From: a virus
Taxonomy: Duplodnaviria; Heunggongvirae; Uroviricota; Caudoviricetes
IMG/VR virus record: IMGVR_UViG_2681813421_000002
Location: 22,586-86,585 of that record
Reading direction: 5' to 3' (one strand)
Length of the DNA: 64,000 nt
Shown: in pieces, positions 1-64,000 of the stretch
Numbering within the stretch: the first letter of the stretch is position 1
Layout: every line of letters begins with the position of its first letter
The notes under the pieces: generated by a model
Databases searched by the model: none
The model's input: the letters and a program-made list of their open reading frames with translations, nothing else
What the model was told of the DNA's origin: nothing
Program-made: the position numbers and the translations under genes

Positions 1-775
1 CGTACAATTCGTCGCTGAACGACAAAGCCTTGATACTCATATCGTCATTCAGTCTGAAAAATGCACGGTCTTGCCAGTTAACCGCAACTGTGGTTGCAAC
101 CTTACCAGCTTCTATATGACTCATGATCTCGTCGGATAGCAGGTCCACTTTTTTGCAGCGGACCGCGCCGCCATCATCAAGCAATGCTTTTAAGGTCGCT
201 TCCTCACCGGCACGGAAACCGTTCGGGAAGCCATTTTTAATCCAGCCAGTGATGGTCAGTTCTAATGGGTCTTTCGGAGAGAAGGGGACAACGGGCAAGC
301 TGCCAAGCGATTTCCGTAACAAAGCCAGCTGATCCTCTGCTTTTTTAGCACTGCTGGCCTCGACAAAAACCAGATGATTGCTTCGGTCTATCAGGATTTT
401 AGCTACTGATTTTCTCGTGAAAGCGCGAGGAAGAAGAGAGTGAAGCACTTCATCCTTCAGCGAATCTTTTTCGGTCTTCTTCAGCTTTCTGTCTTGCTCT
501 TCTTCAAGTTTCAGGATTTTTTTCTGTAACTCTTCTTTGAGTACTTGAGAAGGTAGGATTTTTTCCTCTCGTTTATGCTGCATCAGAAGAAAACCCTGGT
601 ATTCATGGGTGAGGTTGTCGCCAAGAACGGGGGTCCAACCAGCTTTAGCCATATCCTGAGAACCGCATGGGGTAAACACAAACTTGCTAAGGGCTGCATT
701 TACTTCTGCAGTATCCCAGCTAACTTCGCGTGAAAGACGATAGATGAAGATATTTTTGAAAGCGACTGATCTCAT
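1..775 (-). CDS. rdgC: RdgC-like recombination-associated protein (partial; C-terminus lies beyond window start)
   Basis: Minus-strand frame open from ATG at 773-775 to position 2; translation [19 protein letters not shown]...[14 protein letters not shown]...REEKILPS closely matches the E. coli RdgC N-terminal region as I recall it. Confidence 0.75.
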
Positions 776-786
776 GTCTCACCATA

Positions 787-824
787 TGTGTTAGAAAATA
801 CATATTAATTATCTAACACAAATG
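787..824. promoter_or_regulatory. Operator-like dyad (TGTGTTAGA ... TCTAACACA) just upstream of rdgC-like start
   Basis: Two copies of the dispersed TTTCTAACA core in inverted orientation, 12 bp upstream of the start codon. Confidence 0.5.
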
Positions 825-834
825 GGTGCATTTT

Positions 835-1488
835 CTATCCTTTCTTGAAATCGAAGTTGCTAGCAGTGGCCTGAAAGGTTCCTCCTGCCTTGAAAGCTAT
901 GTCTCCGTTAGCGGTGACAGCAATATTTTCCCCTTTAACATTGATGTTGTTGGCTGATTTGACGTTAACACTCCCTCCTGCATTCACGATTACATCAGCC
1001 GGACCAATGATATATATCTGCCCGGACTCATTCATGCCAATCCTTGAGCCTGCAGCCGTATTGGCAATTTCATAGCCGCCACCAGCAGTTCGTACTTCAA
1101 GAATATTGTTGCGGTGAATAACGAAGTCTTTCGTTGCTGAGATTTGGGGGCGGGGAGGCGCTCCATCTACTTCCGGCGGCGTCCAGCCGTTGCCTTTGCC
1201 AGATGCTTCTGGTGCAACGTTTGGAATTCCTCCCGGTGCATCCTGAGCGGCACCAACTATCATTGGGCGTCTGGTGTCTATTCGACCGTTAACATCTAAA
1301 TAAGGAAACTCTACCCAGACCAGGTCACCTTTGACTGTGGGTACAAAAGCGTTTCCGATGGGTAACAGGTATTCCGCCCAGGGTAGATCGTCATCAGGAA
1401 CGCCATTCCAGTCAGGTAAAACACGGACTTGAGCACGCATAAGCCCTGCCGGGTGCACAGTTCCAACAATTTGCGCTCTACGCTTCAT
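835..1488 (-). CDS. Baseplate spike/hub-like protein (gpV/gp5-like)
   Basis: 217 aa; N-terminal motif GDLVWVEF...P.IVGAA typical of phage baseplate spike OB-fold, C-terminal short beta-strand repeats (VNVKSANNINVKGENIAVTANGDIAF). Confidence 0.45.
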   Translation of the reverse strand: MKRRAQIVGTVHPAGLMRAQVRVLPDWNGVPDDDLPWAEYLLPIGNAFVPTVKGDLVWVEFPYLDVNGRIDTRRPMIVGAAQDAPGGIPNVAPEASGKGNGWTPPEVDGAPPRPQISATKDFVIHRNNILEVRTAGGGYEIANTAAGSRIGMNESGQIYIIGPADVIVNAGGSVNVKSANNINVKGENIAVTANGDIAFKAGGTFQATASNFDFKKG

Positions 1489-2465
1489 TTGTTCGGCACT
1501 CCCAATATCATTCGTGTTGTGTAGCCTACGCGGTCTTCAAAGTGCGCAACATTTTTTACTATCAGCTTACGGGGCATTGATTCATCAATGCGGTTTTCCT
1601 GGTCATAGCGGTATACGATAATCTCTATCACCATCCCCGGTTTTATATCAGGATTGCCTGCGACTTCTATATCCATTTTGGGGACGAGAGACAGCTGCAT
1701 ATTGCGAAGAGTTTCCATATCAGAGTCGGATATATAACGCACTGGGAGTGAGCTATCGCCATATTCGACGTAGCCATCGGTCATGGAATACCCAACAAAA
1801 CGATATTGATTCTTTGCTGTTGTCGCATGTTCCTGTTGGAGTAGGCGCATTTTGGACAAAGTGTATTCTGCTTTAGGGTTATTCCCCTCGTAGGTAAATG
1901 ATGGCGTTTGCTTCATCAGATCAGCCAGGGTGTAAAAGTTAAATTCCCCCCGGCATACCCAACATAATGCACCTTTGTCTCGCGCTATCTCCGAAAGCAT
2001 TTTTGACGGTTTGTCACCGGCATTCAGATGATATGTAACTGCGCGTTTTAGCACGCTGCTGGTAATTTTAAGCTTGCCGGAATATGCCTTGAATATAGCG
2101 TCTGGTGTTTTGTTGGTATGTAAATTTGTGCGCGGGGAGGGGATCTTAAACCTGCGCACGTCTTCACTGACAGCAATAACGGTAACAACATCACCAGCCA
2201 GCATTGCAGACGTAACAAAGAAATCTGTTTTAAAAGTGCCTGCATTACCGTTTGGATCGCCCATTTCAGCCACCAGCGATGCACCGTATTTGGCTTTCCA
2301 GTCATCAATTACGGTGCCGGTAGCGTCATGAATTTCCAGTTTTAGCAAAGGGGCTTTGAGGCTGGTTTTTTCTACATATACTGCGGTAAAAATCCAGTCT
2401 CGTGGCACTTTGTTATCGTTAATGAGCACTGACTGTAGAAAATATTGTTGTAACTCCTGGGCCAC
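1485..2465 (-). CDS. Hypothetical phage protein, co-oriented with spike-like gene (possible virion/baseplate module)
   Basis: 326 aa ORF with 4-bp start/stop overlap with neighbours, typical of structural operons. Confidence 0.45.
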   Translation of the reverse strand: MAQELQQYFLQSVLINDNKVPRDWIFTAVYVEKTSLKAPLLKLEIHDATGTVIDDWKAKYGASLVAEMGDPNGNAGTFKTDFFVTSAMLAGDVVTVIAVSEDVRRFKIPSPRTNLHTNKTPDAIFKAYSGKLKITSSVLKRAVTYHLNAGDKPSKMLSEIARDKGALCWVCRGEFNFYTLADLMKQTPSFTYEGNNPKAEYTLSKMRLLQQEHATTAKNQYRFVGYSMTDGYVEYGDSSLPVRYISDSDMETLRNMQLSLVPKMDIEVAGNPDIKPGMVIEIIVYRYDQENRIDESMPRKLIVKNVAHFEDRVGYTTRMILGVPNK

Positions 2466-2468
2466 TTA

Positions 2469-3236
2469 TCACCCCATAGATATCGAGGTTTCGGTAATAA
2501 TACGTTTTGCGTCCAACTCCCATGCTGTGATCACGTCTGTAATCACACTTATCGGCGCTTGTGTGGCATAAATACGCTCTTCTCCAATTGGTGCTGAAAC
2601 ATCCGTAAAGCCGACTTCTTTGGCATCCTGTATCGAGCAAATCAGCGGGACCGGGACACGAACAAGGTGAGTGGTTGCTTCAAATTGTGTACCTGTCATC
2701 AGGCGAAGCCGTGCGCCCAGCGAATTACACATCAGACTCATGGTCGCTTTATCAGTTGCCATTAACGTAACGTCATACGTCAGAATGGCCTGGGTGTATT
2801 CCAGTTCTGCTAAAGGCATTCCGGTATCTGGTTCGCAAAAACTGGCTACTTTTTTGCGGTCAATCTGCTGATCATCGTTGATATAATTGATATCCATAGT
2901 GCGTGAGATATTGACCAGGGGGAGAGCATCCCGGTTAATGTTCTGGTTTTCAGGTTTTCTCCCTTGCCCGGCATTTGCGCGACGAACTGCTTTAAGAAAC
3001 TCGATCGCATTGTCGAAACGGGCCATATAGACACGCTCTGCTGGTGGACGATTCAGGAATGACGCAAAGCGTTTTTCTTCCGGCGCGGGGGCCACCAGTA
3101 AGATATCAGAAAAAATGTTGCTGATTAGCGTCGCAAACGCGTTATCCACGTTTTCAAAGCCCGTGGTCTGGAATTTTCCTGTGCGTAAGGTTTGCCATTC
3201 ACCGGTTCGCGCCAGGAGGGTTTTATTTGAAGTCAT
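2469..3236 (-). CDS. Hypothetical phage protein
   Basis: 255 aa ORF, tightly packed with flanking genes. Confidence 0.45.
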   Translation of the reverse strand: MTSNKTLLARTGEWQTLRTGKFQTTGFENVDNAFATLISNIFSDILLVAPAPEEKRFASFLNRPPAERVYMARFDNAIEFLKAVRRANAGQGRKPENQNINRDALPLVNISRTMDINYINDDQQIDRKKVASFCEPDTGMPLAELEYTQAILTYDVTLMATDKATMSLMCNSLGARLRLMTGTQFEATTHLVRVPVPLICSIQDAKEVGFTDVSAPIGEERIYATQAPISVITDVITAWELDAKRIITETSISMG

Positions 3237-4036
3237 TCGATCACTCCGTTTTGAGTCGTATCAAAATTTCTGGCAGGTATGCAGTAGTAAAGCGAACCAA
3301 CATGCTGTGTGCCGTAGCTAAAAATACGGTGCACGTACCACCAGCGGCGGGCTACGCCGTTTACCATCTCTTCATTCCATTCAAGAATTGAGCCGACGGG
3401 GACGTTATTTGCTGCAATACGCAGAATCAGAACATCATCGGTTAAGCCATCCTGCTCACCGTCTGCGTCAATCGCATGGAAAGAGTCACGCCCGTCAGGG
3501 TTATCCAGCACATAAACGATTTCAGGTTCCTGGTAAGTCAGTTCGCGTTGGTTGTTATCCAGTTCAGTGAATGACTCTTCTCCTGTTTCGTCGCTGACTA
3601 CCCCATATGTGCCAACATCTGGTCGATATAAGAGAGCCTGAAACGCGTCTGGGCTGGATTCAATAATCAGCATCCAGTCTGCGCGGATTTGGTCGTTAAA
3701 GGCTTTATGCCCGTTATAGCGTGCTTTTAACTGTGGAGTCGGTTCTCTCCCAGCCAGGGAAGATGGAAGTATGGCTATATCTGATTCGCCAGCATCCGAA
3801 GTAAGGCCACCGTTGCTATCAGCAAAATTATCATGGCTATCAGCTTTGGCGGCGGGTTGCTCTTCCAGAATGCTGAATGAATCCGAACCGGTATTGCCAT
3901 GTTCCGGCGCGCCTCCTGCATTCGCTTCAATCGGTGCTGGCGTTTCTCTCTGCGTGCTGTCATGTTCTGACTCCTTACTTGCCAGGTTTGCATCGTCAGC
4001 AAACCATTCGTCAAAACGGCCCATAAGCATCCTCAA
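3233..4036 (-). CDS. Hypothetical phage protein with acidic, low-complexity N-terminal half
   Basis: 267 aa ORF; N-terminal D/E/S/G-rich region. Confidence 0.45.
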   Translation of the reverse strand: MRMLMGRFDEWFADDANLASKESEHDSTQRETPAPIEANAGGAPEHGNTGSDSFSILEEQPAAKADSHDNFADSNGGLTSDAGESDIAILPSSLAGREPTPQLKARYNGHKAFNDQIRADWMLIIESSPDAFQALLYRPDVGTYGVVSDETGEESFTELDNNQRELTYQEPEIVYVLDNPDGRDSFHAIDADGEQDGLTDDVLILRIAANNVPVGSILEWNEEMVNGVARRWWYVHRIFSYGTQHVGSLYYCIPARNFDTTQNGVIE

Positions 4037-4186
4037 AGGTCGATCTGTCAGGTATCGAAAGGAAGATTTTCGGGAGATTGTGATTTTGGATGAAGGAGGG
4101 GGAATTCATAAAATGCACTTGCGCACAGTGCAACAGTGCGCTATAGTTATGGCATTCGGTAATCATCACGGAGGATCAAATGACTA

Positions 4187-4489
4187 ATGACCAAAAAAAT
4201 TAACATAAAGGATTTCAGGGATGCGTGGCTTGATGATTTTTTTGAATTTTCAACACCACATAGAAAGATACCTCCTGATATTCATATGACATTGTCACGG
4301 AAGTTGGACATTATCAATGCCGCAACTACCTGTAAGGATTTAAGATCACCACCAGGTAATCGGTATGAGGAACTGTCAGGGAAGCTAAATGGCTATTCAT
4401 CAGTAAGGGTGAATAAGCAATATAGGTTAATTTTTAAGTGGGTTAACGGAAAGGCCGAGGACTTGTATCTCGACCCTCACAAATACTAA
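4187..4489 (+). CDS. higB: HigB toxin (plasmid-maintenance killer family, Vibrio/Rts1 type)
   Basis: 100 aa; motifs RKL.I..AA....DLR.PPGNR.E.L.G.L.G..S.RVNKQYRLIF.WV.G...YLDPHKY match HigB-type RelE-fold toxins. Confidence 0.8.
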   Translation: MTKKINIKDFRDAWLDDFFEFSTPHRKIPPDIHMTLSRKLDIINAATTCKDLRSPPGNRYEELSGKLNGYSSVRVNKQYRLIFKWVNGKAEDLYLDPHKY

Positions 4490-4559
4490 AACAGATACCC
4501 GGTTACGGACCGGGTTCTGACCAGAGTCCACTTAATACGCACGCTAGTAAGGGCAAAAA

Positions 4560-4898
4560 ATGAAACAGGCAACCAGAAAACCGACGACCGTAGGTGATAT
4601 CCTGCTGTACGAATACCTGGAGCCGTTAGAGCTGAAGATCAACGAGTTAGCAGAAATACTTCATGTTCATCGTAACACCGTAAGTGCTCTTGTTAATAAT
4701 AATCGTAAGCTAACGATGGATATGGCATATCGCCTGGCAAAAGCATTCGATACTTCTGTAGATTTTTGGATTAATCTCCAGACCGCAGTAGACCTGTGGG
4801 AAGTCGAAAATGACATGCGCGTTCAGGAAGAGTTAAGTCGTATCAATACTGCTGAAAAATTTATTTCTCAGCGGAACCTGAATAAAAAAGCAGCCTGA
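4560..4898 (+). CDS. higA: HigA antitoxin (XRE-type HTH)
   Basis: 112 aa; VGDILLYEYLEPLEL...HVHRNTVSALVNN HTH region, toxin-first gene order characteristic of higBA. Confidence 0.8.
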   Translation: MKQATRKPTTVGDILLYEYLEPLELKINELAEILHVHRNTVSALVNNNRKLTMDMAYRLAKAFDTSVDFWINLQTAVDLWEVENDMRVQEELSRINTAEKFISQRNLNKKAA

Positions 4899-4918
4899 TA
4901 TAGTAAAACACATACAAA

Positions 4919-4948
4919 AAGCCCACTTAACAAGTGGGCTTTCCTTTG
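4919..4948 (+). terminator. Rho-independent terminator after higA
   Basis: Stem AAGCCCACTT/AAGTGGGCTT with 3-nt loop followed by a T-rich tract. Confidence 0.5.
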
Positions 4949-4954
4949 GAATTA

Positions 4955-5314
4955 ATGAACATTAAAACTATCCGTACAGAACAAGATTATGAGGCCGCAC
5001 TGCGTGCGGTAGAACCGATGTTCGATAACGAACCGGAAACGAACACCCCGGAAGGTAATTTCTTGGAGGTTATGTGTCTTCTCATTGAGGAGTACGAGAA
5101 AAAACATTACCCAATTGAGCCGCCATCACCTATTGAAGCCATTAAATCCCGTATGGAATAGCAAGGGTTGACCGTGAAGGATCTGGAACCGGCGATTGGT
5201 AAGTCAAATCGTGTTTACGAAGTGCTAAATGGGACACGAAATTTAACGTTACCTATGATTCGTCGTTTACATTCCCAGTTTGGCATTCCTCTTGAAAGCC
5301 TAGTTGGTGTTTAA
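4955..5314 (+). pseudogene. HigA-family (COG5499-like) antitoxin gene interrupted by in-frame TAG at 5159-5161
   Basis: Upstream part MNIKTIRTEQDYEAALRAVEPMFD...KHYPIEPPSPIEAIKSRME, then TAG, then in the same frame QGLTVKDLEPAIGKSNRVYEVLNGTRNLTLPMIRRLHSQFGIPLESLVGV; the two halves together resemble E. coli K-12 HigA (YgjM)-type antitoxins. Confidence 0.55.
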
Positions 5315-5374
5315 GTTTGGCAGTCTGGAGGGCCGATTTTACATAAAATCAAGGTTTAAATATTTGGTGATTAT

Positions 5375-6115
5375 ATGAGCACTGATTCATCAATAGAAAA
5401 GGAAAATGAAAAATCATCCGCCCAAAATCTGATAGAAGATGCTGTAAAAGATAAGTTGTTTAATAAGGTTTTTGCCTACATTTTTATTTCATTTTTAATT
5501 TCTAACTGGCGAGATATATTTATATTGTTGAAGTCAAAAGATGATGTTATGTATACATTATCTATGGTGTTTGTTGGGGAAAAGATTCCATTATTTGGGA
5601 ATGTTTTTGTACCCTCATTCGTAGCTCATTTTGTCTTGCCTTTTATTTATGGTGTTGTGGCTTCAATATTAGCCCCAATGTTAACTTTACTAATTTCTAT
5701 GGTGACTGGCACAATATACGCTAAATTGAGAGAGATAGATAAAATTGAAGACAAAAAAGAACAAGTAAGAAAAATTAACAGAGACATTAATGATCTTACT
5801 AAGAAACGGAAAGACGTTGAAGAGCGTCTTGAAAAAGAAAAAGAAGAACATGAATCATTAAAAAGAAAGGTAGAAGAAGTTAGGGAACAGATTGAATGTG
5901 TGGATAGCGATATCCGTCATGTTATTAAATTATATAGAGAGAAAGGTGAGAGCTTAAATTCGTTGGATGATTTTTATGAATTTTTTACTGCCGTGAAAAA
6001 CTCATCTTTTCGTTCGGGTGATACAAATGACAGGGAGACACTTGAGGAGATTCTCTCAAAGCTTTCTGATTCACTTGAAAAAATTAAATGCGATGCTAAT
6101 AAAAAGGTGGGATAA
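5375..6115 (+). CDS. Membrane protein with long C-terminal charged coiled-coil (unknown function; AT-rich gene)
   Basis: 246 aa; hydrophobic segments (FAYIFISFLISNW; FVPSFVAHFVLPFIYGVVASILAPMLTLLISMVTGTIY) followed by K/E-rich heptad-like region; visibly AT-rich versus flanks. Confidence 0.6.
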   Translation: MSTDSSIEKENEKSSAQNLIEDAVKDKLFNKVFAYIFISFLISNWRDIFILLKSKDDVMYTLSMVFVGEKIPLFGNVFVPSFVAHFVLPFIYGVVASILAPMLTLLISMVTGTIYAKLREIDKIEDKKEQVRKINRDINDLTKKRKDVEERLEKEKEEHESLKRKVEEVREQIECVDSDIRHVIKLYREKGESLNSLDDFYEFFTAVKNSSFRSGDTNDRETLEEILSKLSDSLEKIKCDANKKVG

Positions 6116-6126
6116 ACCCACCTTTG

Positions 6127-7317
6127 TTAATTTTTTATGTACTCCATGAACATTTTTTCAGCTTGTGCTGGTGGTGTTCCAGCCATGACAAGCGCATCAA
6201 TGAACGCCTGCTTCTTCAGTGCGAACTGATCGGCAAGGCGTTGCTGAAGTTCCTTATTTTTCTGTTTCTCACGTTGCAAGGCCGCTTCTTTTGCAGCCGC
6301 CCGTTTTTTCTGTGCGTCTGACAACTTTCTGGCCCTGGTCAATTGGTCACGTAGCTTGTCGATATTGCCGTTGTCCTTTGCCAGTTTTGTACTTAAAGCT
6401 GCCTGGCGCTTCTGATAGAGCCTCCATTCGCGTTTGGCGGCTTCAACGTTTGTTTTACTGCTTCGATTGCGATTAAACTCCTTCTCGTCTTCTTTTGAGA
6501 AGTGTTTGGTTGTACGGCGGCGATCGTCACCAAATGCAATTTGCGTTGCAGCCTTTTGTAGCGCACGAGCAATACTCATTTGCCAACTGGCGGACTGTAA
6601 CCGCGTCATTGAGTGGATCACGTGTTTACAGGCGACGCCTTGCAGCTTCGGGTTGCGAACTTTTGGATAGGCGTATTCTTTTGGCGGGGCCAGGGCAAAG
6701 TTACCCGCAGTAGCGATGTAACGATACCAGTATTGATGACGACCACAGTCACAATCGAAAGACACTCGCCCGGCGCACAGTGATTTAGTGATTTTGAGAG
6801 CTGATTTATCGTCTTCTGCGATGTCATCGACCATCTGATCCCATTCTTCAAAGCGTATCCGGACGATATGGTGCTGGTGGACGGATATATCCGATGCTTC
6901 TACGCGGATATTAATCACGTTGTGGCGAAGAGATACGGGGGTAGCTCTTTTGATACCAGATCCGTCATCCACGGCGTTATTTGCACGCTTAATATCGATT
7001 GCCTGGCTGGATGCCACCAGCTGGGCGTATGTGATGCCAGCCGTCTTGCTGTCATATTTTTCGCGTGTTTTACTCCGTAGCTTTTCGAAACCTTTCAGGT
7101 CGTCTCGCGTGAAGAACGTGCCGCCTTTTTTCTTCCCTAACTTGAGAATATCTTCGGCGGATTTGTTCCTCAGTCCACCTGGCGTCAGCGTCCGGTGAGC
7201 TTGTCGGCGCTTACGGGTTTGTTCTTTCCTGATAATCTCGAATATACGCGTGAAGTCCTTAGAGGACAGACCGTCAGTGATATAGCGCCCGTCCTGGTTT
7301 TTCAGGAAATCAGGCAT
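6127..7317 (-). CDS. Hypothetical protein with SWIM-like zinc-finger motif and C-terminal basic coiled-coil
   Basis: 396 aa; CDCGRHQYWY...CKHVIHSM (CxC-x-C-x-H pattern), K/R/A/Q-rich C-terminus. Confidence 0.5.
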   Translation of the reverse strand: MPDFLKNQDGRYITDGLSSKDFTRIFEIIRKEQTRKRRQAHRTLTPGGLRNKSAEDILKLGKKKGGTFFTRDDLKGFEKLRSKTREKYDSKTAGITYAQLVASSQAIDIKRANNAVDDGSGIKRATPVSLRHNVINIRVEASDISVHQHHIVRIRFEEWDQMVDDIAEDDKSALKITKSLCAGRVSFDCDCGRHQYWYRYIATAGNFALAPPKEYAYPKVRNPKLQGVACKHVIHSMTRLQSASWQMSIARALQKAATQIAFGDDRRRTTKHFSKEDEKEFNRNRSSKTNVEAAKREWRLYQKRQAALSTKLAKDNGNIDKLRDQLTRARKLSDAQKKRAAAKEAALQREKQKNKELQQRLADQFALKKQAFIDALVMAGTPPAQAEKMFMEYIKN

Positions 7318-7639
7318 TTTCTATCTCCGGTTCCGCGCTTGCGTAATCACGGATCTTGTTCCTCAGCCATGCCACATCAGGAAGAGTTAACGTGGTCCCT
7401 GCGGGCATTTCTTCCATTTCTGACTCATGGCCCACCAGCACCCGGAATACCCAGCGCAAATCTGCATTGCCATACGCCCTGTAGGCTGCAAGGTCTGAAC
7501 GATATACTTCATCAATCTTTATCGTGTACTGGAAATTATCAGAGTGATACTCCGATACCCGCTTAATCATTTCCTGGTGAAACAGCGCACGAAAAATATC
7601 GTCTTCAATGTACCTATCGTCGAGTCTGCTATAGCCCAT
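7310..7639 (-). CDS. Hypothetical protein
   Basis: 109 aa ORF overlapping start of downstream gene by 8 bp. Confidence 0.4.
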   Translation of the reverse strand: MGYSRLDDRYIEDDIFRALFHQEMIKRVSEYHSDNFQYTIKIDEVYRSDLAAYRAYGNADLRWVFRVLVGHESEMEEMPAGTTLTLPDVAWLRNKIRDYASAEPEIENA

Positions 7640-7822
7640 AACAAAGCCTCTCAGTCATAACCTGGTGGAAACTGTATGCAGGGTGTGAAATGCGAGAAAC
7701 AGACAGGCCACCAGTTCAGGGGGATGTGGTTCATAAATCCCCTCACTGGTGACAAGTGACTTTCATTAATCTTTATGCGGGGGCCAGCTTCATTTGCTGG
7801 CATTAGATTAAAAATTAAACGG

Positions 7823-7957
7823 AGTGAATGACATGGATGTTATCTTCGAATTATTAATGCTAATTGATCTGTTTATGAACGCTTCATTGACCACGCAAAT
7901 ACTGGCGTCAATATTTTTGTTACTCTTCTACCTGGTATTGAGGGAGTTAACAAAGCT
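7823..7957 (+). CDS. Small hydrophobic peptide (44 aa), possible membrane-active small protein
   Basis: ATG preceded by GGAG at about 8 nt; MDVIFELLMLIDLFMNASLTTQILASIFLLLFYLVLRELTKLLM; not in the supplied ORF track (below its size cut-off). Confidence 0.25.
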
Positions 7958-7967
7958 ACTAATGTGA

Positions 7968-8621
7968 TCAAAGTATCACGGTATCTTCATCAACTTCTTT
8001 CCCAGCCAGTGACTTTGGCTGGGAGGTGCCTGCTTTAACTTTTTCATGCCCAATAATGGACAGGAACGAAGCGAGTATGCCTGTTTTTTGCTCTTTCTCG
8101 ACTGTACCGATCATCTGCTCTACGTAATCCGCACTGGCAACGTTGTGGTATACGGTCGCGTAGCAACACAGGACCATCAGAATATGTTCCGGCCTGATAT
8201 CCTGCCAGTTCACCCGGTAGACTTCTTCTCCGTTACCGTTGTATTCGGTGTCAACGATGGAGTCAGGGATTTCGAAAGCACCTTTGTTATTTTGCGGCAG
8301 GGATAATAGCTTCTGGAGTTTTAACTCTCTGTATCTTTCCATCCCGACGATGATTGCTGCTCTGCCATCGGCATGACGGGTCTTGAGAGTCACCTGGCTT
8401 GCTCCGGTGCCAGCGGAGATCGTTGGCGTTATTTCGTCTACCAGTACCTTAAATTTGCTTTTCCGCAGGGCTGCTATAGCTGGAGGAATTTTTTGCTTTT
8501 GCTCCAATGCTGACGCGGGAAGGGGTTTTACTTCGTTAATAATGAGAGCACCGTCTTTCAGTATTGCAGTGAGCATTTGAGGCTTGCTGGTGGTCAGGCT
8601 GAATATTGCGATCTTTTCCAT
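7968..8621 (-). CDS. Hypothetical protein
   Basis: ATG at 8619-8621 preceded by GGAGG; the longer track ORF (to 8663) would start on a GTG inside an upstream terminator hairpin. Confidence 0.5.
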   Translation of the reverse strand: MEKIAIFSLTTSKPQMLTAILKDGALIINEVKPLPASALEQKQKIPPAIAALRKSKFKVLVDEITPTISAGTGASQVTLKTRHADGRAAIIVGMERYRELKLQKLLSLPQNNKGAFEIPDSIVDTEYNGNGEEVYRVNWQDIRPEHILMVLCCYATVYHNVASADYVEQMIGTVEKEQKTGILASFLSIIGHEKVKAGTSQPKSLAGKEVDEDTVIL

Positions 8622-8648
8622 TGTCCTTCCTCCACGGATGACGGATAC

Positions 8649-8672
8649 AAAAAAAGGCCGCACATGGCGGCC
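8649..8672 (-). terminator. Rho-independent terminator (minus strand)
   Basis: GGCCGC-ACAT-GCGGCC hairpin followed on minus strand by a 7-T run. Confidence 0.45.
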
Positions 8673-8889
8673 TGCTTTGGCGTTATGACTCCCTACCGCG
8701 CTTCGGCTGAAAGTTAATCGTCAAAAGAACCTTCAACGGGAGCCGTTAGCGCGATGGATTATGTGCAGTTTGTGATTTCCAAAATAGTGTCAACCACTTT
8801 TTGTGGATTTTATTTTTTGACCGAAATTTGGCCTAAATCATGTTGATGTAGTTGATTGTTTTTGTAACATAAAACTTCATTTTGTTTAC

Positions 8890-9513
8890 ATGAAGGACGG
8901 TGTAGTGAAGTTAAGGGTTTTAGGGACCGCGCTCGCGGCTATGTTGGGATGCGTATCTGTTAATACAGCCAATGCAACTGCGTTACCTGCACAATTCAGG
9001 GCAGGGCAGCAGGTTATGAATAACGCTGGTGGGGATCATTCACAAGCGGCAATTATGGACTTTTGCAAGAGAGAGGGCATTCCATTACGGCCTGTTGGAA
9101 CTCAGTTTATTGGTAAAACTGACTTTTGCGTTTTTGCATATACAGCATATCTGACGGACAAAGCTATAACAAAAACAGGTTATTCAACCAAAGATACTCT
9201 TTCCAGATTAAGTCAGGGATGGCAGCAATTCGAAGTGTATCGCCAGCAAGGATTAGGTGAGTTATTACAACCACTTTTTATGCTTGCGTTGGTGCCCGAG
9301 GGGCAGCAATTTTTGGTTAAAAAGGGAATGCTTCGCCAAAGTGATATTGCCGGGTTCGATAGCATGATGGCTTATGAGCGCAAACTAACCGAGCAGCGAA
9401 ATAAAAAACCATCTGCTTCATGTGTGCAAAGTAAAACAGCAGAATACAGTGCAGTAGCCGGGCCTTTAGCCAAACAAATGGCAGAGCAATGGTGTAAAAA
9501 ATACGGGCAATAA
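8890..9513 (+). CDS. Secreted protein with N-terminal signal peptide
   Basis: 207 aa; LRVLGTALAAMLGCVSVNTANA signal-like N-terminus. Confidence 0.5.
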   Translation: MKDGVVKLRVLGTALAAMLGCVSVNTANATALPAQFRAGQQVMNNAGGDHSQAAIMDFCKREGIPLRPVGTQFIGKTDFCVFAYTAYLTDKAITKTGYSTKDTLSRLSQGWQQFEVYRQQGLGELLQPLFMLALVPEGQQFLVKKGMLRQSDIAGFDSMMAYERKLTEQRNKKPSASCVQSKTAEYSAVAGPLAKQMAEQWCKKYGQ

Positions 9514-9533
9514 GTTACGCAGCGGAGGCAGAA

Positions 9534-9926
9534 TTGAAAAGATTGGCTATTGCTTTACTGGCGTCTTTCCCTTTGATCGCGAGCGCCGGAAATTTACAAG
9601 TTAAGTGCGGTCGGTTTGATATAAAAATCTATCCAGATGCCATATTTCTGAATGGGAATAAGGTTGATAACGCACACCGAAAAACTGAATCTGACGTAAT
9701 GAGCTATGTGTTCCAGGAGTATGCGGAGATGGGGGGAACTTACACGCTGTACTCGCTGGATGTTCCTTCTCGCGGTGATATGACATTATCCCATCAATGG
9801 CAGAACGCCGATGGCGAAGCTCTGCGCGAGGTTAAAACAGAAAAATGTGGCACTTTCCATTCTTTTAAAGGGAAAGCGCCAAATGTTAAATCTGTGCTTG
9901 AAAAACAGCGCGCAGGTGAGCTTTAA
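9534..9926 (+). CDS. Secreted/periplasmic small protein with signal peptide
   Basis: 130 aa; MKRLAIALLASFPLIASAGNLQ signal peptide. Confidence 0.5.
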   Translation: MKRLAIALLASFPLIASAGNLQVKCGRFDIKIYPDAIFLNGNKVDNAHRKTESDVMSYVFQEYAEMGGTYTLYSLDVPSRGDMTLSHQWQNADGEALREVKTEKCGTFHSFKGKAPNVKSVLEKQRAGEL

Positions 9927-10234
9927 ACACCTTTAACCACGGAGATGCCGTTTCCTGCACGATAGCGGCGGGGAACGGAATTCTCCATCAGGTCACGAAT
10001 TACTCCCGCCTCATGTAGTTCCTCTGTTTCCCAGTATCTGTTTGTCACCAGATCGAGGCTGGCTATGACCTTGTGCCGGTCATTCGGCATAGCCAATTTT
10101 TCTGCTATAACCATCAGTGAAAACTCTTCATCCAGTAGGATTTGATACCAGACTTTTGACAGTTCCAACTCTCTAATGAGGGTGAAGCGCCGCTCAAGTG
10201 TGGCGGCAGAATAAGTGAAATCTATTTTTTTCAT
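9923..10234 (-). CDS. Hypothetical protein downstream of antirepressor gene
   Basis: 103 aa ORF co-oriented with the ant-like gene. Confidence 0.4.
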   Translation of the reverse strand: MKKIDFTYSAATLERRFTLIRELELSKVWYQILLDEEFSLMVIAEKLAMPNDRHKVIASLDLVTNRYWETEELHEAGVIRDLMENSVPRRYRAGNGISVVKGV

Positions 10235-10293
10235 CGTGCGGATAATCCGATTATTTGGCAGTTAAATCCCCGGCGTCGCCGGGGATGCAGCAT

Positions 10294-11235
10294 TTAACTA
10301 ACAATCCAGTCCATAGCAATAACATCCTCTGGAGCTAAATCAATAGCATGGATTTTCCCGTCACGGATGGTGCGCCAGTGCTTTCGTGATCCACCTTCGG
10401 GCCACACCCATATACCTTCAGGCCAGGAAGAACGACGACACACTGTTGCGTATCCAGTCCTGATCTTCTCTCTGACGGTATGTAGTGACAGATTATCCTT
10501 TGGGCTTTCAGGCACAGGATGGTGGATTGCCTGAAACATCCCCATCTTTGGATGATACCAGCGTTTATTGCGTGGTTCTGCCTCCGACATCACCTGCTTA
10601 AAGGCTTTCCGGAAGGGGGCCAGGGCCACAATGGAGCGTCGCGCAAGCAAACCATCTGGAGTTAAAAACTCATGCGTATCGGTGGGAATCCGGAAAGCGT
10701 TAACCAGGTTGCGACATTTGGCTTCAGTCAGGCCACATTTCGCCGCCAGCTGGCGGTAGCCAATGTAGCCTTCCGGAATATTGCCTTTCTTTATTTGCTC
10801 GAGTGTTTCAGCGACCATCGATACTTGTGCTGATACCTCGGCTACCTGGGCATTTACGGCGTTGATCCGGCGTTCATGCTCAAGATGCATTTGCGCCATT
10901 TCAGCCAGGATTTCGGCTTTTGATTTTAACTGTACCCGGGCATTCTCCAGTTCGCGCCAGCGGTCCACCAGCCGGGCGGTGAATTCCGGAGAGAGCTGCG
11001 CGACGACAATGATGCTGTCTCGTTTTCCTTGTTCGCCTTCAAATATGTAAGCCTTGGAAAATCGACGAGGGCCAACTGATTGTTTATTTTCAATTTCCAC
11101 AGATTGTGGAAATTGGATCACACTCTTTTTAGCCAGTGTTTCGATAGTTCTCTTCACACTATCTTGGCGACTTCCTACCAGTTCCGCGATCTCAATGCTG
11201 GTCATTGTCGCTTTTTGAGAGATGGACAGATTCAT
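10294..11235 (-). CDS. ant: Antirepressor-like protein (Rha-type N-terminal domain) with C-terminal DUF2829-like extension
   Basis: 313 aa; N-terminus MTSIEIAELVGSRQDSVKRTIETL (Rha/antirepressor family), paralog of 49975-50682; last ~65 aa (VCRRSSW...WVWPEGG...DVIAMDWIVS) resemble DUF2829. Confidence 0.6.
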   Translation of the reverse strand: MNLSISQKATMTSIEIAELVGSRQDSVKRTIETLAKKSVIQFPQSVEIENKQSVGPRRFSKAYIFEGEQGKRDSIIVVAQLSPEFTARLVDRWRELENARVQLKSKAEILAEMAQMHLEHERRINAVNAQVAEVSAQVSMVAETLEQIKKGNIPEGYIGYRQLAAKCGLTEAKCRNLVNAFRIPTDTHEFLTPDGLLARRSIVALAPFRKAFKQVMSEAEPRNKRWYHPKMGMFQAIHHPVPESPKDNLSLHTVREKIRTGYATVCRRSSWPEGIWVWPEGGSRKHWRTIRDGKIHAIDLAPEDVIAMDWIVS

Positions 11236-11450
11236 CAGTGCACCTCCACGCAGTTCATTGGCAGATTCCAGTAATTGAGGATCTCCATCGCATCAAGAGT
11301 GAAGCGTGCGGCAAAAATGCAGGGTTCTTCAGGAAGGTATGAACGAGCTTCTGCTTCGGTTGCAGCCATGACGCAGATATACAGGTGTTTTTGGCAGGAA
11401 TAGAAACGCCAGATAAATTCAGAATGAGTTGGGGTAGGGATAGTAGCCAT
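11235..11450 (-). CDS. icd: Icd-like (Ash family) small protein
   Basis: 71 aa; EFIWRF...KH...AATEAEAR motif as in P1 Icd-like proteins; sits between c4-like RNA region and ant, as in P1 immI. Confidence 0.5.
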   Translation of the reverse strand: MATIPTPTHSEFIWRFYSCQKHLYICVMAATEAEARSYLPEEPCIFAARFTLDAMEILNYWNLPMNCVEVH

Positions 11451-11454
11451 ATTG

Positions 11455-11700
11455 GCAGCCTCCTTTTGCTAATTTAAGGAGCTACCGCGTGAGGTTCCAA
11501 TCTCAATGGCGGTAGCACTGACTGGGTTGGAACTACCGGCGCAAAAGGGAACCGGCCTGCCTTTCGGCAGCCCAGCCAGCACTACCATTGATCTCTGAGC
11601 TAAACGCTACGTATGGCTGTGCGATGGCATGACACAAGAAAAGACGCTTTCGGCGTCTGTGTCGCCTTTTGCATTATCCGGGGTTCCAATCCCGGCACCC
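11455..11700 (-). ncRNA. c4: c4-like antisense RNA region (immI-type) with repeated target elements
   Basis: Two hairpins whose loops carry GGTTCCAATC (plus-strand reading, near 11490-11520 and 11678-11695) and an intervening complementary element GGTTGGAACTACC; layout matches P1 c4 with a1/b1 and a2/b2 sites ahead of icd. Confidence 0.4.
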
Positions 11701-11763
11701 GTTTTTCTAAGGTGCCGTAGAAATATACCCCACGATAATGCCAGGGCGCAACAGTCAGTATTT

Positions 11764-11930
11764 TATGCTTTGGCGGATTTCTTCCGGGCTTGCTTGCAGG
11801 CGTAGGCCATTGCTTTAGCTTTCACTTCATCCAGCTTCCCGGTAATCACTTCTTTTCCGAGAGTGACAAACCAGTCATAGCAACCGCCAGTAATGTTCTT
11901 GATTTGAAAGTTGAGGTAGCGAACAGTCAT
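11764..11930 (-). CDS. Small ORF (55 aa), translationally coupled to a 29-codon ORF upstream
   Basis: MTVRYLNFQIKNITGGCYDWFVTLGKEVITGK...; upstream ORF stop overlaps its ATG (ATGA). Confidence 0.25.
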
Positions 11931-12249
11931 TTTGACTCCCCCAGCGCGAATAAAGAATGCAGATTATCGCGTGAGTGGTGGACGACGAGTGATGGGAAAA
12001 GACTGTAGTTGTTCATAGTGTAGTGACTCCTTGCTTTCGGAGCCGCCATCGACTGTTCCACGGTCTGGTGGCGGCGCAATAAAGGCTGGAACACCGTGAG
12101 TCAACGGGGGCTTTTCAGCCACCTATATTGCACCGCCATAGGTATGGCGGGGGCAATAATACGAAAAACTAAACAGTTTGTCTCAAAAAGTTGACCGGTG
12201 TGCCAATCGGTAGTGAATGTACATCGGAGAAATTTACAATTCAACTTAA

Positions 12250-12269
12250 AATGTTAGAAAACTAATTTA
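12250..12269 (-). promoter_or_regulatory. Operator-like motif (AATTAGTTTTCTAACAT on minus strand)
   Basis: Member of dispersed operator family; lies at 3-prime end of ref-like gene, upstream of the small-ORF/c4-like region. Confidence 0.45.
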
Positions 12270-12840
12270 TTAATTCAATCGCCATCTGATACAACGCCAT
12301 TTCATCGGCATTGTGCCGTATGAAATCTGCTTTTCCGCCTATTTTTCCATCAGCATGAACAGGGACCAGCCAGGGATATTGTTCTCGGACCTCGGCTGGC
12401 GCTGCGTACTGGTGGTGCCATTTACACAAAGGGAGGACATATTTATGTGCGTTCTCTGCCGTTCTCCCGAAGATATGGTGCAGGGATACCACTGGGCTAT
12501 GTTGCCCGTGAATATGGCAGGCAATGCAGGGGAGAGTACCGATAGCGGTCTGTATCCGGCGTTCATCGGCTGTGAGTGATCTGCCCTTCAGGCCGCGTGA
12601 CGTGCGTGTTTTTTTGGGCGGAGCGGATACAGCTTTATCTTTTCTCCGCTGTTCATATTGCTTTGCTTTTTCAATTTTCTTTTGCCGATATTCAGGCGAT
12701 GCGGCTTTTTCTCTCGCTCGCTGCTGCTGGCGTTGAGCTTGTTGAAGGCGCTTTGCCCTTTGTTCCTCTCGCCAGGCTGGGTCAGCCAATTTTTGCATGG
12801 CTTTTTGTCTCTGTTTCTCCCAATAGCTCTGTTTCTGCAT
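12262..12840 (-). CDS. ref: Ref-like HNH-type endonuclease (recombination enhancement function)
   Basis: 192 aa; basic K/R/Q-rich N-terminus, RGLKGR, Cys/His cluster (CIACHIHGQHSPVVSLHHI...CKWHH) consistent with P1 Ref architecture. Confidence 0.55.
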   Translation of the reverse strand: MQKQSYWEKQRQKAMQKLADPAWREEQRAKRLQQAQRQQQRAREKAASPEYRQKKIEKAKQYEQRRKDKAVSAPPKKTRTSRGLKGRSLTADERRIQTAIGTLPCIACHIHGQHSPVVSLHHIFGRTAENAHKYVLPLCKWHHQYAAPAEVREQYPWLVPVHADGKIGGKADFIRHNADEMALYQMAIELIN

Positions 12841-12904
12841 GATGGCTGCCTCTTACTTTTCAGCTATTTTTCTATGATTGATCAAAACAGTTAGATATTC
12901 AAAA

Positions 12905-12922
12905 TTGATTTTCTAACACAAA
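12905..12922 (+). promoter_or_regulatory. Operator-like motif (TTGATTTTCTAACACAAA) in divergent promoter region
   Basis: Between ref-like start (12840) and plus-strand operon start (13113). Confidence 0.5.
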
Positions 12923-13112
12923 ACATTAATATCATTCCTGATAACTGTTTGGAGGACATGATGCTTATAGCTTTAAGTGCGATCCACCAGCCATCTGTGA
13001 ATGAGATTGGCCTGTTCTATGTGTTGTTTTTCGGGGCGTTGGCGCTACTTGAACTTGGTATTGAGCTTTTCGCAGTGCTTATGTTTTGCGTCACGATTTT
13101 GGGGAAATTTTG

Positions 13113-13724
13113 ATGGTGAAACGTGTTTTGAAAATTTACATCGCGGGGCCGATGACTGGTTATCCAGATTACAACCGTGCGGCGTTTAATGCGAAAGCGA
13201 GCGAGCTGATGGCTGAAGGGCATATCGTTCTGAATCCAGCGGTGTTACCTGGTGGCCTTTGCCAGAGTGAATACATGGATATTTGCCTGGCAATGGTGCG
13301 TTCTGCTGATGCGATTTATTTGCTCAATCGATGGGAAGAATCGGTTGGTGCTCGTGCAGAGCACGCGCTGGCTGAAAAGCTGGGGCTGACTGTAATTTAT
13401 GAGTCACCAACCAACATTGAATGCCAGGTTGCTCCGCATATTTACCGGGAACTGGTCAATGCACTGCGTGATATCGCTGCTGTATATCACGGCACAGAAC
13501 AGCTTCGTGAGCGTTTAGCCCATACCATTTCCTATTACCTTTCTTTATCTCATGAGCACAAGCTCCGCCAGAAGGTAATGATCAAATTTATCATGAGGTT
13601 ATCGAAATCCCTGGCAAACGCCGATCCAAAGAATCCATTACCGAAAGAGGCAATGAATTACCTGAAGTCCTGCAACGTTGTTTCTGAAGATGGCGTTCTT
13701 TTGGTTAGAAGGAGTTCTGCGTGA
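13113..13724 (+). CDS. Nucleoside 2-deoxyribosyltransferase-like/DUF4406-like protein
   Basis: Start chosen at MVKRVLKIYIAGPMTGYPDYNRAAFN (IYIAGPM.G motif); C-terminal region shares YRELVN.L.D.A....GT.QLRER motif with 21255-22661. Confidence 0.45.
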   Translation: MVKRVLKIYIAGPMTGYPDYNRAAFNAKASELMAEGHIVLNPAVLPGGLCQSEYMDICLAMVRSADAIYLLNRWEESVGARAEHALAEKLGLTVIYESPTNIECQVAPHIYRELVNALRDIAAVYHGTEQLRERLAHTISYYLSLSHEHKLRQKVMIKFIMRLSKSLANADPKNPLPKEAMNYLKSCNVVSEDGVLLVRRSSA

Positions 13725-14038
13725 GCTGGCGGGGATGGGGAAGGGCAGAAATCATGATACTCCGCCAGTGCGCCGGAACTATGACGGTCGAGAGTATTGG
13801 GAAGCTGATCGGTCGTACCGGTGATGCCGTCAGGACTAAAGCGCGGGAGTTGGGGATCAGCATGATTCTGAAAGGAGACTTTCATCCGTCAGTCAAATAC
13901 CGGCAGAGCGATATAGAACTGGCACGGCAGCTTCATCAGTGTGGTGTTCCCCGCCGTGAGATCGCGGAAAAACTCGAAATGCCCCTGGGCATGATTAATC
14001 AGTACGTTTATTTCGAAAGGAGAGTGTATGAAGTCTGA
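13721..14038 (+). CDS. Hypothetical protein
   Basis: 105 aa ORF overlapping neighbours. Confidence 0.4.
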   Translation: MSWRGWGRAEIMILRQCAGTMTVESIGKLIGRTGDAVRTKARELGISMILKGDFHPSVKYRQSDIELARQLHQCGVPRREIAEKLEMPLGMINQYVYFERRVYEV

Positions 14039-14531
14039 AGGTTTAACGCCCGCACAACTGGCAGAGCGTAACGCTGAGTATGTAACGGAAATTTCCCGAC
14101 TTGAGAAAGCGTGTGCTGCGCTGGCGGCGGAGAATGCACTTGCTCGTAAAGCAGTTCAGGCATTCTGCGATGTTGTTGGCGACAACACCGAGGTTATCTG
14201 CGAGGTGGCAGGGAGAGATGGCGTTCTGGTTATTTTGGAGGCCATGAAGGCAACAGGAAATATGCCAGTCACCGATGCTTTCCTGGCTGAAATTCGTGCG
14301 GAGGCTCGCAACGAGGGGATTAACTATACCGCAAGCCGTCTTGCTGCTGCTTTCAACCACGGATTTATCAATAAGTCTTTACGTGAAGTTTTCGACGTTA
14401 CGCGCATGATTCTGTCAGCGAAAGAAGAGTTGGCTAATGAACCGCACCCGATTGATGGCCTGTCCGGTGAATATGCGGAGAAATCCCTTGAAGAATGGGC
14501 GGAACAGATTCGCAAAGGAGCTGACAAGTGA
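14028..14531 (+). CDS. Ead/Ea22-like protein
   Basis: 167 aa; paralogous to 18811-19449 over a near-identical ~180 bp DNA block. Confidence 0.5.
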   Translation: MKSEGLTPAQLAERNAEYVTEISRLEKACAALAAENALARKAVQAFCDVVGDNTEVICEVAGRDGVLVILEAMKATGNMPVTDAFLAEIRAEARNEGINYTASRLAAAFNHGFINKSLREVFDVTRMILSAKEELANEPHPIDGLSGEYAEKSLEEWAEQIRKGADK

Positions 14532-14938
14532 AGAGGATGATTTTTGTGGCGGCATTGCTGACCATTACCCAACAGGCGCAGGCTTCAGCAGTTATTGTGG
14601 CATCTACCGCCGCGACCACGGCTGCTGTAGCTGCTGCGAACTCTGCGAATATCGCAAACCAACAGTCACAGCGTGCTGCCAATGCATCAGCTAGTGTTCA
14701 CCCAATCGCCATTAAGACCGGCAAGAAAAATATAGGTTTCATAACATGCGGCAAACGTTCTGACGAGGCTGTAGGTTCACTTGGATGTACGGTATATGGG
14801 GATAGTGAGAGTAGAGAAATTCCATGGAAAACGTGGCCCGGATACGTTCTCGGCTCGAAGCTTCCTGCCAGCTATGAAGTAAACGCCGTATCGTTTGATC
14901 ACTATAACGGTGTGGCAACTGTCTATTTTGCATATTGA
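14528..14938 (+). CDS. Secreted protein with signal peptide
   Basis: 136 aa; MKRMIFVAALLTITQQAQA signal peptide, Ala/Thr-rich linker. Confidence 0.45.
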   Translation: MKRMIFVAALLTITQQAQASAVIVASTAATTAAVAAANSANIANQQSQRAANASASVHPIAIKTGKKNIGFITCGKRSDEAVGSLGCTVYGDSESREIPWKTWPGYVLGSKLPASYEVNAVSFDHYNGVATVYFAY

Positions 14939-15699
14939 GGCTCCGCATGAAATTCTCCAAATTTTCTGAGTTGGTGAATCGTATTTTGTCCAATAACCAC
15001 AGCCATCGTCGCGATATGGATGTAACGATCGTTGTTCATTCGCCTGGCAGCATTGGTTCAACACCCTCAGTTGAGGTTCAGTCAATTCACGCTGGTTTTG
15101 ATTGGGATTCCGGGAAAGTGCTGATTTTCCCAGCACAGCCACTGACCACGCTAACACCAGAACAGATTACTGATATTACTGATAGTGTGCGCAAAGGTCA
15201 GTCCTGGCACGCATATCAGGAATACAAGAAGCATAAAGAGCAGTTGGAAAAATTATCGATTGAACTTGATGCCGCAAAACAGCGCATTGCAGAGCTGGAG
15301 GGTAATCGCGCGGCGCTGGCGGCGGAGAATGCAGGGCTGAATAAATTTATCGCACAGAGTTGCTACGTGTTTGATGGCGAGCAGGATGAAATATCTGATG
15401 CGTATATCTGCGCAACAGATGGAGGGATGCCGCAAACACCAGCCACCGATGCTTTTCTGGCTGAAGTGAAGACTGAAGCACGCAAGGAGGGCGCTTACTT
15501 TGTGGCGAACAGAATGCTGGCTGCCTGGGAAGCTGGTTTTATTGATGATACTGCGAAGAACGCCGCGGATATTGCCCGGATGATTCTTACCTCTACTGAG
15601 TTTATGGCTAATGCGCCGGAAGGCGATTTTGACCGCTCATTCTCTGATGGCGTTCTCGAAGATATCGCCGCCCAGCTTGGAAAAGGAGGCAAACAGTGA
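14935..15699 (+). CDS. Ead/Ea22-like protein
   Basis: 254 aa; coiled-coil centre and C-terminus ending QLGKGGKQ, as in 18811-19449. Confidence 0.5.
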   Translation: MRLRMKFSKFSELVNRILSNNHSHRRDMDVTIVVHSPGSIGSTPSVEVQSIHAGFDWDSGKVLIFPAQPLTTLTPEQITDITDSVRKGQSWHAYQEYKKHKEQLEKLSIELDAAKQRIAELEGNRAALAAENAGLNKFIAQSCYVFDGEQDEISDAYICATDGGMPQTPATDAFLAEVKTEARKEGAYFVANRMLAAWEAGFIDDTAKNAADIARMILTSTEFMANAPEGDFDRSFSDGVLEDIAAQLGKGGKQ

Positions 15700-15944
15700 G
15701 CAATTCAGCACGACTACAGCTTGGTTTTTCACCGCTATCAAAAACAATCGTGTTGGCAAAAATGCGTGACTTAGGGGATGGAACAAAACGTCGTGTCGGC
15801 AATGATCGCGGTCGCGATGTAACCAACGAGGCCGCACAACTCGTTTGGCATCTAGTCATGGCTGAAGGCGGTGAAATTAATTGGGAGCTGGATGATGGTT
15901 CTCGCATGGTATTAAAGGCAGAAAAGCAGGAGCCACCACAGTGA
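15696..15944 (+). CDS. Hypothetical protein
   Basis: 82 aa ORF in overlapping series. Confidence 0.35.
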   Translation: MSNSARLQLGFSPLSKTIVLAKMRDLGDGTKRRVGNDRGRDVTNEAAQLVWHLVMAEGGEINWELDDGSRMVLKAEKQEPPQ

Positions 15945-16234
15945 ATATCGACACCACGATAACGATTGATACGGCCCTAAATACCGGTCTGGCACTTCTC
16001 GGTTGGCTTTACATCATGTCCAGTACATGGCGATGGCTGGGTTCCATTTTCCTGAAACAGTGGAAAAAACGGCGCAAACAGGAATTACGCCAGAAGGCAT
16101 TAGAAGCGTTCTATGACGCATTTGAACTTAGCCGCATTGAACCAGGCACAACAGCCAGGATAGCGACAAAAGGCGACCTGATGATAGTGATGTTCCGACA
16201 GGAGAAAGCAAATGGCAGCAAAGCGAATGACTAA
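15941..16234 (+). CDS. Hypothetical small membrane protein
   Basis: 97 aa; hydrophobic stretch LALLGWLYIMSS. Confidence 0.35.
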   Translation: MNIDTTITIDTALNTGLALLGWLYIMSSTWRWLGSIFLKQWKKRRKQELRQKALEAFYDAFELSRIEPGTTARIATKGDLMIVMFRQEKANGSKAND

Positions 16235-16436
16235 TCGCGAACTTGTTGATGCCGCGATTGAACTTGCTGGCGATTTTTATTCCATGATGGGGTACACGCA
16301 TCGCCCAGGCTTCAAATATTGGGAGTCTCCGCACCCGCAAGAGCAACGGGTATTTCAAATGGCCTGTCGCGCTTTTGAAGTTATTCGCGGTTCTGATGTG
16401 ATGGACGCGGTTGCTGATTTGGAGGATGAAGAGTGA
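16212..16436 (+). CDS. Hypothetical protein
   Basis: 74 aa ORF. Confidence 0.35.
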   Translation: MAAKRMTNRELVDAAIELAGDFYSMMGYTHRPGFKYWESPHPQEQRVFQMACRAFEVIRGSDVMDAVADLEDEE

Positions 16437-16744
16437 ACACAATTAAAGAAATGCCGGTAGAACGTGATGAATATGGCTGCTGGACACATCCGGAGTATGA
16501 AAAGTTTTGCGCAGGTCGTGAATATATATCCACTGAGGAATTTGACGCCTGGATGAAGGAAAATAATCTTCAGTGGACTATTCGCAGTATGGATGAAGAT
16601 GATTTTGGTCTGGACGCAGCTGGTCCCGATATTGCCGCCTGGGAACCGGAGCGACCAGAGGGTGAAGGCTGGTTTGTTGGCTCTATTCATGACACTGAAG
16701 ATGGTCCAGTTTGTATCTGGCTGCGGGAGAAGGTTGCCGCATGA
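16433..16744 (+). CDS. Hypothetical protein
   Basis: 103 aa acidic protein. Confidence 0.4.
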
Positions 16745-17433
16745 TCCAGGCTATGCATGAAATGAATTTATATAGCCGTATTGATGGTTCTGGCTACAGA
16801 AACATATGGGTTGTTGGTGATCTGCATGGTTGCTACACCAGACTGATGTCCGAACTCCATCGTGTGGATTTTGACCCGACGCAGGATTTACTGATATCGG
16901 TTGGCGACCTTATCGATCGCGGTACTGAAAATGTCGAATGTCTGGAACTATTGCAGATGCCCTGGTTCAGGGCAGTAATGGGGAACCATGAGCGGTTGAT
17001 GCTTGATGCGTTAAGTCCTGATGGCAACGTGAATAACTGGCTAATGAATGGCGGACAATGGTTCTTCATGCTGGACACTGATCAGGAAATATTAGCCAAG
17101 GCGCTGGTGGAGCTGGTAAAGCGTCTGCCATATATCATTGAGTTGAACACCGGGCATGAAACTATCGTTATAGCCCATGCCGACTATCCAGGTGGAGAGT
17201 ACCAGTTCGGTAAGGATGTGTCGCTTTTTGATGTTGTCTGGTCGCGCAGTCGCGTCGGTGATTCGATAGATGGCATTGGTGGAGAAATCACAGGCGCAGA
17301 TCGCTTTATCTTTGGGCACACACCGGTACGAAGACCAAAAGCATACTGGAATCAGCACTACATAGACACGGGCGCGGTTTTTTGCGGAAATCTGACGCTA
17401 ATGCAGGTGAAGGGAGGGCAGCTTAAAGTCTGA
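16741..17433 (+). CDS. Ser/Thr protein phosphatase (metallophosphoesterase, lambda-phosphatase type)
   Basis: Motifs GDLHG, GDLIDRG, GNHE and downstream His residues; start taken at MIQAMHEM. Confidence 0.75.
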
Positions 17434-17473
17434 TCAAATCATTTACGCACTCAAAATCACATTAGAACATTGA

Positions 17474-17493
17474 TTTTAGTTTTCTAACATATT
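17474..17493 (+). promoter_or_regulatory. Operator-like motif (TTTTAGTTTTCTAACATATT)
   Basis: About 40 bp upstream of 17532 start. Confidence 0.5.
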
Positions 17494-17531
17494 ATTTTAC
17501 CGATCGGAACAAAACAGAGTCGGTATGCATT

Positions 17532-18527
17532 ATGAGTGCAATAATCACCCCATATGTCGTAAATGAAACTGGTGTGGCTGTCTTTCCTGTAGATAAGCCC
17601 ACCAGCAATTACATCGGCGCAGGACGCCGTTTTCTTATATCCCCATTGCCGCGTGAACAGGCTGAAAACACCCCTGATGGTGTCGTTGACCTGAATTATT
17701 CACTGGTTGCCAACCAGTCACTGGCACCCTTTTTTCAAAGTGAGCGCGTATTTAACGCGTTAGGTGGTGAGGATTCTCTCGTTCACTGGGTTAGCACCAA
17801 CATTCACGATTGCCAGGCGCATGATAAGCGCGATTGCAGCCACCAGCTAACCACCCATTTCTATAACGGTTCTGCCGTTCGCCTGTGCTGGAAGCATGAT
17901 GCGGAATACATGATGAAGGGATACGGCAAGCTGGAAGACCAACTGTCACTGAATCGCGCCAACTGGATTATGAACTGGGCTGCCAGCGAGTTAAAACTTC
18001 CGCCAGATCGCGATCTGAGCATGGTTGAACTCACCTTTTGGGCCATTCGCCGGAATCTTAAAGACGAACTGCCTGATGAAGCTGGTCGCATTGCATTTTG
18101 TCAGCCAAAAACTGAAATCCCTACCGGTACGCTGAAAGAATCAGATATCACTTGGGAGCACAGTACCCGCGAGCTGGTGGACATAACCGCAGAGCAGATC
18201 GTCAACCTGTCTGTAGATGAGGATTCCGGCCTGCTTTATATGCGCCGACCAAAAGCGGTCCTCGGTAAAAGCCCGGCTTATCTCCGGTTTGTGGTTTCTC
18301 GTCCGTGCATCGGATGCGGTGGCAAAGTTAACCACCCGTTCATGTACCGCGCCCGCTCGTTAAACGAACACGACCGCTGGGCTGTTCCTCTTTGCGATGA
18401 CTGCGCCAGAAGCGCAGAAAACGATGTCCGGGCATGGGAAAAAGCACATGGCATACGCCTTTACGTAGCCGCTAACCAGCTTTTTGACTTCGCCATCGAG
18501 CGCGGAGTAATCACGTTTAATAACTGA
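17532..18527 (+). CDS. Hypothetical protein with C-terminal Cys cluster (possible zinc ribbon)
   Basis: 331 aa; CIGCGG...CDDC near C-terminus; operator-like motif in its promoter. Confidence 0.5.
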   Translation: MSAIITPYVVNETGVAVFPVDKPTSNYIGAGRRFLISPLPREQAENTPDGVVDLNYSLVANQSLAPFFQSERVFNALGGEDSLVHWVSTNIHDCQAHDKRDCSHQLTTHFYNGSAVRLCWKHDAEYMMKGYGKLEDQLSLNRANWIMNWAASELKLPPDRDLSMVELTFWAIRRNLKDELPDEAGRIAFCQPKTEIPTGTLKESDITWEHSTRELVDITAEQIVNLSVDEDSGLLYMRRPKAVLGKSPAYLRFVVSRPCIGCGGKVNHPFMYRARSLNEHDRWAVPLCDDCARSAENDVRAWEKAHGIRLYVAANQLFDFAIERGVITFNN

Positions 18528-18623
18528 TTGGGATAAAGGCATGAGCATGGAGCCAGGCAGCACCATCCGCATTACTACAAAGGGAGGCCTGATAATCATG
18601 ATGTATCGGAAGGAGGAAGCCAA

Positions 18624-18818
18624 ATGAATAAAGCCTCACCAGCAGAGTTAAGAGCAAGTCTAGAGATGGCGCATAGCCTTGCTCAAATTGGAGTCAGGTT
18701 TGTACCAATTCCAGTTGAAACAGATGAAGAATTTCAAATGTTAGCGGCATCAGCAGCACAAAAGCTGGAAATCATGGCGAATAAAGCAGAGAAAGCGGAA
18801 GGAGCAGATAGTGAGTGA
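18624..18818 (+). CDS. Hypothetical protein
   Basis: 64 aa ORF. Confidence 0.35.
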   Translation: MNKASPAELRASLEMAHSLAQIGVRFVPIPVETDEEFQMLAASAAQKLEIMANKAEKAEGADSE

Positions 18819-19449
18819 AACTAACTATCAGGAGTTGCGCGAGGCAGCGGAGCAGGCAACGCAAGATGAATGGGTAGCATATATTTTGCCGGGTCATAAC
18901 GGCATTTATCCTGCGCGCACGTCTGAGGGTAGGCATTGCGGATACTTTATTGACTGGCCTGGCGTCTGTCAGGGGCGGGAGAGCATCAGCATCAGAACCT
19001 ACGCAGTGAATTGCAATGACGCATGGCTAAACACCGAAGGTGATGACATCTCCGGCTCATACGTTAAGTACAAAGACCATCAGGAAGTGGTTGCCGCTCT
19101 TGAGGCCAAGTGCGCGGCGCTGGCAGTGGAGAATGAGCTGGCTCGTAAGGCAGTTCAGGCATTCTGCGATGTTGTTGGCGACAACACTGAGGTTATCGCT
19201 GAGGTGGTTGGGCGAGATGGCGTTCTGGTTATTTTGAAGGCCATGAAGGCAACAGGAAATATGTCAGCCACCGACGCTTTCCTGTCTGAAGTACGGGCGC
19301 AGGGTGTGGAGATGTTTGCACAGTGGTGTAGAGGTGAGCGCGATTTTACTCTCATTGATGAGGATGTTGCTGATGCAGCGGCTTATGAAGAATGCGTAAA
19401 AAGAGCTGAATATTTCGCCGCCCAGCTTCGCAAAGGAGGCAAACAGTGA
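18811..19449 (+). CDS. Ead/Ea22-like protein
   Basis: 212 aa; shares near-identical block with 14028-14531. Confidence 0.5.
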   Translation: MSETNYQELREAAEQATQDEWVAYILPGHNGIYPARTSEGRHCGYFIDWPGVCQGRESISIRTYAVNCNDAWLNTEGDDISGSYVKYKDHQEVVAALEAKCAALAVENELARKAVQAFCDVVGDNTEVIAEVVGRDGVLVILKAMKATGNMSATDAFLSEVRAQGVEMFAQWCRGERDFTLIDEDVADAAAYEECVKRAEYFAAQLRKGGKQ

Positions 19450-20207
19450 GCAAGATTGACTATCAGGCACTGCGTGAGGCGGCAGAGAAGGCTACGAAAG
19501 GTAAGTGGGCTGTTGAATTCGACGATGAGATTTACTCCACTGACGGCATAAACCATGAGCAAATAGCTATGGTGTTCAGTGAAAACGAATCTCGTGATGC
19601 TGAATTCATCGCCGCAGCCAATCCGGCTACCGTCTTGGCGCTTCTGGATGAACGGGAAAGAAACCAGCAATACATAAAACGCCGCGATCAGGAGAACGAG
19701 GATATTGCGCTAACGGTAGGGAAGCTGAGAGTTGAGCTTGAGGAAGTAAAACAACACGCTGAAGAATTATCCGAAACCAAGGCTGTTCGTAACCAATGGC
19801 GGCCAGATATTTGCCCAATAACCGGACGTGCATTTTTCATGTGGATTGAGCATCCAACATTGGGAAATGTGCCGACATATGGTGGCCCATTAGATAGTTA
19901 CACCATTCCAACAAAGGACGGTGACGGTGAGTTTTCATGTGAGCGTTACGATCATGATTTTGGCGGTTGGGTAGAAAGCGAATGTCTTGGGTTATATCTG
20001 ATTGATGATAGAGAACAATGCAGGGTCTACGAACTGGAGGAACGCGTTAAGGAACTGGATGCTCGGGAAATATCGCTCCCGGAACGTAGCAGCATGCTTC
20101 ATCGAACAGATTTTCACGATGATTACCAAACGGTAATGGCATACAAAGTTTCTGAAGTCATCGCTGCAATCCGCGCCGCAGGCATTCGCATCAAAGGAGG
20201 TGAGTAA
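19446..20207 (+). CDS. Ea22-like N-terminal paralog with distinct C-terminal domain
   Basis: 253 aa; N-terminus YQALREAAEKAT parallels 18811-19449 N-terminus. Confidence 0.45.
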   Translation: MSKIDYQALREAAEKATKGKWAVEFDDEIYSTDGINHEQIAMVFSENESRDAEFIAAANPATVLALLDERERNQQYIKRRDQENEDIALTVGKLRVELEEVKQHAEELSETKAVRNQWRPDICPITGRAFFMWIEHPTLGNVPTYGGPLDSYTIPTKDGDGEFSCERYDHDFGGWVESECLGLYLIDDREQCRVYELEERVKELDAREISLPERSSMLHRTDFHDDYQTVMAYKVSEVIAAIRAAGIRIKGGE

Positions 20208-20382
20208 TGCGTGTGGCATGTATCGGCTTGTTACCGTACCCGACTCGTTTTTGGGCTTCTGCGCTAATTGCAAAGCCGTATGTCCTGATGGCTGACAACA
20301 TCATCCCGGCACCAAAGCGCCGCCATACCGGTATTGCAGCGGCACGACGAGCAGCAAAGAGACGCAGGAGAGCAAAGCGATG

Positions 20383-20559
20383 AAAAACCGTAAGGCAAAA
20401 CGACTTTTTTTACAGCGACCTGTGCGTGTGGTGGAGCTGGTTATTAGCAACCATAAGATAGCGGTACTCCATCCATTTGGTCAGGTGGCTTTTGCCGCAA
20501 AGCGTAAGCCTACTGCGTCACAGAACAGGCGGAAGAAAGGGAACGCTGTAAGATGAAAA
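20383..20559 (+). CDS. Small basic protein (tandem paralog 1)
   Basis: MKNRKAK... 58 aa; stop overlaps next ATG. Confidence 0.3.
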
Positions 20560-20741
20560 ACCGTAAAGCAAAGATTCTGTTAGTTCGTAGAAACGCTCCT
20601 GGCGTCTGGCAGTGGGTGAGACTCAGCAACCGACGGATGGGGTTGATGAAATATTACGGGATGATGGATTGTGGTTTTTGCAAAAAGCCCAGCGCGGCGC
20701 AAAACCGCTGGAAAAACCACTTGCGCACTAAAGGAGAGTGA
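20553..20741 (+). CDS. Small basic protein (tandem paralog 2)
   Basis: MKNRKAK... 62 aa with Cys pair. Confidence 0.35.
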   Translation: MKNRKAKILLVRRNAPGVWQWVRLSNRRMGLMKYYGMMDCGFCKKPSAAQNRWKNHLRTKGE

Positions 20742-20742
20742 T

Positions 20743-21258
20743 ATGGCGTTAACACACCGCGAACTCTGTCAGATTGCGTATAAGTTCCTTAAGCGCAACG
20801 GGTTCAAGGTTTGTTTTCATGACCGCTTTATAGCTGTAACCAGTACCGGAGAACAGCCAGATGCTATGGGATTCAGAAATTCAGCATCATGCCTGATAGA
20901 GGCGAAGTGTTCTCGTGCTGACTTGTTGGCAGATAGAAAAAAGCGTTTTCGTAAAAATCCATCTCTTGGAATGGGCGACTGGCGATTCTTTATTAGTGAG
21001 CCGGGAATTATTTCAGTTGAGGATTTACCACCTGGCTGGGGATTACTTCACGTTGTTAACGGAAGAGTACGGAAAGTACATGGGTGGCCCAAGGGTAATT
21101 GCTGTTGGGGTAATCCTGACGATAAGCCATTTACTGGAAATAAGCAGGTTGAATGCGATTACATGTTATCTGCATTAAGGCGCATGGAGTTGAGAGGGCA
21201 CCTTAATGAAATATATGACGGTGTAATTGTTAATAAGAAAGAAGGAAACGCAGCATGA
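20743..21258 (+). CDS. Hypothetical protein (possible PD-(D/E)XK-type nuclease fold)
   Basis: Start taken at MALTHREL; D...IEAK arrangement is suggestive only. Confidence 0.4.
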   Translation: MALTHRELCQIAYKFLKRNGFKVCFHDRFIAVTSTGEQPDAMGFRNSASCLIEAKCSRADLLADRKKRFRKNPSLGMGDWRFFISEPGIISVEDLPPGWGLLHVVNGRVRKVHGWPKGNCCWGNPDDKPFTGNKQVECDYMLSALRRMELRGHLNEIYDGVIVNKKEGNAA

Positions 21259-22661
21259 TCACTATTACCAAAGAACGCCTGCTGACAATCCAGCAGTGGC
21301 GCGAAACATACGGACCTGGTAGCAACGTTGTACTGCCAGCAGAAGAAGCGGAAGAACTGGCACGAATTGCTCTGGCATCGCTGGAAGCAAAACCAGTTGC
21401 TTATATTTTCAAACATCCGGCCGGGAAATTATTCTGGGCTTTAACGGATGAAAGCAATAAAGAGCAAGCGGACGTTATTCCTGTTTATGCTGCCGCGCCT
21501 GCGTCGGTTGTGCCGGATAATGCATCAGAGCCTCTTGCTTATGCTTACAAAGAGCTTACGCCTGAGATTATGCGCAACCATTTAGCTGTATTCGAGCGAT
21601 ATGGAATAGCCCCAAACGATAGCTCTACCACAATTCAGGCACTGCGAATCGCGCTGGATGGTATAGAGCGGAGCGACGCCATGCTTCAGTCCGGAAACTT
21701 TCGGGAAAACAAGAATTCGTCAACCAATAATTTTCGGGAAATCGCGGAAACGTCAACCAACTATCCGGTAATTCCTAGTGAGCTGTTGTCCGCAATCCTG
21801 AAGGTTGCCAAGATTCGTGCCGATTTCGATGATTTTGACGGTGACAGGCGAGGTATCGATGATTGTCTGGATGAGGCTGAGCAAGAGCTTATCGTTACCA
21901 TTAACAAATATGCCAGTCAGTTGGCAGCAGAACCGATAGCGACTAATGACGTTCGAGAGCAAACAGCCGTTCCGCCAGTTCCGGTAATGCAGGCTGATGT
22001 CGCGCAGGCAATTGAAAAACTCAAACGGAAATTAGTGGAATGCAATCGCTATAACTACTGTGCAGATGCAGTTAAAGGCGTAGAGGATGCCTGCCGTGCT
22101 GTTAGCTATAGCCAAGCCGACAATCAGCCAGCATCTGGCAACCAGGCTGCCGAATCCAATCGCGGTAATGAGTGGACCGGCAATCCTGATATTGATAACG
22201 CCATCATCATGCTCGATCGCATAGATACGCTGGAAAGTTGCGATGATGACCGTATTGAGGCTGTTAAGGCTGTTTTGCGTAGACTGGCTGGCAACTATCC
22301 GGATATTCCGGATAGTTCGGTGCCAGCGCCAGGAAAGGGCGTCACCGGTGAACGTATCCGCATTAAGCCGCATGTTTATCGCGAACTGGTTAACCGTCTC
22401 CACGATACAGCGATCAAGTGTGCTGGCACCCAGCAATTACGAGAAAGAATTAGCCGTGTTTTGGGCGACGTTATTACACCAGATCATCATAAACAAGCCG
22501 AGAAAAGTGACCTGGAAAGGTGTCACCTTGAGGCGGCATTAAACATTAAGCCGGGGCATACGCTTGGCATTATTGATGCACTATTGGTTCATAAGATGGC
22601 CAGGGCTTTATTGCCGCTGGTGGCTGAAAAGCATGAGGTGGACCATGCCAACGAAAGCTGA
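21255..22661 (+). CDS. Hypothetical protein with internal tandem repeat and C-terminal motif shared with 13113-13724
   Basis: 468 aa; repeated FRENK/FREIAE segment; YRELVNRLHD...GTQQLRER. Confidence 0.5.
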   Translation: MITITKERLLTIQQWRETYGPGSNVVLPAEEAEELARIALASLEAKPVAYIFKHPAGKLFWALTDESNKEQADVIPVYAAAPASVVPDNASEPLAYAYKELTPEIMRNHLAVFERYGIAPNDSSTTIQALRIALDGIERSDAMLQSGNFRENKNSSTNNFREIAETSTNYPVIPSELLSAILKVAKIRADFDDFDGDRRGIDDCLDEAEQELIVTINKYASQLAAEPIATNDVREQTAVPPVPVMQADVAQAIEKLKRKLVECNRYNYCADAVKGVEDACRAVSYSQADNQPASGNQAAESNRGNEWTGNPDIDNAIIMLDRIDTLESCDDDRIEAVKAVLRRLAGNYPDIPDSSVPAPGKGVTGERIRIKPHVYRELVNRLHDTAIKCAGTQQLRERISRVLGDVITPDHHKQAEKSDLERCHLEAALNIKPGHTLGIIDALLVHKMARALLPLVAEKHEVDHANES

Positions 22662-22929
22662 ATTACAGGTGCGCGTAGATGAGCTTGAAAAAGAGAACGC
22701 GAGCCTCAAAAAAATGCTGTCGCGGGCGGAAAGGGAATTATCAGGCAAATTATTGCCTGAAGAACTGCCACCAGCAGATATACCTGATCGAGTGTCCTGG
22801 TGGATGAAGTATTTCCGTGCACCGTGGGAGGCGTTTTGGTGCTACGACCATCGCAGATGGTGTGATGAACTTGATAGCAATTTTCCCTACTTTGCGGAAG
22901 GGAACACCTGCCCTCAATGCAGGGGATAG
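22645..22929 (+). CDS. Hypothetical protein with C-terminal zinc-ribbon-like motif
   Basis: Start MPTKAELQ; C-terminus CYDHRRWC...CPQC. Confidence 0.4.
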   Translation: MPTKAELQVRVDELEKENASLKKMLSRAERELSGKLLPEELPPADIPDRVSWWMKYFRAPWEAFWCYDHRRWCDELDSNFPYFAEGNTCPQCRG

Positions 22930-23252
22930 CATTTGACGAAATCGATCACCCTATCCTGAACTTCAGAAAGAAGGTCTTTTTCACGCGCCAGGACGTCAGG
23001 ATATTGACGTTCTGGCCTTACCAGATGCCGGAGCAGAATGGCCTCAGAAAACACTTTTACGCTGTGCTTTATCCCCTCTGTTTCACTTTTCAGCGTCAAA
23101 ATAAAGCGCAATTGCTTATTAGCCTGATTCGGATTCAATACACGAATTTGCAGTTCGTCTATGCTGTTCCGCAATGGGATTGATGCCACCACACTGGTGC
23201 AGTCTCTGATTGTCTGAATTGAACGGCTAACATTGAGAACGTTATTGTGCAT
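22914..23252 (-). CDS. Hypothetical protein
   Basis: 112 aa ORF divergent from hot. Confidence 0.4.
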   Translation of the reverse strand: MHNNVLNVSRSIQTIRDCTSVVASIPLRNSIDELQIRVLNPNQANKQLRFILTLKSETEGIKHSVKVFSEAILLRHLVRPERQYPDVLAREKDLLSEVQDRVIDFVKCYPLH

Positions 23253-23284
23253 GTGCCTGATCCACTAACTCCTGGAGGTTTCTT

Positions 23285-23536
23285 GTGTCAGATCGAAATA
23301 TAGCAGCTAAAAGCCAGGAAGAGCGAGACAAGGTGAACGTAGACCTTGCCGCCAGCGGCGTTGCTTACAAAGAACGGCTGAATATACCTGTGATTGCAGA
23401 GCAGGTGGCCCGTGAGCAACCGGAAAACCTGCGCGCCTATTTCATGGAACGGCTACGGCACTACCGGCAGTTAAGCCTCCAGTTGCCAAAAGGGAGCGAT
23501 CCGGTGTATCAGAACGAGGATGCACCAAAAAAATAA
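23285..23536 (+). CDS. hot: Hot, homolog of DNA polymerase III theta subunit (HolE)
   Basis: 83 aa; [43 protein letters not shown] closely parallels E. coli theta. Confidence 0.75.
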
Positions 23537-23623
23537 CGGCAAGATGGGGGAGAAATGTGATTAGCCCCCAGCGTGGCGCGCCTACAAACCCCGCTTTCAC
23601 AAACTATGCCTTTTCAATGTATA

Positions 23624-23639
23624 CTGTATGAATAAACAG
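23624..23639 (+). promoter_or_regulatory. LexA (SOS) box CTGT-N8-ACAG upstream of humD
   Basis: CTGTATGAATAAACAG, 20 bp upstream of the humD start codon. Confidence 0.6.
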
Positions 23640-23659
23640 CATTATTGAGGTAAAACGCT

Positions 23660-24049
23660 ATGGGCTTCCCTTCTCCTGCGGCGGATTATGTTGAAAGCCG
23701 AATTTCTCTTGATCAGCAGATAATTAGACATCCTTCAGCGACCTACTTCATGCGGGCAGCTGATAGCCATCACCGTGAGGGAATATTGCAGGGAGCTTTG
23801 CTGGTGGTTGATTCCTCGCTTACTCCGGTTGATGGTTCTCTGCTTGTGTGCGCTATGGAGGGTGAATATTGCATAAAGAGATACAGGAAGTATCCGCGCC
23901 AGCACCTGGAGGACTTAAGCACCGGGAAGAAAGAGGCGTTACCAGTAGATGACGATGGATACACGGGCAGTAATGCTGTTTTTGGTGTGATCACTCATGT
24001 CATCAATGATGCCCGAAGTGGGGAATTTGATGATTGTCCGGTTATTTAA
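23660..24049 (+). CDS. humD: HumD, UmuD-prime homolog (S24 LexA-like peptidase fold)
   Basis: 129 aa; FPSPAADYVE.RI.L.Q..I.HPSATYF motif of UmuD, lacking the N-terminal pro-segment. Confidence 0.8.
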   Translation: MGFPSPAADYVESRISLDQQIIRHPSATYFMRAADSHHREGILQGALLVVDSSLTPVDGSLLVCAMEGEYCIKRYRKYPRQHLEDLSTGKKEALPVDDDGYTGSNAVFGVITHVINDARSGEFDDCPVI

Positions 24050-24121
24050 GCTGCAAAGTGCTGGTGCTTTATGCCTGTGAAGTTTATAATTGTGTACACA
24101 TAACGAGTACACGAGGTGTTT

Positions 24122-24343
24122 ATGCAATCCATTAACTTCCGTACCGCGCGTGGCAACCTTTCTGAAGTGCTCAACAATGTTGAAGCCGGGGAAGAGGTTG
24201 AAATCACCCGCAGAGGCCGTGAGCCAGCAGTAATTGTCAGCAAGGCTACTTTTGAAGCCTACAAAAAAGCGGCGCTGGATGCCGAATTTGCATCCCTGTT
24301 TGACACCCTGGACTCCACCAACAAGGAACTGGTTAACCGATAA
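24122..24343 (+). CDS. phd: Phd antitoxin
   Basis: [73 protein letters not shown] matches P1 Phd as I recall it. Confidence 0.9.
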
Positions 24344-24723
24344 TGAGGCATATATCACCGGAAGAACTTATTGCGCTTCATGATGCGAATATAAGCCGCT
24401 ACGGCGGCCTGCCGGGAATGTCAGATCCGGGCAGGGCAGAGGCCATTATCGGGAGAGTTCAGGCCAGAGTTGCCTACGAAGAGATCACCGACCTTTTCGA
24501 AGTCTCCGCCACCTACCTGGTGGCTACGGCGAGAGGGCATATATTCAATGATGCCAATAAGCGTACCGCGCTAAACAGTGCGCTGCTATTTCTACGCCGT
24601 AACGGTATACAGGTATATGATGATCCCGTGCTGGTGGAGCTTGCAGTGGGGGCTGCAACTGGTGAAATCCCCGTATCTTCAGTAGCGAAAAAACTACGTG
24701 AACTATATGGTTCCAATATTTGA
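24343..24723 (+). CDS. doc: Doc toxin (Fic-fold kinase)
   Basis: 126 aa, start overlaps phd stop; matches P1 Doc in sequence, length and gene arrangement. Confidence 0.9.
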
Positions 24724-24755
24724 AAAGAAGCCCGCTCAACCAGGCGGGCTTCTTA
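24724..24755. terminator. Hairpin between convergent doc and terminase-like genes (weak bidirectional terminator)
   Basis: GAAGCCCGC...GCGGGCTTC stem; flanking A/T runs are short. Confidence 0.35.
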
Positions 24756-24758
24756 CTA

Positions 24759-25853
24759 TCACTCAATGATTTTTTCTGCTGTCAGCCAGCTAATTTCTTG
24801 CCTGTCTTTCGGCGGTTTTAGCATGTGGGCGTATTCAGCGACATTCTCCCACGGAATTGTTTTTGCCCACTCAACGATAGCATTGTGATCTGCAGTGAAG
24901 AGTGGAATGGTGTGCGATTTCAACCATTCTAATGTCGTGACGCCATGTTTTTTGGCGTGGTGCTGCGCATGATGCCGGGCTATCACTCGTAATGGTATTG
25001 TCCATTCACTACCATCAGGCATCGAAAAGCGCATTGTCTTCGGCATATCTGATTCAAGAACAGCCTCCCTAATACCAGGGAACTCACCAAGAATCATACG
25101 ACGATAGTCATCACTATTTCGCCCGCCATACCTTTCGGCAAAATGATCAAGATATTCTTGGGTAATAAATGGTGAATCCTCCGCACTCAGCTTAATGGCT
25201 TTATATACACCACTCGGATTATCTTCAGCTAAAGCACGTCCATGATGTGAATCATAAAAAAAGCCTATTTCCTCTGGTGACGGAATTGAAGTGAGCAATA
25301 TGCGTGAATCACCACTAGTCATGCTTGCCCACACAATGCTGTATGCCCGATCGCTGATATGTGCGGAATCCACAATAATGAATAAAAGATGGTCGGCGTA
25401 GTGACCTGCAATGCTATCTTCATAGTTAAGGCGGAAGTTACAAAAGCACATTCCCCAAAATTCATTGAACATCAGACCGCTATCACCGACCTTAAAATAC
25501 TCAATGATAAAAGGTTGTTTTTTCAGCAATGCCTCCCAACATTGCCACACATATGCAACAATTCCTCTTTTGCAAACATTTGATTTTGGATAAACAATTA
25601 CTGTCCGGGAATCAGGATACATAATCGTATAAAGGGTACTAATAACAGCAAGCACTTGCGGTCGTCCGATCCCATACGGAGTGGTGACAGTAGCTTTTGC
25701 ATTATTGGGCTGTATAGCTTCAACAATTTGTTGTTGCTGGTGGCTTAAATCAATATCAAACAATTCTTTTGCTGCCAGTACCCAATTGTCTTTATATTTC
25801 TCCACCAGCGACAGCCAGCGCGGATCTTTATAAATATTGCTCTTAGTCGCCAT
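24759..25853 (-). CDS. Terminase large-subunit-like ATPase paralog with degenerate Walker A/B motifs
   Basis: Aligns with PacB-like N-terminal domain (SHQQQQI..., FYDSHH..., NPxG) but Walker A GHGTGKS is replaced by PYGIGRP and Walker B ILDEASGIS by IIVDSAHIS; start taken at MATKSNIYKD. Confidence 0.6.
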   Translation of the reverse strand: MATKSNIYKDPRWLSLVEKYKDNWVLAAKELFDIDLSHQQQQIVEAIQPNNAKATVTTPYGIGRPQVLAVISTLYTIMYPDSRTVIVYPKSNVCKRGIVAYVWQCWEALLKKQPFIIEYFKVGDSGLMFNEFWGMCFCNFRLNYEDSIAGHYADHLLFIIVDSAHISDRAYSIVWASMTSGDSRILLTSIPSPEEIGFFYDSHHGRALAEDNPSGVYKAIKLSAEDSPFITQEYLDHFAERYGGRNSDDYRRMILGEFPGIREAVLESDMPKTMRFSMPDGSEWTIPLRVIARHHAQHHAKKHGVTTLEWLKSHTIPLFTADHNAIVEWAKTIPWENVAEYAHMLKPPKDRQEISWLTAEKIIE

Positions 25854-26610
25854 CTGCCACTTCCTTAACTTCTTCTTTGGCCTGTTCTGCAATCGCCGCA
25901 CGGCATTTCGCCCTGGCTGTAGCGATTGCTTCAGCTCGCACATCGTCTGGAATCGTTGACGTGATATACATATCCAGTTCTTCGGCACGGAATACTGTTT
26001 GGTCCAGATATTCGCGTAGCATCCAGGTAAATTCGAAATCACACGCGATAATCTCTGCGCCACCTTCTGCACCATTTGGGAAATGAATAAATGCCTGTTT
26101 AGCCAAACCGATAACACGACATGCGGTTGCCAAAACAGCGACAACCAGGTTTACATTTTCACACGCTACGGGCTGGTTAACGCCGGAGATTACTCCATTT
26201 AACTGTCGGTTATATGGAAGGTAGTTTGAGATGCGTTCTACGCGCCATGTGCCAGTCAGGCTGCCATTTTTAAATATAATTGGTGTAACGGATAGCCCAA
26301 GCTCGCGTATAAGTCGTTGCGCTATAGCAGGATCATTAAACAGGTCTAATGCTACACATTCGAAAGACTGCGCAAGGGCAAACAGTTCTTCCAGAGAGTA
26401 GTCTTTGCCCCTGGCGGTGATGTAACGACGAACGCCGCTGTCTGCATCACTCCATATAGCTACGCCATGCTCTTCATTCAGCTCTTCATTAAAGCCGAGA
26501 TACGTCATGATAGTGCGTTCAATCGTGTCAAACGGCAGTGACATGTCGGCGTTAACAGCCACCAGCAGGCCATTACGCAAGCGGTATTGAATTGTTTTAG
26601 TGCTTTCCAT
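25843..26610 (-). CDS. Hypothetical protein
   Basis: 255 aa; stop overlaps start of the terminase-like paralog. Confidence 0.45.
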   Translation of the reverse strand: MESTKTIQYRLRNGLLVAVNADMSLPFDTIERTIMTYLGFNEELNEEHGVAIWSDADSGVRRYITARGKDYSLEELFALAQSFECVALDLFNDPAIAQRLIRELGLSVTPIIFKNGSLTGTWRVERISNYLPYNRQLNGVISGVNQPVACENVNLVVAVLATACRVIGLAKQAFIHFPNGAEGGAEIIACDFEFTWMLREYLDQTVFRAEELDMYITSTIPDDVRAEAIATARAKCRAAIAEQAKEEVKEVADGD

Positions 26611-26616
26611 GTCAAA

Positions 26617-27057
26617 TCACTCCACAACAAACCAGTCACAGGCCAGCAGGTCGCCAACTGAAGGCACCCACGGAACAACTACACCTTGTGCATTTTTTAA
26701 GGCGAAATAAGCACCATACGGAACGAGGTCGCCGGGGAAATATCCCTTAATGGCTTCCATTCGTGCCGGGTACTGTCCTTCAGGAACCAGCCAGCAGAAT
26801 TGGTTTTCGCCGTTCCACCCGCGTCGAGCAACTTTCTTGCCTTCCTTCAGCCACATCAGCGCGTCTGAAAAGTCGGCTGCTTCAAGGTCGATTTCTTCTT
26901 GCTGGGTGGTGATGCCACCAGCAGAAATAGTTACGCTCCCGGTAAGATTAATCATCACGCCGTTGTCATCCGTAATGATGACCGTGGTTCCATTTTTTTT
27001 GTGAGCTTTGTATTTGGGACGGAACTTAAAAAGCTCTTTCGTTGCCATGTTATTCAT
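26617..27057 (-). CDS. DUF2829-family protein (Tad2-like fold) with N-terminal extension
   Basis: 146 aa; FSDALMWLKEGKKVARRGWNG ... VGDLLACDWFVVE signature. Confidence 0.55.
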   Translation of the reverse strand: MNNMATKELFKFRPKYKAHKKNGTTVIITDDNGVMINLTGSVTISAGGITTQQEEIDLEAADFSDALMWLKEGKKVARRGWNGENQFCWLVPEGQYPARMEAIKGYFPGDLVPYGAYFALKNAQGVVVPWVPSVGDLLACDWFVVE

Positions 27058-27071
27058 AGTCTTTTCTCTGC

Positions 27072-27566
27072 TTATAACTTTTCGTACTGAAGCGGTGAAC
27101 GCTTAATTTCAAAGTGGCCTTCCGATGTGCTACCAAAGCCACCAGCACCACGCTCCGTTTCGTTGAGTTCCTCAACCTCGACTAGTGAGACTTGTTCAAC
27201 ACGCTCAAAAATTCCTTGCATGACAGCCATTCCAGGCTTGAGACAAACGCCTTCCCCGCCGGGATCAGTAATCAGTTTTGCCATGATTTCGCCGCGATAA
27301 TCGGAGTCGATAATTCCTACGCAGTTAGCCAGGCGAGTATGTTTTTTGCAGCCCAATCCTGATCGCGGATAGAGTTTCAGACACCAGCCGGGCGGGATCT
27401 CCATAGCCAGTCCGGTATACACCCACCAGCTTGAGGAAATTGCACCATTGCTATCGACGCATGGTTTTATTTCAACAGCCTCAAAATCCATCGCCGCCGA
27501 TCCGGAGGTGGCATAAGCTGGAAGTTTTGCTGCCGGATGTAGGCGTTTCACTTTTACGTAAATCAT
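27072..27566 (-). CDS. dut: dUTP diphosphatase (dUTPase)
   Basis: 164 aa; motifs PRSGLG, GIIDSDYRGEI, RGAGGFGSTS. Confidence 0.8.
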   Translation of the reverse strand: MIYVKVKRLHPAAKLPAYATSGSAAMDFEAVEIKPCVDSNGAISSSWWVYTGLAMEIPPGWCLKLYPRSGLGCKKHTRLANCVGIIDSDYRGEIMAKLITDPGGEGVCLKPGMAVMQGIFERVEQVSLVEVEELNETERGAGGFGSTSEGHFEIKRSPLQYEKL

Positions 27567-28039
27567 TGTTTTTTAGCTCTCTGCGTGAAGGTGTAAACCC
27601 GACGTTTGATATGTGGAACGGTAGGAACAGGAAGACAGGAACTTTCAATAACTCCTTGCTCATCCAGCGATCGCACCGCCCGCAAGAACTGCGACGTGTC
27701 GCCGCCAAACTGGCGGGCATAGGTGCTGCCGTTATGAAGTATTTGAGCTATTACCCGAGTTTTTGTCTGGCTGTCACGATATGCGAATAGCCGCACGGCC
27801 TCTTCTGGCGCAATCGCTAACTGATAGCCTTTCCCGGCACGGTGTCGAATGAATCCATGCGCCAGTAGGTTTTTGAGTTCGTTACGAGTGCGAACAGATC
27901 CGTAACCCAGGAAGTGTGGATTGATAACGACTGGCTTAAACCATTCCGTAGGTGCTTTAGCTAATAGAGCTAACAGCTTCCCGGATAATTCTGGATAGGA
28001 AGACGGGTAACAATTCAGAGATGGGTAATAAGTTTTCAC
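27563..28039 (-). CDS. Hypothetical protein
   Basis: 158 aa ORF in operon. Confidence 0.45.
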   Translation of the reverse strand: MKTYYPSLNCYPSSYPELSGKLLALLAKAPTEWFKPVVINPHFLGYGSVRTRNELKNLLAHGFIRHRAGKGYQLAIAPEEAVRLFAYRDSQTKTRVIAQILHNGSTYARQFGGDTSQFLRAVRSLDEQGVIESSCLPVPTVPHIKRRVYTFTQRAKKQ

Positions 28040-28380
28040 CGACGCCCCCTTGCAGGATATCGACCTGCATTAGTATCCGGTGCAATAAAGCCGGTAGTGG
28101 GGCGAGTGAAAGCGAGATTAATCTTCTCGACCATAGTGCGATAATTTTCCTGATAGTGGGCCAGGAGTTTTTCGGCGGCAATGATGGTTACTTTCCGGAC
28201 GTAGCTTTCTGCTTCCTCCAGATTTCGCCAGTTTTTTTCGAGGGTAAACACAGGGACGGCCTCAAGCCCGGTCATGATGCCGAACACAACGACAGCATGA
28301 CTGTTCTTAACACCAGCGGCGAAGGTTACGGTGTAACCATCCACCTTGAAGCGTCTTGATTCCGTGATTTGACTCTGCAA
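28036..28380 (-). CDS. Hypothetical protein (first gene of operon downstream of cre)
   Basis: 114 aa ORF immediately downstream of operator-like motif. Confidence 0.45.
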   Translation of the reverse strand: MQSQITESRRFKVDGYTVTFAAGVKNSHAVVVFGIMTGLEAVPVFTLEKNWRNLEEAESYVRKVTIIAAEKLLAHYQENYRTMVEKINLAFTRPTTGFIAPDTNAGRYPARGRR

Positions 28381-28435
28381 AGCACCCTCCTAAATAGGCG
28401 AGGGTACTTTACAGCAAAGATGTTAATCTAAAAAG

Positions 28436-28455
28436 ATGTGTTAGAAATTTAATTT
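28436..28455 (-). promoter_or_regulatory. Operator-like motif (AATTAAATTTCTAACACATC on minus strand)
   Basis: Between cre stop and start of the 114-aa gene. Confidence 0.5.
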
Positions 28456-29482
28456 ATAAATCCATCAGGCGGCTATTAGCCCCCACAGACACGCCGCCAC
28501 GGCGCAGATACCGCATAAGTGTTTCCGGTTTCTTCCAGGTTCCTTCCTGCATAATCTCCACCATAGAGACCTGCTTTTCAGCCATATCGATAGCGGCCCC
28601 GACGCGTGCACTATGCCCGGTCCACGTCCGGTATCTTCCTTTGTTTGGCGTAGCATCTCCTTTATTCAGCAACACCCAGGCGTCGCTGAATATTTTCTCC
28701 ATTGCAGGTGCAGTAAGGGGCGTTATCGTGATCCTGGCCTTATTGCTACGGTGTATCGGCGGGAACAGCACTGCGTCAGGATGTTCGCGAAGCCCGGAAA
28801 CATCCAGCCAGTCATTCAGCACAGCGGTAGTGCGACGGGAAAGCACCTTATCAAGCCCGGCGGCGGTCGTTATTGTCTTCGTGTGTGAAATATGTAGCGT
28901 GACAGTGTCACCTGTTTGGTCCAGATCTCCTACACGAATACGCGAGATTTCCGACATACGCATCAGCGTATTGTATGCAACAAAGAGAAAAGCCCGGTTG
29001 CGCAGGTCCACCAGCCGTTCAGACCTGGACAACAGGACGTCGAGCAGTTTCAGATCGTCCCACCGCAGCGGTATAGCCTGGCCTGTTCGTTCGCCTTTTT
29101 CAGTTGCCGCTTCGCGCCGGATGCGCCGCATAGCCAGAGAAACACTTTTATCATCCGAAAGTGGTGGAAGGCCACAATGCGAAAGCAGCATGTTCAGCAT
29201 GGCGTAGTGCTTATCAATGGTGGTCGAAGCCAGATCGGCATCATGCAGCTGAAGAAAATACTCGCGGGCCATTTCTGGTGAGATCGGAAACCAGGCAAGC
29301 TGGCGAGCGTGACACCAGCGCGCCCAGGAATGAAACACCAAACGGAGGTCGCGCAGAGTATTCGGCGCATAAGCTCCCTGGTCATTCATGAACCGCATAA
29401 AGTTTTCTGCGGCTTCCTGGTACTCTTTGCCAATGTTGCGCAGAAAACCACCGGAACTGCCAGAGATAATTAATTCACCCAT
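28454..29482 (-). CDS. cre: Cre-family tyrosine recombinase (diverged from P1 Cre)
   Basis: 342 aa; colinear with P1 Cre including catalytic-region motifs (AYNTLMRMSEISRIRVGDL; WTGHSARVGAA; GTW; MRYLR) but many substitutions. Confidence 0.85.
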   Translation of the reverse strand: MGELIISGSSGGFLRNIGKEYQEAAENFMRFMNDQGAYAPNTLRDLRLVFHSWARWCHARQLAWFPISPEMAREYFLQLHDADLASTTIDKHYAMLNMLLSHCGLPPLSDDKSVSLAMRRIRREAATEKGERTGQAIPLRWDDLKLLDVLLSRSERLVDLRNRAFLFVAYNTLMRMSEISRIRVGDLDQTGDTVTLHISHTKTITTAAGLDKVLSRRTTAVLNDWLDVSGLREHPDAVLFPPIHRSNKARITITPLTAPAMEKIFSDAWVLLNKGDATPNKGRYRTWTGHSARVGAAIDMAEKQVSMVEIMQEGTWKKPETLMRYLRRGGVSVGANSRLMDL

Positions 29483-29633
29483 GAAACTATTTGACCTCTA
29501 TATACAGATGACGCTACGCGAAAAATATAAAAATGACAGGGTAGCTATAAGTTAATTTTCAAAATACAAGCCTTTGATTCGAGGCACGTATTTTCAGTGA
29601 TGTCAACACTGTTCATCTACACATGATTATAGC

Positions 29634-29667
29634 CTAACTTTAAATAATGCCAATTATTTAAAGTTAT
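29634..29667. other. lox-like recombination site (13-bp inverted arms, 8-bp spacer)
   Basis: CTAACTTTAAATA-ATGCCAAT-TATTTAAAGTTAT; same architecture and partial identity with loxP, located about 150 bp upstream of cre. Confidence 0.65.
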
Positions 29668-29762
29668 AAAATGCCGATTTTTTTTAATCCATCATAGATT
29701 GATGATGACCAGTAACACGTTGCCTTCATGGTCTTTAATTTGCGAAGTGTGGTTTCTACGGT

Positions 29763-29779
29763 TGGTTTTCTAAAATTGA
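29763..29779 (+). promoter_or_regulatory. Operator-like motif (TTGGTTTTCTAAAATTG)
   Basis: Variant core TTTCTAAAA upstream of repressor-candidate gene. Confidence 0.35.
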
Positions 29780-29845
29780 TGACAAAAAATCACAGTTCGA
29801 TCCTTTACTCACCCTGTTATTCGACATAAATTTGTCATAGTAATT

Positions 29846-29864
29846 TTATGTTAGAAAACTAAAT
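29846..29864 (-). promoter_or_regulatory. Operator-like motif (ATTTAGTTTTCTAACATAAA on minus strand)
   Basis: 13 bp upstream of the start codon of 29877-30914. Confidence 0.5.
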
Positions 29865-29876
29865 CGAGTAGGAATA

Positions 29877-30914
29877 ATGAGTAAGAAGTCGATCGAGAAA
29901 GAGTACAAACGGTTCCTGCAAACCGCTGAACGGTGGAAAGAGCTGGTGGTCGCAAACTCTGTTTTCCATGATACCAGTTATGCTGGCGAGGAATTCCGCC
30001 ATGTTGCATTAACGCATGACCAAAACATATTAGAAGAAGCTGAAAAATGTCTTGCTGAATGGAAAGCCTTCGTTGACATGTGCCGCGATGCCGACGGCAA
30101 AGCGTCGAACATTGTTGAGTCTGTATATTCTCCGATCCCATTCATCATTGAGGACACCAATCAAAGCACGCATGTCGTTGTGCAAAGCGCTACAACAACA
30201 CGTACATTTACACGTGAACAATTGCTAAAAAAATACGACAAAATCATAAAGAAAAGCCTGAAAAATAGGGTTTTTTCTCAAATCGTAGGTGCTCTTGAAG
30301 AAGAACAGCGCTTCTTTGAAGCTGAGCCTGAAGGCGAGATCTACCGGGCGCGTAAAGAGGCATATACAGATGTTGTGCTGACAACAAACATCGAAGGCAG
30401 CAATGCCCTTTCTCGCTTTAGAGTTGGCGCACATGGCGCATTGGTTTTCGCAAGACTACCGAAGACAACGATCCCCGTTGTCAATAATGTTGGTGAACGC
30501 CGGAGCATTACAATTTATTCTGGCGTCGAATCGGTACCATGCAGCCTTCTCGGCGATTTTAACTTATATCGTGTTCGTGACCTGGAAAAACACCAGCCAA
30601 GCTACGTTGCGAAGTCGTACATCTTAAGGAACATCGATATTCGCAATGAAAGCCTTAAGCAGAAATCCGCTAAGATGCTGGAGGATGCCGATCCGGCTAT
30701 TCGCCATATCATTGAACGTAAGATACGTACATCACGTGAAGCAATGGCAAGGTTGGATAAAATGGATCTGGAATTGTTAGACGTAATGATGGCCTCTGGA
30801 GACGACCTGACCGGCATTAAACTGAATGAAGCTCGTAAAAAATACGGCAAAGCAATCGAAGAACGTTACGGATACACATTCCCCCAAACGCAGTACGCCG
30901 CGAAGCTCTGGTAA
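29877..30914 (+). CDS. Candidate C1-type immunity repressor (positional analog of P1 c1)
   Basis: 345 aa; lies between lox/cre and pacB, convergent with pacB, flanked upstream by two operator-like motifs; I do not recognise the protein sequence itself. Confidence 0.4.
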   Translation: MSKKSIEKEYKRFLQTAERWKELVVANSVFHDTSYAGEEFRHVALTHDQNILEEAEKCLAEWKAFVDMCRDADGKASNIVESVYSPIPFIIEDTNQSTHVVVQSATTTRTFTREQLLKKYDKIIKKSLKNRVFSQIVGALEEEQRFFEAEPEGEIYRARKEAYTDVVLTTNIEGSNALSRFRVGAHGALVFARLPKTTIPVVNNVGERRSITIYSGVESVPCSLLGDFNLYRVRDLEKHQPSYVAKSYILRNIDIRNESLKQKSAKMLEDADPAIRHIIERKIRTSREAMARLDKMDLELLDVMMASGDDLTGIKLNEARKKYGKAIEERYGYTFPQTQYAAKLW

Positions 30915-30923
30915 TCACAACCG

Positions 30924-30946
30924 GCCCCGCATCGCGGGGCTTTTAT
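30924..30946 (+). terminator. Rho-independent terminator
   Basis: GCCCCGC-ATC-GCGGGGC followed by TTTTAT. Confidence 0.55.
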
Positions 30947-32451
30947 ATATCCAGATCCGGCATTTCGATATCCGCCAGAACCTGATCTCGGAAAGTTGCC
31001 ATTTCGGCACCAATATCTTCATTAGCAGGCACATAGTCCACCAGCATAGTGAAGCAGTAGGTATCCCATCGGTCAGGCGATTTGATGTTTAGCTTTTGCC
31101 GCATGTGCTCTTTGCGCATCATCGCCATTTTCCCTTCCTCATTCAGTAAAAAGGGGATTTTTGACGCTTGCTCTGCCGTTTTAGGGTCACTGTCTATCCG
31201 CATACGCCCTGACTTTATGGCATCACGCGCCATAATATTTGCGTAGGCACGCTGATTAACAAATCGCTCCCTGTCTTTGTTCGCAAACATGGGTTTTCCC
31301 CACCGAATACGTACCGGGTTCGCACCACGACGTACCAACTGCGCACACGTATCAGAACCAAAACCATCGGCATCAACCGCGATTGTTATATTCGGGTATT
31401 TTTCCGGCGTACATTCGTTATATATAAAGTCAGCAAAGGCCAATGGGTCCATAGTGCCAGGCATCTCCATTACCTTAAAGTTAACAACGCGCCGCTTATC
31501 CCTGTGACCAGATACCTTGCAGATGTTGAGGACCGACTTATCTCGCCCATTACCAACGTCAGCCGTTGCCACCCATCCCCAGTTTTTCTCCAACAACACC
31601 TTGCGGCGAGCAGCGCGATCGCATTCATCACGACCAAGCAAATAGCCGTTAATTTCTCGTGGGAACTGACCAAGCACCTTGACCATATACTCAATAGAAT
31701 CGCGCCCACCATATTCCAGAAGCTTCTGCCTGATGAATTGTGGTGTGACGAACGGTGATTCTTCCGAGTTAAGAACAATTGCTGTCCAGATCCCTTTCGG
31801 GTTGTCTGGGGTTTTTGCTTGAGAATGGTGCGAATCGTAGAAATAACCACTTGGCCTTGTTGGCTGGGATAGCATCAACATCCGGTTATCTTCTTCAGTA
31901 AGAGCACCGGTCATTACGCCGATCGCCTTATCAGATATACCAGATGCTTCATCCAGAATTAGAAGCAAATGTGCCGCATGTTCCCCCGCCAGCGCTTCTT
32001 CGTTGCCGAGTCGATAACCTTTGCAGAGAACTTCCCAAATCCCCTTACGGGAGCGCTCATAAAACATGGTGTCAGAGAGGACAAAATAGGTCTGCAACCA
32101 CCCATGACGCTTAACTGCATTCGCCCAATACTGTTTAACGTATTTGAATACGCCTGTTTTTACCTGGCCTATCTTGTTAGCAACAATGATGACACGGGCA
32201 TCGGGGAACAGGATCATAAAAATCAACAGCAACATCGCGGTAAGGGACGACTTCCCAGTTCCGTGTCCGGACGTGACGGTCGTCCTACTCCCCGTTTCCT
32301 GCACGGACTGAATGATCTGCTGCTGCTGGTGGGAGGGGAACATCCCAAAAATATCGACAACAGCCTGGGTAAAGTTGTAGCGGTATTTGATTACCATATC
32401 GCGCCAGCGTGGATCGCTGGTGACGCATTTAATCTTGCGCCCTCCAGCCAT
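30943..32451 (-). CDS. pacB: Terminase large subunit (PacB-like)
   Basis: 502 aa; Walker A GHGTGKSS, Walker B LLLILDEA, C-terminal nuclease-type acidic residues. Confidence 0.85.
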   Translation of the reverse strand: MAGGRKIKCVTSDPRWRDMVIKYRYNFTQAVVDIFGMFPSHQQQQIIQSVQETGSRTTVTSGHGTGKSSLTAMLLLIFMILFPDARVIIVANKIGQVKTGVFKYVKQYWANAVKRHGWLQTYFVLSDTMFYERSRKGIWEVLCKGYRLGNEEALAGEHAAHLLLILDEASGISDKAIGVMTGALTEEDNRMLMLSQPTRPSGYFYDSHHSQAKTPDNPKGIWTAIVLNSEESPFVTPQFIRQKLLEYGGRDSIEYMVKVLGQFPREINGYLLGRDECDRAARRKVLLEKNWGWVATADVGNGRDKSVLNICKVSGHRDKRRVVNFKVMEMPGTMDPLAFADFIYNECTPEKYPNITIAVDADGFGSDTCAQLVRRGANPVRIRWGKPMFANKDRERFVNQRAYANIMARDAIKSGRMRIDSDPKTAEQASKIPFLLNEEGKMAMMRKEHMRQKLNIKSPDRWDTYCFTMLVDYVPANEDIGAEMATFRDQVLADIEMPDLDI

Positions 32452-33815
32452 TAATCATCCTCCGGCGGTTCTATCGCGATATCTTCATCTCCGGCGTCAT
32501 ACCCTGCATCAGATGCATCATAATCACCGTAAATTTCAGCCGTTGCCGAAGGGTCAATATCCAGCTCTTCGTCGTTGGCCTCGAATTCTCCAGCTTTACG
32601 CTCGCCATTGCGGTCGTAATCTCCGCACCCCAATTCTTCAACAATGGTTGCCACATCCGCCCGGCGCTCTGCCAGCCATTGCGGATGGTTAGCCTGAAGC
32701 GTCGCAAACTCCCTTGCCTCTTTGTCCAGCTGTTCATCATCAACATCATTGACGTCAGAAACAGGTGGTTCGAGAAGAGTGATAGCTTTCGCCGCGCGCG
32801 CCGCGAGGATAGCCGGGACGCTGACCCCCTGGCGCTCGATGTATTCAGCAACACCGATATCATCCAGTTCCTCGCGCTCACGCATACGTATAGCGGCGGC
32901 GATAACTCTGGCTGCGCGTGCGTCAGCGCCAATGCGATATTCAATCTCTTTGCCACGCTGTTCGGCCTGTAGGCGTGCTAATTCGAGTTTTTCTCTGGCC
33001 TCAGCCTCTTTGAATGCTTGCTGGCGAGCGCTCTGACGAAGCTTTTCATCCCCCTGTCGCAGCTTTTGTTCGGACTGATATATAGCTGCCAACCTACTGA
33101 TAAAATCATTCATGTAGTAGGCAGCGTCACTGATTAGACCGAGAAGGCGCTGCCCAGGGTGCATTCCTTCTGGCTCTTTATCGCCCAAGGCGTCTATTTC
33201 CGCCTGTAGACGTTCGGCCTCCTGATCAACAATGCTTTGATACTGAAGTGCGCGCTCTTGCGCCATTTGAATTGCTAACCGCAGGTGTTCTTCTGCGCCG
33301 TTCTTCATCATATCGCGAGCCACATTCGTAGTGGGCAATGTGGCACGCTGCACAGCACCGCCAGGGATCATTGCTGAAGATCCCTCAATTTTTGGGGCGC
33401 TTTTATCTTCTTCGGGGATCATTTTCGCCATTTTTTCGCGCAATGATCTCCTGACAGATTCTTTTATCTCATTGTTATTATTTGCATTATTTTCATGATC
33501 CGAAGTTTTCTTTCTCGGCATACTTCGGAAAGAACCTGCGCCCTGCGAATTGTCAATTTCTGTAAATTTTGTTTTTTCTGCACCCTCTTCCAGCTTTTTT
33601 GTTGCTCTTCCCGCCCGTTTTTTTTCAGGTGATTTGGTGCTTTTTTTTGTTGTCTTTACCTGCGACCGCACCTCATTTTTTTTCATATTGAGATGCTTTC
33701 TGGCTGTATTGAAGCTAAGGCCATGCTCCTCACAGTATTCCTTTACAGTGATCCCTTTTTCTTCACGCAACGCTATAAAGCGGGCGCGGTGCTCCTCCCA
33801 ATTAACCAGACTCAT
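32451..33815 (-). CDS. pacA: Terminase small subunit/pac-recognition protein (PacA-like)
   Basis: 454 aa; N-terminal HTH-like region, acidic C-terminus, 1-bp stop/start overlap with pacB, internal GATC cluster. Confidence 0.7.
   Translation of the reverse strand: MSLVNWEEHRARFIALREEKGITVKEYCEEHGLSFNTARKHLNMKKNEVRSQVKTTKKSTKSPEKKRAGRATKKLEEGAEKTKFTEIDNSQGAGSFRSMPRKKTSDHENNANNNNEIKESVRRSLREKMAKMIPEEDKSAPKIEGSSAMIPGGAVQRATLPTTNVARDMMKNGAEEHLRLAIQMAQERALQYQSIVDQEAERLQAEIDALGDKEPEGMHPGQRLLGLISDAAYYMNDFISRLAAIYQSEQKLRQGDEKLRQSARQQAFKEAEAREKLELARLQAEQRGKEIEYRIGADARAARVIAAAIRMREREELDDIGVAEYIERQGVSVPAILAARAAKAITLLEPPVSDVNDVDDEQLDKEAREFATLQANHPQWLAERRADVATIVEELGCGDYDRNGERKAGEFEANDEELDIDPSATAEIYGDYDASDAGYDAGDEDIAIEPPEDD
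33360..33505. other. pac-like packaging site: cluster of five GATC-containing elements within pacA
   Basis: GATC at 33366, 33379, 33417, 33445 and 33497, several as TGATC(C/T) in both orientations; reminiscent of the P1 pac hexamer repeats. Confidence 0.4.
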
Positions 33816-34204
33816 AAAGCAACACCACGCTTTTTAACGGCGGCATTCCACAGCTTATTCGCCATGTCCACCAGCTCTCGTTGCTCTTTTCGCGCCTGTT
33901 CGACTGATTTCCTGCTACAGTTTTTAACCAGTAAGCTACCGTATTCAGGCGTGCGCCCGCGCACCTTGAACTGATATCCGTTCAGGCCATGCAACCAGTA
34001 TTTCCGTGGGTAAACACGATCATCAAGCTCACAAATAGCTCGGCTTGACCGCACAAAATGCCGAATGATGTTGGTTACACTTACGCGTGAAACATGAAGG
34101 TGAGGATATTTTTCTTTAGCTAGAGTGGTGATTTCGGTGACTGTCAGATAGCAGTCAGCCCTAATCATGATATCCGCAATTTCTGCGCTGCTGATATGCT
34201 CCAT
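33812..34204 (-). CDS. Lpa-like late promoter activator (positional call)
   Basis: 130 aa gene immediately upstream of pacA with an operator-like motif in its promoter, as for P1 lpa. Confidence 0.4.
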   Translation of the reverse strand: MEHISSAEIADIMIRADCYLTVTEITTLAKEKYPHLHVSRVSVTNIIRHFVRSSRAICELDDRVYPRKYWLHGLNGYQFKVRGRTPEYGSLLVKNCSRKSVEQARKEQRELVDMANKLWNAAVKKRGVAL

Positions 34205-34280
34205 TAATCCCCCAGGCAGGAAATGACCGAGGGGATGATAATGAGAATGTTATTTCTGTATAGACTGGCAAAAAGTTGGT

Positions 34281-34315
34281 TATATTAGAAAATTAATTCC
34301 ATTCATCTAACACTA
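34281..34315. promoter_or_regulatory. Operator-like dyad (TATTAGAAAATTAATT ... TCATCTAACACTA)
   Basis: Two core motifs in inverted orientation upstream of the lpa-like gene. Confidence 0.5.
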
Positions 34316-34705
34316 CCAGCGAGATAAGCGAACGACGTGTTTTACCTTAGCGATCCACTTACCACGTGAGTTATTAATTACGGCCTGCGCCACCTTTAAG
34401 CTGACTTCAAAATCAGCCTTACGACCATCAGAATCCACCAGCGTTGCACCGTCTATTTCCGGCAGGCTTAAATAATCCTGTTCTACCTCTAATGGCATTG
34501 ACGGCTCTCTGAATGGTGTCAATTGCCGAGCTTTCCAGATAAAGCGAACTCTCAATCCCCTATAAGCCATTACCATGTAGCCTGTTATCGTGCTCTTATG
34601 GCCTGCATCAGTACGCGCAGCATTACACGATACAATCTTACAGGTGACGATATTCCACTCCACATTGGATACTTCGTGAATGCTTAATTTTGTGGTCTCG
34701 TACAT
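34313..34705 (-). CDS. Hypothetical protein
   Basis: 130 aa ORF. Confidence 0.4.
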   Translation of the reverse strand: MYETTKLSIHEVSNVEWNIVTCKIVSCNAARTDAGHKSTITGYMVMAYRGLRVRFIWKARQLTPFREPSMPLEVEQDYLSLPEIDGATLVDSDGRKADFEVSLKVAQAVINNSRGKWIAKVKHVVRLSRW

Positions 34706-35280
34706 CAGAATGCCTCCCAGTCAGTCGCGATAATATCCACGCCAGTGGCGAACCAGTCTGTCTGTGCCTGTAAGTCTCCATTCATCATTACCAGCCGAGG
34801 CATAACCATCACATCGCACCCTTCCACAATATCGAATGCTTCTTCCGGCAGGAATTCGACGAGCTTTTCTTTGCTGCCTATACTGCCACGGAACATCGAC
34901 ATATAGCTCCCTTTAGGCCATGATGCCCGGCGGGCGTCAAGCCCCTTCATCATCCAGAACACGGCGGCAGAAAAATTGATGTTCTTTTTGGCGATGAAAA
35001 CATTATTGGCTTCTGTTTGCTTCAGAAACTTAATTAGCCTTGCCATCGACTCTGATAACGCTACGTATGGCTCATGATTGGCTGCGGACACGCTCACACC
35101 ATGTAATCCAACACTGACTACCGTCATATCGCCGCTTTGAGCGGTTTCAATGTTGACACCTTTGCGAACTAACGAGGCATAAAGTTCCTCTCGCTTTTGT
35201 GTCCAGCGTTCCCGCTGACCGATGAAGTCACTCAATATGAGATCTGCTTCTGCATACGCGTTATCGTTCGCCGTTAACAT
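34705..35280 (-). CDS. Hypothetical protein
   Basis: 191 aa ORF, 1-bp overlap with downstream gene. Confidence 0.45.
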   Translation of the reverse strand: MLTANDNAYAEADLILSDFIGQRERWTQKREELYASLVRKGVNIETAQSGDMTVVSVGLHGVSVSAANHEPYVALSESMARLIKFLKQTEANNVFIAKKNINFSAAVFWMMKGLDARRASWPKGSYMSMFRGSIGSKEKLVEFLPEEAFDIVEGCDVMVMPRLVMMNGDLQAQTDWFATGVDIIATDWEAF

Positions 35281-35733
35281 AACGTCTCCTTTTTACACGC
35301 GCGACCATCCCTCGGTTAAACCGATAGAGATGTCGAAACTTCGTATTAATTAAGGGTTACAGCCTGAGCGGCTATATGATGAATTGAAAGGAGTTGTGGC
35401 GGTGGTGCCTCCACCTGCCAGGTTAGCCACTCCTGGCGACGTCACTTATCAGAACGTAGTGAATGAAAATGGCTTCGTCACGAGCGCATAGCCGCAATTA
35501 CCACAACGGAAACGGCGCTCACGCTAATTAAACGCCTTTTCCTGTTGTGCGCCGTACTCTTCCGGCTGTCACACCGAATCGCCAGGATGGTGAGTCCTCG
35601 GTCCGACGATATGAACGGGGCTTGCACATTCCGGCTACCTGGTTTGTTGCCTGAGCTAGGGGAAAAGGTAACCCCTTTAACGTCACCAGACCGCTAACGA
35701 CGCATGTGCCAGACGCCGTGTTACAACCAAATA

Positions 35734-35809
35734 TGGTGGCCCCTACCGGACTTGAACCGGTGACCGTGCGATTATGAGTCGCCAGCTCTAACCACTGAGC
35801 TAAAGGGCC
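35734..35809 (-). tRNA. tRNA with CAU anticodon, Ile2 (lysidine) type
   Basis: 76 nt with encoded CCA; near-identical in acceptor, D and anticodon arms to E. coli ileX-type tRNA as I recall it. Confidence 0.75.
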
Positions 35810-35836
35810 GGATTACTGCCAATTTTGCTTACGCTT

Positions 35837-36664
35837 TTATTTCACCGGAACAAACGGAACAGCGGCATTACTGGTCATATACTGCGGTAATGTACCGTTC
35901 CATTTGTTGATCGCTTCCAACTCCATAACACCGGGGTTCTGGCGCAGAGCTTCACCACGTAAACGAATGGCATCAGCTTCGGCCTGGGCTTTTGTGCGAA
36001 TAGCATCAGCCTGTCCGGCAGCTTCCGCGCGCAGCATGTTGGCCTCTGCTTCACGTTGTTTGACCTCTTGCTCGCGTTGCAGGGTTTTTTGGTTTGCCGT
36101 AACTTTGGCGTTAATACTGTCAATAACTGTTGGCGGATATTCTGGCTTACCTACATAAGAGAGGCTCATCACCTGAATGCCGATTGGCGTCATTTCTTCC
36201 TGAATGTCTTTAAGGGCTGCATCAAGCAATTCAGATTTGCCACCGTCGATAAATTTGTCGGTGGTCATTTTGCTGGCTAACCGGTTCAGAGCATCTGCAA
36301 CCTTCTGGCGTAGATCGGTATCAGTAATATCATCTACACCTTTGCGATAGGTCTGAAATACCGTTGTGACTTTTGCTGGATCAACCTTGTAGGCTACGCC
36401 GATGTGGTAACCAATGGTTGTTCCGTCGCTCATCTGGAAGCTGAACGGCTCATCGTATGTCTTCATTTGCTTAAAGGTCGGGAAGATATAAACTTCAGTA
36501 TTCAAGCCTGTCCAGTAGCGACCAACACCAACTACTTCACCGATACCTTTATCATCCCCCAGCTTATTTACTTTGATCCCTACGTTACCTGGCTCTACCC
36601 GATCGCATCCGGTCAGACATAAAGAACCCAAAATAATCGCTGCACTAATCAACGTTTTTTTCAT
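35837..36664 (-). CDS. plp: Prohibitin-like SPFH/band-7 lipoprotein (Plp)
   Basis: 275 aa; lipoprotein signal LISAAIILGSLCLTGC, SPFH-like core and Ala/Glu-rich coiled-coil tail. Confidence 0.75.
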   Translation of the reverse strand: MKKTLISAAIILGSLCLTGCDRVEPGNVGIKVNKLGDDKGIGEVVGVGRYWTGLNTEVYIFPTFKQMKTYDEPFSFQMSDGTTIGYHIGVAYKVDPAKVTTVFQTYRKGVDDITDTDLRQKVADALNRLASKMTTDKFIDGGKSELLDAALKDIQEEMTPIGIQVMSLSYVGKPEYPPTVIDSINAKVTANQKTLQREQEVKQREAEANMLRAEAAGQADAIRTKAQAEADAIRLRGEALRQNPGVMELEAINKWNGTLPQYMTSNAAVPFVPVK

Positions 36665-36881
36665 TAATTAATTTCCTGGTTTTTTCACGAAAAAAGACTA
36701 CTGCGAAAGCCGGGTAAATGAGCGCGAGAAGGACTCCCAACAATACAAGTATTGTGCTGTTAGATGAGATCATATTTGGCAAAAGCCAAACATACAGAAC
36801 CAGTGACACAATCAAACAGAGGACGGCATAAATATATAACCGCACCCATAGCGTTCGACATTTGTTCGGATTGTTCTGCAT
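36645..36881 (-). CDS. upl: Small membrane protein upstream of plp (Upl-like)
   Basis: 78 aa with two hydrophobic helices; overlaps plp start. Confidence 0.5.
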   Translation of the reverse strand: MQNNPNKCRTLWVRLYIYAVLCLIVSLVLYVWLLPNMISSNSTILVLLGVLLALIYPAFAVVFFREKTRKLINEKNVD

Positions 36882-37144
36882 CCTCTCACTCCATTATTTA
36901 ACGAATAAAAAAGCTGCGGTGCCGGGTACCTCCCGGTGTCCTTTGGCTGGTTATCCACCGTGGACGGGGAAACAAGGAGAAATGAATGGACTGATATAAC
37001 CATTTCCCCGCGTGCGCTTAGCCGCATTCACCGCAATGGTAAGAGCACTTGGCTGGCTGGGCGGCGATGACGCCTGTACGCATTTGGTGATCCGGTTCTG
37101 CTTCCGGCATTCGCTTAATTAGCCAAATACTCTTAACGTTGCAC

Positions 37145-37231
37145 TGGCGGAGAGTAATGGAATCGAACCATCATCGCTTGCGCAATGGGACGGTTTTCAA
37201 GACCGCTTGAGCACCATGCTCCCTACTCTCC
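37145..37231 (-). tRNA. Type II tRNA with long variable arm, anticodon UGA (Ser-like)
   Basis: 87 nt; acceptor GGAGAGT/ACTCTCC, anticodon stem GCGGT/ACCGT with loop CUUGAAA, T-arm GATGG-TTCGATT-CCATT, G73 and CCA. Confidence 0.5.
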
Positions 37232-37365
37232 CGTTATTGTGGCGACCGGTGCTGATCTCCGGCTTGCGGTTATTTCAGACTCTCACGGGCGTTTAATTGC
37301 CCCGCCGAACAGCTCTTTTCCGCAATAGCTGCAATGTCTTTCGCGCATCAGCCTGCGCATTCACC

Positions 37366-37457
37366 ACAATGTTGAGAACACTGGTTGTCACGCTGCAACG
37401 CAACATTTATTCATAGATTGGGATATGACCCCGTTACGCCAGTGTTCTCAACGTTGT
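37366..37457. repeat. 19-bp inverted repeat (18/19 match) separated by 54 bp
   Basis: ACAATGTTGAGAACACTGG ... CCAGTGTTCTCAACGTTGT in the tRNA-cluster intergenic region. Confidence 0.55.
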
Positions 37458-37603
37458 AGTGCCGGTTACGGTTCCGGCCAGGCCTCTTCCTCAACGGGGT
37501 GTTCTCCATACGGACTACCGTTTATTGGTCGTTCCTGCGGTTTATGTTGTGAAGCCAGATGCTTATCTTCTGGTTGCTTCAAAGAGCTGCACTTCATCAC
37601 AAC

Positions 37604-37677
37604 GGTAAGGGTACTTCGTAGGGATTCGAACCCTCTGCCAAGCACGGCGATCTCCGACGTCGCAAAATACCCTTACC
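37604..37677 (-). other. tRNA-like element with T-arm motif but non-canonical secondary structure
   Basis: Contains AGGGTTCGAATCCCT and a 10-bp terminal pairing (GGTAAGGGTA/TACCCTTACC) but I could not fit a standard cloverleaf; directly abuts tRNA-Thr. Confidence 0.25.
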
Positions 37678-37685
37678 TGTTGTGT

Positions 37686-37761
37686 TGGTGCCGGTTAACG
37701 GACTCGAACCGCTGACATCCTGCTTACAAGGCAGGCGCTCTACCAACTGAGCTAAACCGGC
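37686..37761 (-). tRNA. tRNA-Thr (anticodon UGU)
   Basis: 76 nt; GCCGGTT acceptor, GCTCAGTTGGTAGAGC D-arm, loop CUUGUAA, T-arm GGTTCGAGTCC, CCA. Confidence 0.8.
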
Positions 37762-37763
37762 AT

Positions 37764-37840
37764 TGGCGATGGTGGGTGGATTCGAACCACCGACCGACAG
37801 CTTAGAAGGCTGCTGCTCTATCCTACTGAGCTACACCATC
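37764..37840 (-). tRNA. tRNA-Arg (anticodon UCU)
   Basis: 77 nt; loop CUUCUAA, T-arm GGTGGTTCGAATCCACC, CCA end. Confidence 0.75.
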
Positions 37841-38300
37841 ACTTGCCGGGTACGTCTCCGGCGAGGGCTTCCACCTCCGTATGCTTTTCGGCGCACCGCG
37901 CCCTGGCTGCAATTCGGTAACAGGGGATGCACAACCCTGGCTTCCAGCGTGATTAGCGCCTTCAGCATGACGGGATATACCCGTAGTAGGATGTTATCCC
38001 AGAAAGCCATTAATCAATGGCTGTTACGCGGGAGGGACGTAACAGGTAAGGGCGCTGACCAGAAAGACCTGACCCTTCTCATTCATCTGGTTAATCACAC
38101 CAGCACCCTTGCCTGTTATGCCTCCCCGTTCCCTAATACACAGACGGGGACACTCTGCGGTCGATTTTTTGACGGGGGACGACTCATACCCCGTGGCGTC
38201 AGGCTTCTTAGGCCGCTACCATCATCAGATCATCGTTTGCATTTACTTTAATGGTCGGGTTCTAAACCGCCGCAAAGTCGCTAACCATGACGAAAACCCT

Positions 38301-38324
38301 AAAAAAGCCCACCCGAAGATGGGC
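38301..38324 (-). terminator. Rho-independent terminator (minus strand)
   Basis: GCCCA-loop-TGGGC followed on minus strand by TTTTTT. Confidence 0.45.
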
Positions 38325-38344
38325 AAATACGCTACATCTCACAC

Positions 38345-38422
38345 AAGAAAGAAGCCGACTGCCTGAGCTGGATTCACTTTCAAATGCCCGCTGAAAGGGA
38401 TCACAAGTCGGCTTCTTTCTTG
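38345..38422. repeat. Perfect 17-bp inverted repeat with 45-nt spacer
   Basis: CAAGAAAGAAGCCGACT ... AGTCGGCTTCTTTCTTG. Confidence 0.55.
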
Positions 38423-38638
38423 ATGCGGCACTCTCTCCGCCCGTCACCGCTCTGTCTCGGTTGTCGCGTTTGCCACGCCAGCCGTAACGAGGTTTAAAGT
38501 CTTTGCACGTTTCCATCACTCGACTGCCGTCTGTGGCTGTTCGTTGCAGCGGGGGTGCCTCCCCCTGGGGATATCCCCGGCCTTACCCCATTCTTTCAAG
38601 ACACAATGCAAGGCCACATCCGCATAGGTGCATTACTG

Positions 38639-38703
38639 CAACATTAAGGAGACTCAGGGCAAAAGGTAACCGCCACAAAAATCCCTATGCCTCCTTAATG
38701 TTG
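38639..38703. repeat. Perfect 13-bp inverted repeat with 39-nt spacer containing an inner stem
   Basis: CAACATTAAGGAG ... CTCCTTAATGTTG. Confidence 0.55.
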
Positions 38704-38905
38704 AAGACGTGCATTGATGATTAGATGCAGCATGTACCGTTACTCTCTGCCGGACCATCATCAATGAACACCTTAAAAAGACCTTCCGTGGCTCAACATG
38801 TATTGTCGTTTACTCCGCAAAGTGCTCTCTCTGAAACCACTTTCCGCACTAAACCTGCTGAACTTTGGCCTGCACGGTGCCAAAGCGTGCTCTTGCGTTA
38901 CTACA

Positions 38906-38921
38906 CTTTTCTAACACTTTA
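38906..38921 (+). promoter_or_regulatory. Operator-like motif (TTTTCTAACACTTTAA)
   Basis: Core TTTCTAACAC inside the structured noncoding region. Confidence 0.4.
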
Positions 38922-39055
38922 ATTTGTTAAATGCTGGTGGGCAAACAATAACCAATAAGTGACTATCAAGCCCAGCAAGCGAAACGTGGGTACCGCCCAC
39001 CAGCAAGGAAAATTCTATGTTAAGTTACCTTCACAATCAATACATTCGAATTGTG

Positions 39056-39076
39056 AATTTAGTTTTCTAACATATT
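39056..39076 (+). promoter_or_regulatory. Operator-like motif (AATTTAGTTTTCTAACATATT)
   Basis: Overlaps the 3-prime end of gene 39075-40283; placed to control minus-strand transcription into the 38.3-39.0 kb noncoding region. Confidence 0.45.
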
Positions 39077-40283
39077 ATTTCCCGTAAAGATCTTCTACAC
39101 CCCCATTCTTCTTATCCCATTCGTTCGCCCATACCCGGCAAGCGTCAATGATTTCCTGACGACGATCTCCTTGCATGAACGGAATGCTTTCATGGAAACA
39201 GCTTGGAATGCAGGCCACACTGAATACAGTATCAAACTCCGTCTGCTTGATTGCCTCCAGCGTCTCCGGACGCATTTTTAATTCATCGATTGGCGCATCC
39301 TTAGAGTCCATAATCCGGCGATATAAGCGCGGAAAATCCGTCTCCAGGTACGCCATAATTTTATCTGCGAGACATTCGTCTATGTCGGTATTCCAGTCCT
39401 TTTCGAAGCCCGGCAGGCGATAGTAAAGCGGCGTTCCCCATACCGATGGGATCACATCCATCGTTAACAGGCGATTAGTTCTGATTTGTTGATGGTAATT
39501 AGCCGTCAGCAGTGCTTCGCCACGCTGCCCAGTTTCCGCAACCAGGCCGTGCGGATACTCATGGATGTAGGCAATGGCATCCCTTCCATCATACATAAGT
39601 GGAAATGTCTCTGGTCTTTGTCCCATGCCACAAGCACGGTTCAGATCGTGACCAAGCTGTGAGCACTCTCGCTTTAATGTTTCGATAATGCTCTGCGCTG
39701 TAGCCAACTTTTTACGCAGTGTGACGCCTTCGCCTTGATAATCAATGCATTGCTGATTGAGCTTGGTTAAACGCTCTTTTAGTTCCCGGCGCTCTCTTTT
39801 CAGCGTGCGGTTATCCTTCTCCGCAACATCCAGCCGCTTTGTCAGGCTTGGCGGATAGTCTTTTTTGTAACGGTTCAAATCGGCTTCGGCAGATTTACGC
39901 AGTGTATTTGCCTGTTCAAGACGCGCTTCCAGATTGCCGATCTCATTACGCATATTCGCGGCAAATTGATTAACTGCATCACCCAGGCTTTCAACTGTCG
40001 CTGATACGCCTGTGACTTGTGAAAAACGGATCAAGCCATCATTAACGGCTTGTTGGTATTCCTCAAACTGATCCACCAGCTTATTGTAATCAACTGCCCC
40101 ATCATCAAGCAGCTTGTTGATTTCCGCCACCAGGTTATCTGTAGTGGCAATGACACTCTCGTGCAGTCGCTTTGACAGGTCATCACCCGGATTCCGTTTC
40201 TGTATAAGAGCGATTTGTGTGCGCAGCGTTTCAATTGCTGTCGAGATAATTTCCAGATTAGAAGTATCAGTGTGTTGACTCAT
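39075..40283 (-). CDS. Hypothetical protein with N-terminal coiled-coil, operator-flanked
   Basis: 402 aa; long heptad-like N-terminal half, globular C-terminal half. Confidence 0.5.
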   Translation of the reverse strand: MSQHTDTSNLEIISTAIETLRTQIALIQKRNPGDDLSKRLHESVIATTDNLVAEINKLLDDGAVDYNKLVDQFEEYQQAVNDGLIRFSQVTGVSATVESLGDAVNQFAANMRNEIGNLEARLEQANTLRKSAEADLNRYKKDYPPSLTKRLDVAEKDNRTLKRERRELKERLTKLNQQCIDYQGEGVTLRKKLATAQSIIETLKRECSQLGHDLNRACGMGQRPETFPLMYDGRDAIAYIHEYPHGLVAETGQRGEALLTANYHQQIRTNRLLTMDVIPSVWGTPLYYRLPGFEKDWNTDIDECLADKIMAYLETDFPRLYRRIMDSKDAPIDELKMRPETLEAIKQTEFDTVFSVACIPSCFHESIPFMQGDRRQEIIDACRVWANEWDKKNGGVEDLYGK

Positions 40284-40304
40284 TGCTGTTCCCGTTACCT
40301 TGTT

Positions 40305-40325
40305 AAATTAGTTTTCTAACATATT
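40305..40325 (+). promoter_or_regulatory. Operator-like motif (AAATTAGTTTTCTAACATATT)
   Basis: 22 bp upstream of the start codon of 39075-40283. Confidence 0.5.
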
Positions 40326-40363
40326 TTATTAGTTTGATGACGGTATCGGAAGATGCAATAAAC

Positions 40364-40390
40364 AAAAAACCCGCTAATTGGCGGGTTTTT
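40364..40390. terminator. Bidirectional rho-independent terminator
   Basis: CCCGC-TAATTG-GCGGG with A-run before and T-run after. Confidence 0.55.
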
Positions 40391-40396
40391 ATGCAA

Positions 40397-40711
40397 TTAC
40401 TGTGTTGCAGCCTGATAAATAAGATACGCGATAAATACAGGTACGATGGCCCATTGCAGCAATGAAAGTAGCCTCATTACTGTTATTGGGGTAACTCCAT
40501 CCACGTATTGTTTCTCTGACATTTTCCCTAACCAACTAACCGACAACAGTGCCGAGTTTTCACCCAATTCCAGCTCTCTGAGAGCTTCACGGATTAACGG
40601 CGCTGTCACAGCCTTAACCGGTGTGCTCAACGTGATACTCCGCGTCCTCCCCGCATCGTCAGCGAACGCCAGACTCACATAATATTTTTTGCTCAATGTA
40701 CAAACTCCCAA
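40397..40711 (-). CDS. Hypothetical small membrane protein (possibly shorter than the track ORF)
   Basis: C-terminal hydrophobic helix LLSLLQWAIVPVFIAYLIY. Confidence 0.3.
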   Translation of the reverse strand: MGVCTLSKKYYVSLAFADDAGRTRSITLSTPVKAVTAPLIREALRELELGENSALLSVSWLGKMSEKQYVDGVTPITVMRLLSLLQWAIVPVFIAYLIYQAATQ

Positions 40712-40893
40712 TCATCAGCGCTTGCACTTTCCGGGGTTATGTGAACCTTATCGCCAGTAACAATATTGCGAGCTTCAAAACTTCCATTGATACGTTTCGA
40801 GATCTCAATACATAGAGCCTGCTGCCATGAGCGACGACGAGCGATAGCATTAGTTCCTGCAGGGATAAGTTCTGCCACGTTAAGTAAACGCAA
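40693..40893 (-). CDS. Hypothetical protein
   Basis: 66 aa ORF. Confidence 0.3.
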   Translation of the reverse strand: MRLLNVAELIPAGTNAIARRRSWQQALCIEISKRINGSFEARNIVTGDKVHITPESASADDWEFVH

Positions 40894-40907
40894 AACGATT
40901 TCTCCGT

Positions 40908-41402
40908 TTAATCAAGACAAACATACTCCGTGATAGCTTTTATGGCTTCAGCGGCACTGCGCGCCTCAAAGCAGTAGTAACCGGCTTCAGTGAGGCGAGT
41001 CATCCAGACGAGTTGTTCGGGAGTCAGGCGATTTCTCCCATGTTTCATCTCAATGCGCATTCCGTGGTATCCCCCACAAGCAAGGTCTATAGAAAGATCG
41101 GGGTATCCCTTCTTTTGGCCCTCTGCCACCATTTTTATTGCCGTCCTTATGCCTCGCAGGCCACCGTTTGGAGTGGCGTGAGTATGCTCATACACATAAC
41201 GCATATTGCGATACAACCAGTCCAGGACGCGAACCTGCTCGTAATGCTCATGGTTCCTTTTGATTAGATCTGGGTTTTTCTCCAGTTCTCTAAGAGCTGC
41301 GGCATGTGGGGATGTTTCAGAATATTCACTGCGACGCCTTCTCTTTTGCGCTATTTTTCTAACACACTCATTGATAGTAAATATGCGAAATAATAACAAC
41401 AA
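40908..41402 (-). CDS. VRR-NUC domain nuclease
   Basis: 164 aa; HATPNGG...GYPDLSIDLACGGYHGMRIEMKHG (PD-(D/E)XK core). Confidence 0.6.
   Translation of the reverse strand: MLLLFRIFTINECVRKIAQKRRRRSEYSETSPHAAALRELEKNPDLIKRNHEHYEQVRVLDWLYRNMRYVYEHTHATPNGGLRGIRTAIKMVAEGQKKGYPDLSIDLACGGYHGMRIEMKHGRNRLTPEQLVWMTRLTEAGYYCFEARSAAEAIKAITEYVCLD
41351..41368 (+). promoter_or_regulatory. Operator-like motif (CTATTTTTCTAACACACT) within 5-prime region of VRR-NUC ORF
   Basis: Exact core TTTCTAACAC; position inside the annotated ORF is unusual. Confidence 0.35.
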
Positions 41403-41538
41403 CGTTAGATTTGTAAAACAAGAGAGATACTACTCAAGGATGGTCTATATGCAACAGGTCGGATTTGCTTTTAGAGTAAAGAGTGACCTTAATCAACAAG
41501 GAGGGTAAATCGCATGGCATTTACCCAACCTGTTATTT

Positions 41539-41799
41539 TTAAAGGGTTATTTTATCCTGTTCGGATAATTCTTTGATTGTCTTGTCGATTGCGATCAACC
41601 AACCTTCATAGGTTAAATCATCAACAAGTTCTACCAACTTATCATCGGTGTGAGGAAAGTATATCCAGCTCCAGTTCGCAGGGTTTTCTGCTTTTCGCAG
41701 CGTAAAAACCTTCTTGTATCGGTGGAACTCAAGGATATACCCCTTCGATATGGAATATTCCTTTAGGTCTTCGACCGTAAACCTACGATTCTTTCGCAT
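41539..41799 (-). CDS. Hypothetical protein
   Basis: 86 aa ORF. Confidence 0.4.
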   Translation of the reverse strand: MRKNRRFTVEDLKEYSISKGYILEFHRYKKVFTLRKAENPANWSWIYFPHTDDKLVELVDDLTYEGWLIAIDKTIKELSEQDKITL

Positions 41800-41801
41800 G
41801 G

Positions 41802-42236
41802 CTACCCCATAATTCGATATTTCTCTATAGACTCGTCGTAACTTGTGTACACGTATGGCTCTGTATCATCGGCATAAGGTGCGACTTCCAGAGCATGAAC
41901 AGGATTGTATACCGCGTCATTTTCCAGGCGATCGCTCGAATACAGATGCCCAGCCAAAACCGTAAGCGCCGGGCGACTCATTTTGTAGATCTCTGCCACA
42001 TCACTATCTACAACTTGTCCAAATGATATGTCGCCGCGCTCCAGCAATAACGTTTTAAGCGCAGGCCACCACGGCCCATAAAGGTGATAAAGCTGTGGAT
42101 CTCGTTTCAGCCTTTCCACCATGCCATTCAGATATGCATCCAGAAACGCCTCTTCACTCCTGCCATTGAGCGCCTGCGGCAAAATGTCCTCAAGGTAGGA
42201 TTCCGTCGGTTTTACAGTGTCAATTAATGTCGTCAT
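41802..42236 (-). CDS. Hypothetical protein
   Basis: 144 aa ORF immediately downstream of darB-like gene. Confidence 0.4.
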   Translation of the reverse strand: MTTLIDTVKPTESYLEDILPQALNGRSEEAFLDAYLNGMVERLKRDPQLYHLYGPWWPALKTLLLERGDISFGQVVDSDVAEIYKMSRPALTVLAGHLYSSDRLENDAVYNPVHALEVAPYADDTEPYVYTSYDESIEKYRIMG

Positions 42237-42272
42237 TCAAATTCGGCCCCAGTTGGGGCCGCTCCTTATCTG

Positions 42273-45200
42273 TTAGGCCGCATCGGCGATTATTTTACGC
42301 AGTTCATCTACCGAGTAACGCGTAGATACCATCCATGCAGGACGGTCAAAGTTCACATCAGCAACCGGGTTTGCTTCAAAATTCCAGAAACGCCCGCCAA
42401 TCTTCTTAATCGCGTCTTTGGCGTTCCGTATTGTCGAGGAACCTGGTTGGTCGGCAATGAGATAAACCGCGCCAACGTCCTCGCTGACGCTCCACCAGCG
42501 CCCGCGAACACGCGCCTTAGCGCGAATCGGCTTATCATTAACCACAATGATATAGTCATCATTCGCCGCTTCATCAGCTCTGGCTTCAGCCACTGCCGCC
42601 TGCTCTTCTCTTTTGCTTTCAGCCTGCTCAAGCCTTTCCGCGATCTCTGATTCAGTGGCCCCGCCGTTTTTCAGCGATACATAGTCCTGCCACGTTGCCG
42701 ATTTGAGCGTATCCGGCAACTCATTCACATAGTCGCCGTCTTTCAACTCACGGGCGCGGCGGGTAGCCATTTCTACCAGGCGATTAACAGAAACAGCATC
42801 AGCAAAATCGTCCTTACTAATGTGTTTTTCATCAAATGCATTGATGACAGCCCCCACCTTAATCCACTGTGCTGCCGGTGATTCCAGGGGGTTATCAGCC
42901 TGAACAATGGCGAGTTTAGCTCCATCTACCCCATTATTCGCCAGCTGTTCCAATGCCGCCCATCCATCTGCATCACTGAGTGATTTATATTGCTCAAACA
43001 ATGCATCGCGCCAGGCCACCAGCGCAGAACGTGTTTTTTCGATCTTCGCCTTAATTTTCGCGATCTTGACCTGATTAAACATCCGTTCAATATCATCGAT
43101 ATTGCTAAAGGCTTTCATCCTGCCCTGGAATAAACGGTATGCCAGCACGGTCCTCCAGAATGATTCCAGACCTTCTCCGGACGGTTTGCGGAACAAGCTA
43201 AGAATATCTTCAGAAGTGACTTTATTAAGCGAACGACCTGACAGACCACGCCCAGCCATCCAGTTTTCGAACTCCTGGGCAACATCATCCATCGTTGCCT
43301 GTGCGCCCCATGCCTGCATTCCCTGGATGTAATCATACCCATACAATGCCTGGAGGAATCCCTCGCCGTCCACGATATTCAGCGGGTTATCACTGGCTTG
43401 TATTTTTGCTACTTCACGCTTCAGCGCCTCGTCGTTGCCATCAGGATATATCCATCGCTCAGGTGCTATATCCGATGCTCGCCCGATTTTTTGGCCTATC
43501 ACGCCATCATAGGCCGATGACAGCGCGATCTGACCATCATCTGTGCGATATGCCCAGTATTTAATAGCTGACCCACCGCCCCATGCATTACCAGGTTTAC
43601 CAGCAATAACATTCATTACCCCATTGCGAATAGCATCATAGAACTGATCGCGAGTAAGTATTGTTGATAGCTGGTGGCACTGAACACCTCGCGCAGCCGT
43701 TGCGCGCGATTCAGCTACCCCCTCTTCAAAAGTTACCGCTTCAATCACAGAGTCAAACGGCAATGTAACGATTGACCCCGGTGCTCGAGCGTAACGACTT
43801 GCTCTATCCAGCCAGGCGATACGGCAGAGGTATTGTGCTTTTTCACCGTCAATTTTTTCCACCCGGACAATCGCTGTTGTTTCGCGATCATCAATGACTG
43901 CACGGTAATAACTACCTTTATGCAACAGGATATTCTTGTCAGTGCGCATATATTCCTGTGGGTTCTGAATAACATCGATACTGATATCCAGCACACCAGA
44001 CTTAATAGCGCGCTCCACATCACCACGAGAGCGTTTCATTATGGTATCCGCGTCTTTTGCCCTGGTGATCGCAAACCGCAGCACCCGCGCACGTTTTCTG
44101 TAGCTACTCAACTGCTCAAGTGCGTATTTTTGCCCATTCCTGTTCGTACCCGCTTTTATCAGGTCGTCAAGATTTCGCTGGTAATACTCTATCTGTTCCA
44201 TCGCGCTTTTCAGTTCTGTCTCCATCATGCCGATATCTTTTCCGGCGGCGTTTGCCGCTTTCAGGTAGATATCGAGAGCATTGTTGGCCTCGCGCTGTGC
44301 TTTCAGTTTCAGACGTTCTTCACGCTCTTGCGCCTGGCGAGCCATGATTGCGCGGCGTTCTTCCGGGTTTGCCGCCAGCATAATGGCGCGTTCATCAGCA
44401 TCATCCGCATCACCATTGGCGATCTCTGACATGTCGGAGGTCATCACCATCTTGATCCAGTCTTTCTTACGTTTCAGCGTATCCAGACGGAAGTCATCGA
44501 ATGTGCCTTTGCCACAATAGTAGTGAACATTGACCTTCTCTTGCGGTGACCCTACGCGCGCACCGCGCCCATTTCGTTGGTCGATACTGGCTGGTGTCCA
44601 GGGTAGTGTCAGGTGGTGGATATCGGTTGTCCCGATGTGCAGGTTAATACCTACTTCAGCCTTCTTGTTACAGATTATGATGCGCGTGCGACCTTCGTTA
44701 TAGTCGGCGGCAATACCTTCCATGCCCTCAAGGCCAGCATCATTTTTAGCTGAGAGATAATCCTCATATTGGGCAAGTTTGCTGTAGTAGGTTTCCCATG
44801 CCCCTTCTTTGTATTCACCGTTTTTATTCGGAGTAGGTTCAGTCGGTTTATTCACCTTCTTCAGCTTGATGCCGCCAGCTTGGCTAACGGTCGTCGCATT
44901 GATAATGCCTATCTCCTGCTCCGGCATTTGCAGTGCACTGGCGATAATACGGCGCAGCTTCTGGTGCTGGGCTTTTTCATCAATGAAGACAATTTGTTTA
45001 CCGTTCTTCAGACCTTCACGAAGGTTTTCGATCAGCGCGGCATACTTCGGTGGGATGGGGTGTGATACCTGCTGCAGATCAATCCCGGCGGCAGCAATGG
45101 CCTTCAGTATTTCAGCTTCCAGTTCAATGCTGGCGCGTATTTCAACATGCGCCGGATGTTCACTAAAGGTGGTCTTCACTACCTTGCTGGTACGCGTACT

Positions 45201-48200
45201 GACCAGTCCACCAGCGCCGTCTTCTTCGGCCTCGTCTGCATCATCTGCCACTTTACCGCCTGCGACTTTTGGCAGGGCATCAGCAATAGCTTTTACCTTG
45301 TCTGCAAGCTCAACGGGGAACTGGAATGTAATCGCACTGGCATACAGATCCGGATCTATAGCAACCTTATCCATGTCGCGGATGATGGAGAAGATGAAAT
45401 CATCCGGTTTGTCGTTAGTGATATGCCCGTTTTCATCGACTGTCAGCTCATCATTGCGACTTAACTCCTGAGCACGCTTACGAAGCTCTTCATAAGCAGC
45501 CTCCTGCTCCCCTGTCATCGGGATCTGCAAGGTGTTCTCGATGATATCGGGAATTTTAACCGTCGCTCCGACATCTGCGGCAGTCTTCAGAGTGGTCCAA
45601 CGGTGGAAAATACCACGCAGACCATCAAGGTTCTGGAAGCCCACCAGCCCCTGCTTCTCTTCCACCTCACCGGAAATTTTCTGAACCTGAACTGTGGCTG
45701 TTTTGCCGAACACGCGAACGAAATCATCCGGCGTAACAATACCCATGCGCATCCACTCTTCCTGCGGAATGACAGTAGACAGCATGTTGAAGGCATCAAT
45801 CGGACTGTTCACCAGCGGAGTTGCCGTCAGCATGACTACACCACGCCCGTTGTTGCGTTTCATCATGTACGCAGCTTTTACAGCCATGTCGCGGGCCATC
45901 TTGGATACTGCCGGGTTAGGCAAATATGCCAGTTGTCCCGCTTCACGCCCGGCATTAAAGGAGTTGCGGTAATTATGCCCCTCGTCGGCAATCACGCTAT
46001 CGAAGTTCATATCCTCAAAGTACGGGATATTCTGCTTCTTCGTTGTACCGGTATTCGCGGCCTGATCCTTAATCTTGTTCTTCTTCTGCGCATCACGGTG
46101 TTTACCGGACGCCAGGTCAAGACGCCCCATTTCCACAGCATTAAAGACAGCTTGCTGTGAGTTCTCCTCGATGGTTTTTTCTCGTAGCGGGATAGACGCG
46201 AATTGTTCTTTTGTCATGATGACCGTTCGCCAATTTGACGACGGGATCATGTTCATACGCTGAACGATAACGGCGCTGGCGGACTCTTTCACAACATTTC
46301 TGGTAAGAGGCTGCCCGTTACTGTCGAGGCGTGGTTCGCCATTTTCATCAAGCACCGGCGCGGTCAGAATATTTCCGCTGTCATCACGAACTTCATCCAA
46401 ACCGATAAACATCATATTGGCGAAGGCATCAGCACTGTAGAAACTCTGTGCCTCGTGATACCAGTTCTGATAAACCGCCTTCGGAACAACAATACACGTG
46501 CGTTTAGTGCGACCTGTTTCGAAGTTATACGCCTCAAGCGCAAGCGCGGTCGTGGTTTTACCCAGCCCGGTACCAAATCCCATGATGCCGCGCCCATCTT
46601 CTGACAAGCGCCGAACTTCTTCATTCTGATAAGTAAGAGGAATGCGCTTTCCACTAAGCCCTTCCAGGCCAAGCGGTGCGTCAGAATGTGTGAACGGAAT
46701 GAAACCATTGAATGCGTCGTTATAGTCACGGGCTATCTGATCCGCCTGCGGGTGGGTGCGTAACCAGTCGTTAAAGCTAACTTCCAGTTGAGCAATTTTA
46801 TCCAGGTACTCGTTAGCGTTCTGCCCACGCGGTTTAACACCGTTCAGGTAGTTTTCTAACTGGTTCAGGAAGCCGTCTTTATTGTTGGCCTTCTTGAACT
46901 CATTCCCGTTTTTGCCGTTTACGGTTCGTAGCTGATAGCCGGTAAATACCCCGTCCTTACCTTCGTAATCGTCCGGAGATACCAGAATGCCATCGACGAC
47001 CTTCAGATCAGGTTCAGTGTACTTAAACTCGTCATAGCCCTGCTCTGCCAGGAACTCTTTTATCAAGCGGCGATCCAGCCAGCGGGCATTCAGATTAACG
47101 GTGACTTTATTTAGTGGCGTGAAAATGCGTTTCTCTTCGATTTTCGCCAACTGACGCTCAAAGTTCGCTTTCTGCTCACCTGTTGACGCATCACGCCAGC
47201 CCACCAGCAGTGCTGTTTTGGTTGCAACATCGCCGCTGGTGGCGCGGTCCATCGGCAGCAGACAGCCATACCCATCAATAGCGATATCATCAAATTTCGC
47301 CAGGTATTCAAGGGCCGCGTCGTCGTCCTCTGGCAGTTCACCAGCAAACGCCTCACGAAAGTCGCCCAGCGTTATAGGATTAAGGGCTACATCACTAAAA
47401 AGATGTGCTATCACTTGTTCAGGACGCGTAAAGTCAATACCGGCAGCGCCATCCGTTACATCAAGTCGCCCTGCCAGAAGGTCAGAAGTGGAACCATCCT
47501 GTTTCACATTGCCAGTGAACGTCATCCAGTTTTTAGCGCCAGCTTCAGCAAGCCCATTCAGCTTAATCGCGTGCGGTGGTCCATACTTCGCAACTTCTGC
47601 TGCCGCCAGGCGGGATGCATCTGCCAGTTTGTCATCAACGTTCACCCCCAGGTTACGCAAATCAAGTGCCTTGTTGATCAACTGACCTATCAGTGCACCG
47701 CGCATAACGCGCTCCCTGTCTTTTTCTCGCTGCTTGCCAGCAAAGCGAATCATTGCTGCCACTTCATCACTGACAACCGATGGATAGTCAGACGCGATCG
47801 CCGATATCTGGTCCCATGACAAAGCCAGAATGCCATTTGTTGACTGAAACGCGATCTGCAGATCGCCAAACGTCGAAACACCATATCGACTTACATCAAG
47901 CGCGGAGGATTTGGTTGTCGTGTCCTTAACCCATTTCAGACCATCAAACTCATGCCAGATACCGCCTACAAGGCGTTTATCGCCCACTTTCGCGCCCTGC
48001 CATGCCTGAGTAGTTACGCCGAGCAAATCCCAATTGATGCGACTATCAAAGCGACGAGATAGCGCGGTTTTCATCGACTCATTGGATACACGACCGTCTT
48101 TTTTCACCACCAGGGTATTGCGGAAGCTGGTACGTTCCATGTCGCCGTAAACAAATCGCTTCCCTTCGGTTGTAAACCATTTTCCTTTGAGGAAGGTATC

Positions 48201-49184
48201 CCAAAGGACGTTTGCCGATTTGAGTGTTGAATCATCCGTGTCGGGGATCATCTCCAGGAAGGTTTCCGGGTGTTTACGCAATACCCATACGTCCACCACG
48301 GTATCTGTACCGGATTCGCTGAACGTACCGGAAGGCATACGATGTGCGCCCAAAAATTCCGCTTTACGGCTGACTTTATCGCGCAATTTTTTATATTTCG
48401 TACCATCGGTCATGCCATTTGGCACCACCAATACGATAAGCCCACCAGGCTTAACCTTGTCGATCGTGCGCAGCACAAAGTAATTGCCAACGTTCTTCTC
48501 GTTTGCATATGCCGGATCAAGCCCGGCAACGCCGGAACGCCCTTCACCAAACGGTACGTTACCAACAGCGTGGTCATACATTGCATCTTTCGCCGCCAGC
48601 GCCTCAAACGCCCCGATATTCACATCGTCTTCCGGGTGCAAAAGCTGGTTTATTCGACCGGAAATCGGAGACAGTTCGGCGCTGGTCATTATCATGCCCT
48701 GTCGTTTTGTCTCCTGGAAAATACCTGTGCCCGCTGATGGTTCCAGTACGTGCCCGCCATCAATACCGTAGTCAGCAAACAGATCCCATATACCTTCAGC
48801 CATAAACTGTGGCGTGTAGTATTCGTATTGGCTGCCCTCTCCATCTGTCAGGCCGCCTTCACCGGTATACCCAGCAAGAATCTGACGTTGTTCGTCAGTT
48901 AATTTCGCCCCATCGAAGCCGGGCGGAAGGGAATTAAGAAGATTTACTGCGGCATTGTTTGCTGCCCGGCGTGTTTTCTGAATACTGACGCCATCGGCTT
49001 TCCTGACGCCAAAGGTCGCAACAGCTCGTAATTTATGCAACCGACTAACAATTTCAATCAGTTCGCCTAAGCTGGAGGCTTCACTGATTGAATGAAGTAG
49101 TTTGTCCAAAGGATTTCCCCCTCTAAACCGTAAAAATTCCGCTATGCGGTACGGTTGAGAGGGTATGGAGAATGTTATTTTCAC
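42273..49184 (-). CDS. darB: DarB-like antirestriction protein (N6-adenine methyltransferase domain plus SF2 helicase)
   Basis: 2303 aa; VLEPSAGTGIF (SAM-binding) and NVPFG near N-terminus; helicase motifs GTGLGKT, DEGHNYRN, TATP further on; size matches P1 DarB. Confidence 0.8.
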   Translation of the reverse strand: MKITFSIPSQPYRIAEFLRFRGGNPLDKLLHSISEASSLGELIEIVSRLHKLRAVATFGVRKADGVSIQKTRRAANNAAVNLLNSLPPGFDGAKLTDEQRQILAGYTGEGGLTDGEGSQYEYYTPQFMAEGIWDLFADYGIDGGHVLEPSAGTGIFQETKRQGMIMTSAELSPISGRINQLLHPEDDVNIGAFEALAAKDAMYDHAVGNVPFGEGRSGVAGLDPAYANEKNVGNYFVLRTIDKVKPGGLIVLVVPNGMTDGTKYKKLRDKVSRKAEFLGAHRMPSGTFSESGTDTVVDVWVLRKHPETFLEMIPDTDDSTLKSANVLWDTFLKGKWFTTEGKRFVYGDMERTSFRNTLVVKKDGRVSNESMKTALSRRFDSRINWDLLGVTTQAWQGAKVGDKRLVGGIWHEFDGLKWVKDTTTKSSALDVSRYGVSTFGDLQIAFQSTNGILALSWDQISAIASDYPSVVSDEVAAMIRFAGKQREKDRERVMRGALIGQLINKALDLRNLGVNVDDKLADASRLAAAEVAKYGPPHAIKLNGLAEAGAKNWMTFTGNVKQDGSTSDLLAGRLDVTDGAAGIDFTRPEQVIAHLFSDVALNPITLGDFREAFAGELPEDDDAALEYLAKFDDIAIDGYGCLLPMDRATSGDVATKTALLVGWRDASTGEQKANFERQLAKIEEKRIFTPLNKVTVNLNARWLDRRLIKEFLAEQGYDEFKYTEPDLKVVDGILVSPDDYEGKDGVFTGYQLRTVNGKNGNEFKKANNKDGFLNQLENYLNGVKPRGQNANEYLDKIAQLEVSFNDWLRTHPQADQIARDYNDAFNGFIPFTHSDAPLGLEGLSGKRIPLTYQNEEVRRLSEDGRGIMGFGTGLGKTTTALALEAYNFETGRTKRTCIVVPKAVYQNWYHEAQSFYSADAFANMMFIGLDEVRDDSGNILTAPVLDENGEPRLDSNGQPLTRNVVKESASAVIVQRMNMIPSSNWRTVIMTKEQFASIPLREKTIEENSQQAVFNAVEMGRLDLASGKHRDAQKKNKIKDQAANTGTTKKQNIPYFEDMNFDSVIADEGHNYRNSFNAGREAGQLAYLPNPAVSKMARDMAVKAAYMMKRNNGRGVVMLTATPLVNSPIDAFNMLSTVIPQEEWMRMGIVTPDDFVRVFGKTATVQVQKISGEVEEKQGLVGFQNLDGLRGIFHRWTTLKTAADVGATVKIPDIIENTLQIPMTGEQEAAYEELRKRAQELSRNDELTVDENGHITNDKPDDFIFSIIRDMDKVAIDPDLYASAITFQFPVELADKVKAIADALPKVAGGKVADDADEAEEDGAGGLVSTRTSKVVKTTFSEHPAHVEIRASIELEAEILKAIAAAGIDLQQVSHPIPPKYAALIENLREGLKNGKQIVFIDEKAQHQKLRRIIASALQMPEQEIGIINATTVSQAGGIKLKKVNKPTEPTPNKNGEYKEGAWETYYSKLAQYEDYLSAKNDAGLEGMEGIAADYNEGRTRIIICNKKAEVGINLHIGTTDIHHLTLPWTPASIDQRNGRGARVGSPQEKVNVHYYCGKGTFDDFRLDTLKRKKDWIKMVMTSDMSEIANGDADDADERAIMLAANPEERRAIMARQAQEREERLKLKAQREANNALDIYLKAANAAGKDIGMMETELKSAMEQIEYYQRNLDDLIKAGTNRNGQKYALEQLSSYRKRARVLRFAITRAKDADTIMKRSRGDVERAIKSGVLDISIDVIQNPQEYMRTDKNILLHKGSYYRAVIDDRETTAIVRVEKIDGEKAQYLCRIAWLDRASRYARAPGSIVTLPFDSVIEAVTFEEGVAESRATAARGVQCHQLSTILTRDQFYDAIRNGVMNVIAGKPGNAWGGGSAIKYWAYRTDDGQIALSSAYDGVIGQKIGRASDIAPERWIYPDGNDEALKREVAKIQASDNPLNIVDGEGFLQALYGYDYIQGMQAWGAQATMDDVAQEFENWMAGRGLSGRSLNKVTSEDILSLFRKPSGEGLESFWRTVLAYRLFQGRMKAFSNIDDIERMFNQVKIAKIKAKIEKTRSALVAWRDALFEQYKSLSDADGWAALEQLANNGVDGAKLAIVQADNPLESPAAQWIKVGAVINAFDEKHISKDDFADAVSVNRLVEMATRRARELKDGDYVNELPDTLKSATWQDYVSLKNGGATESEIAERLEQAESKREEQAAVAEARADEAANDDYIIVVNDKPIRAKARVRGRWWSVSEDVGAVYLIADQPGSSTIRNAKDAIKKIGGRFWNFEANPVADVNFDRPAWMVSTRYSVDELRKIIADAA

Positions 49185-49259
49185 GGGGACGATACTACCG
49201 TCAAAATCACATACTCCCCATAGTTTGCCTACTTATTAACCCATGACCGGGAGAAAAAT

Positions 49260-49745
49260 ATGGCAAACATTGAACCTCGCTGGCTAATTGAAGCCCGTAA
49301 GCACATTGGCCTGACTGAAATAAAAGGCGCTAAACACAACCCTGAAATCGTTCAGTTCTGGCGCGACATCAAGCGCGGCGGAATTAAAGACGATGAAACG
49401 CCGTGGTGCGCAGCATTTGTCGGTGCAATGCTGGAACGTGTAGGCATCCGCTCAACAAGATTTGAGTCGGCAAAATCCTATCTGGATTGGGGCGAGAAAT
49501 TAGATACACCGGCATACGGATGTATCGTTGTATTTACCCGCGTAGGCGGTGGGCACGTAGGCTTCGTTGTCGGACGCCGCGCCAATGGCGATCTGCTTGT
49601 CCTGGGTGGGAACCAGGGGGATGCGGTTAATATTCGCGCATTCCCAACATCAAGAGTGTCTGGCTATCGCTGGCCTGCTGGCGAACCACGCAATACCGCT
49701 TTGTTACCAGTCGGAGACGCAGCAACCTCAACTAATGAGGCATGA
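49260..49745 (+). CDS. Conserved phage protein with Cys/His pair (possible CHAP/NlpC-P60-like hydrolase; TIGR02594-like)
   Basis: 161 aa; ETPWCAAFV ... GGGHVGFVVG. Confidence 0.4.
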   Translation: MANIEPRWLIEARKHIGLTEIKGAKHNPEIVQFWRDIKRGGIKDDETPWCAAFVGAMLERVGIRSTRFESAKSYLDWGEKLDTPAYGCIVVFTRVGGGHVGFVVGRRANGDLLVLGGNQGDAVNIRAFPTSRVSGYRWPAGEPRNTALLPVGDAATSTNEA

Positions 49746-49769
49746 AAAAAGCCCCGGCCAGGCCGGGGC
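49745..49769 (-). terminator. Rho-independent terminator (minus strand)
   Basis: GCCCCGGCC-A-GGCCGGGGC followed on minus strand by a T-run. Confidence 0.5.
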
Positions 49770-49777
49770 ATCACGCT

Positions 49778-49978
49778 TCAAGTCACGATCCAATCATTAC
49801 CGACTATATCAGCCGTCGATAAATAAACTTCCCGGATCTTGAGTCCATTAATACAAAACCATCCGGTAGTAGAGTAATTATCAGGCCAGGCCCATACATC
49901 AATACTCCATGCTTTACGGCGGCACACTTCAGCCTGTCCTTCCCTGATTTTTTTTACCGCCTGCATGATGTCCATCAC
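49778..49978 (-). CDS. DUF2829-like small protein (free-standing counterpart of the ant C-terminal extension at 10294-10490)
   Basis: 66 aa; KIREGQAEVCRRKAWSIDVWAWPDN...DIVGNDWIVT aligns with C-terminus of the 313-aa antirepressor. Confidence 0.5.
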   Translation of the reverse strand: MMDIMQAVKKIREGQAEVCRRKAWSIDVWAWPDNYSTTGWFCINGLKIREVYLSTADIVGNDWIVT

Positions 49979-50682
49979 TCACCTCCCCAACCGATCACCT
50001 GGAATTGCCCCATTTTGGGGTGATACCAGCGTTTTCCTCGGTGTTCAGCCTCCGACATCATCCGGTTAAAAGCATTCATGAAGGGAGATAAGGCCACGAT
50101 GGAACGACGCGACAATACCCCCTCTGGAGTTAAAAACTCATGCGTATCGGTGGGAATCCGGTAAGCGTTGACAAGGTTGCGGCATTTGGCTTCGGTCAGG
50201 CCACATTTCGCAGCCAGCTGGCGGTAGCCAATGTAGCCATCTGGCATATTGCCTTTCTTGATTTGCTCAACGGTTTCAGCGACCTGGCTAACCTTTGACT
50301 CAACAGCATGAAGCCGCTTTTGCTGCTGAACTGCATTTGCAGCCATTGCGGCGATCATCTCTATTTCGGTCAACGGCTGGCGTACTTGTTCTTCCAGTTC
50401 GCGCCAGCGGTCCACCAGCCGGGCGGTGAATTCCGGAGAGAGCTGCGCAACGACAATAATGCTGTCTCGTTTGCCTTGCTCGCCTTCGAAGACGTAGTGT
50501 GAATTTTTAACTTTAAATCCTAAGTTATTGATATTTTCGGAAACCTCCATTGGAGGAAGTGGAATAACACCTGATTTACTCAAGCGTTCAATAGTGCGTT
50601 TAACGTTATCCGGGCGACTTCCCACCAGCTCCGCGATCTCAATGCTGGTCATTGATGGCTTTTCAAGAATGCAGATTTCCAT
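49975..50682 (-). CDS. ant: Antirepressor-like protein (Rha-type), paralog of 10294-11235
   Basis: 235 aa; shares N-terminal (MTSIEIAELVGSR...) and central (YIGYRQLAAKCGLTEAKCRNLVNA) blocks with the other copy. Confidence 0.6.
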   Translation of the reverse strand: MEICILEKPSMTSIEIAELVGSRPDNVKRTIERLSKSGVIPLPPMEVSENINNLGFKVKNSHYVFEGEQGKRDSIIVVAQLSPEFTARLVDRWRELEEQVRQPLTEIEMIAAMAANAVQQQKRLHAVESKVSQVAETVEQIKKGNMPDGYIGYRQLAAKCGLTEAKCRNLVNAYRIPTDTHEFLTPEGVLSRRSIVALSPFMNAFNRMMSEAEHRGKRWYHPKMGQFQVIGWGGE

Positions 50683-50906
50683 CAGTGTGCCTCCGCAATT
50701 CCGGGATTGGTAATATTGCGATACCAGGGATTAGTGTTTGGTTGTGGGGAAGTAGAGAAACGACCAGTAAGAACACCATACTGATCAGGGATCAGAGAAC
50801 GGGCTTCTTTTTCGGTTGCGGCAATTGCGAAGTGATCGCAGTGTTTTTGCAGGGAGTGGAAACGCCAGATAAATTCCGGGCGCGAGCAAGGATTGGCATT
50901 AACCAT
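50682..50906 (-). CDS. icd: Icd-like (Ash family) small protein, second copy
   Basis: EFIWRFHSLQKH...AATEKEAR; the track ORF extends further 5-prime into what I read as noncoding RNA sequence. Confidence 0.45.
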   Translation of the reverse strand: MVNANPCSRPEFIWRFHSLQKHCDHFAIAATEKEARSLIPDQYGVLTGRFSTSPQPNTNPWYRNITNPGIAEAH

Positions 50907-50929
50907 AGTTACGGCCTCATTCGTAGGTT

Positions 50930-51200
50930 TAACAACCTGCGCCCCGCTGCTAAACGGGTGGCAGGACGTGACGGGGTTAGCAGACTGGCACGAATGAAAC
51001 CAGCAGGCCGAAGCCTCCCCATCACGCCCCACCATAATTCGGGCGTAACGTGGTTTTACGGACACAAAAAACCGCAATATCGGATATCTGCGGTTGTCCG
51101 CATTCGTATTCAGGCTGCTAAACCCGGTCGCAGAATTTGCTACGACGACATGAATATAAGCCTGAAAACATGGAAGATCAACTAAAAATTTCAGCAATGG
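50930..51200 (-). ncRNA. Second c4-like antisense RNA region with a different target motif
   Basis: Repeated GCTGCTAAAC elements (near 50935 and 51113) and a partly complementary GGTTAGCAG element between them. Confidence 0.35.
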
Positions 51201-51248
51201 ATGACTTCAGTCGATGATGCAGATCATACATTCCGATTTAGAAACAGC

Positions 51249-51270
51249 AAATTAATTTTCTAACACAAAT
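51249..51270 (+). promoter_or_regulatory. Operator-like motif (AAATTAATTTTCTAACACAAAT)
   Basis: Upstream of the second c4/icd/ant-like module. Confidence 0.5.
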
Positions 51271-51319
51271 TATTGAGCGAGCATTTTCCGATCATTGGGA
51301 TGTTTTGTAGACGCACAGG

Positions 51320-52282
51320 TCATCCCCTAAAGCCAGCCGGGATTGACCAATCCTCACGGTCAAATTCAGACCGATAGCCACGCTGTTTCATCAGGTCAAA
51401 GGCTTCACCAATGGTTGCACACCCCTGGGAGCCAGAATAATCCATTGAGAAATCCAGGGCTCTGGATTGTTTAGGCTTATTCACTGCGGTAGCTGCACTA
51501 CGTATCCATGCAAATTTTTTTGCCAGCTTTTCAGCGGTACGATACAGAGCCTGCCGTTTTGCGTGCCCCTCGTCTGAACGACGCTTTGCAGCTCTCGCTT
51601 TTGCCGCCGCCAGGCAGTGGTTGGTATGTTCTTCCCTGATTACTGGTTTTTTATCCAGTACCCCATTATCCGCTTGAGAACTATCTGCTGGTGAAGCCTT
51701 TGGCTGAACCGCGCATGATCTTTCTCTTCTTTTGGCTATAGAGTGACTCTTATTTTCTATTGGCTGTTCATTTTGAACATGGGGGGACTTGTTCAATTTG
51801 AACAGGGGGGTCCCAGTTTCAAAAAAATAACGAACCTTTGAAATCAACTGCTTAACCAGTTTTGTGGCGTTGGCAAATTTGATGCCCTGCTTACCCCCTA
51901 TCTCCATTGCTACATGAATGAAGTGGAGAAATTGTGTCGTAAACCGATATACGTTACACACCTGGGCATTGTTATTCGCTACCTGATGTTGCTTAACAAG
52001 CATTCCGCACTTCGTCGCTTCAGCAAATGCCCGGCGCACAGTAGAAATACTGCGTCCTGTAATCTCGGACATATCAGCATATGAGCGACGGATCATGTAT
52101 TCATCGGTAGACCCTGCCAGGTTGGCGAACTCGGCAATAATGGCGCTATGTGAAGGGGAAAGAAGACCGCTATGACGAGCAAAAAAACTCAACTGATGAC
52201 CTTTGATTTTTTTGTGGTATTCAGTGTTGTTTTTATACTCAGAAGTGTTGAAAGTTACTGAAACTGAATTTAAAATACTCAC
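51320..52282 (-). CDS. RepL-like replication protein (HTH; tentative)
   Basis: 320 aa; HTH-like segment MSEITGRSISTVRRAFAEATKCGMLV; operator-controlled and adjacent to immI-like module, as for P1 repL. Confidence 0.4.
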   Translation of the reverse strand: MSILNSVSVTFNTSEYKNNTEYHKKIKGHQLSFFARHSGLLSPSHSAIIAEFANLAGSTDEYMIRRSYADMSEITGRSISTVRRAFAEATKCGMLVKQHQVANNNAQVCNVYRFTTQFLHFIHVAMEIGGKQGIKFANATKLVKQLISKVRYFFETGTPLFKLNKSPHVQNEQPIENKSHSIAKRRERSCAVQPKASPADSSQADNGVLDKKPVIREEHTNHCLAAAKARAAKRRSDEGHAKRQALYRTAEKLAKKFAWIRSAATAVNKPKQSRALDFSMDYSGSQGCATIGEAFDLMKQRGYRSEFDREDWSIPAGFRG

Positions 52283-52453
52283 CAGATAGTTCCGTGAAAA
52301 AATCTATCTACCGTATAAATCTATGGCAGTGGATTTATACACCCAAAAAGCCGCTTCTCAGCGGCTTTTGCTTTTTTGGCAGTCGCTACCGGAGCAGTGA
52401 CCGCGATCCTACTCGATCCCATCCACCAGGATCAACAGTGTATATAAATACAC

Positions 52454-52473
52454 TATGTTAGAAATTTAACTTA
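52454..52473 (-). promoter_or_regulatory. Operator-like motif (AGTTAAATTTCTAACATAG on minus strand)
   Basis: Overlaps a candidate promoter upstream of the RepL-like gene. Confidence 0.5.
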
Positions 52474-52482
52474 ACAAGGCGA

Positions 52483-53481
52483 TTACCCCCTTCTGGAAAC
52501 GAAGAGTAACGGGGTAGTGTTTTTGTTCTCCTTCGGTGATAACTCTGGTTCTTTCTTGCCTGATACCGGTAAGCCATAAGTAGCATTTGCCCCAAGAGAT
52601 TCAAGCATCGCAGCCACTATGCGGGCATCATCTTCAGACTGCATACGGCAGAGCGCCCGGCGCTGTTCTGCGCTGATAAAAACAGGCATTTCCTGGATAG
52701 CTTCACGCAAAATCCGGCGGCATTGCTTTGCATTTTCCCCCTGGCTTTCCATCATCGCTGTTTGAGCGCGCAGCTTATCTCGAAGCTGTATGTTTTCCAC
52801 TTCAAGGAGCATCAATTCTGATTCCAGGGCTTCACGATGTGCAGATTCGAGCATGGCTTGCTGATTTTTCATTGCTGAAAAGTGGTGAACCAGATCCGTA
52901 GCAGCGTTATCGGTAAAACCTTGTTCGATAAGTGCTGCATGAATAGCCGCATCGCGCTCTTCTGCTGATTCAAGCATCAGGCTTTTCTTGTCGAGGCTGA
53001 TATAGTTAGGCACAGTTACGTAATCAAAGCCGTGGAAAGACTTTACCAGGGATACCGATGAATCTGGACCAGATGTAGCCCACGACCAACCACCAGCACC
53101 AGAATTAATCATGCCCTGAACAATACGCCCGGTGTCTGTATCCAGTATTTCCTGCGTATGAGTAACAATGCCGTTGTCGTCAATCGAAATGTCGATAGTC
53201 CTGTTTGACGGCACGTTCTCCAATACAACAGGCTTCCCATCTACCATCACAACAGAGACTTCCGGCAAGTTCAGGCTTTTCGTTTTGTTATAGTGCATCG
53301 CCCGGCGACCATGACCGTAATAACCATACATCTCACCCAGCGCGATACGCTCTTTTGTTTCTGGCGAGTTGAATGTGTCTCGTACCGACTGAATGACGTA
53401 ATTTCGGTTGTTCTGCGGTGTGTGTTTGCGGATTTTCTCTACCAGGGAGAAGCGATCCGTAACAGTATTCAGTGATTGCAT
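52483..53481 (-). CDS. Head morphogenesis/prohead protease-like protein (positional call)
   Basis: 332 aa directly downstream of portal-like gene. Confidence 0.35.
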   Translation of the reverse strand: MQSLNTVTDRFSLVEKIRKHTPQNNRNYVIQSVRDTFNSPETKERIALGEMYGYYGHGRRAMHYNKTKSLNLPEVSVVMVDGKPVVLENVPSNRTIDISIDDNGIVTHTQEILDTDTGRIVQGMINSGAGGWSWATSGPDSSVSLVKSFHGFDYVTVPNYISLDKKSLMLESAEERDAAIHAALIEQGFTDNAATDLVHHFSAMKNQQAMLESAHREALESELMLLEVENIQLRDKLRAQTAMMESQGENAKQCRRILREAIQEMPVFISAEQRRALCRMQSEDDARIVAAMLESLGANATYGLPVSGKKEPELSPKENKNTTPLLFVSRRG

Positions 53482-53494
53482 TATTTCCCTCCGG

Positions 53495-55177
53495 TTAATT
53501 GCTCATCACAAATTTTGCAAAGTTTATTAACTGTTCTGGCGTCCAGTTTTCCGGATCGTCACCGGACGACAACGGCGCGGATTCGTACATACCATGCTCG
53601 TTGTTTTGCTCTGATTCATTCGCCTTAAACTCTTTGATCATGGTGTTGAGAGTGTCATCGTCGATGTGCAACTGCTCAGTGAACAGATAACGCATAAACG
53701 CGTCGCTACCAGCCAGTTTCGGGTTGTTCTGGATCTGGTCCATAATTTGGGAGATGACAGCAACAAAGTTGGCGCGTGCATCCAGTTCTCGGTTTTCCTC
53801 TTCCTGGATAGCTGTGTTCATTGAGTTGAATTGCACGTCATAAGGGCGATTTGTTTCGGTGTAAACCTTGCCGTATTTATAAGCGAGGTGAATGTCCAGA
53901 AGCCGATAAATAGTTCGCTGGGCGGCCTGTCTGATCCAGTTCGCACGCAATGCAGCCTGGATAGCAGTTTGCTGCCAGCCGCCTTCTCCAAGCCCTCCGC
54001 TCATCTGATCAGCCCAGCCAAGCATTGTTGCGTCAATGCCGAGGCTTGCAGCAAGCTGCCGGAGGTGAAACATAACGTCTTCGATACCACTGATATCTGC
54101 GGGTATGGATTGCGTATCAATGGTGATGCCGTTCTTCCCGTCTCCCATAACAGGTATCAGATGGTTAAGCACAGTCGGAATAGCGTTGGCATTAATCGAC
54201 CTTTGCGCCACCAGGTCACTATGACGCTTCAATGCCTGGCTGACGCCACGCGTATAGTTCGCCGCATTAACCGGGTCCAGTGTGTTCGTCGTAAGAGCAA
54301 TCAGGCGGTCAATTTTGGCTGCATTATTTCGCGTTGATTTCAGCGCGGCGAGCGAAGCACATAAATTAAGGTAAGGTTCATAGCTGTATTCCAGGAATGA
54401 AGTTCCGTAATTCTGCGTCTCCATTAACGGCTTATCAGCCTGATCACTTAACAGTGAGTACCCTTTTGTGCCGTAGCTAACCGGAATAACTTTATGCTGT
54501 GGCGTCCAATAGGGATTTTTCATGGAAACCAGATTCCACGGTTCGGTTATTACTCTGCGCAAACTATGCGTATCCAGAATGTAATCACCACTGAAACCTA
54601 CCAGCTGGCTACCACGATAAAACTCCTGGACGAAGTGTGGCAGAGTGTAATAACTGGACTCAATGCCTGTTATCCCCCTGCCCTGTTCAGCATAAGGTCG
54701 GACATAAGACACCCCAAAGATCGCCATAATCATGGCCCATGAAGGAAGTCCGTCATTAATCATCGTCCCCAAATCAGCGGTTAACTCTTCACATCTACTT
54801 ACTGCCTCGGCATCGGAACCATCCTTTGGCGAAAGGATGAATGCTTGTCCGGTTTTTTTTGAAGGCGCAAGCGCATGTGCAATGTGAATATTTAAAGCCG
54901 TCGAGATAGTCGGGCTTTTAGCCATCGTTTCCAGGATGTTGTACTTTTGCAGGCGGTCGCCGGGCAGTTCTGCCGAAATTGATACTGTATCTGCCGCGCT
55001 TGTCATGCCATCGCTATTGCCACCCAGTATCCCCGGACGTAAAGCGGACAGACCAGAACGCGCAACGACACTATGACCGCTCGTAAAAACGACCGGATCG
55101 GCAGGCGTGACATCGCCACTGTTGAAGGCTTTCTTCAATGCCGACAGAAAGCCTTTGTTTTTGTCTTTCGTTGCCAT
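53495..55177 (-). CDS. Portal-like protein (positional/size call)
   Basis: 560 aa in morphogenetic block downstream of the Dar operon. Confidence 0.45.
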   Translation of the reverse strand: MATKDKNKGFLSALKKAFNSGDVTPADPVVFTSGHSVVARSGLSALRPGILGGNSDGMTSAADTVSISAELPGDRLQKYNILETMAKSPTISTALNIHIAHALAPSKKTGQAFILSPKDGSDAEAVSRCEELTADLGTMINDGLPSWAMIMAIFGVSYVRPYAEQGRGITGIESSYYTLPHFVQEFYRGSQLVGFSGDYILDTHSLRRVITEPWNLVSMKNPYWTPQHKVIPVSYGTKGYSLLSDQADKPLMETQNYGTSFLEYSYEPYLNLCASLAALKSTRNNAAKIDRLIALTTNTLDPVNAANYTRGVSQALKRHSDLVAQRSINANAIPTVLNHLIPVMGDGKNGITIDTQSIPADISGIEDVMFHLRQLAASLGIDATMLGWADQMSGGLGEGGWQQTAIQAALRANWIRQAAQRTIYRLLDIHLAYKYGKVYTETNRPYDVQFNSMNTAIQEEENRELDARANFVAVISQIMDQIQNNPKLAGSDAFMRYLFTEQLHIDDDTLNTMIKEFKANESEQNNEHGMYESAPLSSGDDPENWTPEQLINFAKFVMSN

Positions 55178-55358
55178 GAGTCACCGCGAAATGTTTTCAG
55201 TTTGCGGCAGCATAATCAGTATGTGATTTTTGATGATGGATCTTTTCAACTAGAAATATTGGCTGGCCCCTCTCGTAACAAAGTGAAGAATAAAACTTGA
55301 ATATGCACATTGTGCGCATTAAGATTGAAAAAGTTGACCACTTTGCTGCGGAGAAATC

Positions 55359-55663
55359 CCATGAAAAGCTCTTTAATTAATTCCAAATTACACCAACTTG
55401 CTATCAAAAATCGAGTTCCTGCATGGTCGGTTTACATGCATATCAGCCGCGCATGTCTGAGCAATGAAAACATTTACAATCTGCAAATTCTAAGCCGGGA
55501 AGGCAGGACTTTGTTTAGCGTTGCAGAGGATTCCTATAAGGCCTGGGATATGCTGGATGACGCGTTAAGCCAATACGCGCAAACAGAAGAATGCCAAAAA
55601 GAATGGGCCAGGTACTGTGATGAAGGGATGCCATGCTGCGGTCTATTCGGCGCAGCTCTGTGA
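55359..55663 (+). CDS. Hypothetical protein (first gene of two-gene plus-strand cassette)
   Basis: Start taken at MKSSLINSK; Cys-rich C-terminus. Confidence 0.4.
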
Positions 55664-55675
55664 ATCGATTCAACG

Positions 55676-55939
55676 ATGATATACTTCGTTGCGAATCACA
55701 GCATTGGCAAAGGGCATATTGTGAAACAACTCCCACCAAACACCCCGGAAACTATAATTGAAATCCGCCAGCGAATGGGGCTAACGCAAACGGAGTTAGC
55801 CCACAAAATGGGGTATCAACTCCGGGCTTGGCAATTCAAAGAAGATAGAAATAAACCGAGACGCCTTATGGCTGGTGAATTTGAGTACCTGTTATTGCTT
55901 GCTGGAGAGCATCCTGAATTTATTCTTACACCACGCTAA
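55676..55939 (+). CDS. XRE-type HTH DNA-binding protein
   Basis: 87 aa; IRQRMGLTQTELAHKMG HTH. Confidence 0.5.
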   Translation: MIYFVANHSIGKGHIVKQLPPNTPETIIEIRQRMGLTQTELAHKMGYQLRAWQFKEDRNKPRRLMAGEFEYLLLLAGEHPEFILTPR

Positions 55940-55960
55940 AAAAACCCGCCTGACGGCGGG
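55938..55960 (-). terminator. Rho-independent terminator (strong on minus strand, weaker on plus)
   Basis: CCCGCC-TGAC-GGCGGG with a 7-T run on minus strand. Confidence 0.55.
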
Positions 55961-55973
55961 ATTATCAATCATA

Positions 55974-56267
55974 TCAATTCACATCAATGTCTTGATATGA
56001 TTCGCCAGTATCGTCTTCGTCGTCAGGATCTCCTTCCACCTCTGGCCACTCAACCTCCCAGCCAACAGTTTCCAGGCTCCGCAGAACAAACACCCCATCG
56101 GCATGAATGGTATTCACGATCCCCATTGCGGAATTTGTGTTGATAAAGCGTAAATCTTGCGCAATATTTTCTTCCGAAATATCGCCTTCAAATATACGCA
56201 ATGTGCCGTCATCAGAGCATTCAACAATCCCTCTAATCCCAGCGGGACTCACAATGCTATACTTCAT
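55974..56267 (-). CDS. Small acidic protein at distal end of Dar operon
   Basis: 97 aa, D/E-rich C-terminus. Confidence 0.35.
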   Translation of the reverse strand: MKYSIVSPAGIRGIVECSDDGTLRIFEGDISEENIAQDLRFINTNSAMGIVNTIHADGVFVLRSLETVGWEVEWPEVEGDPDDEDDTGESYQDIDVN

Positions 56268-59200
56268 TTTGCAACTCCTTCATACATCCCAAGAAAAATT
56301 CCAGCACGCCGTCATTGTTTAATACAGAGTTAGTCGCCTGCTCCGGATCGGCATACATCTGCAAGGCCATAGAAAAAATCTCAGTCGCCCTGCAATTGCT
56401 TAATGCAGGTGGCTTTGATATAAATCTGCCGCTGACAGAACTTACCGTATTTTCCATATAAATTTTAGACATATATCCATGACTTAGGTCGGTTCGCACC
56501 AAATACTCAGCACTGCCACGGCTACCAATATTATGATAAGAAACTTTACCGTTAGTTTTTGATTTAATGAAGGCTTTGGCCCTCTCCAATAGATGGGGAT
56601 TTGAATGTTCTATATGGTGACCTATTTCATGCCATAATACACGCTCGTGATCACTATTAGCATCAATTGTTATATTCCCATTTCGACTTGCAAAAGCACG
56701 AACATTGTTCTTGTGGTTAATATTTTTTAATGTAGATAAAGTCCCTCCTGAAATAATATAGGCTTTTTCAATCGTCTCGCGAATACTGTATGCTTTACGG
56801 GAGAAAGTTTCATTATCGTGACCACTTAACTGCTCTGCTTCATCAGAAATAGCAATCCCACGACTCCATTCCTTAGACTGGTCATGTGACACATTTGACG
56901 ATTCAAGAATCATGTCAAATGCGGCTCTGACTTTTTTATGTACTACATTTTCAAGCGCATTAGGATAGGCTTTTTGTCCACGTGTTAATGAAGCTATTTC
57001 ATATAGTTCTGCTTGCAAGTCTTCCGGTATGTCCAGATTAAAAACAAGCATTTTTTTCAGATCATATCCAATCCCATGATCATTCTGGTGCAAAACCTCA
57101 GCAAGGTAGTCAGTGAGTTTTTCCTTATTTGACCTAACTTTATTGATTTGTTCTATAGTAAAGTCAACACGCTCCTTGATTCCGTAATATGAGGAATGCT
57201 CTGCTAATTCCACTATCTCCTTAAGCCTGACAAGTGTCTCAATATACGCATCAGCGATCTCCTCTGCCGTTAGTTCAGAGCTAACTCCGACACTGGCTGT
57301 TATTTTCCTACCAGCCGCCATAATATCGTCGATATTATGCAAGCTCTTTTTGAATAACTTCAAAGTATTTTGGATTATGCACACCATCTCTTCTGCGCTT
57401 CCAGCTTTATTCATTTCCTTTCTAAATCTTAAAGCTGTTTTCTCTGCAATAGACGCTGGAGATTTTAAATAGTTACCTAACCAAACAAGACAACCATTGC
57501 GCAATTCATCAATACTAAAGTCATCAGGAATATGTTTTGCTGCATTATGTAAAACACGTATAAATTGTTCAGCGGGCACGCCTTCTTCTGATATGTTGCA
57601 AAACGTTTCAATATCACAATCAATATTTCTTTCATCTGCGAGCGAAGGAGCTTCATCTCCTTTTTCAATCGCGTCACGCAGTGCGTTAGCATAAAAATTG
57701 CTGCGTTGATAAGACAATAACATCGTTGTTAACACAGCGTCGCTGTATCCATAACGTTTAGCCCACTCCTTAATCTCATTAACGGTGACATTGCGAATAT
57801 AAAAACCAAGTTCCAAAAATACATTGCGCTTTATTTTTTTTGCGGACTCCTTAATTTTTTCTGACACCTTCACGATTCGGATCAAGTCCTCCACGCTGGT
57901 CGCATCAGCAATTAGCTTTGAAATGTATGGTTCGACATCTCCTGAAACCGATTCAAACATGGCGAAATTAAGCCCTTTACCTTCGCCATACTCAGCCTCA
58001 ATTTCATCAGAAACGGCAGATAAAATGCTACGCAGATCGACATCTCCGCCGCCGAACATATCGCCTAACGCTTGTTGCTGGTGAATAAGTTCATCGTTAA
58101 TTTTTTGCGCCAGTTTCTTGAAAGCTGCCCCCATTCGCTTAGCGCTTCGGTTGTTGGCAACAATAAACAGAGCAAGCGCTTCTGCTTCCGGAGTGCTATC
58201 TCCAAACAATCCACGCTGTGCGATCACCTCTTCTACTGCCTGACCGTTATCTTTTGCTTCACGAACAAGGTTAATTGCTTCCTGTAGCGCGGCAATAGCC
58301 TGTTTATCCAGACCATTCAATTGCTCTATACCGTCTACCAGTCCGGTTACCGTGTCATGGTGAACATCACCTGAAAGCGACTGCATTTGCGCAAAATCGC
58401 TGGCTGCCGTATTTAATGCGGTAAGAATGTTACGCATTTCCGGATCTGGCTCTTCCGCCACCAGCCGAACAAGCCTTTCATCCTTGTACGCTTTGGCAAA
58501 AATTGCATTCTGGATGCGGTCGATAAGTTGTTTCGTTGGACGCCCATCGGCAGTAAGCAAACCTGCCGTCGCCGTATCACCTATTTCGCGCAAAAACGCA
58601 CGAATAAACGCATCATTGGACCGCGCCAGTAGATTTCCATCATCTGAAGGATTAAATAGCGCCATGACGCTCTCAGTGAGAAATTGCGCATCCGCATACG
58701 CTTTTTCACTTGCAGCCATCTCTTGCAGATCGCTGATGTTTGAATCACGGGCAAATTGTGCGCGGTCTACATCTGTGAGTCTTTCTCGCACCAATACGGG
58801 CATAGACATTTGTGAAATGTCGTCAGGATTCAGACCAAACTCTTTTGCATGATCGATCAGGTACTGGCGATATTCATCCGCCTGCCCTTGCTCATAGGCA
58901 CGCCAGATACCCATGCTCCTTCCGTTGCCGGATTCAACAACGTTGTCCGGACCAACTATCGGCGCTCCGTGGCTGCTCATGCCGGAATCCGTTAATTGTG
59001 CCGGGCGTAAATTGGAGGCAATACGGTTAACCTGGAGTTTGCTTGATAGCCGTGTACGGTCACGTGGCTGGAGTTCTTCCGGGAAGGCCGGATTAATCGT
59101 ACCGTCAAGGTTGTTCGAAATGATCAGACTGCTGGCATCAACGACCTTAAAAGCCGTCTTTACCTCTGCCCCTTTACTGGTGACTACGTAACTACTGCGC

Positions 59201-59298
59201 CCCTGGCGTGTTTCTCGCCTCTCTAATGAAGAAACCAGCGCAATAACACTGTTAATGTCTGCTGCTTCGGATAGCGCGGAAGTAACTGACTTGTTCAA
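56257..59298 (-). CDS. ddrB: DdrB-like large virion-associated antirestriction component with C-terminal HExxH motif
   Basis: 1013 aa; position and size match P1 ddrB; WHEIGHHIEH near C-terminus. Confidence 0.5.
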   Translation of the reverse strand: MNKSVTSALSEAADINSVIALVSSLERRETRQGRSSYVVTSKGAEVKTAFKVVDASSLIISNNLDGTINPAFPEELQPRDRTRLSSKLQVNRIASNLRPAQLTDSGMSSHGAPIVGPDNVVESGNGRSMGIWRAYEQGQADEYRQYLIDHAKEFGLNPDDISQMSMPVLVRERLTDVDRAQFARDSNISDLQEMAASEKAYADAQFLTESVMALFNPSDDGNLLARSNDAFIRAFLREIGDTATAGLLTADGRPTKQLIDRIQNAIFAKAYKDERLVRLVAEEPDPEMRNILTALNTAASDFAQMQSLSGDVHHDTVTGLVDGIEQLNGLDKQAIAALQEAINLVREAKDNGQAVEEVIAQRGLFGDSTPEAEALALFIVANNRSAKRMGAAFKKLAQKINDELIHQQQALGDMFGGGDVDLRSILSAVSDEIEAEYGEGKGLNFAMFESVSGDVEPYISKLIADATSVEDLIRIVKVSEKIKESAKKIKRNVFLELGFYIRNVTVNEIKEWAKRYGYSDAVLTTMLLSYQRSNFYANALRDAIEKGDEAPSLADERNIDCDIETFCNISEEGVPAEQFIRVLHNAAKHIPDDFSIDELRNGCLVWLGNYLKSPASIAEKTALRFRKEMNKAGSAEEMVCIIQNTLKLFKKSLHNIDDIMAAGRKITASVGVSSELTAEEIADAYIETLVRLKEIVELAEHSSYYGIKERVDFTIEQINKVRSNKEKLTDYLAEVLHQNDHGIGYDLKKMLVFNLDIPEDLQAELYEIASLTRGQKAYPNALENVVHKKVRAAFDMILESSNVSHDQSKEWSRGIAISDEAEQLSGHDNETFSRKAYSIRETIEKAYIISGGTLSTLKNINHKNNVRAFASRNGNITIDANSDHERVLWHEIGHHIEHSNPHLLERAKAFIKSKTNGKVSYHNIGSRGSAEYLVRTDLSHGYMSKIYMENTVSSVSGRFISKPPALSNCRATEIFSMALQMYADPEQATNSVLNNDGVLEFFLGCMKELQNEV

Positions 59299-59391
59299 AA
59301 TACACTCCCCTTACATAGAAAGCAGGAAGTGTAAAAAGTGTGTGATTTATGGACTTACAGGAAAGTGAAAGGGGCATTTCAGCCCCTTTGA

Positions 59392-59766
59392 TTACCCTGC
59401 ATAACCGTTGGCTTTCACCCAGCTTATGGTCTGCTCTTTAGCCTGTTCCAACGTAAGGAACTCGCCAACATAGTTTGAGATCCCACGCAGCGCATCAATA
59501 AATTCCATTTGTGTGGACTTTGTGAACACACCGCCCAGGAAGTCAGTCACTATCTTAGGAACTTCATCTGCAACAGGATCAGACTGTGGGTGCGGTTGCG
59601 GTTCCGATATCGGTTGAGCGGCAGCACCCAGCCCCAGCTTAAGCATCAGATCAACAATCTGCTTACCAATTGCGACGCGTTGTAATACTGGCGCGGTTTT
59701 CTGCGCCTGCATTAAATCTGATAGCTCTTTACCCAATTTCAGACGGTCTAAAACAGAGATAGTCAT
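59392..59766 (-). CDS. ddrA: DdrA-like protein (positional call)
   Basis: 124 aa between darA-like and ddrB-like genes. Confidence 0.4.
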   Translation of the reverse strand: MTISVLDRLKLGKELSDLMQAQKTAPVLQRVAIGKQIVDLMLKLGLGAAAQPISEPQPHPQSDPVADEVPKIVTDFLGGVFTKSTQMEFIDALRGISNYVGEFLTLEQAKEQTISWVKANGYAG

Positions 59767-61709
59767 TAAGCACCTCCCTGCTGAATTTCAGCCAGGATGT
59801 TGATCAGGTAGTCAACTGCTGCGCCAACCGTTGATTCGTTCTCGTCGTATCGACCAGCACTGATAAGAGCGTTTGCAGCTTCCTGCACATGGTCAAGTTC
59901 GGCACTGATTACCGTCAGATCGCGGGATGTAAACTGCACCGGGACGGATTTAAGGTACTCCAACGCTTTATCTGCTTCCTGATCAGCTTCAGTTGCCGCT
60001 TCTCCAGCGTCTTCCGGCGTTGGCTGTTGCTCTGGTTCTGTTTGTGGGTGGGATTCTGGCTCAACTACAGGTGCTAATTCAGGCTCTGGCGTTGCTTCGT
60101 TTGAATGATTTTGAAGGGCGTTATATACGTCCATAATGAAAAGGTTCTCCCCATCACCAAGCGGATAAGCCACGTTTGGAAACGCTTTGCGGAAAAGAAT
60201 TTTCACTTGCGCCTTGAATGTTTTCAGGTCACTGCCAAACAGGTCTACATAGCCATCAATATGTTTCGACATGCTGGACACAACCAATTGGCCTGCAAAA
60301 TCTTTCAGCTCATCTTCATCAGGAAGATAGAGCAACTCGTACTGGCTGACTTCTTCATCTGTCAGTTTACGGTCATACGTAATGATACCGTGACGAGCAT
60401 ATTCATAATACTGATCAGCCTGGTCAGGACGATCAAGCACGGCTTTATTTCCATCCGGAACAGCACCAACACCAGCCGGACGAGATTGAAGTGCATAGTG
60501 GTATTTACCTACATCCTGGCTCTCTGGTTGTGATACTGGGTTCGTCTCGGGGTCTGTCTGTGGTGGTTCGGGGTCTTCCTGCTGGCCTGGTAACACATCA
60601 ACTTTATATTTATCTGCGTTATGCTCTCGGTAGGCTTTAAGTAATTTGGTTGCAGCATCTGCCAAACTGCCTCCTTTGACAGCACTGGCATCAATACTGA
60701 ATTTACCTTCAGGTGCTACTATCGTAACGAAATTATCACTGCCGGACGTGACATAATTAACTTCAGCGCCATTATCCAGCACTGTTTTTCCGTCAATGGC
60801 AAGATTATGTTTTACATGTCGCAGCTGGTCACTAAACGCTCGTTCTTTCGTTTTTTCACCTTTAGCAGACAACAATTTATCGCGTTTTGCTTGTAATTCC
60901 TCGTTGATGGCTTTCTGGGCATCAAGTTTTTTTTGCATCTCCGTAAGAGCAGCACGCTTTTCAGTCAGCCCACGTTGCGCAACTTCCACCTGATCAATCA
61001 TTATTGACCGTTCTTCTGCCAGTTTATCTGCTTCATTGAGATAACTCTCAATATCTGCCTTCATTTTGTCCTGGCGCTCTTTTGCTTTCTTAAATTTTTC
61101 GCTGTTACGCTCAATCAAATTAGATAGCGCCTGGCATACCTGGCTTAAAGAAACATCTCTCCCACCAATCGGGGCGACAACGTGAGTTACGTTACGTTTA
61201 TTAAGTAAAAACTGAAATGCAACAAGCTCGTCGTTACTCTTTATTTTTGCCCCGTCAGCTGTTGGAGAGTGGAAAATTATGCTTGTACTCTGCCCGTCAG
61301 TAAGCGGTATCTGCGCGGTCAAAACAGGGATATTAGCTACCCGACGTACACGACCGATAATCGCACCTCCAATACAATTACGTCCATTTTCATCGGTCCC
61401 AGCTTCATCAGTCCCTGCCATAATATTCGTACCATTCAGGCCACGATTCAGCGCACGGACGAAAGCTCGCATTGTTTGAGCTAACCGAATTCTGGTTGTA
61501 GTTATGGACTCAAACATAGCTTCGTCAGACACAACCAGAATTTCATTGCCCATATAGGCAAGCTCAATATCTTCTAAGGTCGCCGCCTCAAAAATCAGGT
61601 CATCTTCGCTTAATTCTTCTGAAGACCAGCGACTTGGCATATAGCCGGGGATCGTATCAGCAAAAGTAGACTGAATATTAATTCGTAAAGGATTGTTAAT
61701 CATGCTCAT
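59766..61709 (-). CDS. darA: DarA-like antirestriction/head protein
   Basis: About 647 aa; internal coiled-coil and Pro/Glu-rich linkers; operon position hdf-darA-ddrA-ddrB. Confidence 0.5.
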   Translation of the reverse strand: MSMINNPLRINIQSTFADTIPGYMPSRWSSEELSEDDLIFEAATLEDIELAYMGNEILVVSDEAMFESITTTRIRLAQTMRAFVRALNRGLNGTNIMAGTDEAGTDENGRNCIGGAIIGRVRRVANIPVLTAQIPLTDGQSTSIIFHSPTADGAKIKSNDELVAFQFLLNKRNVTHVVAPIGGRDVSLSQVCQALSNLIERNSEKFKKAKERQDKMKADIESYLNEADKLAEERSIMIDQVEVAQRGLTEKRAALTEMQKKLDAQKAINEELQAKRDKLLSAKGEKTKERAFSDQLRHVKHNLAIDGKTVLDNGAEVNYVTSGSDNFVTIVAPEGKFSIDASAVKGGSLADAATKLLKAYREHNADKYKVDVLPGQQEDPEPPQTDPETNPVSQPESQDVGKYHYALQSRPAGVGAVPDGNKAVLDRPDQADQYYEYARHGIITYDRKLTDEEVSQYELLYLPDEDELKDFAGQLVVSSMSKHIDGYVDLFGSDLKTFKAQVKILFRKAFPNVAYPLGDGENLFIMDVYNALQNHSNEATPEPELAPVVEPESHPQTEPEQQPTPEDAGEAATEADQEADKALEYLKSVPVQFTSRDLTVISAELDHVQEAANALISAGRYDENESTVGAAVDYLINILAEIQQGGA

Positions 61710-62316
61710 CCTCCAGGCGCGCGATTTCTTCTTTAAGAGCACGTGTCTTAGCTACTTCCTGAGACAAGGCAGCTTTAACGTTACCCGTATCTTGTATTAC
61801 TTTGTCTGACTTGCTCTGGAGTTTAGACAGTTTGTCGTTAGCATTAGCGATATCTTCACGGAGTGCATCACGTGATTCTTTCGCTTCAGCTAATTTCTGA
61901 GCGTTAGATTTAACTCCCTGCCGCTTCTTATTTCCGTCATCAATATTTTTTGCTGCACGAGCAAGTTTTCGAGCTAATGACTTCTGGAAAGAAGTTGCTC
62001 CGCGATTAAATAAAGCCGCAAGAGATTGCCCCAAAGCCGACATTGTTTTTACTGGCTTGAACGGTACTGTTTTACCATTCAGTTTGATCCCAGATATATC
62101 ACCGGTATCGTTAACCTGAACTTCCATTGTCTGTTCATCAATACCAATAAGGGTAAACGTGCGCGTCATGATCCCATCTTTCTTCCTGCCATTACTTGCA
62201 GGGATCACCCTCGCTATCTTGTAACCACCTTTGCTGATTTCTTTGACGAGTTTTGCCAGCCCCTTTTCGTTTAACTCATCATAATTAAGAAGAACATAAT
62301 TATTCTTATTTGACAT
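61696..62316 (-). CDS. hdf: Hdf-like protein (positional call)
   Basis: 206 aa between lydB-like and darA-like genes. Confidence 0.4.
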   Translation of the reverse strand: MSNKNNYVLLNYDELNEKGLAKLVKEISKGGYKIARVIPASNGRKKDGIMTRTFTLIGIDEQTMEVQVNDTGDISGIKLNGKTVPFKPVKTMSALGQSLAALFNRGATSFQKSLARKLARAAKNIDDGNKKRQGVKSNAQKLAEAKESRDALREDIANANDKLSKLQSKSDKVIQDTGNVKAALSQEVAKTRALKEEIARLEDEHD

Positions 62317-62752
62317 CCCAGTCTCCTTTACGCTTTTCGATCGTAAACTGGCGCTCTATGCAGTCATTGATAGGGAAAATGCGATAAAGCGGATTCAGTC
62401 GGCAGTTACCGTTAGTCAATGTGACTTTCAGATCCCACTTCGTTGGCTCAAGATATTTCGTATCGATGAGCAAATACTCTTCTCTCTCACCGCGTTTTGA
62501 GGCGTCAACTGGTCGCGTTTTCCCTGAAATAACCACAGATGGATTTTTCAGGTCTTGCAACCAATATTCGATTTGAGCATTGCTGACCCAGCTTCGCTTA
62601 ACACGTAGCGAAACAGGAAATGCTATAGCGGATTCTTTCACTACAGCGTCACCAATACTCAAAATCTCAACACTCTTGCGACGAAAAATGAAACGGTCAA
62701 TGATGGCAACAAATGCCATGATAAAAATGAAATAATTTCCAAAGTTACCCAT
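62306..62752 (-). CDS. lydB: LydB-like antiholin (positional call)
   Basis: 148 aa with N-terminal hydrophobic segment, downstream of holin-like gene. Confidence 0.45.
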   Translation of the reverse strand: MGNFGNYFIFIMAFVAIIDRFIFRRKSVEILSIGDAVVKESAIAFPVSLRVKRSWVSNAQIEYWLQDLKNPSVVISGKTRPVDASKRGEREEYLLIDTKYLEPTKWDLKVTLTNGNCRLNPLYRIFPINDCIERQFTIEKRKGDWDVK

Positions 62753-63078
62753 TATTTCTCTCCACCTTTTCCCCCATTCGCTATTACGCTTAAGAGATTC
62801 AAGACGTTACTAGCTCTGGACTTCAAGCCCTGTAAAATTTCACTACCGTTGTTACTGGCAATCAGAACAACGCAGAAAATGATACCTTCAGGCCATTCTT
62901 GGCTAACCGCCACCCCATACCCCGCAAGCCCGGCTGTTACCGCAGTAAACAATTCACTCGCAAGATTGAGCAGGGACGCAGAAATGCGCCCGTCTCTAAC
63001 TCCGAGAAGGAATACGCCGGTTCCACTTAGTAGGGATGTTATGACTACTACAGCCAGATTTTCATAATCTGCAAACAT
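62752..63078 (-). CDS. lydA: Holin-like membrane protein (LydA-like)
   Basis: 108 aa with three hydrophobic helices and charged C-terminus. Confidence 0.5.
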   Translation of the reverse strand: MFADYENLAVVVITSLLSGTGVFLLGVRDGRISASLLNLASELFTAVTAGLAGYGVAVSQEWPEGIIFCVVLIASNNGSEILQGLKSRASNVLNLLSVIANGGKGGEK

Positions 63079-63181
63079 ACCCCTCCAGAAATAACATCTA
63101 ATGCGCCACTAACTTAGTCAGTTTGTTATTTCCTTACAGGACATCTTCTAGGATCGTATCCTTAGCATACAAGGGAGACAT

Positions 63182-63220
63182 ATGCTTATTGGATACATTC
63201 GCATATCAACAAATGATGAT
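63182..63220 (+). pseudogene. Remnant 5-prime end of a second serine recombinase gene
   Basis: Encodes MLIGYIRISTND with its own AAGGGAG ribosome-binding site, then loses homology; the frame runs antisense into cin. Confidence 0.4.
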
Positions 63221-63294
63221 GCGCCGCGCGATAAATGCACTCTATCTTGTGCGATAAATGGCATCCACGCGGCGTTTCATTATTTGAAAAAGAA

Positions 63295-63867
63295 TTACAT
63301 TTCAGGTTGCGTTATGACAGTCCCAACAGGGTGATAGCGGTAGATCGTTGACAGTCCAATATCATAGATAATTGCCAGCCGCTTTCTGTCATACCCTTTC
63401 TGGAGCAATCTTGCGATCTGCTCATGCTGCTCCTTCGTCAGTTTCGGGCGACGTCCTCCAACTCTTCCTTGTGATCGCGCAGCAGCCAGTCCTGCCAGCG
63501 TGCGCTCAACTATCAGTTCACGCTCCATTTCTGCCAGTGCACCCATCATATGAAAAAAGAACCTTCCCATCGGAGTGCTGGTATCGATTGAATCCGTCAG
63601 ACTGCGAAAATTGACACCTTTTGCGCGTAGCTCTTCTGTGAGAGCAATGAGGTGTTTCATTCTTCTACCCAACCGATCCAGCTTCCAGACCACCAATGTA
63701 TCCCCTCTTTTAAGGCACTTTAAAGCGCGTTTCAGGCCTGGTCGTTCCGACTTGGTTCCGCTCATTTTGTCCTCAAAAATCTGTTCACATCCTGCGCACA
63801 TTAATGCATTGCGTTGCAAATCTGTGTTTTGGTCATTTGTTGACACACGTATGTAGCCAATCAGCAT
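63295..63867 (-). CDS. cin: Cin-type DNA invertase (serine recombinase)
   Basis: 190 aa; MLIGYIRVSTNDQNTDLQRNAL...GDTLVVWKLDRLGR...C-terminal HTH; closely matches P1 Cin/Gin/Hin family. Confidence 0.85.
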   Translation of the reverse strand: MLIGYIRVSTNDQNTDLQRNALMCAGCEQIFEDKMSGTKSERPGLKRALKCLKRGDTLVVWKLDRLGRRMKHLIALTEELRAKGVNFRSLTDSIDTSTPMGRFFFHMMGALAEMERELIVERTLAGLAAARSQGRVGGRRPKLTKEQHEQIARLLQKGYDRKRLAIIYDIGLSTIYRYHPVGTVITQPEM

Positions 63868-64000
63868 TAAAAATACTCCCTTTTGAGTGGTTAAAGTACT
63901 GAGATAATGTGGGGAGGATTTGAGAGATAAACGTTGGTTTGGGGGAAGGCTCGGCGCTGCCCGTTGGTGTACCGGTTCCATGGCCCACCGCCACACCGCC

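Follow-up and report, generated by a model that had tools for sequence, protein, structure and literature searches.

The giant gene of a phage-D6-like plasmid prophage is a known darB with ulx as its neighbour, very likely one locus of a complete two-locus Dar system

Judged from its sequence, the window (the whole stretch of 64,000 nucleotides of viral DNA analysed here) is a phage-D6-like plasmid prophage of the P1 family, and its giant gene is the DarB anti-restriction gene annotated for such prophages, already known and ordinary. The protein is 99.25% identical to D6 gp15 (D6_15) at the amino acid level, with 17 substitutions in 2,278 aa, and the genes are 98.6% identical at the nucleotide level. 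The D6 GenBank record (MF356679) annotates gp15 as "similar to P1 darB", and both darB and its ulx neighbour are annotated as such in it. P1 DarB aligns with the protein from end to end (BLASTP, 40% identity over 2,372 columns, E=0; 43.5% over residues 1-1935), and the PHROG match is also full length. It was found that five Pfam families are common to both proteins at equivalent positions and that Pfam profiles place the methyltransferase and helicase motifs in the same families as those of P1 DarB; thus the preliminary description of the protein as a DarB-like methyltransferase-helicase is borne out. Very likely the darB-ulx(-orf86) operon belongs, as its second locus, to a Dar system (defence against restriction) that has all six proteins and gives protection of the P1 type. 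What is new here is minor: a fast-evolving tail found in DarB-sized proteins only, the confinement of Ulx to P1/D6-type DarBs and a leader hairpin that pairs with the Shine-Dalgarno sequence. The features are listed in Table 1.

Table 1. Features of the two dar loci and their surroundings, in positions of the window.
Feature	Position	Strand	Remarks
lydA-lydB-hdf-darA-ddrA-ddrB-hxr-like operon	55974..63078	-	the other four Dar components
Hdf	61696-62316	-	40% to P1 (BLASTP)
DarA	59766-61742	-	38% to P1 (BLASTP)
DdrA	59392-59766	-	34% to P1 (BLASTP)
DdrB	56257-59298	-	44% to P1 over full length (BLASTP); ddrB-ParB domain 1e-41
Strong terminator-like hairpin	49751..49769	-	8 G-C pairs + T run; closes upstream minus-strand immI/repL genes
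Divergent CHAP-domain / TIGR02594-family protein	49260..49745	+	161 aa; Pfam CHAP 2.7e-7
Sigma-70-like promoter candidate for darB	49177..49204	-	TTGACG-16-GAAAAT; spans GTG 49184; consensus scan only
Leader hairpin	49119..49163	-	CCCUCU pairs with darB Shine-Dalgarno AGAGGG
darB	42273..49109	-	TTG start, 2,278 aa + stop; orthologue of D6 gp15 and P1 DarB
First 30 codons of darB	49020..49109	-	same position as N-terminal capsid-targeting sequence of P1 DarB
LPD36-like N-terminal region + HsdM/EcoKI-type N6-adenine methyltransferase	48150..49019	-	residues ~31-320
Linker	46650..48149	-	residues 321-820; 29-46% identical to P1 DarB
SNF2-type SF2 helicase/translocase module	44310..46649	-	residues 821-1600
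DarB-specific tail	42276..44309	-	residues 1601-2278 (~680 aa)
ulx homologue	41802..42236	-	144 aa; 36 nt past darB stop
86-aa ORF	41539..41799	-	start 3 nt past ulx stop; position of P1 lxc

The minus-strand ORF 42273..49184 is open throughout and has 2,303 codons when counted from GTG 49184, the length first given for the protein. The uninterrupted frame stands but the start does not. It is almost certainly TTG 49109. The GTG extension is without a ribosome-binding site, and its 25 codons are interrupted by in-frame stops in the alleles of D6, CP058654 and E. fergusonii. The TTG codon is preceded by the Shine-Dalgarno sequence AGAGGGGGA 7 nt upstream, residue 1 counted from it aligns with Met1 of P1 DarB, it is kept in 6 of 6 alleles, and it is the start used by the D6 authors and by RefSeq PGAP. 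The leader hairpin upstream of it has an MFE of -25.9 kcal/mol (z -4.1) and none of 200 shuffles was equally stable. In the consensus fold of four alleles 13 of 13 pairs are kept with one compensatory change, which is weak at n=4; on this modelling the hairpin is a candidate translational control element of darB. The number of sigma-70-like consensus matches in the darB region is not above chance, and the sequence upstream of darB showed no convincing late-promoter box of the P1 type. The strong terminator-like hairpin that precedes darB supports darB-ulx as a transcription unit of its own.

In P1 DarB the N-terminal 30 residues are enough for capsid targeting (PMC9024508). The first 30 residues of the protein described here, of which about 8 (~27%) are identical to P1 as counted from the alignment, may by analogy have the same role. 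The methyltransferase region which follows contains motif I (EPSAGTGIF) and motif IV (GNVPFG). On the LPD36 GxG[GAS] and TP-cap criteria as defined by Iyer et al. 2017 (PMC5512222), it has GYTGEGG, aligned with GYTGEGG of P1, and the TP-capped helix EYYTPQF, aligned with EYYTPKP of P1. Pfam finds N6_Mtase at residues 152-282 and also Eco57I in this region; with the isolated domain the N6_Mtase score is 26.1 bits, above the cutoff of 20.4, and with the whole protein it equals the cutoff. By sequence the PDB match is 7eew, the methyltransferase subunit of a type I R-M system. In place of the canonical NPP[YF] the protein has NVPF as its catalytic tetrad, a variant also carried by P1, so that methyltransferase activity is a prediction from the motifs.

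The linker gave no Pfam family at E<=1. The helicase module carries motifs I (GTGLGKTT), II (DEGH), III (TATP) and VI (QRNGRGARVG), all conserved with P1, and its Pfam matches, SNF2-rel_dom (46.5 bits), ResIII and Helicase_C, are all above cutoff; the PDB match by sequence is the INO80 ATPase. Pfam scans of the whole protein and of the unannotated regions (E<=1) found no nuclease or target-recognition domain. Some other assignments were tried and rejected. DISARM DrmD scores 44.4 bits (cutoff 610), DpdE 31.7 (cutoff 500) and a PLD anti-phage protein 40.4 (cutoff 1,100); all three fall below their NCBIfam equivalog cutoffs, and each matches the helicase C-lobe only. A type I/III/ISP R-M enzyme was rejected because Pfam shows no nuclease or TRD family and the tail model is without a significant fold match.

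The tail is modelled as a coiled-coil stalk, a small beta-barrel, helical domains and a C-terminal beta domain. It is 19-26% identical to the P1 tail (E 4e-10; 49 bits as against <=23 for shuffles) and has no Pfam family at E<=1. A search of 1.84 billion representatives returned only 26 matches, of which the full-length ones are all DarB-type proteins of 2,190-2,302 aa. The AF2 model, built from a 13-sequence alignment, reaches a pLDDT of 84.9 and shows no significant fold match. By these comparisons the tail is fast-evolving and confined to DarB-sized proteins.

It could be possible, though we think it rather unlikely, that DarB protects DNA without methylating it. An ATP-driven translocase or roadblock would then displace or stall type I enzymes, and the methyltransferase-like domain would only bind DNA or SAM. 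The mechanism of DarB has been called undefined (PMC11109961), most lineages, P1 and the present protein included, have the non-canonical NVPF as motif IV, and P1 protection extends in cis to any DNA that has been packaged (PMC5512222), which needs no sequence-specific modification. It is also the helicase module that is the most conserved part with respect to P1 (47-69% identity). Against this, lineages that are only 36-53% identical overall keep the SAM-binding motif I as well as Asn and Phe in motif IV, and one lineage has the canonical NPPF, which argues that catalysis is under selection. The methyltransferase region also has the lowest dN/dS of the gene (0.02-0.07).

darB as a whole is under purifying selection, with dN/dS of 0.05-0.10 among five alleles and no disruption of the frame. 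Full-length darB was found in 113 plasmids of PLSDB, and of 5,426 complete E. coli genomes 93 carry it; when partial matches of the P1 type are counted, 369 of 375 matching places are on plasmids. There are 7 Chi sites in darB and 46 in the window as compared to 1.8 expected, and plasmids carrying P1 darB, even with premature stops, alleviate EcoKI restriction through Chi/EcoKI sites (PMC11109961). The anti-restriction effect could be ascribed on this ground to the DNA of the locus, Chi and type I sites on replicating DNA triggering ClpXP-dependent restriction alleviation. Such an explanation is improbable: it cannot explain why a 6.8-kb frame, every catalytic motif in it intact, has stayed open at a dN/dS of about 0.06, DarB has been detected in virions and P1 darB deletion mutants are restriction-sensitive (PMC9024508, PMC11109961, PMC12810830), and PMC11109961 itself regards this effect of the DNA as an artefact of cloning that calls for a control and not as the function of DarB. 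More improbable still, and effectively refuted, is that darB is a host-benefiting defence enzyme (DISARM/BREX-like, or a methylase-helicase like those of type I/III/ISP R-M systems) and not a virion-delivered counter-defence: the partial NCBIfam matches to DISARM DrmD, DpdE and a Dnd restriction helicase that suggest it, together with a ResIII family common to R-M enzymes, reach 28-44 bits against cutoffs of 500-1,100 over the generic helicase C-lobe only, and stand against full-length orthology to a proven virion protein and linkage to Ulx and the darA operon.

The preliminary description saw no obvious ulx-like partner, which is incorrect, as a clear Ulx homologue is encoded directly downstream of darB. 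It is 46% identical to P1 Ulx (E 7e-45), 100% identical to D6_14, annotated "similar to P1 ulx", and matches PHROG 1629 "Ulx-like anti-restriction" (2.3e-59). The phage records with a Ulx match (n=21) are all of the P1/D6 type; each has DarB, and Ulx follows it downstream on the strand that encodes DarB. Among phage records Ulx was found only with P1/D6-type DarBs that align near full length. In the P1-type records Ulx lies about 1 kb beyond the end of the DarB alignment, a gap that fits the unaligned tail, and direct adjacency of darB and ulx is annotated in P1, D6 and three plasmid alleles. The 86-aa ORF next to ulx is 100% identical to D6 orf13 and belongs to PHROG 6844 (function unknown). 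It gives no alignment with P1 Lxc and is unrelated to it; P1 lxc overlaps ulx by 4 nt whereas the present ORF begins 3 nt beyond the ulx stop. With a terminator-like hairpin just past it (41526..41503), the 86-aa ORF probably ends the darB-ulx transcription unit. In P1, ulx is followed by lxc and the EcoP1 mod-res genes, while the window has the 86-aa ORF and no R-M system.

By their matches to P1 proteins, the window encodes the full set of six Dar proteins; in the other operon Hxr, LydA and LydB are 41%, 43% and 34% identical to their P1 counterparts (BLASTP). darB was described earlier as separated from hdf-darA-ddrA-ddrB. The distance is real, 7,147 nt from darB to the ddrB stop, but it is no peculiarity of this prophage, since the gap is 7,213 nt in D6 and 7,305 nt in P1, and P1/P7 show a similar spacing of ~7.1-7.3 kb between darB and the lydAB-hdf-darA-ddrA-ddrB(-hxr) operon. 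The two-locus separation is the ancestral layout and only the intervening genes vary. In P1 these are hxr, isaB, IS1, isaA, ssb, lyz, lydDE and an inverted pro-prt; in the window they are portal, pro, repL, icd, ant, orf17 and the CHAP gene. The immI-like, RepL-like and head genes noticed at this place were recovered as an Ant/Icd immI-type module, RepL, the Pro protease and the portal gene, and the divergent upstream protein with Cys/His pairs as the CHAP-domain protein. The latter scores 143 bits with TIGR02594 (cutoff 70.6), corresponds to D6_16, "putative peptidoglycan hydrolase", and is outside the Dar system.

D6 is the closest of the systems compared. Its gp15 (ASR76325.1) stands with gp14 (ulx-like) and gp13 and has the same TTG start; the differences in darB are point substitutions only, Ulx and the 86-aa ORF are identical, and a CHAP gene upstream and a pmgM-like gene downstream flank the locus in both. 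D6 has a 454-aa ddrB with orf23/orf24, in contrast to the full-length 1,013-aa ddrB and hxr-like gene of the window, and the tRNA sets differ. DarB of P1/P7 (AAQ13985 / YP_006479) is 2,255 aa long and collinear with the 2,278-aa protein; both have LPD36, HsdM-like methyltransferase, linker, SNF2 helicase and DarB-specific tail, with identical catalytic motifs. In P1 ulx is directly downstream of darB as in the window, and the counterpart of ulx in P7 is OlxA. The DarB-like methylase-helicase polyvalent proteins (Iyer et al. 2017) of other phages, such as Bcep22/BcepMigl, where the gene product is called "DarB-like antirestriction", and phages of Ralstonia and Bordetella (PHB04), have the LPD36-methyltransferase-SNF2 core in common with DarB and match residues ~66-1640 at 25-34% identity, but they are without the C-terminal tail of the P1/D6 type and without a Ulx homologue. 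Many of them are far larger, multi-domain proteins, and PHROG 10089 is 4,647 positions long.

The virion proteome, the roles of Ulx and DdrB and the presence of about 40 DarB copies per virion are known from P1 (PMC9024508), as are the packaging order and EcoB/EcoK specificity (PMC12810830), and P1 darB, ulx and ddrB mutants have a restriction phenotype towards EcoB/EcoK (PMC9024508, PMC11109961, PMC12810830). A methylase-helicase dyad mechanism was proposed in PMC5512222. By orthology we infer that the present prophage shares with P1 the order of packaging, the targeting signal, the action in cis and the EcoB/EcoK phenotype, although packaging partners or target range could differ, because the N-terminus and the C-terminal third are only ~27% and ~22% identical to P1. 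EcoKI, EcoBI and EcoAI sites are about as frequent as expected by chance, with no site avoidance; restrictable targets are present and protection is needed. As a P1-type anti-restriction protein, the 2,278-aa DarB would be produced during lytic growth and would follow Hdf/DarA, DdrA and DdrB into the procapsid, directed by its N-terminal targeting sequence and assisted in its localisation by Ulx. The head would carry tens of copies, co-ejected with the DNA. Most likely the SNF2-type translocase would then carry the HsdM-like adenine methyltransferase fused to it along the duplex as it enters, so that the duplex would be methylated or occupied by DarB before host type I enzymes cleave it, and the entering DNA would be shielded in cis from type I restriction of the EcoK/EcoB type.

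The giant minus-strand gene of the window is a darB homologue, as the preliminary description had recognized, and it is already annotated in Escherichia phage D6 (MF356679), a P1-family plasmid prophage in which D6_15 is described as 'defense against restriction; similar to P1 gene darB'. The two genes share 98.6% DNA identity, their products differ at 17 of 2,278 residues, and collinearity between the window and D6 extends over 37344-55229 and 57953-63216. It was found that the DarB of the window aligns with P1 DarB over the entire length and has five Pfam families in common with it at equivalent positions (N6_Mtase, Eco57I, SNF2-rel_dom, ResIII and Helicase_C), a pattern seen also in two more distant full-length relatives; the domain search placed the methyltransferase and helicase motifs in the same families as those of P1 DarB. 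The methyltransferase motifs I (EPSAGTGIF) and IV (GNVPFG) and the helicase motifs I (GTGLGKTT), II (DEGH), III (TATP) and VI (QRNGRGARVG) match those of P1 in type. The methylase-helicase dyad has been defined by the LPD36 GxG[GAS] motif and a TP-capped helix (Iyer et al., PMC5512222), and both were found in the DarB of the window. The PHROGs search gave a full-length match as well as matches to the P1-type and 'DarB-like antirestriction' families. Identity to P1 DarB is 50-55% in the N-terminal/methyltransferase region, 29-46% in the linker between residues 300 and 800, 47-69% in the helicase and 19-26% over the last ~680 residues, which are nevertheless collinear and significantly similar (E 4e-10; 49 bits, with no more than 23 bits from any of 30 shuffles). 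Pfam at E<=1 gave no family for the linker (residues 321-820).

One unbroken minus-strand frame runs from a GTG at 49184 to 42273, and the 2,303-codon ORF proposed earlier stands except for its 5' end, which had been over-called. Met1 of P1 DarB aligns opposite codon 26 of the long ORF, a TTG at 49109 with a AGAGGGGGA Shine-Dalgarno sequence 7 nt upstream. The same TTG was used as the start by the phage D6 authors and by NCBI PGAP on a plasmid 99.6% identical, and it is kept in 6 of 6 alleles, some with only 87% DNA identity. In the alleles of D6, CP058654 and E. fergusonii, in-frame stops lie within the 25 codons 5' of it, and the D6 allele shows a 1-nt indel and a GTG-to-CTG change in this region. 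Taken together, these observations place the start of darB at the TTG and give a protein of 2,278 aa. The GTG was rejected as a start, since it has no Shine-Dalgarno sequence and its frame is closed in other alleles.

The apparent absence of a ulx-like partner is an oversight. A ulx homologue coding for 144 aa begins 36 nt after the darB stop; its product shares 46% identity with P1 Ulx (E 7e-45) and 100% with D6_14, annotated 'similar to P1 gene ulx', and matches PHROG 1629 'Ulx-like anti-restriction' at 2.3e-59. By annotation, darB and ulx are directly adjacent in P1, in D6 and in three diverged alleles from plasmids. In a tblastn survey, Ulx homologues came up in 21 phage records and no more, all of P1/D6 type with a near-full-length DarB, and in every one (21/21) Ulx is on the strand of the DarB match, with coordinates just past it. 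In the P1-type records Ulx is found ~1 kb beyond the end of the DarB alignment, a distance that the unaligned tail would account for. No Ulx was found by this survey in Bordetella PHB04, Xanthomonas Rb1 and Bcep22-like phages. The ORF after ulx, orf86, matches PHROG 6844, for which no function is annotated there; it was rejected as an Lxc homologue because it gave no alignment whatever to Lxc.

The ~7-kb separation of darB from the Dar operon is real but not peculiar to this element: the ddrB stop (56257) and the start of darB lie 7,147 nt apart here, 7,305 nt apart in P1 and 7,213 nt apart in D6. Since the gaps in P1 and D6 are of similar size, the two-locus Dar system is the ancestral and normal layout of the P1 family. 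The genes in between had been described correctly. Between the two loci of this element lie the genes for portal, Pro, RepL and Icd, an anti-repressor gene of the Ant type, an ORF of 66 aa and the divergent CHAP gene, whereas the P1 gap contains hxr, isaB, IS1, isaA, ssb, lyz and lydDE together with pro-prt in inverted orientation. The divergent 'Cys/His-pair' neighbour proved to carry a CHAP domain and to belong to the TIGR02594 family. It matches positions 987-1146 of 1,179, the C-terminal end, of the PHROG 'baseplate hub subunit and tail lysozyme', and may be a stand-alone peptidoglycan hydrolase. The remaining components, Hdf, DarA, DdrA and DdrB, are all encoded within the window (see table). 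The window departs from D6 at 55230-57952. Here a P1-sized DdrB with a ddrB-ParB domain is followed, as in P1, by an Hxr-like 97-aa ORF, whereas D6 has only a 454-aa DdrB with orf23 and orf24; GC content goes down to 0.40 at 56-58 kb. It should be noted that darB, its Ulx partner and the two-locus layout are already known, being part of the D6 annotation and well documented in P1.

Components of the Dar system and neighbouring features, in window positions
Feature	Position	Strand	Remark
hdf			Hdf 40% identical to P1
darA			DarA 38% identical to P1
ddrA			DdrA 34% identical to P1
ddrB	56257-59298	-	DdrB full-length, 1,013 aa, 44% identical to P1
Hxr-like ORF in the stretch departing from D6	55974-56267	-	
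Strong terminator-like hairpin	49769-49751	-	closes upstream minus-strand genes
CHAP/TIGR02594 gene	49260-49745	+	
Candidate leader hairpin of darB	49119-49163	-	CCCUCU pairs with Shine-Dalgarno AGAGGG
darB	42273-49109	-	
Chi sites in darB (n=7)	42492, 43016, 43670, 45208, 45641, 47201, 47235		
ulx	41802..42236	-	
orf86	41539..41799	-	86 aa; starts 3 nt after ulx stop, position of P1 lxc (bof)
Weaker terminator-like hairpin	41526-41503	-	after orf86
tRNA cluster	35734-37840	-	Met(CAT), Ser(TGA), Thr(TGT), Arg(TCT)
Tad2-like ORF	34705-35280	-	191 aa; D6 orf6 equivalent

With terminator-like hairpins on either side, darB, ulx and orf86 look like a transcription unit of their own. Strict and relaxed scans upstream of darB found no P1-type late promoter (AAGT[G/T]ACT box and -10). 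The sole candidate is a sigma-70-like TTGACG-16-GAAAAT, and such matches are not above the chance number; in P1 likewise only a predicted sigma-70 PdarB is annotated. The candidate leader hairpin has an MFE of -25.9 kcal/mol (z -4.1), and a structure as stable was formed by none of 200 shuffles. Four alleles retain every one of its 13 pairs, and there is one compensatory change among them, which is suggestive of translational control of darB. In some D6-type plasmids an additional ORF of 123 aa separates the CHAP gene from darB, as in NZ_AP027688 (1107-1478 of comparison allele L007) and NZ_CP099330 (1108-1479 of allele L008). It is absent from the window and D6, and a PHROG search with it returned no family.

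Elsewhere in the window, the ORF equivalent to D6 orf6 has a Tad2-like domain of the Thoeris anti-defence kind (PF11195, 3e-9; 37.7 bits against a cutoff of 25), and its homologue is named 'Tad2 family protein' in RefSeq. This would be a second counter-defence gene of the element. The tRNA genes differ from those annotated in D6 (Asn, Thr, Ser) and in the closest plasmid (Arg, Tyr, Thr, Ser, Ile), and over roughly 35810-37007 there is no alignment between window and D6. Collinearity with D6 stops at about 63216. Because the last ~780 bases (63217-64000) match at 99% the recombinase/tail-fibre region of the E. coli prophage records PV468777 and CP025887, the predicted invertase/tail-fibre module differs from that of D6.

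P1 DarB, a protein of ~250 kDa, is found in the head in about 40-45 copies and is the last Dar component to be incorporated, for which it needs Hdf/DarA and is helped by DdrB and Ulx; P1 darB, ulx and ddrB mutants are sensitive to EcoB/EcoK (PMC9024508, PMC12810830). Its N-terminal 30 residues are enough to send a reporter to the capsid (PMC9024508). The injected DNA is protected in cis (PMC5512222), and the biochemical mechanism has been described as undefined (PMC11109961). By orthology we infer that these properties would extend to the D6 lineage. The first 30 residues, counted on the alignment, are ~27% identical to those of P1, a divergence that would fit co-evolution with equally diverged capsid partners. 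Iyer et al. proposed that the SNF2 translocase carries an EcoKI-like adenine methylase along entering DNA (PMC5512222), and this model most likely applies to the DarB of the window, in which the translocase would move such a methylase along the incoming DNA. The main rival is a variant of the model in which DarB does not methylate and acts as a translocase or roadblock. Chi-triggered restriction alleviation, an effect of the DNA only, is real for cloned P1 darB (PMC11109961), and the gene here has seven Chi sites, but such an effect cannot explain a 6.8-kb frame under strong purifying selection. Chi (GCTGGTGG) occurs 46 times in the whole window against 1.8 expected, a count reached by 0 of 100 shuffles, and this richness matches that reported for P1 (PMC11109961). 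Membership in defence-type enzymes (DISARM, Dpd, Dnd, type I/III/ISP R-M) was rejected, since the scores, from the helicase C-lobe only, are far under cutoff (28-44 bits against 500-1,100) and no nuclease or TRD was detectable by Pfam scans that included linker and tail.

Across five pairwise allele comparisons darB has an overall dN/dS of 0.05-0.10 and no frame disruption. In two of these comparisons the constraint on the tail is 2-3 times looser (dN/dS 0.15), though selection on it is still purifying. Since dS over 42273-49109 varies several-fold between segments and comparisons, differently for each pair (alleles L001 and L005-L008), with 0.28 in the tail against 0.9-1.2 in the rest of darB versus E. 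fergusonii, the data indicate recombination mosaics within the gene.

The tail (residues 1601-2278) matched no Pfam family at E<=1. An exhaustive HMMER search with it against 1.84 billion cluster representatives gave 26 hits only. Every full-length hit is a protein of 2,190-2,302 aa with the tail at its C-terminus, and these proteins are 36-53% identical end to end to the DarB of the window, with the same motif layout. A word-indexed homologue search returned only fragments 83-99% identical, with no diversity. More distant DarB-like proteins of Bordetella PHB04, Xanthomonas Rb1 and Bcep22-like phages were matched only over residues ~66-1640. A single-sequence AlphaFold2 model was unusable (pLDDT 40); the model used for fold searches had a pLDDT of 84.9, and with it Foldseek gave no hit at E<=0.001 against BFVD or PDB. 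The only resemblances were to ~60-residue Tudor/KOW/SH3-like barrels, none at E<=0.001. Judged from these searches, the tail is confined to DarB-sized proteins and Ulx, among phage records, to P1/D6-type phages with near-full-length DarB. This co-distribution hints at, and does not prove, a joint action of tail and Ulx. The tail could be an Ulx-dependent capsid-docking determinant or a restriction-enzyme specificity determinant. It seems rather improbable, though conceivable, that the fast-evolving tail works with Ulx and thereby makes the D6-type spectrum unlike that of P1, with the leader hairpin gating darB translation.

Full-length D6-type darB was found in 113 PLSDB plasmids of Escherichia and Salmonella, nearly all non-mobilizable and ~90 kb in size, and 93 complete E. 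coli genomes out of 5,426 have it too. When partial matches of P1 type are included there are 375 matching places in all, of which 369 are on plasmids. The numbers of type I target sites in the window are close to those expected by chance (EcoKI 6 against 9.2 expected, EcoBI 13 against 11, EcoAI 3 against 6.3). The genome has thus not been freed from restriction by site loss, and it plausibly relies on an active countermeasure. With ~1.7% of complete E. coli genomes carrying one, Dar systems of D6 type are common, and they ride phage-plasmids able to carry resistance genes. The divergent tail, its co-distribution with Ulx and the candidate leader sequestering the Shine-Dalgarno sequence offer handles on the mechanism of DarB. 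If the tail does work with Ulx, the D6-type tail, 22% identical to that of P1, would give D6-like prophages an anti-restriction spectrum different from that of P1.

Follow-up and report, generated by a model that had tools for sequence, protein, structure and literature searches.

The second c4/icd/ant-type module in a 64-kb stretch of viral DNA, which we analysed as a whole and call the window, is probably a functional antisense immunity operon of the P1 immI type, the D6-lineage orthologue of the c4-icd-ant operon of P1 and P7. The window itself is, judged from its sequence, a D6-like plasmid prophage and a close relative of phage D6, with 97.4% identity over 2.7 kb at the module-2 locus. 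An earlier note on this DNA had claimed such a module next to a RepL-like gene. We found it present and complete on the minus strand, from 51265 to 49751 and in the element order of P1 immI, with the RepL-like gene immediately upstream on the same strand (Table 1).

Module 2 represents a classic, curated type of RNA switch in well-preserved form; its duplication had already been noted in the phage family. Actually, a second c4 and icd region was explicitly noted for D6-like elements in 2019 (PMC6799933). The D6 record (MF356679) annotates both icd/ant pairs, the one of module 2 in the orf17-orf20 region, and c4 RNA annotation is absent from that record. Module 2 is kept at full length in about 100-110 plasmid records. 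The two-module arrangement is not new and multiple modules are common in the P1-like/D6-like group: the earlier note was right that P1 has one module, but the rarity of two that it implied did not hold, as two to four are present in D6, in about 100 D6-like plasmids and in many P1-like elements.

Table 1. Positions of the features in the window
Feature	Coordinates	Strand	Description
RepL-like lytic replication gene	51320..52282	-	upstream of module 2, same strand; D6_20 equivalent
Candidate D6-type C1-repressor operator TGTTAGAAAATTAATTT	51249..51265	-	overlaps the -35 of the distal promoter-like site
Putative distal promoter, TTTGCT-17 nt-TATGAT	51223..51251	-	P51a/P2c4 equivalent; read by eye, aligns with P1 P2c4
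Proximal promoter-like site, TTGATC-17 nt-TATATT	51153..51181	-	P51b/P1c4 equivalent; from promoter scan
Module-2 leader	51065..51159	-	a1 and b1, then terminator-like hairpin and U-run (51094..51066)
a1 TTAGCAG	51121..51115	-	in module-2 leader
b1 ACGAATG	51107..51101	-	in module-2 leader
Module-2 C4 antisense RNA, 77-nt mature form	50957..51033	-	ends assigned by homology to P1 c4
icd-leader target region	50915..50953	-	a2 50953..50947; b2 50924..50918; Shine-Dalgarno GAGG 50918..50915
icd-like gene, 74 aa	50682..50906	-	P1 Icd homologue
Rha/Roi-like putative antirepressor gene, 235 aa	49975..50682	-	PHROG 63 'anti-repressor Ant'
65-aa ORF	49778..49975	-	start overlaps ant stop (TGATG); D6_17 equivalent
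Intrinsic terminator closing the operon	49751..49769	-	stem of 8 G-C pairs, then TTTTTT
c1-like repressor gene	29877..30914	+	presumed Ant target; operator-like 17-mer 12 nt upstream
First module	10294..11715	-	IsrK-type leader, C4, a2/b2, icd, Ant
Module-1 IsrK-type leader	11715..11637	-	a1 11689..11683 TTGGAAC; b1 11672..11665 GCAAAAGG
Module-1 C4	11586..11508	-	b' 11548..11541; a' 11533..11527
Module-1 targets	a2 11500..11494; b2 11469..11462	-	upstream of icd
Module-1 icd and 313-aa Ant	11450..11235; 11235..10294	-	protein matches
Third C4-like RNA, sub-threshold	12064..12143	-	upstream of module 1; a' UGUUCCA, b' UGACUC

RNA elements and control sites of the second module

Regarding the repeat that the earlier note had seen twice, the 64-kb window contains exactly two copies of GCTGCTAAAC (50946-50955 and 51114-51123, plus strand), against an expected count of 0.15, and two copies were reached in 1 of 100 shuffles. 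On the coding (minus) strand these copies are a2 and a1 (TTAGCAG). The complementary element between them exists as well and is a'; it had been described as only partly complementary, and it is a perfect 7-nt complement. A second triplet, b1/b'/b2 (ACGAATG/CATTCGT/ACGAATG), had been missed. All three copies of each a and b element match exactly in module 2.

The C4 RNA of module 2 matches Rfam RF01695 from 51039 to 50954, over model positions 1-87, with 71.9 bits (gathering score 45, E = 4.6e-12), and it aligns with c4 of P1 and P7. Its fold has a minimum free energy (MFE) of -45.7 kcal/mol (z = -6.29), none of 200 shuffles was as stable, and the MFE structure is also the centroid structure. 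This structure has two hairpins inside a long closing stem; b' (CATTCGT, 50996..50990) is unpaired in the 9-nt loop of hairpin 2 and a' (CTGCTAA, 50983..50977) is unpaired in the 7-nt 3' junction. The a2 and b2 elements of the icd leader are exact complements of a' and b', with 7 and 8 contiguous Watson-Crick pairs, and the b' loop is predicted to form a 10-bp duplex over the Shine-Dalgarno sequence (-10.2 kcal/mol). The earlier note had left room for the repeats being complementary in no stable fold; they pair with exposed parts of a stable one (z = -6.3).

The leader upstream of C4 matches the Rfam family c4-a1b1 (RF03163) from 51159 to 51107, scoring 52.2 bits where the gathering score is 46.7. 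It also matches the full-length isrK model (RF01394) from 51146 to 51065, in this case below the gathering score (47.0 vs 50 bits, E = 5.8e-7).

As for the control sites, the proximal promoter-like site aligns with TTGACC...TATAGT of P1, which is annotated there as P1c4. The distal promoter is one that we infer, because the consensus scan did not return the site. The candidate operator occupies the position of Oc4 (Op51) of P1, according to the P1 annotation and the alignment. This operator-like 17-mer has 12 copies with up to 3 mismatches in the window, where 0.43 are expected; other copies are located 12 nt upstream of the c1-like ORF (29849-29865) and in front of the homologues of ref and repL. 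A P1-type operator was looked for in the 64-kb window and was absent. No terminator was predicted by a scan between the RepL-like gene and module 2.

We propose that module 2 would work in the following way. It would be transcribed from the proximal, probably constitutive promoter and from the distal promoter overlapped by the C1-type operator, and the transcript would be processed to the 77-nt C4 RNA; in P1 the C4 precursor is processed by RNase P. The b' hairpin loop of C4 would then pair with b2 and the icd Shine-Dalgarno sequence, and the a' junction with a2, and this pairing would block icd translation. The one-base stop/start overlaps would extend the block to the Rha/Roi-like antirepressor and the 65-aa ORF. 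In P1 the translational block is reinforced by Rho-dependent polarity. The IsrK-like leader, closed by a terminator hairpin, holds the a1 and b1 copies, and these are probably competitors for C4. In Gifsy-1 the homologous IsrK RNA acts in trans to activate the antirepressor downstream. The processing of the C4 transcript, the repression in vivo and the action of Ant on the C1-like repressor are what we infer for this operon.

The encoded proteins and the neighbouring genes

The Icd protein of module 2 is 61% identical to P1 Icd and matches NCBIfam phage_ICD_like (40 bits, cutoff 25) and PHROG 1426 (E = 5.7e-39). The TGA of icd overlaps the ATG of ant by one base (TGATG, 50684..50680). The 235-aa Ant matches PHROG 63 with E = 2.7e-48 and is 99.6% identical to its D6 counterpart, D6_18, annotated as 'putative anti-repressor, similar to HK97 Roi'. 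As the earlier note had it, both proteins have paralogs in module 1, with 45% identity over 51 aa for Icd and 65% over 237 aa for Ant. The 65-aa ORF matches PHROG 7385 (E = 1.6e-46) and aligns at 41% identity with residues 256-313 of the module-1 Ant (313 aa); to judge by this alignment it is homologous to the C-terminal domain of that protein. A DUF2829/Tad2-like assignment of the 65-aa ORF was considered and dropped, as there was no Pfam match and the PDB sequence search was empty.

The module-2 'ant' is called an antirepressor only by its position and its family label. The switch might therefore be real with effectors that are not C1 antirepressors, being instead Rha/Roi-type DNA-binding regulators or toxic/anti-host functions kept silent, in which case the term 'immunity module' would describe an analogy of position only. 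We consider this fairly unlikely, although several observations point to it. The 235-aa Ant had no match to P1 Ant1 or KilA in BLASTP (E <= 0.01), its Pfam matches are HTH_24 and a sub-threshold Phage_pRha, that is, winged-helix and Rha-like domains, and a PDB sequence search gave no meaningful match and no related solved structure. Furthermore, its relatives are named 'Rha family transcriptional regulator' or 'DNA-binding protein' in public sources. However, PHROG 63, 'anti-repressor Ant', is its best family match, and the same C4 backbones precede P1 Ant1-type genes in other elements, so that the cassettes are interchangeable. In addition, AnrP, which is under the control of the homologous IsrK module in Gifsy-1, increases transcription of the antQ operon when expressed (PMC4825925).

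Regarding the neighbourhood, the RepL-like protein is 27% identical to P1 RepL (E about 1e-22). A P1-type C1 used as tblastn query led to the c1-like gene (21% identity over 270 aa, E = 2.6e-7), and the D6-like pYU39_89 is reported to carry a C1 homologue (PMC6799933). An identity to P1-type C1 of just 21% counts against the immI-type reading.

Specificity of the modules and their alleles

Module 1 has 76.7 bits with the Rfam C4 model and 59.4 bits with isrK, the latter above the gathering score of 50, and its C4 fold has z = -5.27. Of the two modules, the one at 11.5 kb is the divergent one, and module 2 is by its sequence likeness the true orthologue of P1/P7 immI. A third C4-like RNA matches the full-length Rfam C4 model below threshold (40.2 bits, gathering score 45), with z = -5.15 for its fold. 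Exact a2/b2 complements of this RNA precede two small coupled ORFs (12016..11927 and 11930..11763), and all 24 instances of it among the fetched loci have the same sequence.

The recognition elements are TTAGCAG and ACGAATG in module 2 and TTGGAAC and GCAAAAGG in module 1. Cognate C4/target matches have 7-8 contiguous bases, whereas across modules the longest have 3-6 bases. Pairing was scored by loop-only duplexes and accessibility-corrected energies, because whole-molecule RNAduplex runs of C4 against the leaders unfold the C4 stem and do not discriminate. Favourable a and b sites with b over the Shine-Dalgarno sequence were found in the cognate C4/leader pairs only; the corrected energies of the cognate a and b sites of module 2, -2.7 and -3.7 kcal/mol, are small and model-dependent. 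Thus, the different antisense specificity that had been claimed for the second module is supported, in silico only, and each C4 should silence its own operon only.

It could be argued that the two (or three) C4 modules form a cross-talking network, with hierarchical rather than orthogonal control. We regard this as unlikely. The a' of the module-2 C4 (CUGCUAA) does have a 6-bp complement, UUAGCA, directly 5' of the Shine-Dalgarno sequence of the module-1 icd, and pairing there (net -5.9 kcal/mol) beats pairing with its own a site once accessibility is corrected for; orthogonality in silico is thus imperfect. Moreover, GUUCCA is common to the module-1 C4 and the third C4-like RNA, which also have each other's a2 core, and co-resident modules in IMG/VR often share a' and differ in b' alone. 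Nevertheless, the b elements over the Shine-Dalgarno sequence have at most 3-4 contiguous complementary bases across modules, and the UUAGCA match does not covary: D6 has the same module-1 leader sequence but a module-2 a' of CTGTCAA. In the P1/P7 paradigm, as we read it, two-base changes per element suffice for heteroimmunity.

The survey of IMG/VR bears on the preferred reading, an operon with its own antisense specificity. Among 162 contigs, 29 have 2-4 modules, built from combinatorial a/b alleles. The module-2 C4 backbone has 12 a'/b' allele combinations among 123 instances, and in all 115 instances with full flanks there are exact complements of a' and b' both upstream and downstream. 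On the other C4 backbone the a1 complement is found in 70 of 71 instances and each of the other three sites in 71 of 71. This triple covariation across alleles indicates that ongoing selection on pairing is required. Between the window and D6 there are 29 differences in the 412 positions of the regulatory region, 15 of which fall inside the 42 nt of the a/b elements (Fisher p = 3e-9).

As to selection for non-identical specificities inside a single element, co-resident pairs with the same backbone differ in 14 of 14 cases, but this is not significant: if about 13% of pairs drawn at random would be identical (hand calculation from the allele counts), 14 pairs without a match have a probability of about 0.14. 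One apparent duplicate pair (L156, L173) is probably the same site taken twice, having identical match coordinates. The module-2 a' and the module-1 b allele gave counts of 8/2 vs 6/7 in 23 contigs, an association that does not look significant (p about 0.1 by a rough hand estimate).

These data also bear on whether module 2 is a decaying duplicate without present function, which we find very improbable. It is true that it is paralogous to module 1 and that the C-terminal domain of Ant is split off as a separate ORF. However, all its elements are intact (promoters, a1/b1, C4 fold, a2/b2, Shine-Dalgarno sequence, overlapping ORFs and terminator), about 110 plasmids keep it at full length and its alleles show the triple covariation. 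Finally, the alternative raised in the earlier note, that 50930-51200 is protein-coding, is hardly credible. The candidates are a 171-aa minus-strand extension of icd and a 177-aa plus-strand ORF: both frames are open in the window, but in 53 of 57 distinct homologous sequences one or more stops interrupt the icd extension (3 stops in D6, 2 in P1 and 4 in P7), the antisense frame is also broken in most of the 57, neither ORF is annotated in D6, and the conservation of the region is explained by the Rfam matches together with nucleotide-level covariation.

Regarding the reason for having two modules, we propose that they widen the immunity of a resident prophage and hand a superinfecting phage a second 'key'. 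A wider idea, which we hold tentatively and would place somewhat short of probable, is that the c4 modules of P1-like/D6-like phage-plasmids constitute a combinatorial multi-lock code of superinfection immunity under diversifying selection. The a and b elements assort separately, as alleles would, with 2 x 7 on one C4 backbone and 2 x 2 on the other, and each allele change needs three concerted sites. If the idea is true, elements stack two to four mutually non-identical modules; an added module would broaden what the resident prophage can silence and equip the superinfecting phage with one more antirepressor, which the resident has to match too. Close relatives such as the window element and D6 would be heteroimmune via changes concentrated in about 40 nucleotides, and the IsrK-type leader would be a built-in anti-antisense decoy. 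The link between IsrK and c4 leaders points to a possible role for the a1/b1 sites, which have long lacked an explanation.

P1-like and D6-like phage-plasmids abound in E. coli and Salmonella as carriers of resistance genes. Whether they exclude each other, reside together or are induced probably hinges on their C4 specificities. With the a/b alleles catalogued, one could predict the lysogens that a given element can invade or induce. Such a catalogue would also be a collection of natural short RNA repressor/target pairs for synthetic biology, with predicted orthogonality.

Comparison with known systems

The Gifsy-1 system IsrK-orf45 (STnc1160)-AnrP of Salmonella resembles both modules of the window, as both leaders match isrK at full length, that of module 2 below threshold. 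Further likenesses are a leader with a terminator hairpin, a processed RNA of ~80 nt and a short ORF translationally coupled to an antirepressor-like gene, whereas the coupling ORF of Gifsy-1 overlaps the processed RNA and is not icd-like (PMC4825925). Gifsy-1 IsrK activates in trans, and the authors likened the system to CI/seqA of P4 and not to c4 of P1 (PMC4825925). By analogy, STnc1160 would be a C4 RNA.

In RCS47, JL22 and pTZ20_1P, a second C4 with the module-1 backbone and its own a/b alleles is placed before icd and ant. In RCS47 this extra module is located between pacB and c1, behind a P1-type operator. These elements differ from the window in that the effector is 54% identical to P1 Ant1 and the element backbone is P1-like instead of D6-like. 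An extra ant gene in P1-like phage-plasmids has been mentioned before (PMC6906374).

The closest likeness is to immI of P1 and P7, where c4 has a stated role in heteroimmunity (PMC12197685, PMC6906374). The order of the elements is the same (Oc4, P51a/b, a1 b1, c4, a2 b2, icd, ant1/ant2), c4 and the 5' part of icd have 86-88% nucleotide identity to module 2, and the C4 backbone and fold are identical. Element by element, module 2 can be aligned with the sites that the P1 annotation gives. In both, b2 covers the Shine-Dalgarno sequence of icd and the stop codons overlap the next start codons; where P1 has Oc4, module 2 has a candidate operator overlapping its putative distal promoter. The a element of module 2 is the P7 allele, whereas its b' allele is CATTCGT, as opposed to CACTAAC in P1 and CACAATC in P7. 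The module-2 effector is Rha/Roi-like, unrelated to Ant1/Ant2, and is followed by the extra 65-aa ORF; the candidate operator is D6-type; repL is upstream of the module-2 operon, whereas kilA-repL of P1 is downstream of immI; and the window also has the paralogous module and the third C4-like RNA.

In comparison with D6 itself, the a'/b' elements of module 2 are CTGCTAA/CATTCGT in the window and CTGTCAA/CGTAAGT in D6, and the a' of module 1 is GTTCCAA in the window and GTCTCAA in D6. As the alleles of both modules differ, the window element and D6 are predicted to differ in immI specificity.

RNA elements and genes of module 2

The region 49700-52400 of the window shares 97.4% identity with Escherichia phage D6 (MF356679, 19713-22411), and P1, P7 and other P1-like phages match it only in the 372-base c4-to-icd segment (86-93% identity). 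D6 is annotated there with orf15 (darB-like), orf16 (peptidoglycan hydrolase), orf17 (hypothetical), orf18 (putative anti-repressor, Roi-like), orf19 (icd-like) and orf20 (repL-like), but with no RNA gene in the module-2 region. Judged by this identity and gene content, the window is a D6-like plasmid prophage.

Module 2, the c4/icd/ant-type operon next to the RepL-like gene, lies on the minus strand, and its description in the earlier note as a second such module is confirmed. The repeat reported there, GCTGCTAAAC, occurs exactly twice in the window (50946-50955 and 51114-51123, with 0.15 expected) and corresponds to the targets a1 and a2 (TTAGCAG on the coding strand). What lies between the repeats had been called partly complementary; it is complementary, but not partly, as a' (CTGCTAA) is a perfect 7-nt complement. 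We also found a second triplet, b1/b'/b2, that had been overlooked. As the P1 and P7 records used annotate Oc4, both promoters, a1, b1, c4, a2 and b2, every element of module 2 could be assigned by homology in an alignment with these phages. The 77-nt C4-2 RNA has a predicted fold of -45.7 kcal/mol (z = -6.29), in which the 9-nt loop of hairpin 2 holds b' and the 7-nt 3' junction holds a', so the repeats are complementary to an element of a stable fold.

Alternatively, 50930-51200 might be coding, and two mechanical ORFs do cross the RNA region, a minus-strand ORF of 171 aa that shares the icd frame and a plus-strand ORF of 177 aa. This reading, which would have refuted the note, was rejected because the frames are not conserved: of 57 distinct homologous sequences, 53 have stop codons in the icd-frame extension (three in D6, two in P1 and four in P7), and the antisense frame is likewise broken in most of the 57.

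Regarding the proteins, the paralogous Icd-like and putative antirepressor genes are present as noted. Icd-2 is above the NCBIfam phage_ICD_like cutoff, and the 235-aa Ant-2 shares 65% identity with its 313-aa counterpart in module 1. The icd stop and the Ant-2 ATG overlap by one base, and the Ant-2 stop overlaps the ATG of a 65-aa ORF. This ORF shares 41% identity with the last 58 residues of the module-1 Ant, so by sequence the latter (10294-11235, minus; 313 aa) is a fusion of the two coupled ORFs of module 2 (235 aa and 65 aa; 49778-50682, minus). Both Ant proteins match PHROG 63 'anti-repressor Ant' and have Rha-like or winged-helix domains, while BLASTP against P1 Ant1 and KilA gave no similarity; their relatives in public sources are named 'Rha family transcriptional regulator' or 'DNA-binding protein'. 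The 65-aa part (PHROG 7385) had no Pfam or PDB match.

Features of modules 1 and 2 and of other sites, in window coordinates
Feature	Position	Strand	Details
Operator-like 17-mer TGTTAGAAAATTAATTT	51265..51249	minus	P1 Oc4 position; overlaps putative -35
Proximal promoter-like site	51181..51153	minus	TTGATC, 17-nt spacer, TATATT; aligns with P51b of P1
c4-a1b1 motif	51159..51107	minus	Rfam, 52.2 bits (gathering score 46.7)
b1	51107..51101	minus	ACGAATG
Leader hairpin, then U-run	51094..51066	minus	predicted fold; after a1/b1
C4 antisense RNA, module 2	51039..50954	minus	Rfam, 71.9 bits (gathering score 45)
b'	50996..50990	minus	CATTCGT
b2	50924..50918	minus	ACGAATG; abuts Shine-Dalgarno GAGG (50918..50915)
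icd ATG	50906	minus
Icd-2	50906..50682	minus	74 aa; 61% identity to P1 Icd, 45% to Icd-1
Strong terminator	49769..49751	minus	predicted; after 65-aa ORF
Recognition alleles, module 2			a target TTAGCAG, a' CTGCTAA; b target ACGAATG, b' CATTCGT
Recognition alleles, module 1 (11.5 kb)			a target TTGGAAC, a' GTTCCAA; b target GCAAAAGG, b' CCTTTTGC
Module-1 leader	11637-11715	minus	Rfam isrK full length, 59.4 bits, at or above threshold
Second C4, module 1	11592..11505	minus	Rfam, 76.7 bits, at or above curated threshold
Third C4-like RNA	12143..12064	minus	relaxed Rfam search, full-length C4 model, 40.2 bits (threshold 45; sub-threshold)
Small ORF	12016..11927	minus	coupled to 55-aa ORF
55-aa ORF	11930..11763	minus	PHROG 7786; runs into module 1
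17-mer copies	789-818, 12252-12268, 12902-12918, 17473-17489, 28439-28455, 29849-29865, 34283-34299, 39056-39072, 40305-40321, 51249-51265, 52456-52472
Three tRNA genes	35737-35809, 37689-37761, 37767-37840 (-)
tRNA-Sec-like match	37148-37232	minus	43.5 bits (threshold 47; sub-threshold)

Specificity and allele distribution

That the two modules carry different target sequences is borne out in silico. In duplex predictions of the exposed C4 elements against the leaders, cognate pairs formed 7-8 contiguous Watson-Crick pairs, whereas the longest runs of cross pairs were 3-6; after accessibility correction, only cognate pairs had both sites favourable with b over the Shine-Dalgarno sequence. The exception is a 6-bp match (UUAGCA) of the C4-2 a' directly beside the icd-1 Shine-Dalgarno sequence. 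It is not a conserved feature, because D6 has the identical leader-1 sequence and a different module-2 a'.

In both modules the window element is predicted to have a specificity other than that of D6, which carries a'/b' CTGTCAA/CGTAAGT (module 2) and GTCTCAA/CCCTTTTG (module 1). We compared 50880-51290 and 11420-11790 with the corresponding D6 loci (L001 and L004); these regions are 95-97% identical, yet the a/b alleles differ in both modules. Of the 29 differences in the 412-nt module-2 regulatory region, 15 fall inside the six a/b elements, which total 42 nt (Fisher p = 3e-9), and in module 1 the elements (45 nucleotides) hold 6 of 11 (p = 7e-4). Therefore, the divergence is concentrated in the recognition code, with around half of the differences inside these 42-45 nt, and each change is compensated at all three copies.

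We also scanned IMG/VR with sequence patterns for two C4 backbones. For the P1/P7/module-2 backbone there were 123 instances, in which two a' alleles (CTGCTAA, CTGTCAA) and seven b' alleles form 12 combinations, and each of the 115 instances with full flanks has exact complements of a' and b' both upstream and downstream. The module-1 backbone gave 73 instances (2 x 2 alleles), with matches at each site in 70-71 of 71. As the complements covary across the alleles of both backbones, the survey is strong support for the pairing model at the sequence level. The combination in the window (CTGCTAA/CATTCGT) had 12 instances, so it is an existing allele and not a new one. The a and b alleles assort combinatorially, even though every allele depends on three sites changing in concert, arranged as a1 b1 b' a' a2 b2. 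Backbones and effectors are shuffled too, either backbone preceding a P1 Ant1-like, RCS47 Ant-like or Rha/Roi-like gene.

Two to four modules were present on 30 of 162 contigs, or 29 after removing one apparent duplicate with identical match coordinates, which is probably one site fetched twice; no genuine pair on these contigs shared the same (a', b'). P1-like contigs (loci L007-L194) have up to four same-backbone c4-icd modules, each with a different combination, for example IMGVR_UViG_2703718869_000013 (L021, L056, L103, L125). In PLSDB, module 2 is found full length in about 110 plasmids and module 1 in about 92, mostly ~90-kb plasmids of E. coli, Salmonella or Shigella.

Control region and putative mechanism

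When up to 3 mismatches are allowed, the operator-like 17-mer (TGTTAGAAAAYTAATTT) has 12 occurrences in the window (0.43 expected), including copies upstream of a c1-like ORF (29877-30914; 12 nt away) and of the ref, repL and c4 homologues. P1-type operators are absent from the window, and the set probably represents the D6-type C1 operators. The repL-like gene contains, at 51765-51815, two copies of TTTGAACA-GGGGGG side by side (ttttgaacatgggggga / atttgaacaggggggt), which may be lytic-origin repeats because oriL of P1 is located within repL.

The c4 mechanism of P1 is established. By homology, the proximal-promoter transcript of module 2 would be processed to C4, whose b' would pair with b2 and the Shine-Dalgarno sequence and whose a' would pair with a2, blocking translation of icd and, via coupling, of ant and the small ORF. 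The P1 mechanism is summarised in PMC12197685. The distal promoter would be repressed by a C1-like protein, and derepressed repL transcription may read into module 2, since no terminator was predicted between them.

The module-2 leader (51065-51146, minus) matches Rfam isrK full length at 47.0 bits, just under the threshold of 50. As the leaders of both modules match this model full length, the a1/b1 leader is a likely IsrK homologue, and Salmonella Gifsy-1 IsrK appears to represent a c4-type module leader, with STnc1160 as its C4-like RNA. In Gifsy-1, IsrK activates in trans the translation of a downstream short ORF and the antirepressor-like AnrP, and the ~80-nt STnc1160 is processed from a read-through transcript (PMC4825925). 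This demonstrated trans-activation suggests, and would fit, a decoy or anti-antisense role for a1/b1. Neither the IsrK paper nor a 2025 review links IsrK to c4 modules.

A third C4-like RNA and comparison with known systems

Directly upstream of module 1, just downstream of the operator-like site 12268..12252, we found a third C4-like RNA with the same three-way fold (z = -5.15). It has a' UGUUCCA and b' UGACUC, with exact a2/b2 complements that cover the ribosome-binding site of the small ORF whose ATG is at 12016. It is invariant in 24 fetched related loci, so no covariation signal could be assessed, and it has no annotation in D6. The D6 orf84 'hypothetical protein' (L004 4307-4606, plus; about 11500-11800, plus, in the window) is antisense to the module-1 C4 and leader, and PGAP annotates an 'ash family protein' at that position in plasmids; both annotations are probably false ORFs predicted across an RNA gene.

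P1/P7 heteroimmunity rests on small immI differences (PMC6906374). By extension, a resident prophage with two C4 specificities could silence incoming relatives of either type, and if an incoming phage carries two antirepressors with different keys, only a resident matching both would block it.

The modest weight of module 2 for the window itself becomes somewhat greater for the population-level pattern. A literature search of limited scope found no paper describing combinatorial alleles or stacked modules; extra ant and icd-ant insertions are mentioned for P1-like plasmids (PMC6906374). Module 2 belongs to a well-known, curated kind, of which it is a new allelic member, and the duplication is already on record in this phage family. 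The P1-like RCS47 and JL22 have a second module with the module-1 backbone, which in RCS47 is placed between pacB and c1 and preceded by a P1-type operator.

Follow-up and report, generated by a model that had tools for sequence, protein, structure and literature searches.

The cin gene of a D6-like phage-plasmid is cut at the right terminus of a BcepMu-like transposable phage

This locus raises the question of why a phage-plasmid with a complete DNA invertase gene should also carry, 78 bp away and facing the 3' end of that gene, what looks like the start of a second one. The window, i.e. the whole stretch of 64,000 nucleotides that was analysed, has in its last 8 kb the minus-strand lydA-lydB-hdf-darA-ddrB block of a P1/D6-like phage-plasmid. 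A lydA-type gene heads the resident lydA-lydB-hdf-darA operon, which belongs to a D6-like backbone. Next to it is a plus-strand ORF of 50 amino acids (63182-63334) that starts MLIGYIRISTND (in a fuller reading MLIGYIRISTNDDAPRDK) and is preceded by a ribosome-binding site, GGGAG, at 63173-63177. The complete invertase follows on the minus strand (63295-63867) and has the N-terminus MLIGYIRVSTNDQ. The features of the region, in order of position, are:

62752-63078, minus strand: lydA-type holin gene (ORF list, and the 'holin' annotation of D6 under the match).
63079-63181: resident lydA-cin intergenic region of 103 bp, collinear with D6 and including the GGGAG of the stub.
63182-63216, plus strand: psi-cin, the first 35 nt (11 codons and 2 nt) of a D6/P1-type invertase gene, delimited by nucleotide identities and by the end of the D6 alignment.
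63182-63334, plus strand: chimeric ORF of 50 amino acids (ORF list), which begins in the stub, crosses the phage terminus and ends antisense to the last part of the invertase gene.
63211-63216: AAATGA, the presumed insertion target hexamer, judged by the 6-bp duplications at complete phage copies; it would presumably have been duplicated at the left end, now lost.
63217-63294: right-terminal 78 bp of a BcepMu-like transposable phage, starting 5'-TG; the same terminus is found elsewhere.
63230-63237 and 63253-63260: GATAAATG boxes, at offsets 14-21 and 37-44 from the tip.
63295-63867, minus strand: intact serine DNA invertase of 190 amino acids (Pfam Resolvase, 2e-50; HTH_7, 1e-12).
63922-63947: 26-bp invertase crossover site of the gix/cix type, GAGAGATAAACGTTGGTTTGGGGGAA, the same as the site of Phi2 in EC958.
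63948-64000, plus strand: first part of what is probably an invertible tail-fibre cassette, truncated by the end of the window and 98.9% identical to the B771 prophage up to that point.

The stub and the neighbouring invertase share 11 of their first 12 amino acids. This is far beyond chance, as the best six-frame match to the stub 12-mer in 100 dinucleotide-preserving shuffles of the window was 7/12 (mean 5.8). The stub residues MLIGYIRISTN correspond to the N-terminal catalytic motif of the Cin/Gin/Hin/Pin serine invertases (GYxRVSTxxQ type, which includes the active-site serine) and are found in a position syntenic with cin. At the nucleotide level the 35 nt are identical to the cin pseudogene of a sibling plasmid (L014) at 35/35 positions and to D6 cin at 33/35, compared with 29/35 for the adjoining intact gene and 28/35 for P1 cin. 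Two statements of the first-pass annotation, that a second serine invertase gene had left a remnant here and that this remnant is not a simple duplication of its neighbour, are thus borne out, and the 12-codon match proved significant in the shuffles. The end of homology had been placed after codon 12, which is nearly right; the exact end is nucleotide 35 (63216), where the D6 alignment stops too. Codon 12 (GAT) is made up of the GA of cin and the initial T of the foreign DNA; that it specifies aspartate, like the resident codon GAC, is chance.

The stub is continuous with 280 bp of D6-like upstream DNA, and nucleotide identity to D6 is 96.6% across 62900-63216. Both P1 and D6 have cin at this same spot; the gene diverges from the lydA operon and is read in the direction of the C segment, and cixL overlaps its 3' end. 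Because of the nucleotide identities, the continuous D6-like DNA and the synteny with cin, the stub is identified as the resident gene and the complete gene as the newcomer. Beyond the stub the ORF is read-through of foreign DNA, including an antisense overlap with the 3' end of the invertase gene (63295-63334), and no Pfam family was found for the chimeric product of 50 amino acids. With 35 nt left, the stub has neither a complete Resolvase domain nor the C-terminal HTH. Nothing marks the 50-aa ORF as a gene; the stub is a gene fragment and, in all likelihood, a scar without function of its own.

The origin of the DNA that interrupts cin is apparent from the position of the break. Megablast divides the region between 63216 and 63217, with phage D6, including the start of its invertase gene, on the left and an E. 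coli ST131 prophage (99%) on the right. From 63217 to the end of the window the sequence is about 99% identical to the prophage adjoining aroA in E. coli ST131, and the 'Phi2' of EC958 is a 37-kb element between aroA and ycaL. Complete copies of this element are about 37-38 kb long; the copy in B771 splits flgJ and that in EC958 splits the start of ycaL, with 6-bp target duplications (GCCTGT in flgJ, GAAGAA in ycaL). The tips of the complete copies read TGAT…ATCA, and at both ends there are GATAAAT boxes at offsets 14-21 and 37-44, in inverted orientation, which are putative transposase-binding boxes. The terminus seen in the window, TGATGCGCCGCGCGATAAATG (common start TGATGCGCC), adjoins nine unrelated flanks in other replicons at the same base, namely ycaL, flgJ, dmsC, lplA, upaG, yehQ, fdrA, the IncI gene pilN and another position in cin. 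It follows from these same-base flanks and from the tips, boxes and target duplications of other copies that 63217 is the exact right terminus of a mobile Mu-type (BcepMu-like) transposable phage, and that it lies inside cin. Of 5426 complete E. coli genomes, 621 have this terminus (641 chromosomal places).

In complete copies of the element, records L004 and L005 annotate a DDE transposase, an ATPase of the ExeA/MuB type, Gam, Mor and Mu-type head genes; Phi2 has in addition a DUF935 portal protein and P2-type tail genes, and its head proteins are of the Mu F/G type. The Phi2-type transposase shares 68% identity with the transposases of the Burkholderia phages BcepMu and phiE255 and 98.8% with that of Escherichia phage PhiKM. 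The window holds about 0.8 kb of this phage at its very end, with one phage end and without the transposase, and the fragment can therefore no longer be mobile.

Two other copies of the element deserve mention. Phi2 of EC958 (L004 2835 and ~39874-39880) lies inside the first codons of ycaL, the GAAGAA duplication being within ATGAAGAATACT, and RefSeq annotates the start of ycaL inside the end of the prophage. The conjugative IncI plasmid pNDM5_LS003, which carries NDM-5, has the same terminus and the same invertase (WP_000904922.1) at L006 5948-6598, between pilN and the shufflon and in the usual place of pilO-pilV. This is another one-ended phage remnant beside a different DNA-inversion system.

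The complete gene of the window had been named cin in the first-pass annotation, a name that belongs to the stub. Its product is 189/190 amino acids identical to the Phi2 invertase of EC958, about 71% identical to the Cin proteins of D6 and P1 and 76% identical to the SfMu invertase, and it is the incomer. The annotation was right in seeing a recombinase-replacement junction, since resident cin is cut and a gin-like invertase of the phage is in its place, and right also in seeing a rearrangement, which is more precisely the terminus of a transposable phage. It was not right in calling the event old, as the foreign block and its chromosomal copies agree at about 99% of positions.

The incoming invertase has both the Resolvase and the HTH_7 domain, a length of about 190 amino acids and an adjacent 26-bp crossover site, as serine invertases do. 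Its placement is gin-like: it is transcribed away from the invertible segment and toward the phage end. The sole crossover site of the window (63922-63947) lies beyond the intact gene as seen from the stub, about 700 bp from the junction, and is identical to the 'Phi2_3prime' site of EC958, for which PacBio reads showed inversion of a 2067-bp segment (PMC4134206). The partner of this site lies beyond the end of the window and is seen only in the sibling plasmid p13ZX28-90 (L003, 17064-17089), where two crossover sites, 15023-15048 and 17064-17089, are inverted relative to each other. Tail-protein fragments are annotated in L003, L004 and L005 at the place corresponding to window positions 63948-64000. 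The P1 record annotates a recombinational enhancer at nt 19-90 of cin, and the equivalent stretch of the incoming gene is at about 63778-63849. Given the near-identity of the invertase to that of Phi2 and a site identical to one with observed inversion, the plasmid has probably been left with a foreign but working invertase and switch.

The transcriptional surroundings of the junction offer few signals. A consensus scan of 63000-64000 gave no sigma-70 promoter-like site in 63079-63181 and no terminator-like site. A close match to the P1 promoter LPdar was not found in the lydA-cin intergenic region, where the similarity is partial and limited to the TAACTT core; the late promoter of the lydA operon may lie here, on the minus strand, with its TAACTT core at about 63110-63118. 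Between the stop codon of the invertase gene and lydA (63079-63294) there is no terminator-like structure. The foreign invertase gene is co-directional with the holin/anti-restriction operon, which native cin was not, and read-through into lydA could occur.

The window ends at 64000, and the far junction of the foreign block is known from sibling plasmids. Identical junctions were found in 16 plasmids of PLSDB and 12 of RefSeq, with sizes of 89-96 kb, which indicates that the phage is present as a fragment only. The siblings retain about 4.1 kb of it, comprising the terminus, the gin-like invertase, the invertible segment and the 3' part of S. In p13ZX28-90, whose identity to the window is 99.4% across the final 4.6 kb of the latter, the block consists of the terminus, the invertase gene, a segment of about 2 kb, a tail-fibre assembly gene and the 3' three-quarters of S, and D6 homology returns inside S at L003:18466. 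The S protein of this plasmid is a hybrid, in which residues 4-203 resemble D6 (95%) and residues 208-829 the phage (90%). The change from one to the other occurs inside the motif AATPxAVK (…RKAATP/KAVKAAYDL…, with a slash at the switch; D6 reads …RKAATPLAVKTLHDL…). Similarity between D6 and the phage at the crossover point is at the level of the motif only, with about 17 nt of D6 identity adjoining the phage repeat.

The S genes contain tandem repeats of 300 bp (100 amino acids), each with the motif AATPKAVKAAYDLA (L003 17239-18488, L005 4537-5716). There are more of these units in the plasmid copy than in the B771 prophage, and the EC958 copy consists of pseudogene pieces. Elsewhere the window (55230-57951) and p13ZX28-90 (L003 7664-7715 and 9168-10376) differ: about 2.7 kb in the ddrB-like region of the window (1013-aa ORF at 56257-59298) are absent from p13ZX28-90, and a TnpB/insQ gene of p13ZX28-90 is absent from the window.

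The most probable course of events is that the phage transposed into cin and that a deletion between two S genes then removed the remainder. The first step is strongly supported by the base-exact terminus; for the second step it is the hybrid S gene that speaks. A BcepMu-like phage would have hit resident cin after nucleotide 35 with its right end facing lydA, bringing its own gin-like invertase and invertible tail-fibre segment, which are located just inside that end. The S genes of phage and plasmid, now in one orientation, would thereby have become direct repeats. Recombination between the two in the AATPxAVK motif would then have removed what was left of cin together with the C segment of the plasmid and about 34 kb of phage DNA. 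Because the similarity of the S genes is only at motif level, this second step would have been short-homology or illegitimate recombination and not classical homologous recombination. The outcome would be a P1-like genome of normal size with a 35-nt cin stub, 78 bp of phage terminus, a foreign invertase and a hybrid S gene that combines the N-terminus of the plasmid protein with the repeat region and the receptor-binding C-terminus of the phage protein. Headful packaging limits the size of P1-type genomes, and the deletion would have restored a genome that can be packaged by a P1-type head. We infer that the terminus arrived by transposition rather than by another kind of joining, and that insertion of the full-length phage preceded the deletion.

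Termini of this kind form at least two more junctions among the P1/D6-like plasmids. In pCUVET16-559.2 the same terminus comes after nucleotide 52 of cin. The cin start of this plasmid (L013 3043-3222) carries a 17-bp tandem duplication, ATGCTTATTGGATACAT being present twice; 111 bp of the phage end are left, and the invertase is gone, none being annotated in the 6.2-kb stretch that was read. The 35-nt and 52-nt junctions could represent two insertions or be related by a 17-bp deletion. An older junction is common to pKOr024_2 and a Salmonella plasmid, both D6-like, and to two P1-like plasmids. It has a cin pseudogene of 177-307 nt with stops, 68-73 nt of DNA and a diverged terminus, TGATG(C/T)GCCGCGCGATAA…, together with a different minus-strand invertase that has 161/190 amino acids identical to that of the window. 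Such a diverged terminus adjoins longer cin remnants in many plasmids of both the P1-like and the D6-like group. The spacer of 68-73 nt (L014 7579-7651; L015 1378-1444) is found in P1-like as well as D6-like plasmids and matches neither cin nor the phage; the 73-nt spacer of L014 scored 16 against cin and shuffles a mean of 19, i.e. it was no better than shuffled sequence. About 90 plasmids match the D6-like side only, and the one that was read, L014, has a decayed cin pseudogene and the second, diverged terminus.

Loss of cin is not restricted to such junctions. In PLSDB, 511 plasmids match D6 cin, of which 219 hold at least 80% of the gene and about 290 (P1/D6-like plasmids) have 5' pieces only, so truncation of cin is frequent and for the most part goes unannotated. 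In L016, L018 and L019 (1201 to ~1400), cin remnants of about 198-212 nt are not followed by a phage terminus and continue into tail-fibre genes; these represent other ways of losing cin.

Other explanations for the stub and its boundary have to be weighed against transposition. There is hardly any probability that the stub is a local duplication or gene-conversion tract from the adjoining invertase gene. The 11/12 amino acid identity is what such an event would leave, but the nucleotides agree far better with the sibling cin pseudogenes (35/35) and D6 cin (33/35) than with the neighbour (29/35), and the stub continues into 280 bp of D6-like upstream DNA; the nucleotide comparison refutes copying from the adjoining gene. 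A junction made by an invertase, through crossover of a proper site with a quasi-site within the 5' part of cin, is highly improbable. Cin is known to use quasi-cix sites, but on its foreign side the junction has a transposon tip instead of a crossover site, the real site being about 700 bp away. The cix-like sites that the first-pass annotation proposed to look for near the stub did not emerge above background: in 63100-63320 the best match had 9/18 consensus positions, a level reached at more than 1000 positions of the window. It is quite unlikely that the stub has been co-opted for a role in which its promoter and ribosome-binding site drive a 50-aa peptide or an antisense RNA that dampens the incoming invertase. 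In favour of such a role, the start codon is preserved along with the ribosome-binding site and the upstream region, and the ORF runs antisense to the 3' end of the invertase gene with no terminator-like site between; against this, the product has no family match, a simple scan gave no sigma-70-like promoter in the intergenic region, and stubs in other lineages vary widely in length or are decayed with stops, which argues against selection for a peptide. Co-option would in any case be compatible with the main explanation.

Transposition itself would be dispensable if the foreign block had been acquired by illegitimate or short-homology recombination with a chromosomal prophage, with the breakpoint at the terminus by chance. 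The far junction is itself a short-homology crossover, and neither predicted companion of a transposition was found. A full-length intermediate, i.e. a D6-like plasmid with the whole prophage in cin, was not found, and the transposase gene is present in five PLSDB records, none of them D6-like by size or host. A chimeric query for the predicted reciprocal junction matched none of the 5426 complete E. coli genomes. When IMG/VR was scanned for the pattern there were two matches, which on inspection were chance or unrelated, and in JGI metagenome and GTDB contigs there were none. Yet the breakpoint is the exact terminal base of nine other contexts, for which the random odds are roughly 1 in thousands, no chromosomal flanking DNA has been carried along, and two other plasmid lineages likewise end at a phage terminus. 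A chance breakpoint is therefore very unlikely. It is also unlikely that there was a single insertion of the 52-nt type, as in pCUVET16-559.2, from which the 35-nt stub of the window arose by a later 17-bp deletion in cin at the terminus. The junction of pCUVET16-559.2 minus CCAAAACACCGCTTTGC is exactly that of the window, and a single base separates the two phage ends over the 64 nt at the tip that were displayed. Such a deletion would, however, have to end exactly at the phage tip without microhomology, and pCUVET16-559.2 differs also by the 17-bp tandem duplication and the loss of the invertase. This reading is a variant of the main explanation and leaves the mechanism of transposition unchanged.

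Replacement of a Cin system by transposition and deletion, as proposed here, invites comparison with known arrangements. A psi-cin/min substitution in plasmid p15B was reportedly described by Sandmeier and co-workers (in NAR in 1991 and J Bacteriol in 1992). According to the GenBank record of P1, nt 7147-7408 of p15B are 89% identical to the cin upstream region and the first 173 nt of cin. Plasmids L015 and L020 have nt 1-177 of cin at 89% identity to P1, which is the same span as in the p15B note of the P1 record. The 177-nt type of junction is thus probably the psi-cin/min arrangement of p15B that was reported in 1991-92. Like the window, p15B is a P1-related plasmid with a truncated 5' part of cin on the lydA side, adjoined by a substituting invertase in opposite orientation and by foreign tail-fibre cassettes. 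It differs in the breakpoint, at about 177 nt compared with 35 nt here, and in the invertase, that of the p15B type and that of the window being identical at 161/190 amino acids. The substitution in the window is also much younger. The p15B-like type has a diverged terminus and 68-73 nt between pseudogene and terminus; here the terminus touches cin directly. On sequence grounds the event in the window is of the same kind as that in p15B but a different event. To our knowledge, the p15B boundary has not been described as the end of a transposable phage.

Phage Mu shares with the incoming element an invertase located between the invertible segment and the right terminus and transcribed toward the end, a crossover site upstream of the gene, a 5'-TG terminus with repeated transposase-type boxes, and target duplications. 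Here, in contrast, the transposase is by its closest match of the BcepMu type and not of the MuA type, transcription of the early genes is directed at the left end, target duplications measure 6 bp (in both insertions that were read) compared with 5 bp in Mu, and there is no com/mom between invertase and end. The donor type of the block is that of BcepMu, phiE255, PhiKM and Phi2, and Phi2 carries the same invertase, crossover sites and terminus, but the window holds only about 0.8 kb (about 4.1 kb in complete siblings) with one end and no transposase. In comparison with the Cin-C system of P1 and D6, the stub is the start of cin in its native place, and the replacement presumably also switches alternative C-termini of a tail fibre. 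Native cin, however, points toward the segment and has cixL at its 3' end, while the replacement points away and has its site upstream, and the D6-type C segment is absent here.

That a Cin system can be substituted in a P1-related plasmid, leaving a cin stub, is already known, and mosaicism of tail fibres is classical. Two points seem to be new: the tip of a BcepMu-like transposable phage forms the boundary, from which a concrete mechanism can be derived, and events of this sort have occurred repeatedly. Mosaic exchange between unrelated phages has its classic case in the modules of tail fibres and invertases, but the mechanism of joining is seldom readable. Here one boundary is base-precise, a phage tip in a truncated gene, and the other lies in a tail-fibre motif, which makes for a testable two-step route. 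The 5' part of cin, with the P1 enhancer at nt 19-90, may be a preferred target; the two youngest junctions are at nt 35 and nt 52. The gene labelled cin in the plasmid lineage of the window is foreign, and the host range of this lineage is set by a cassette that it shares with a prophage in about 11% of complete E. coli genomes. Transposition of Mu/BcepMu phages into the invertase genes of P1-like elements, followed by trimming at tail-fibre repeats, might tentatively be regarded as a recurrent route for swapping host-range cassettes, a generalisation that is possible but more doubtful than the events at this locus. If true, it would explain the invertible tail-fibre modules that are common to unrelated phages (Mu, P1, p15B, e14).
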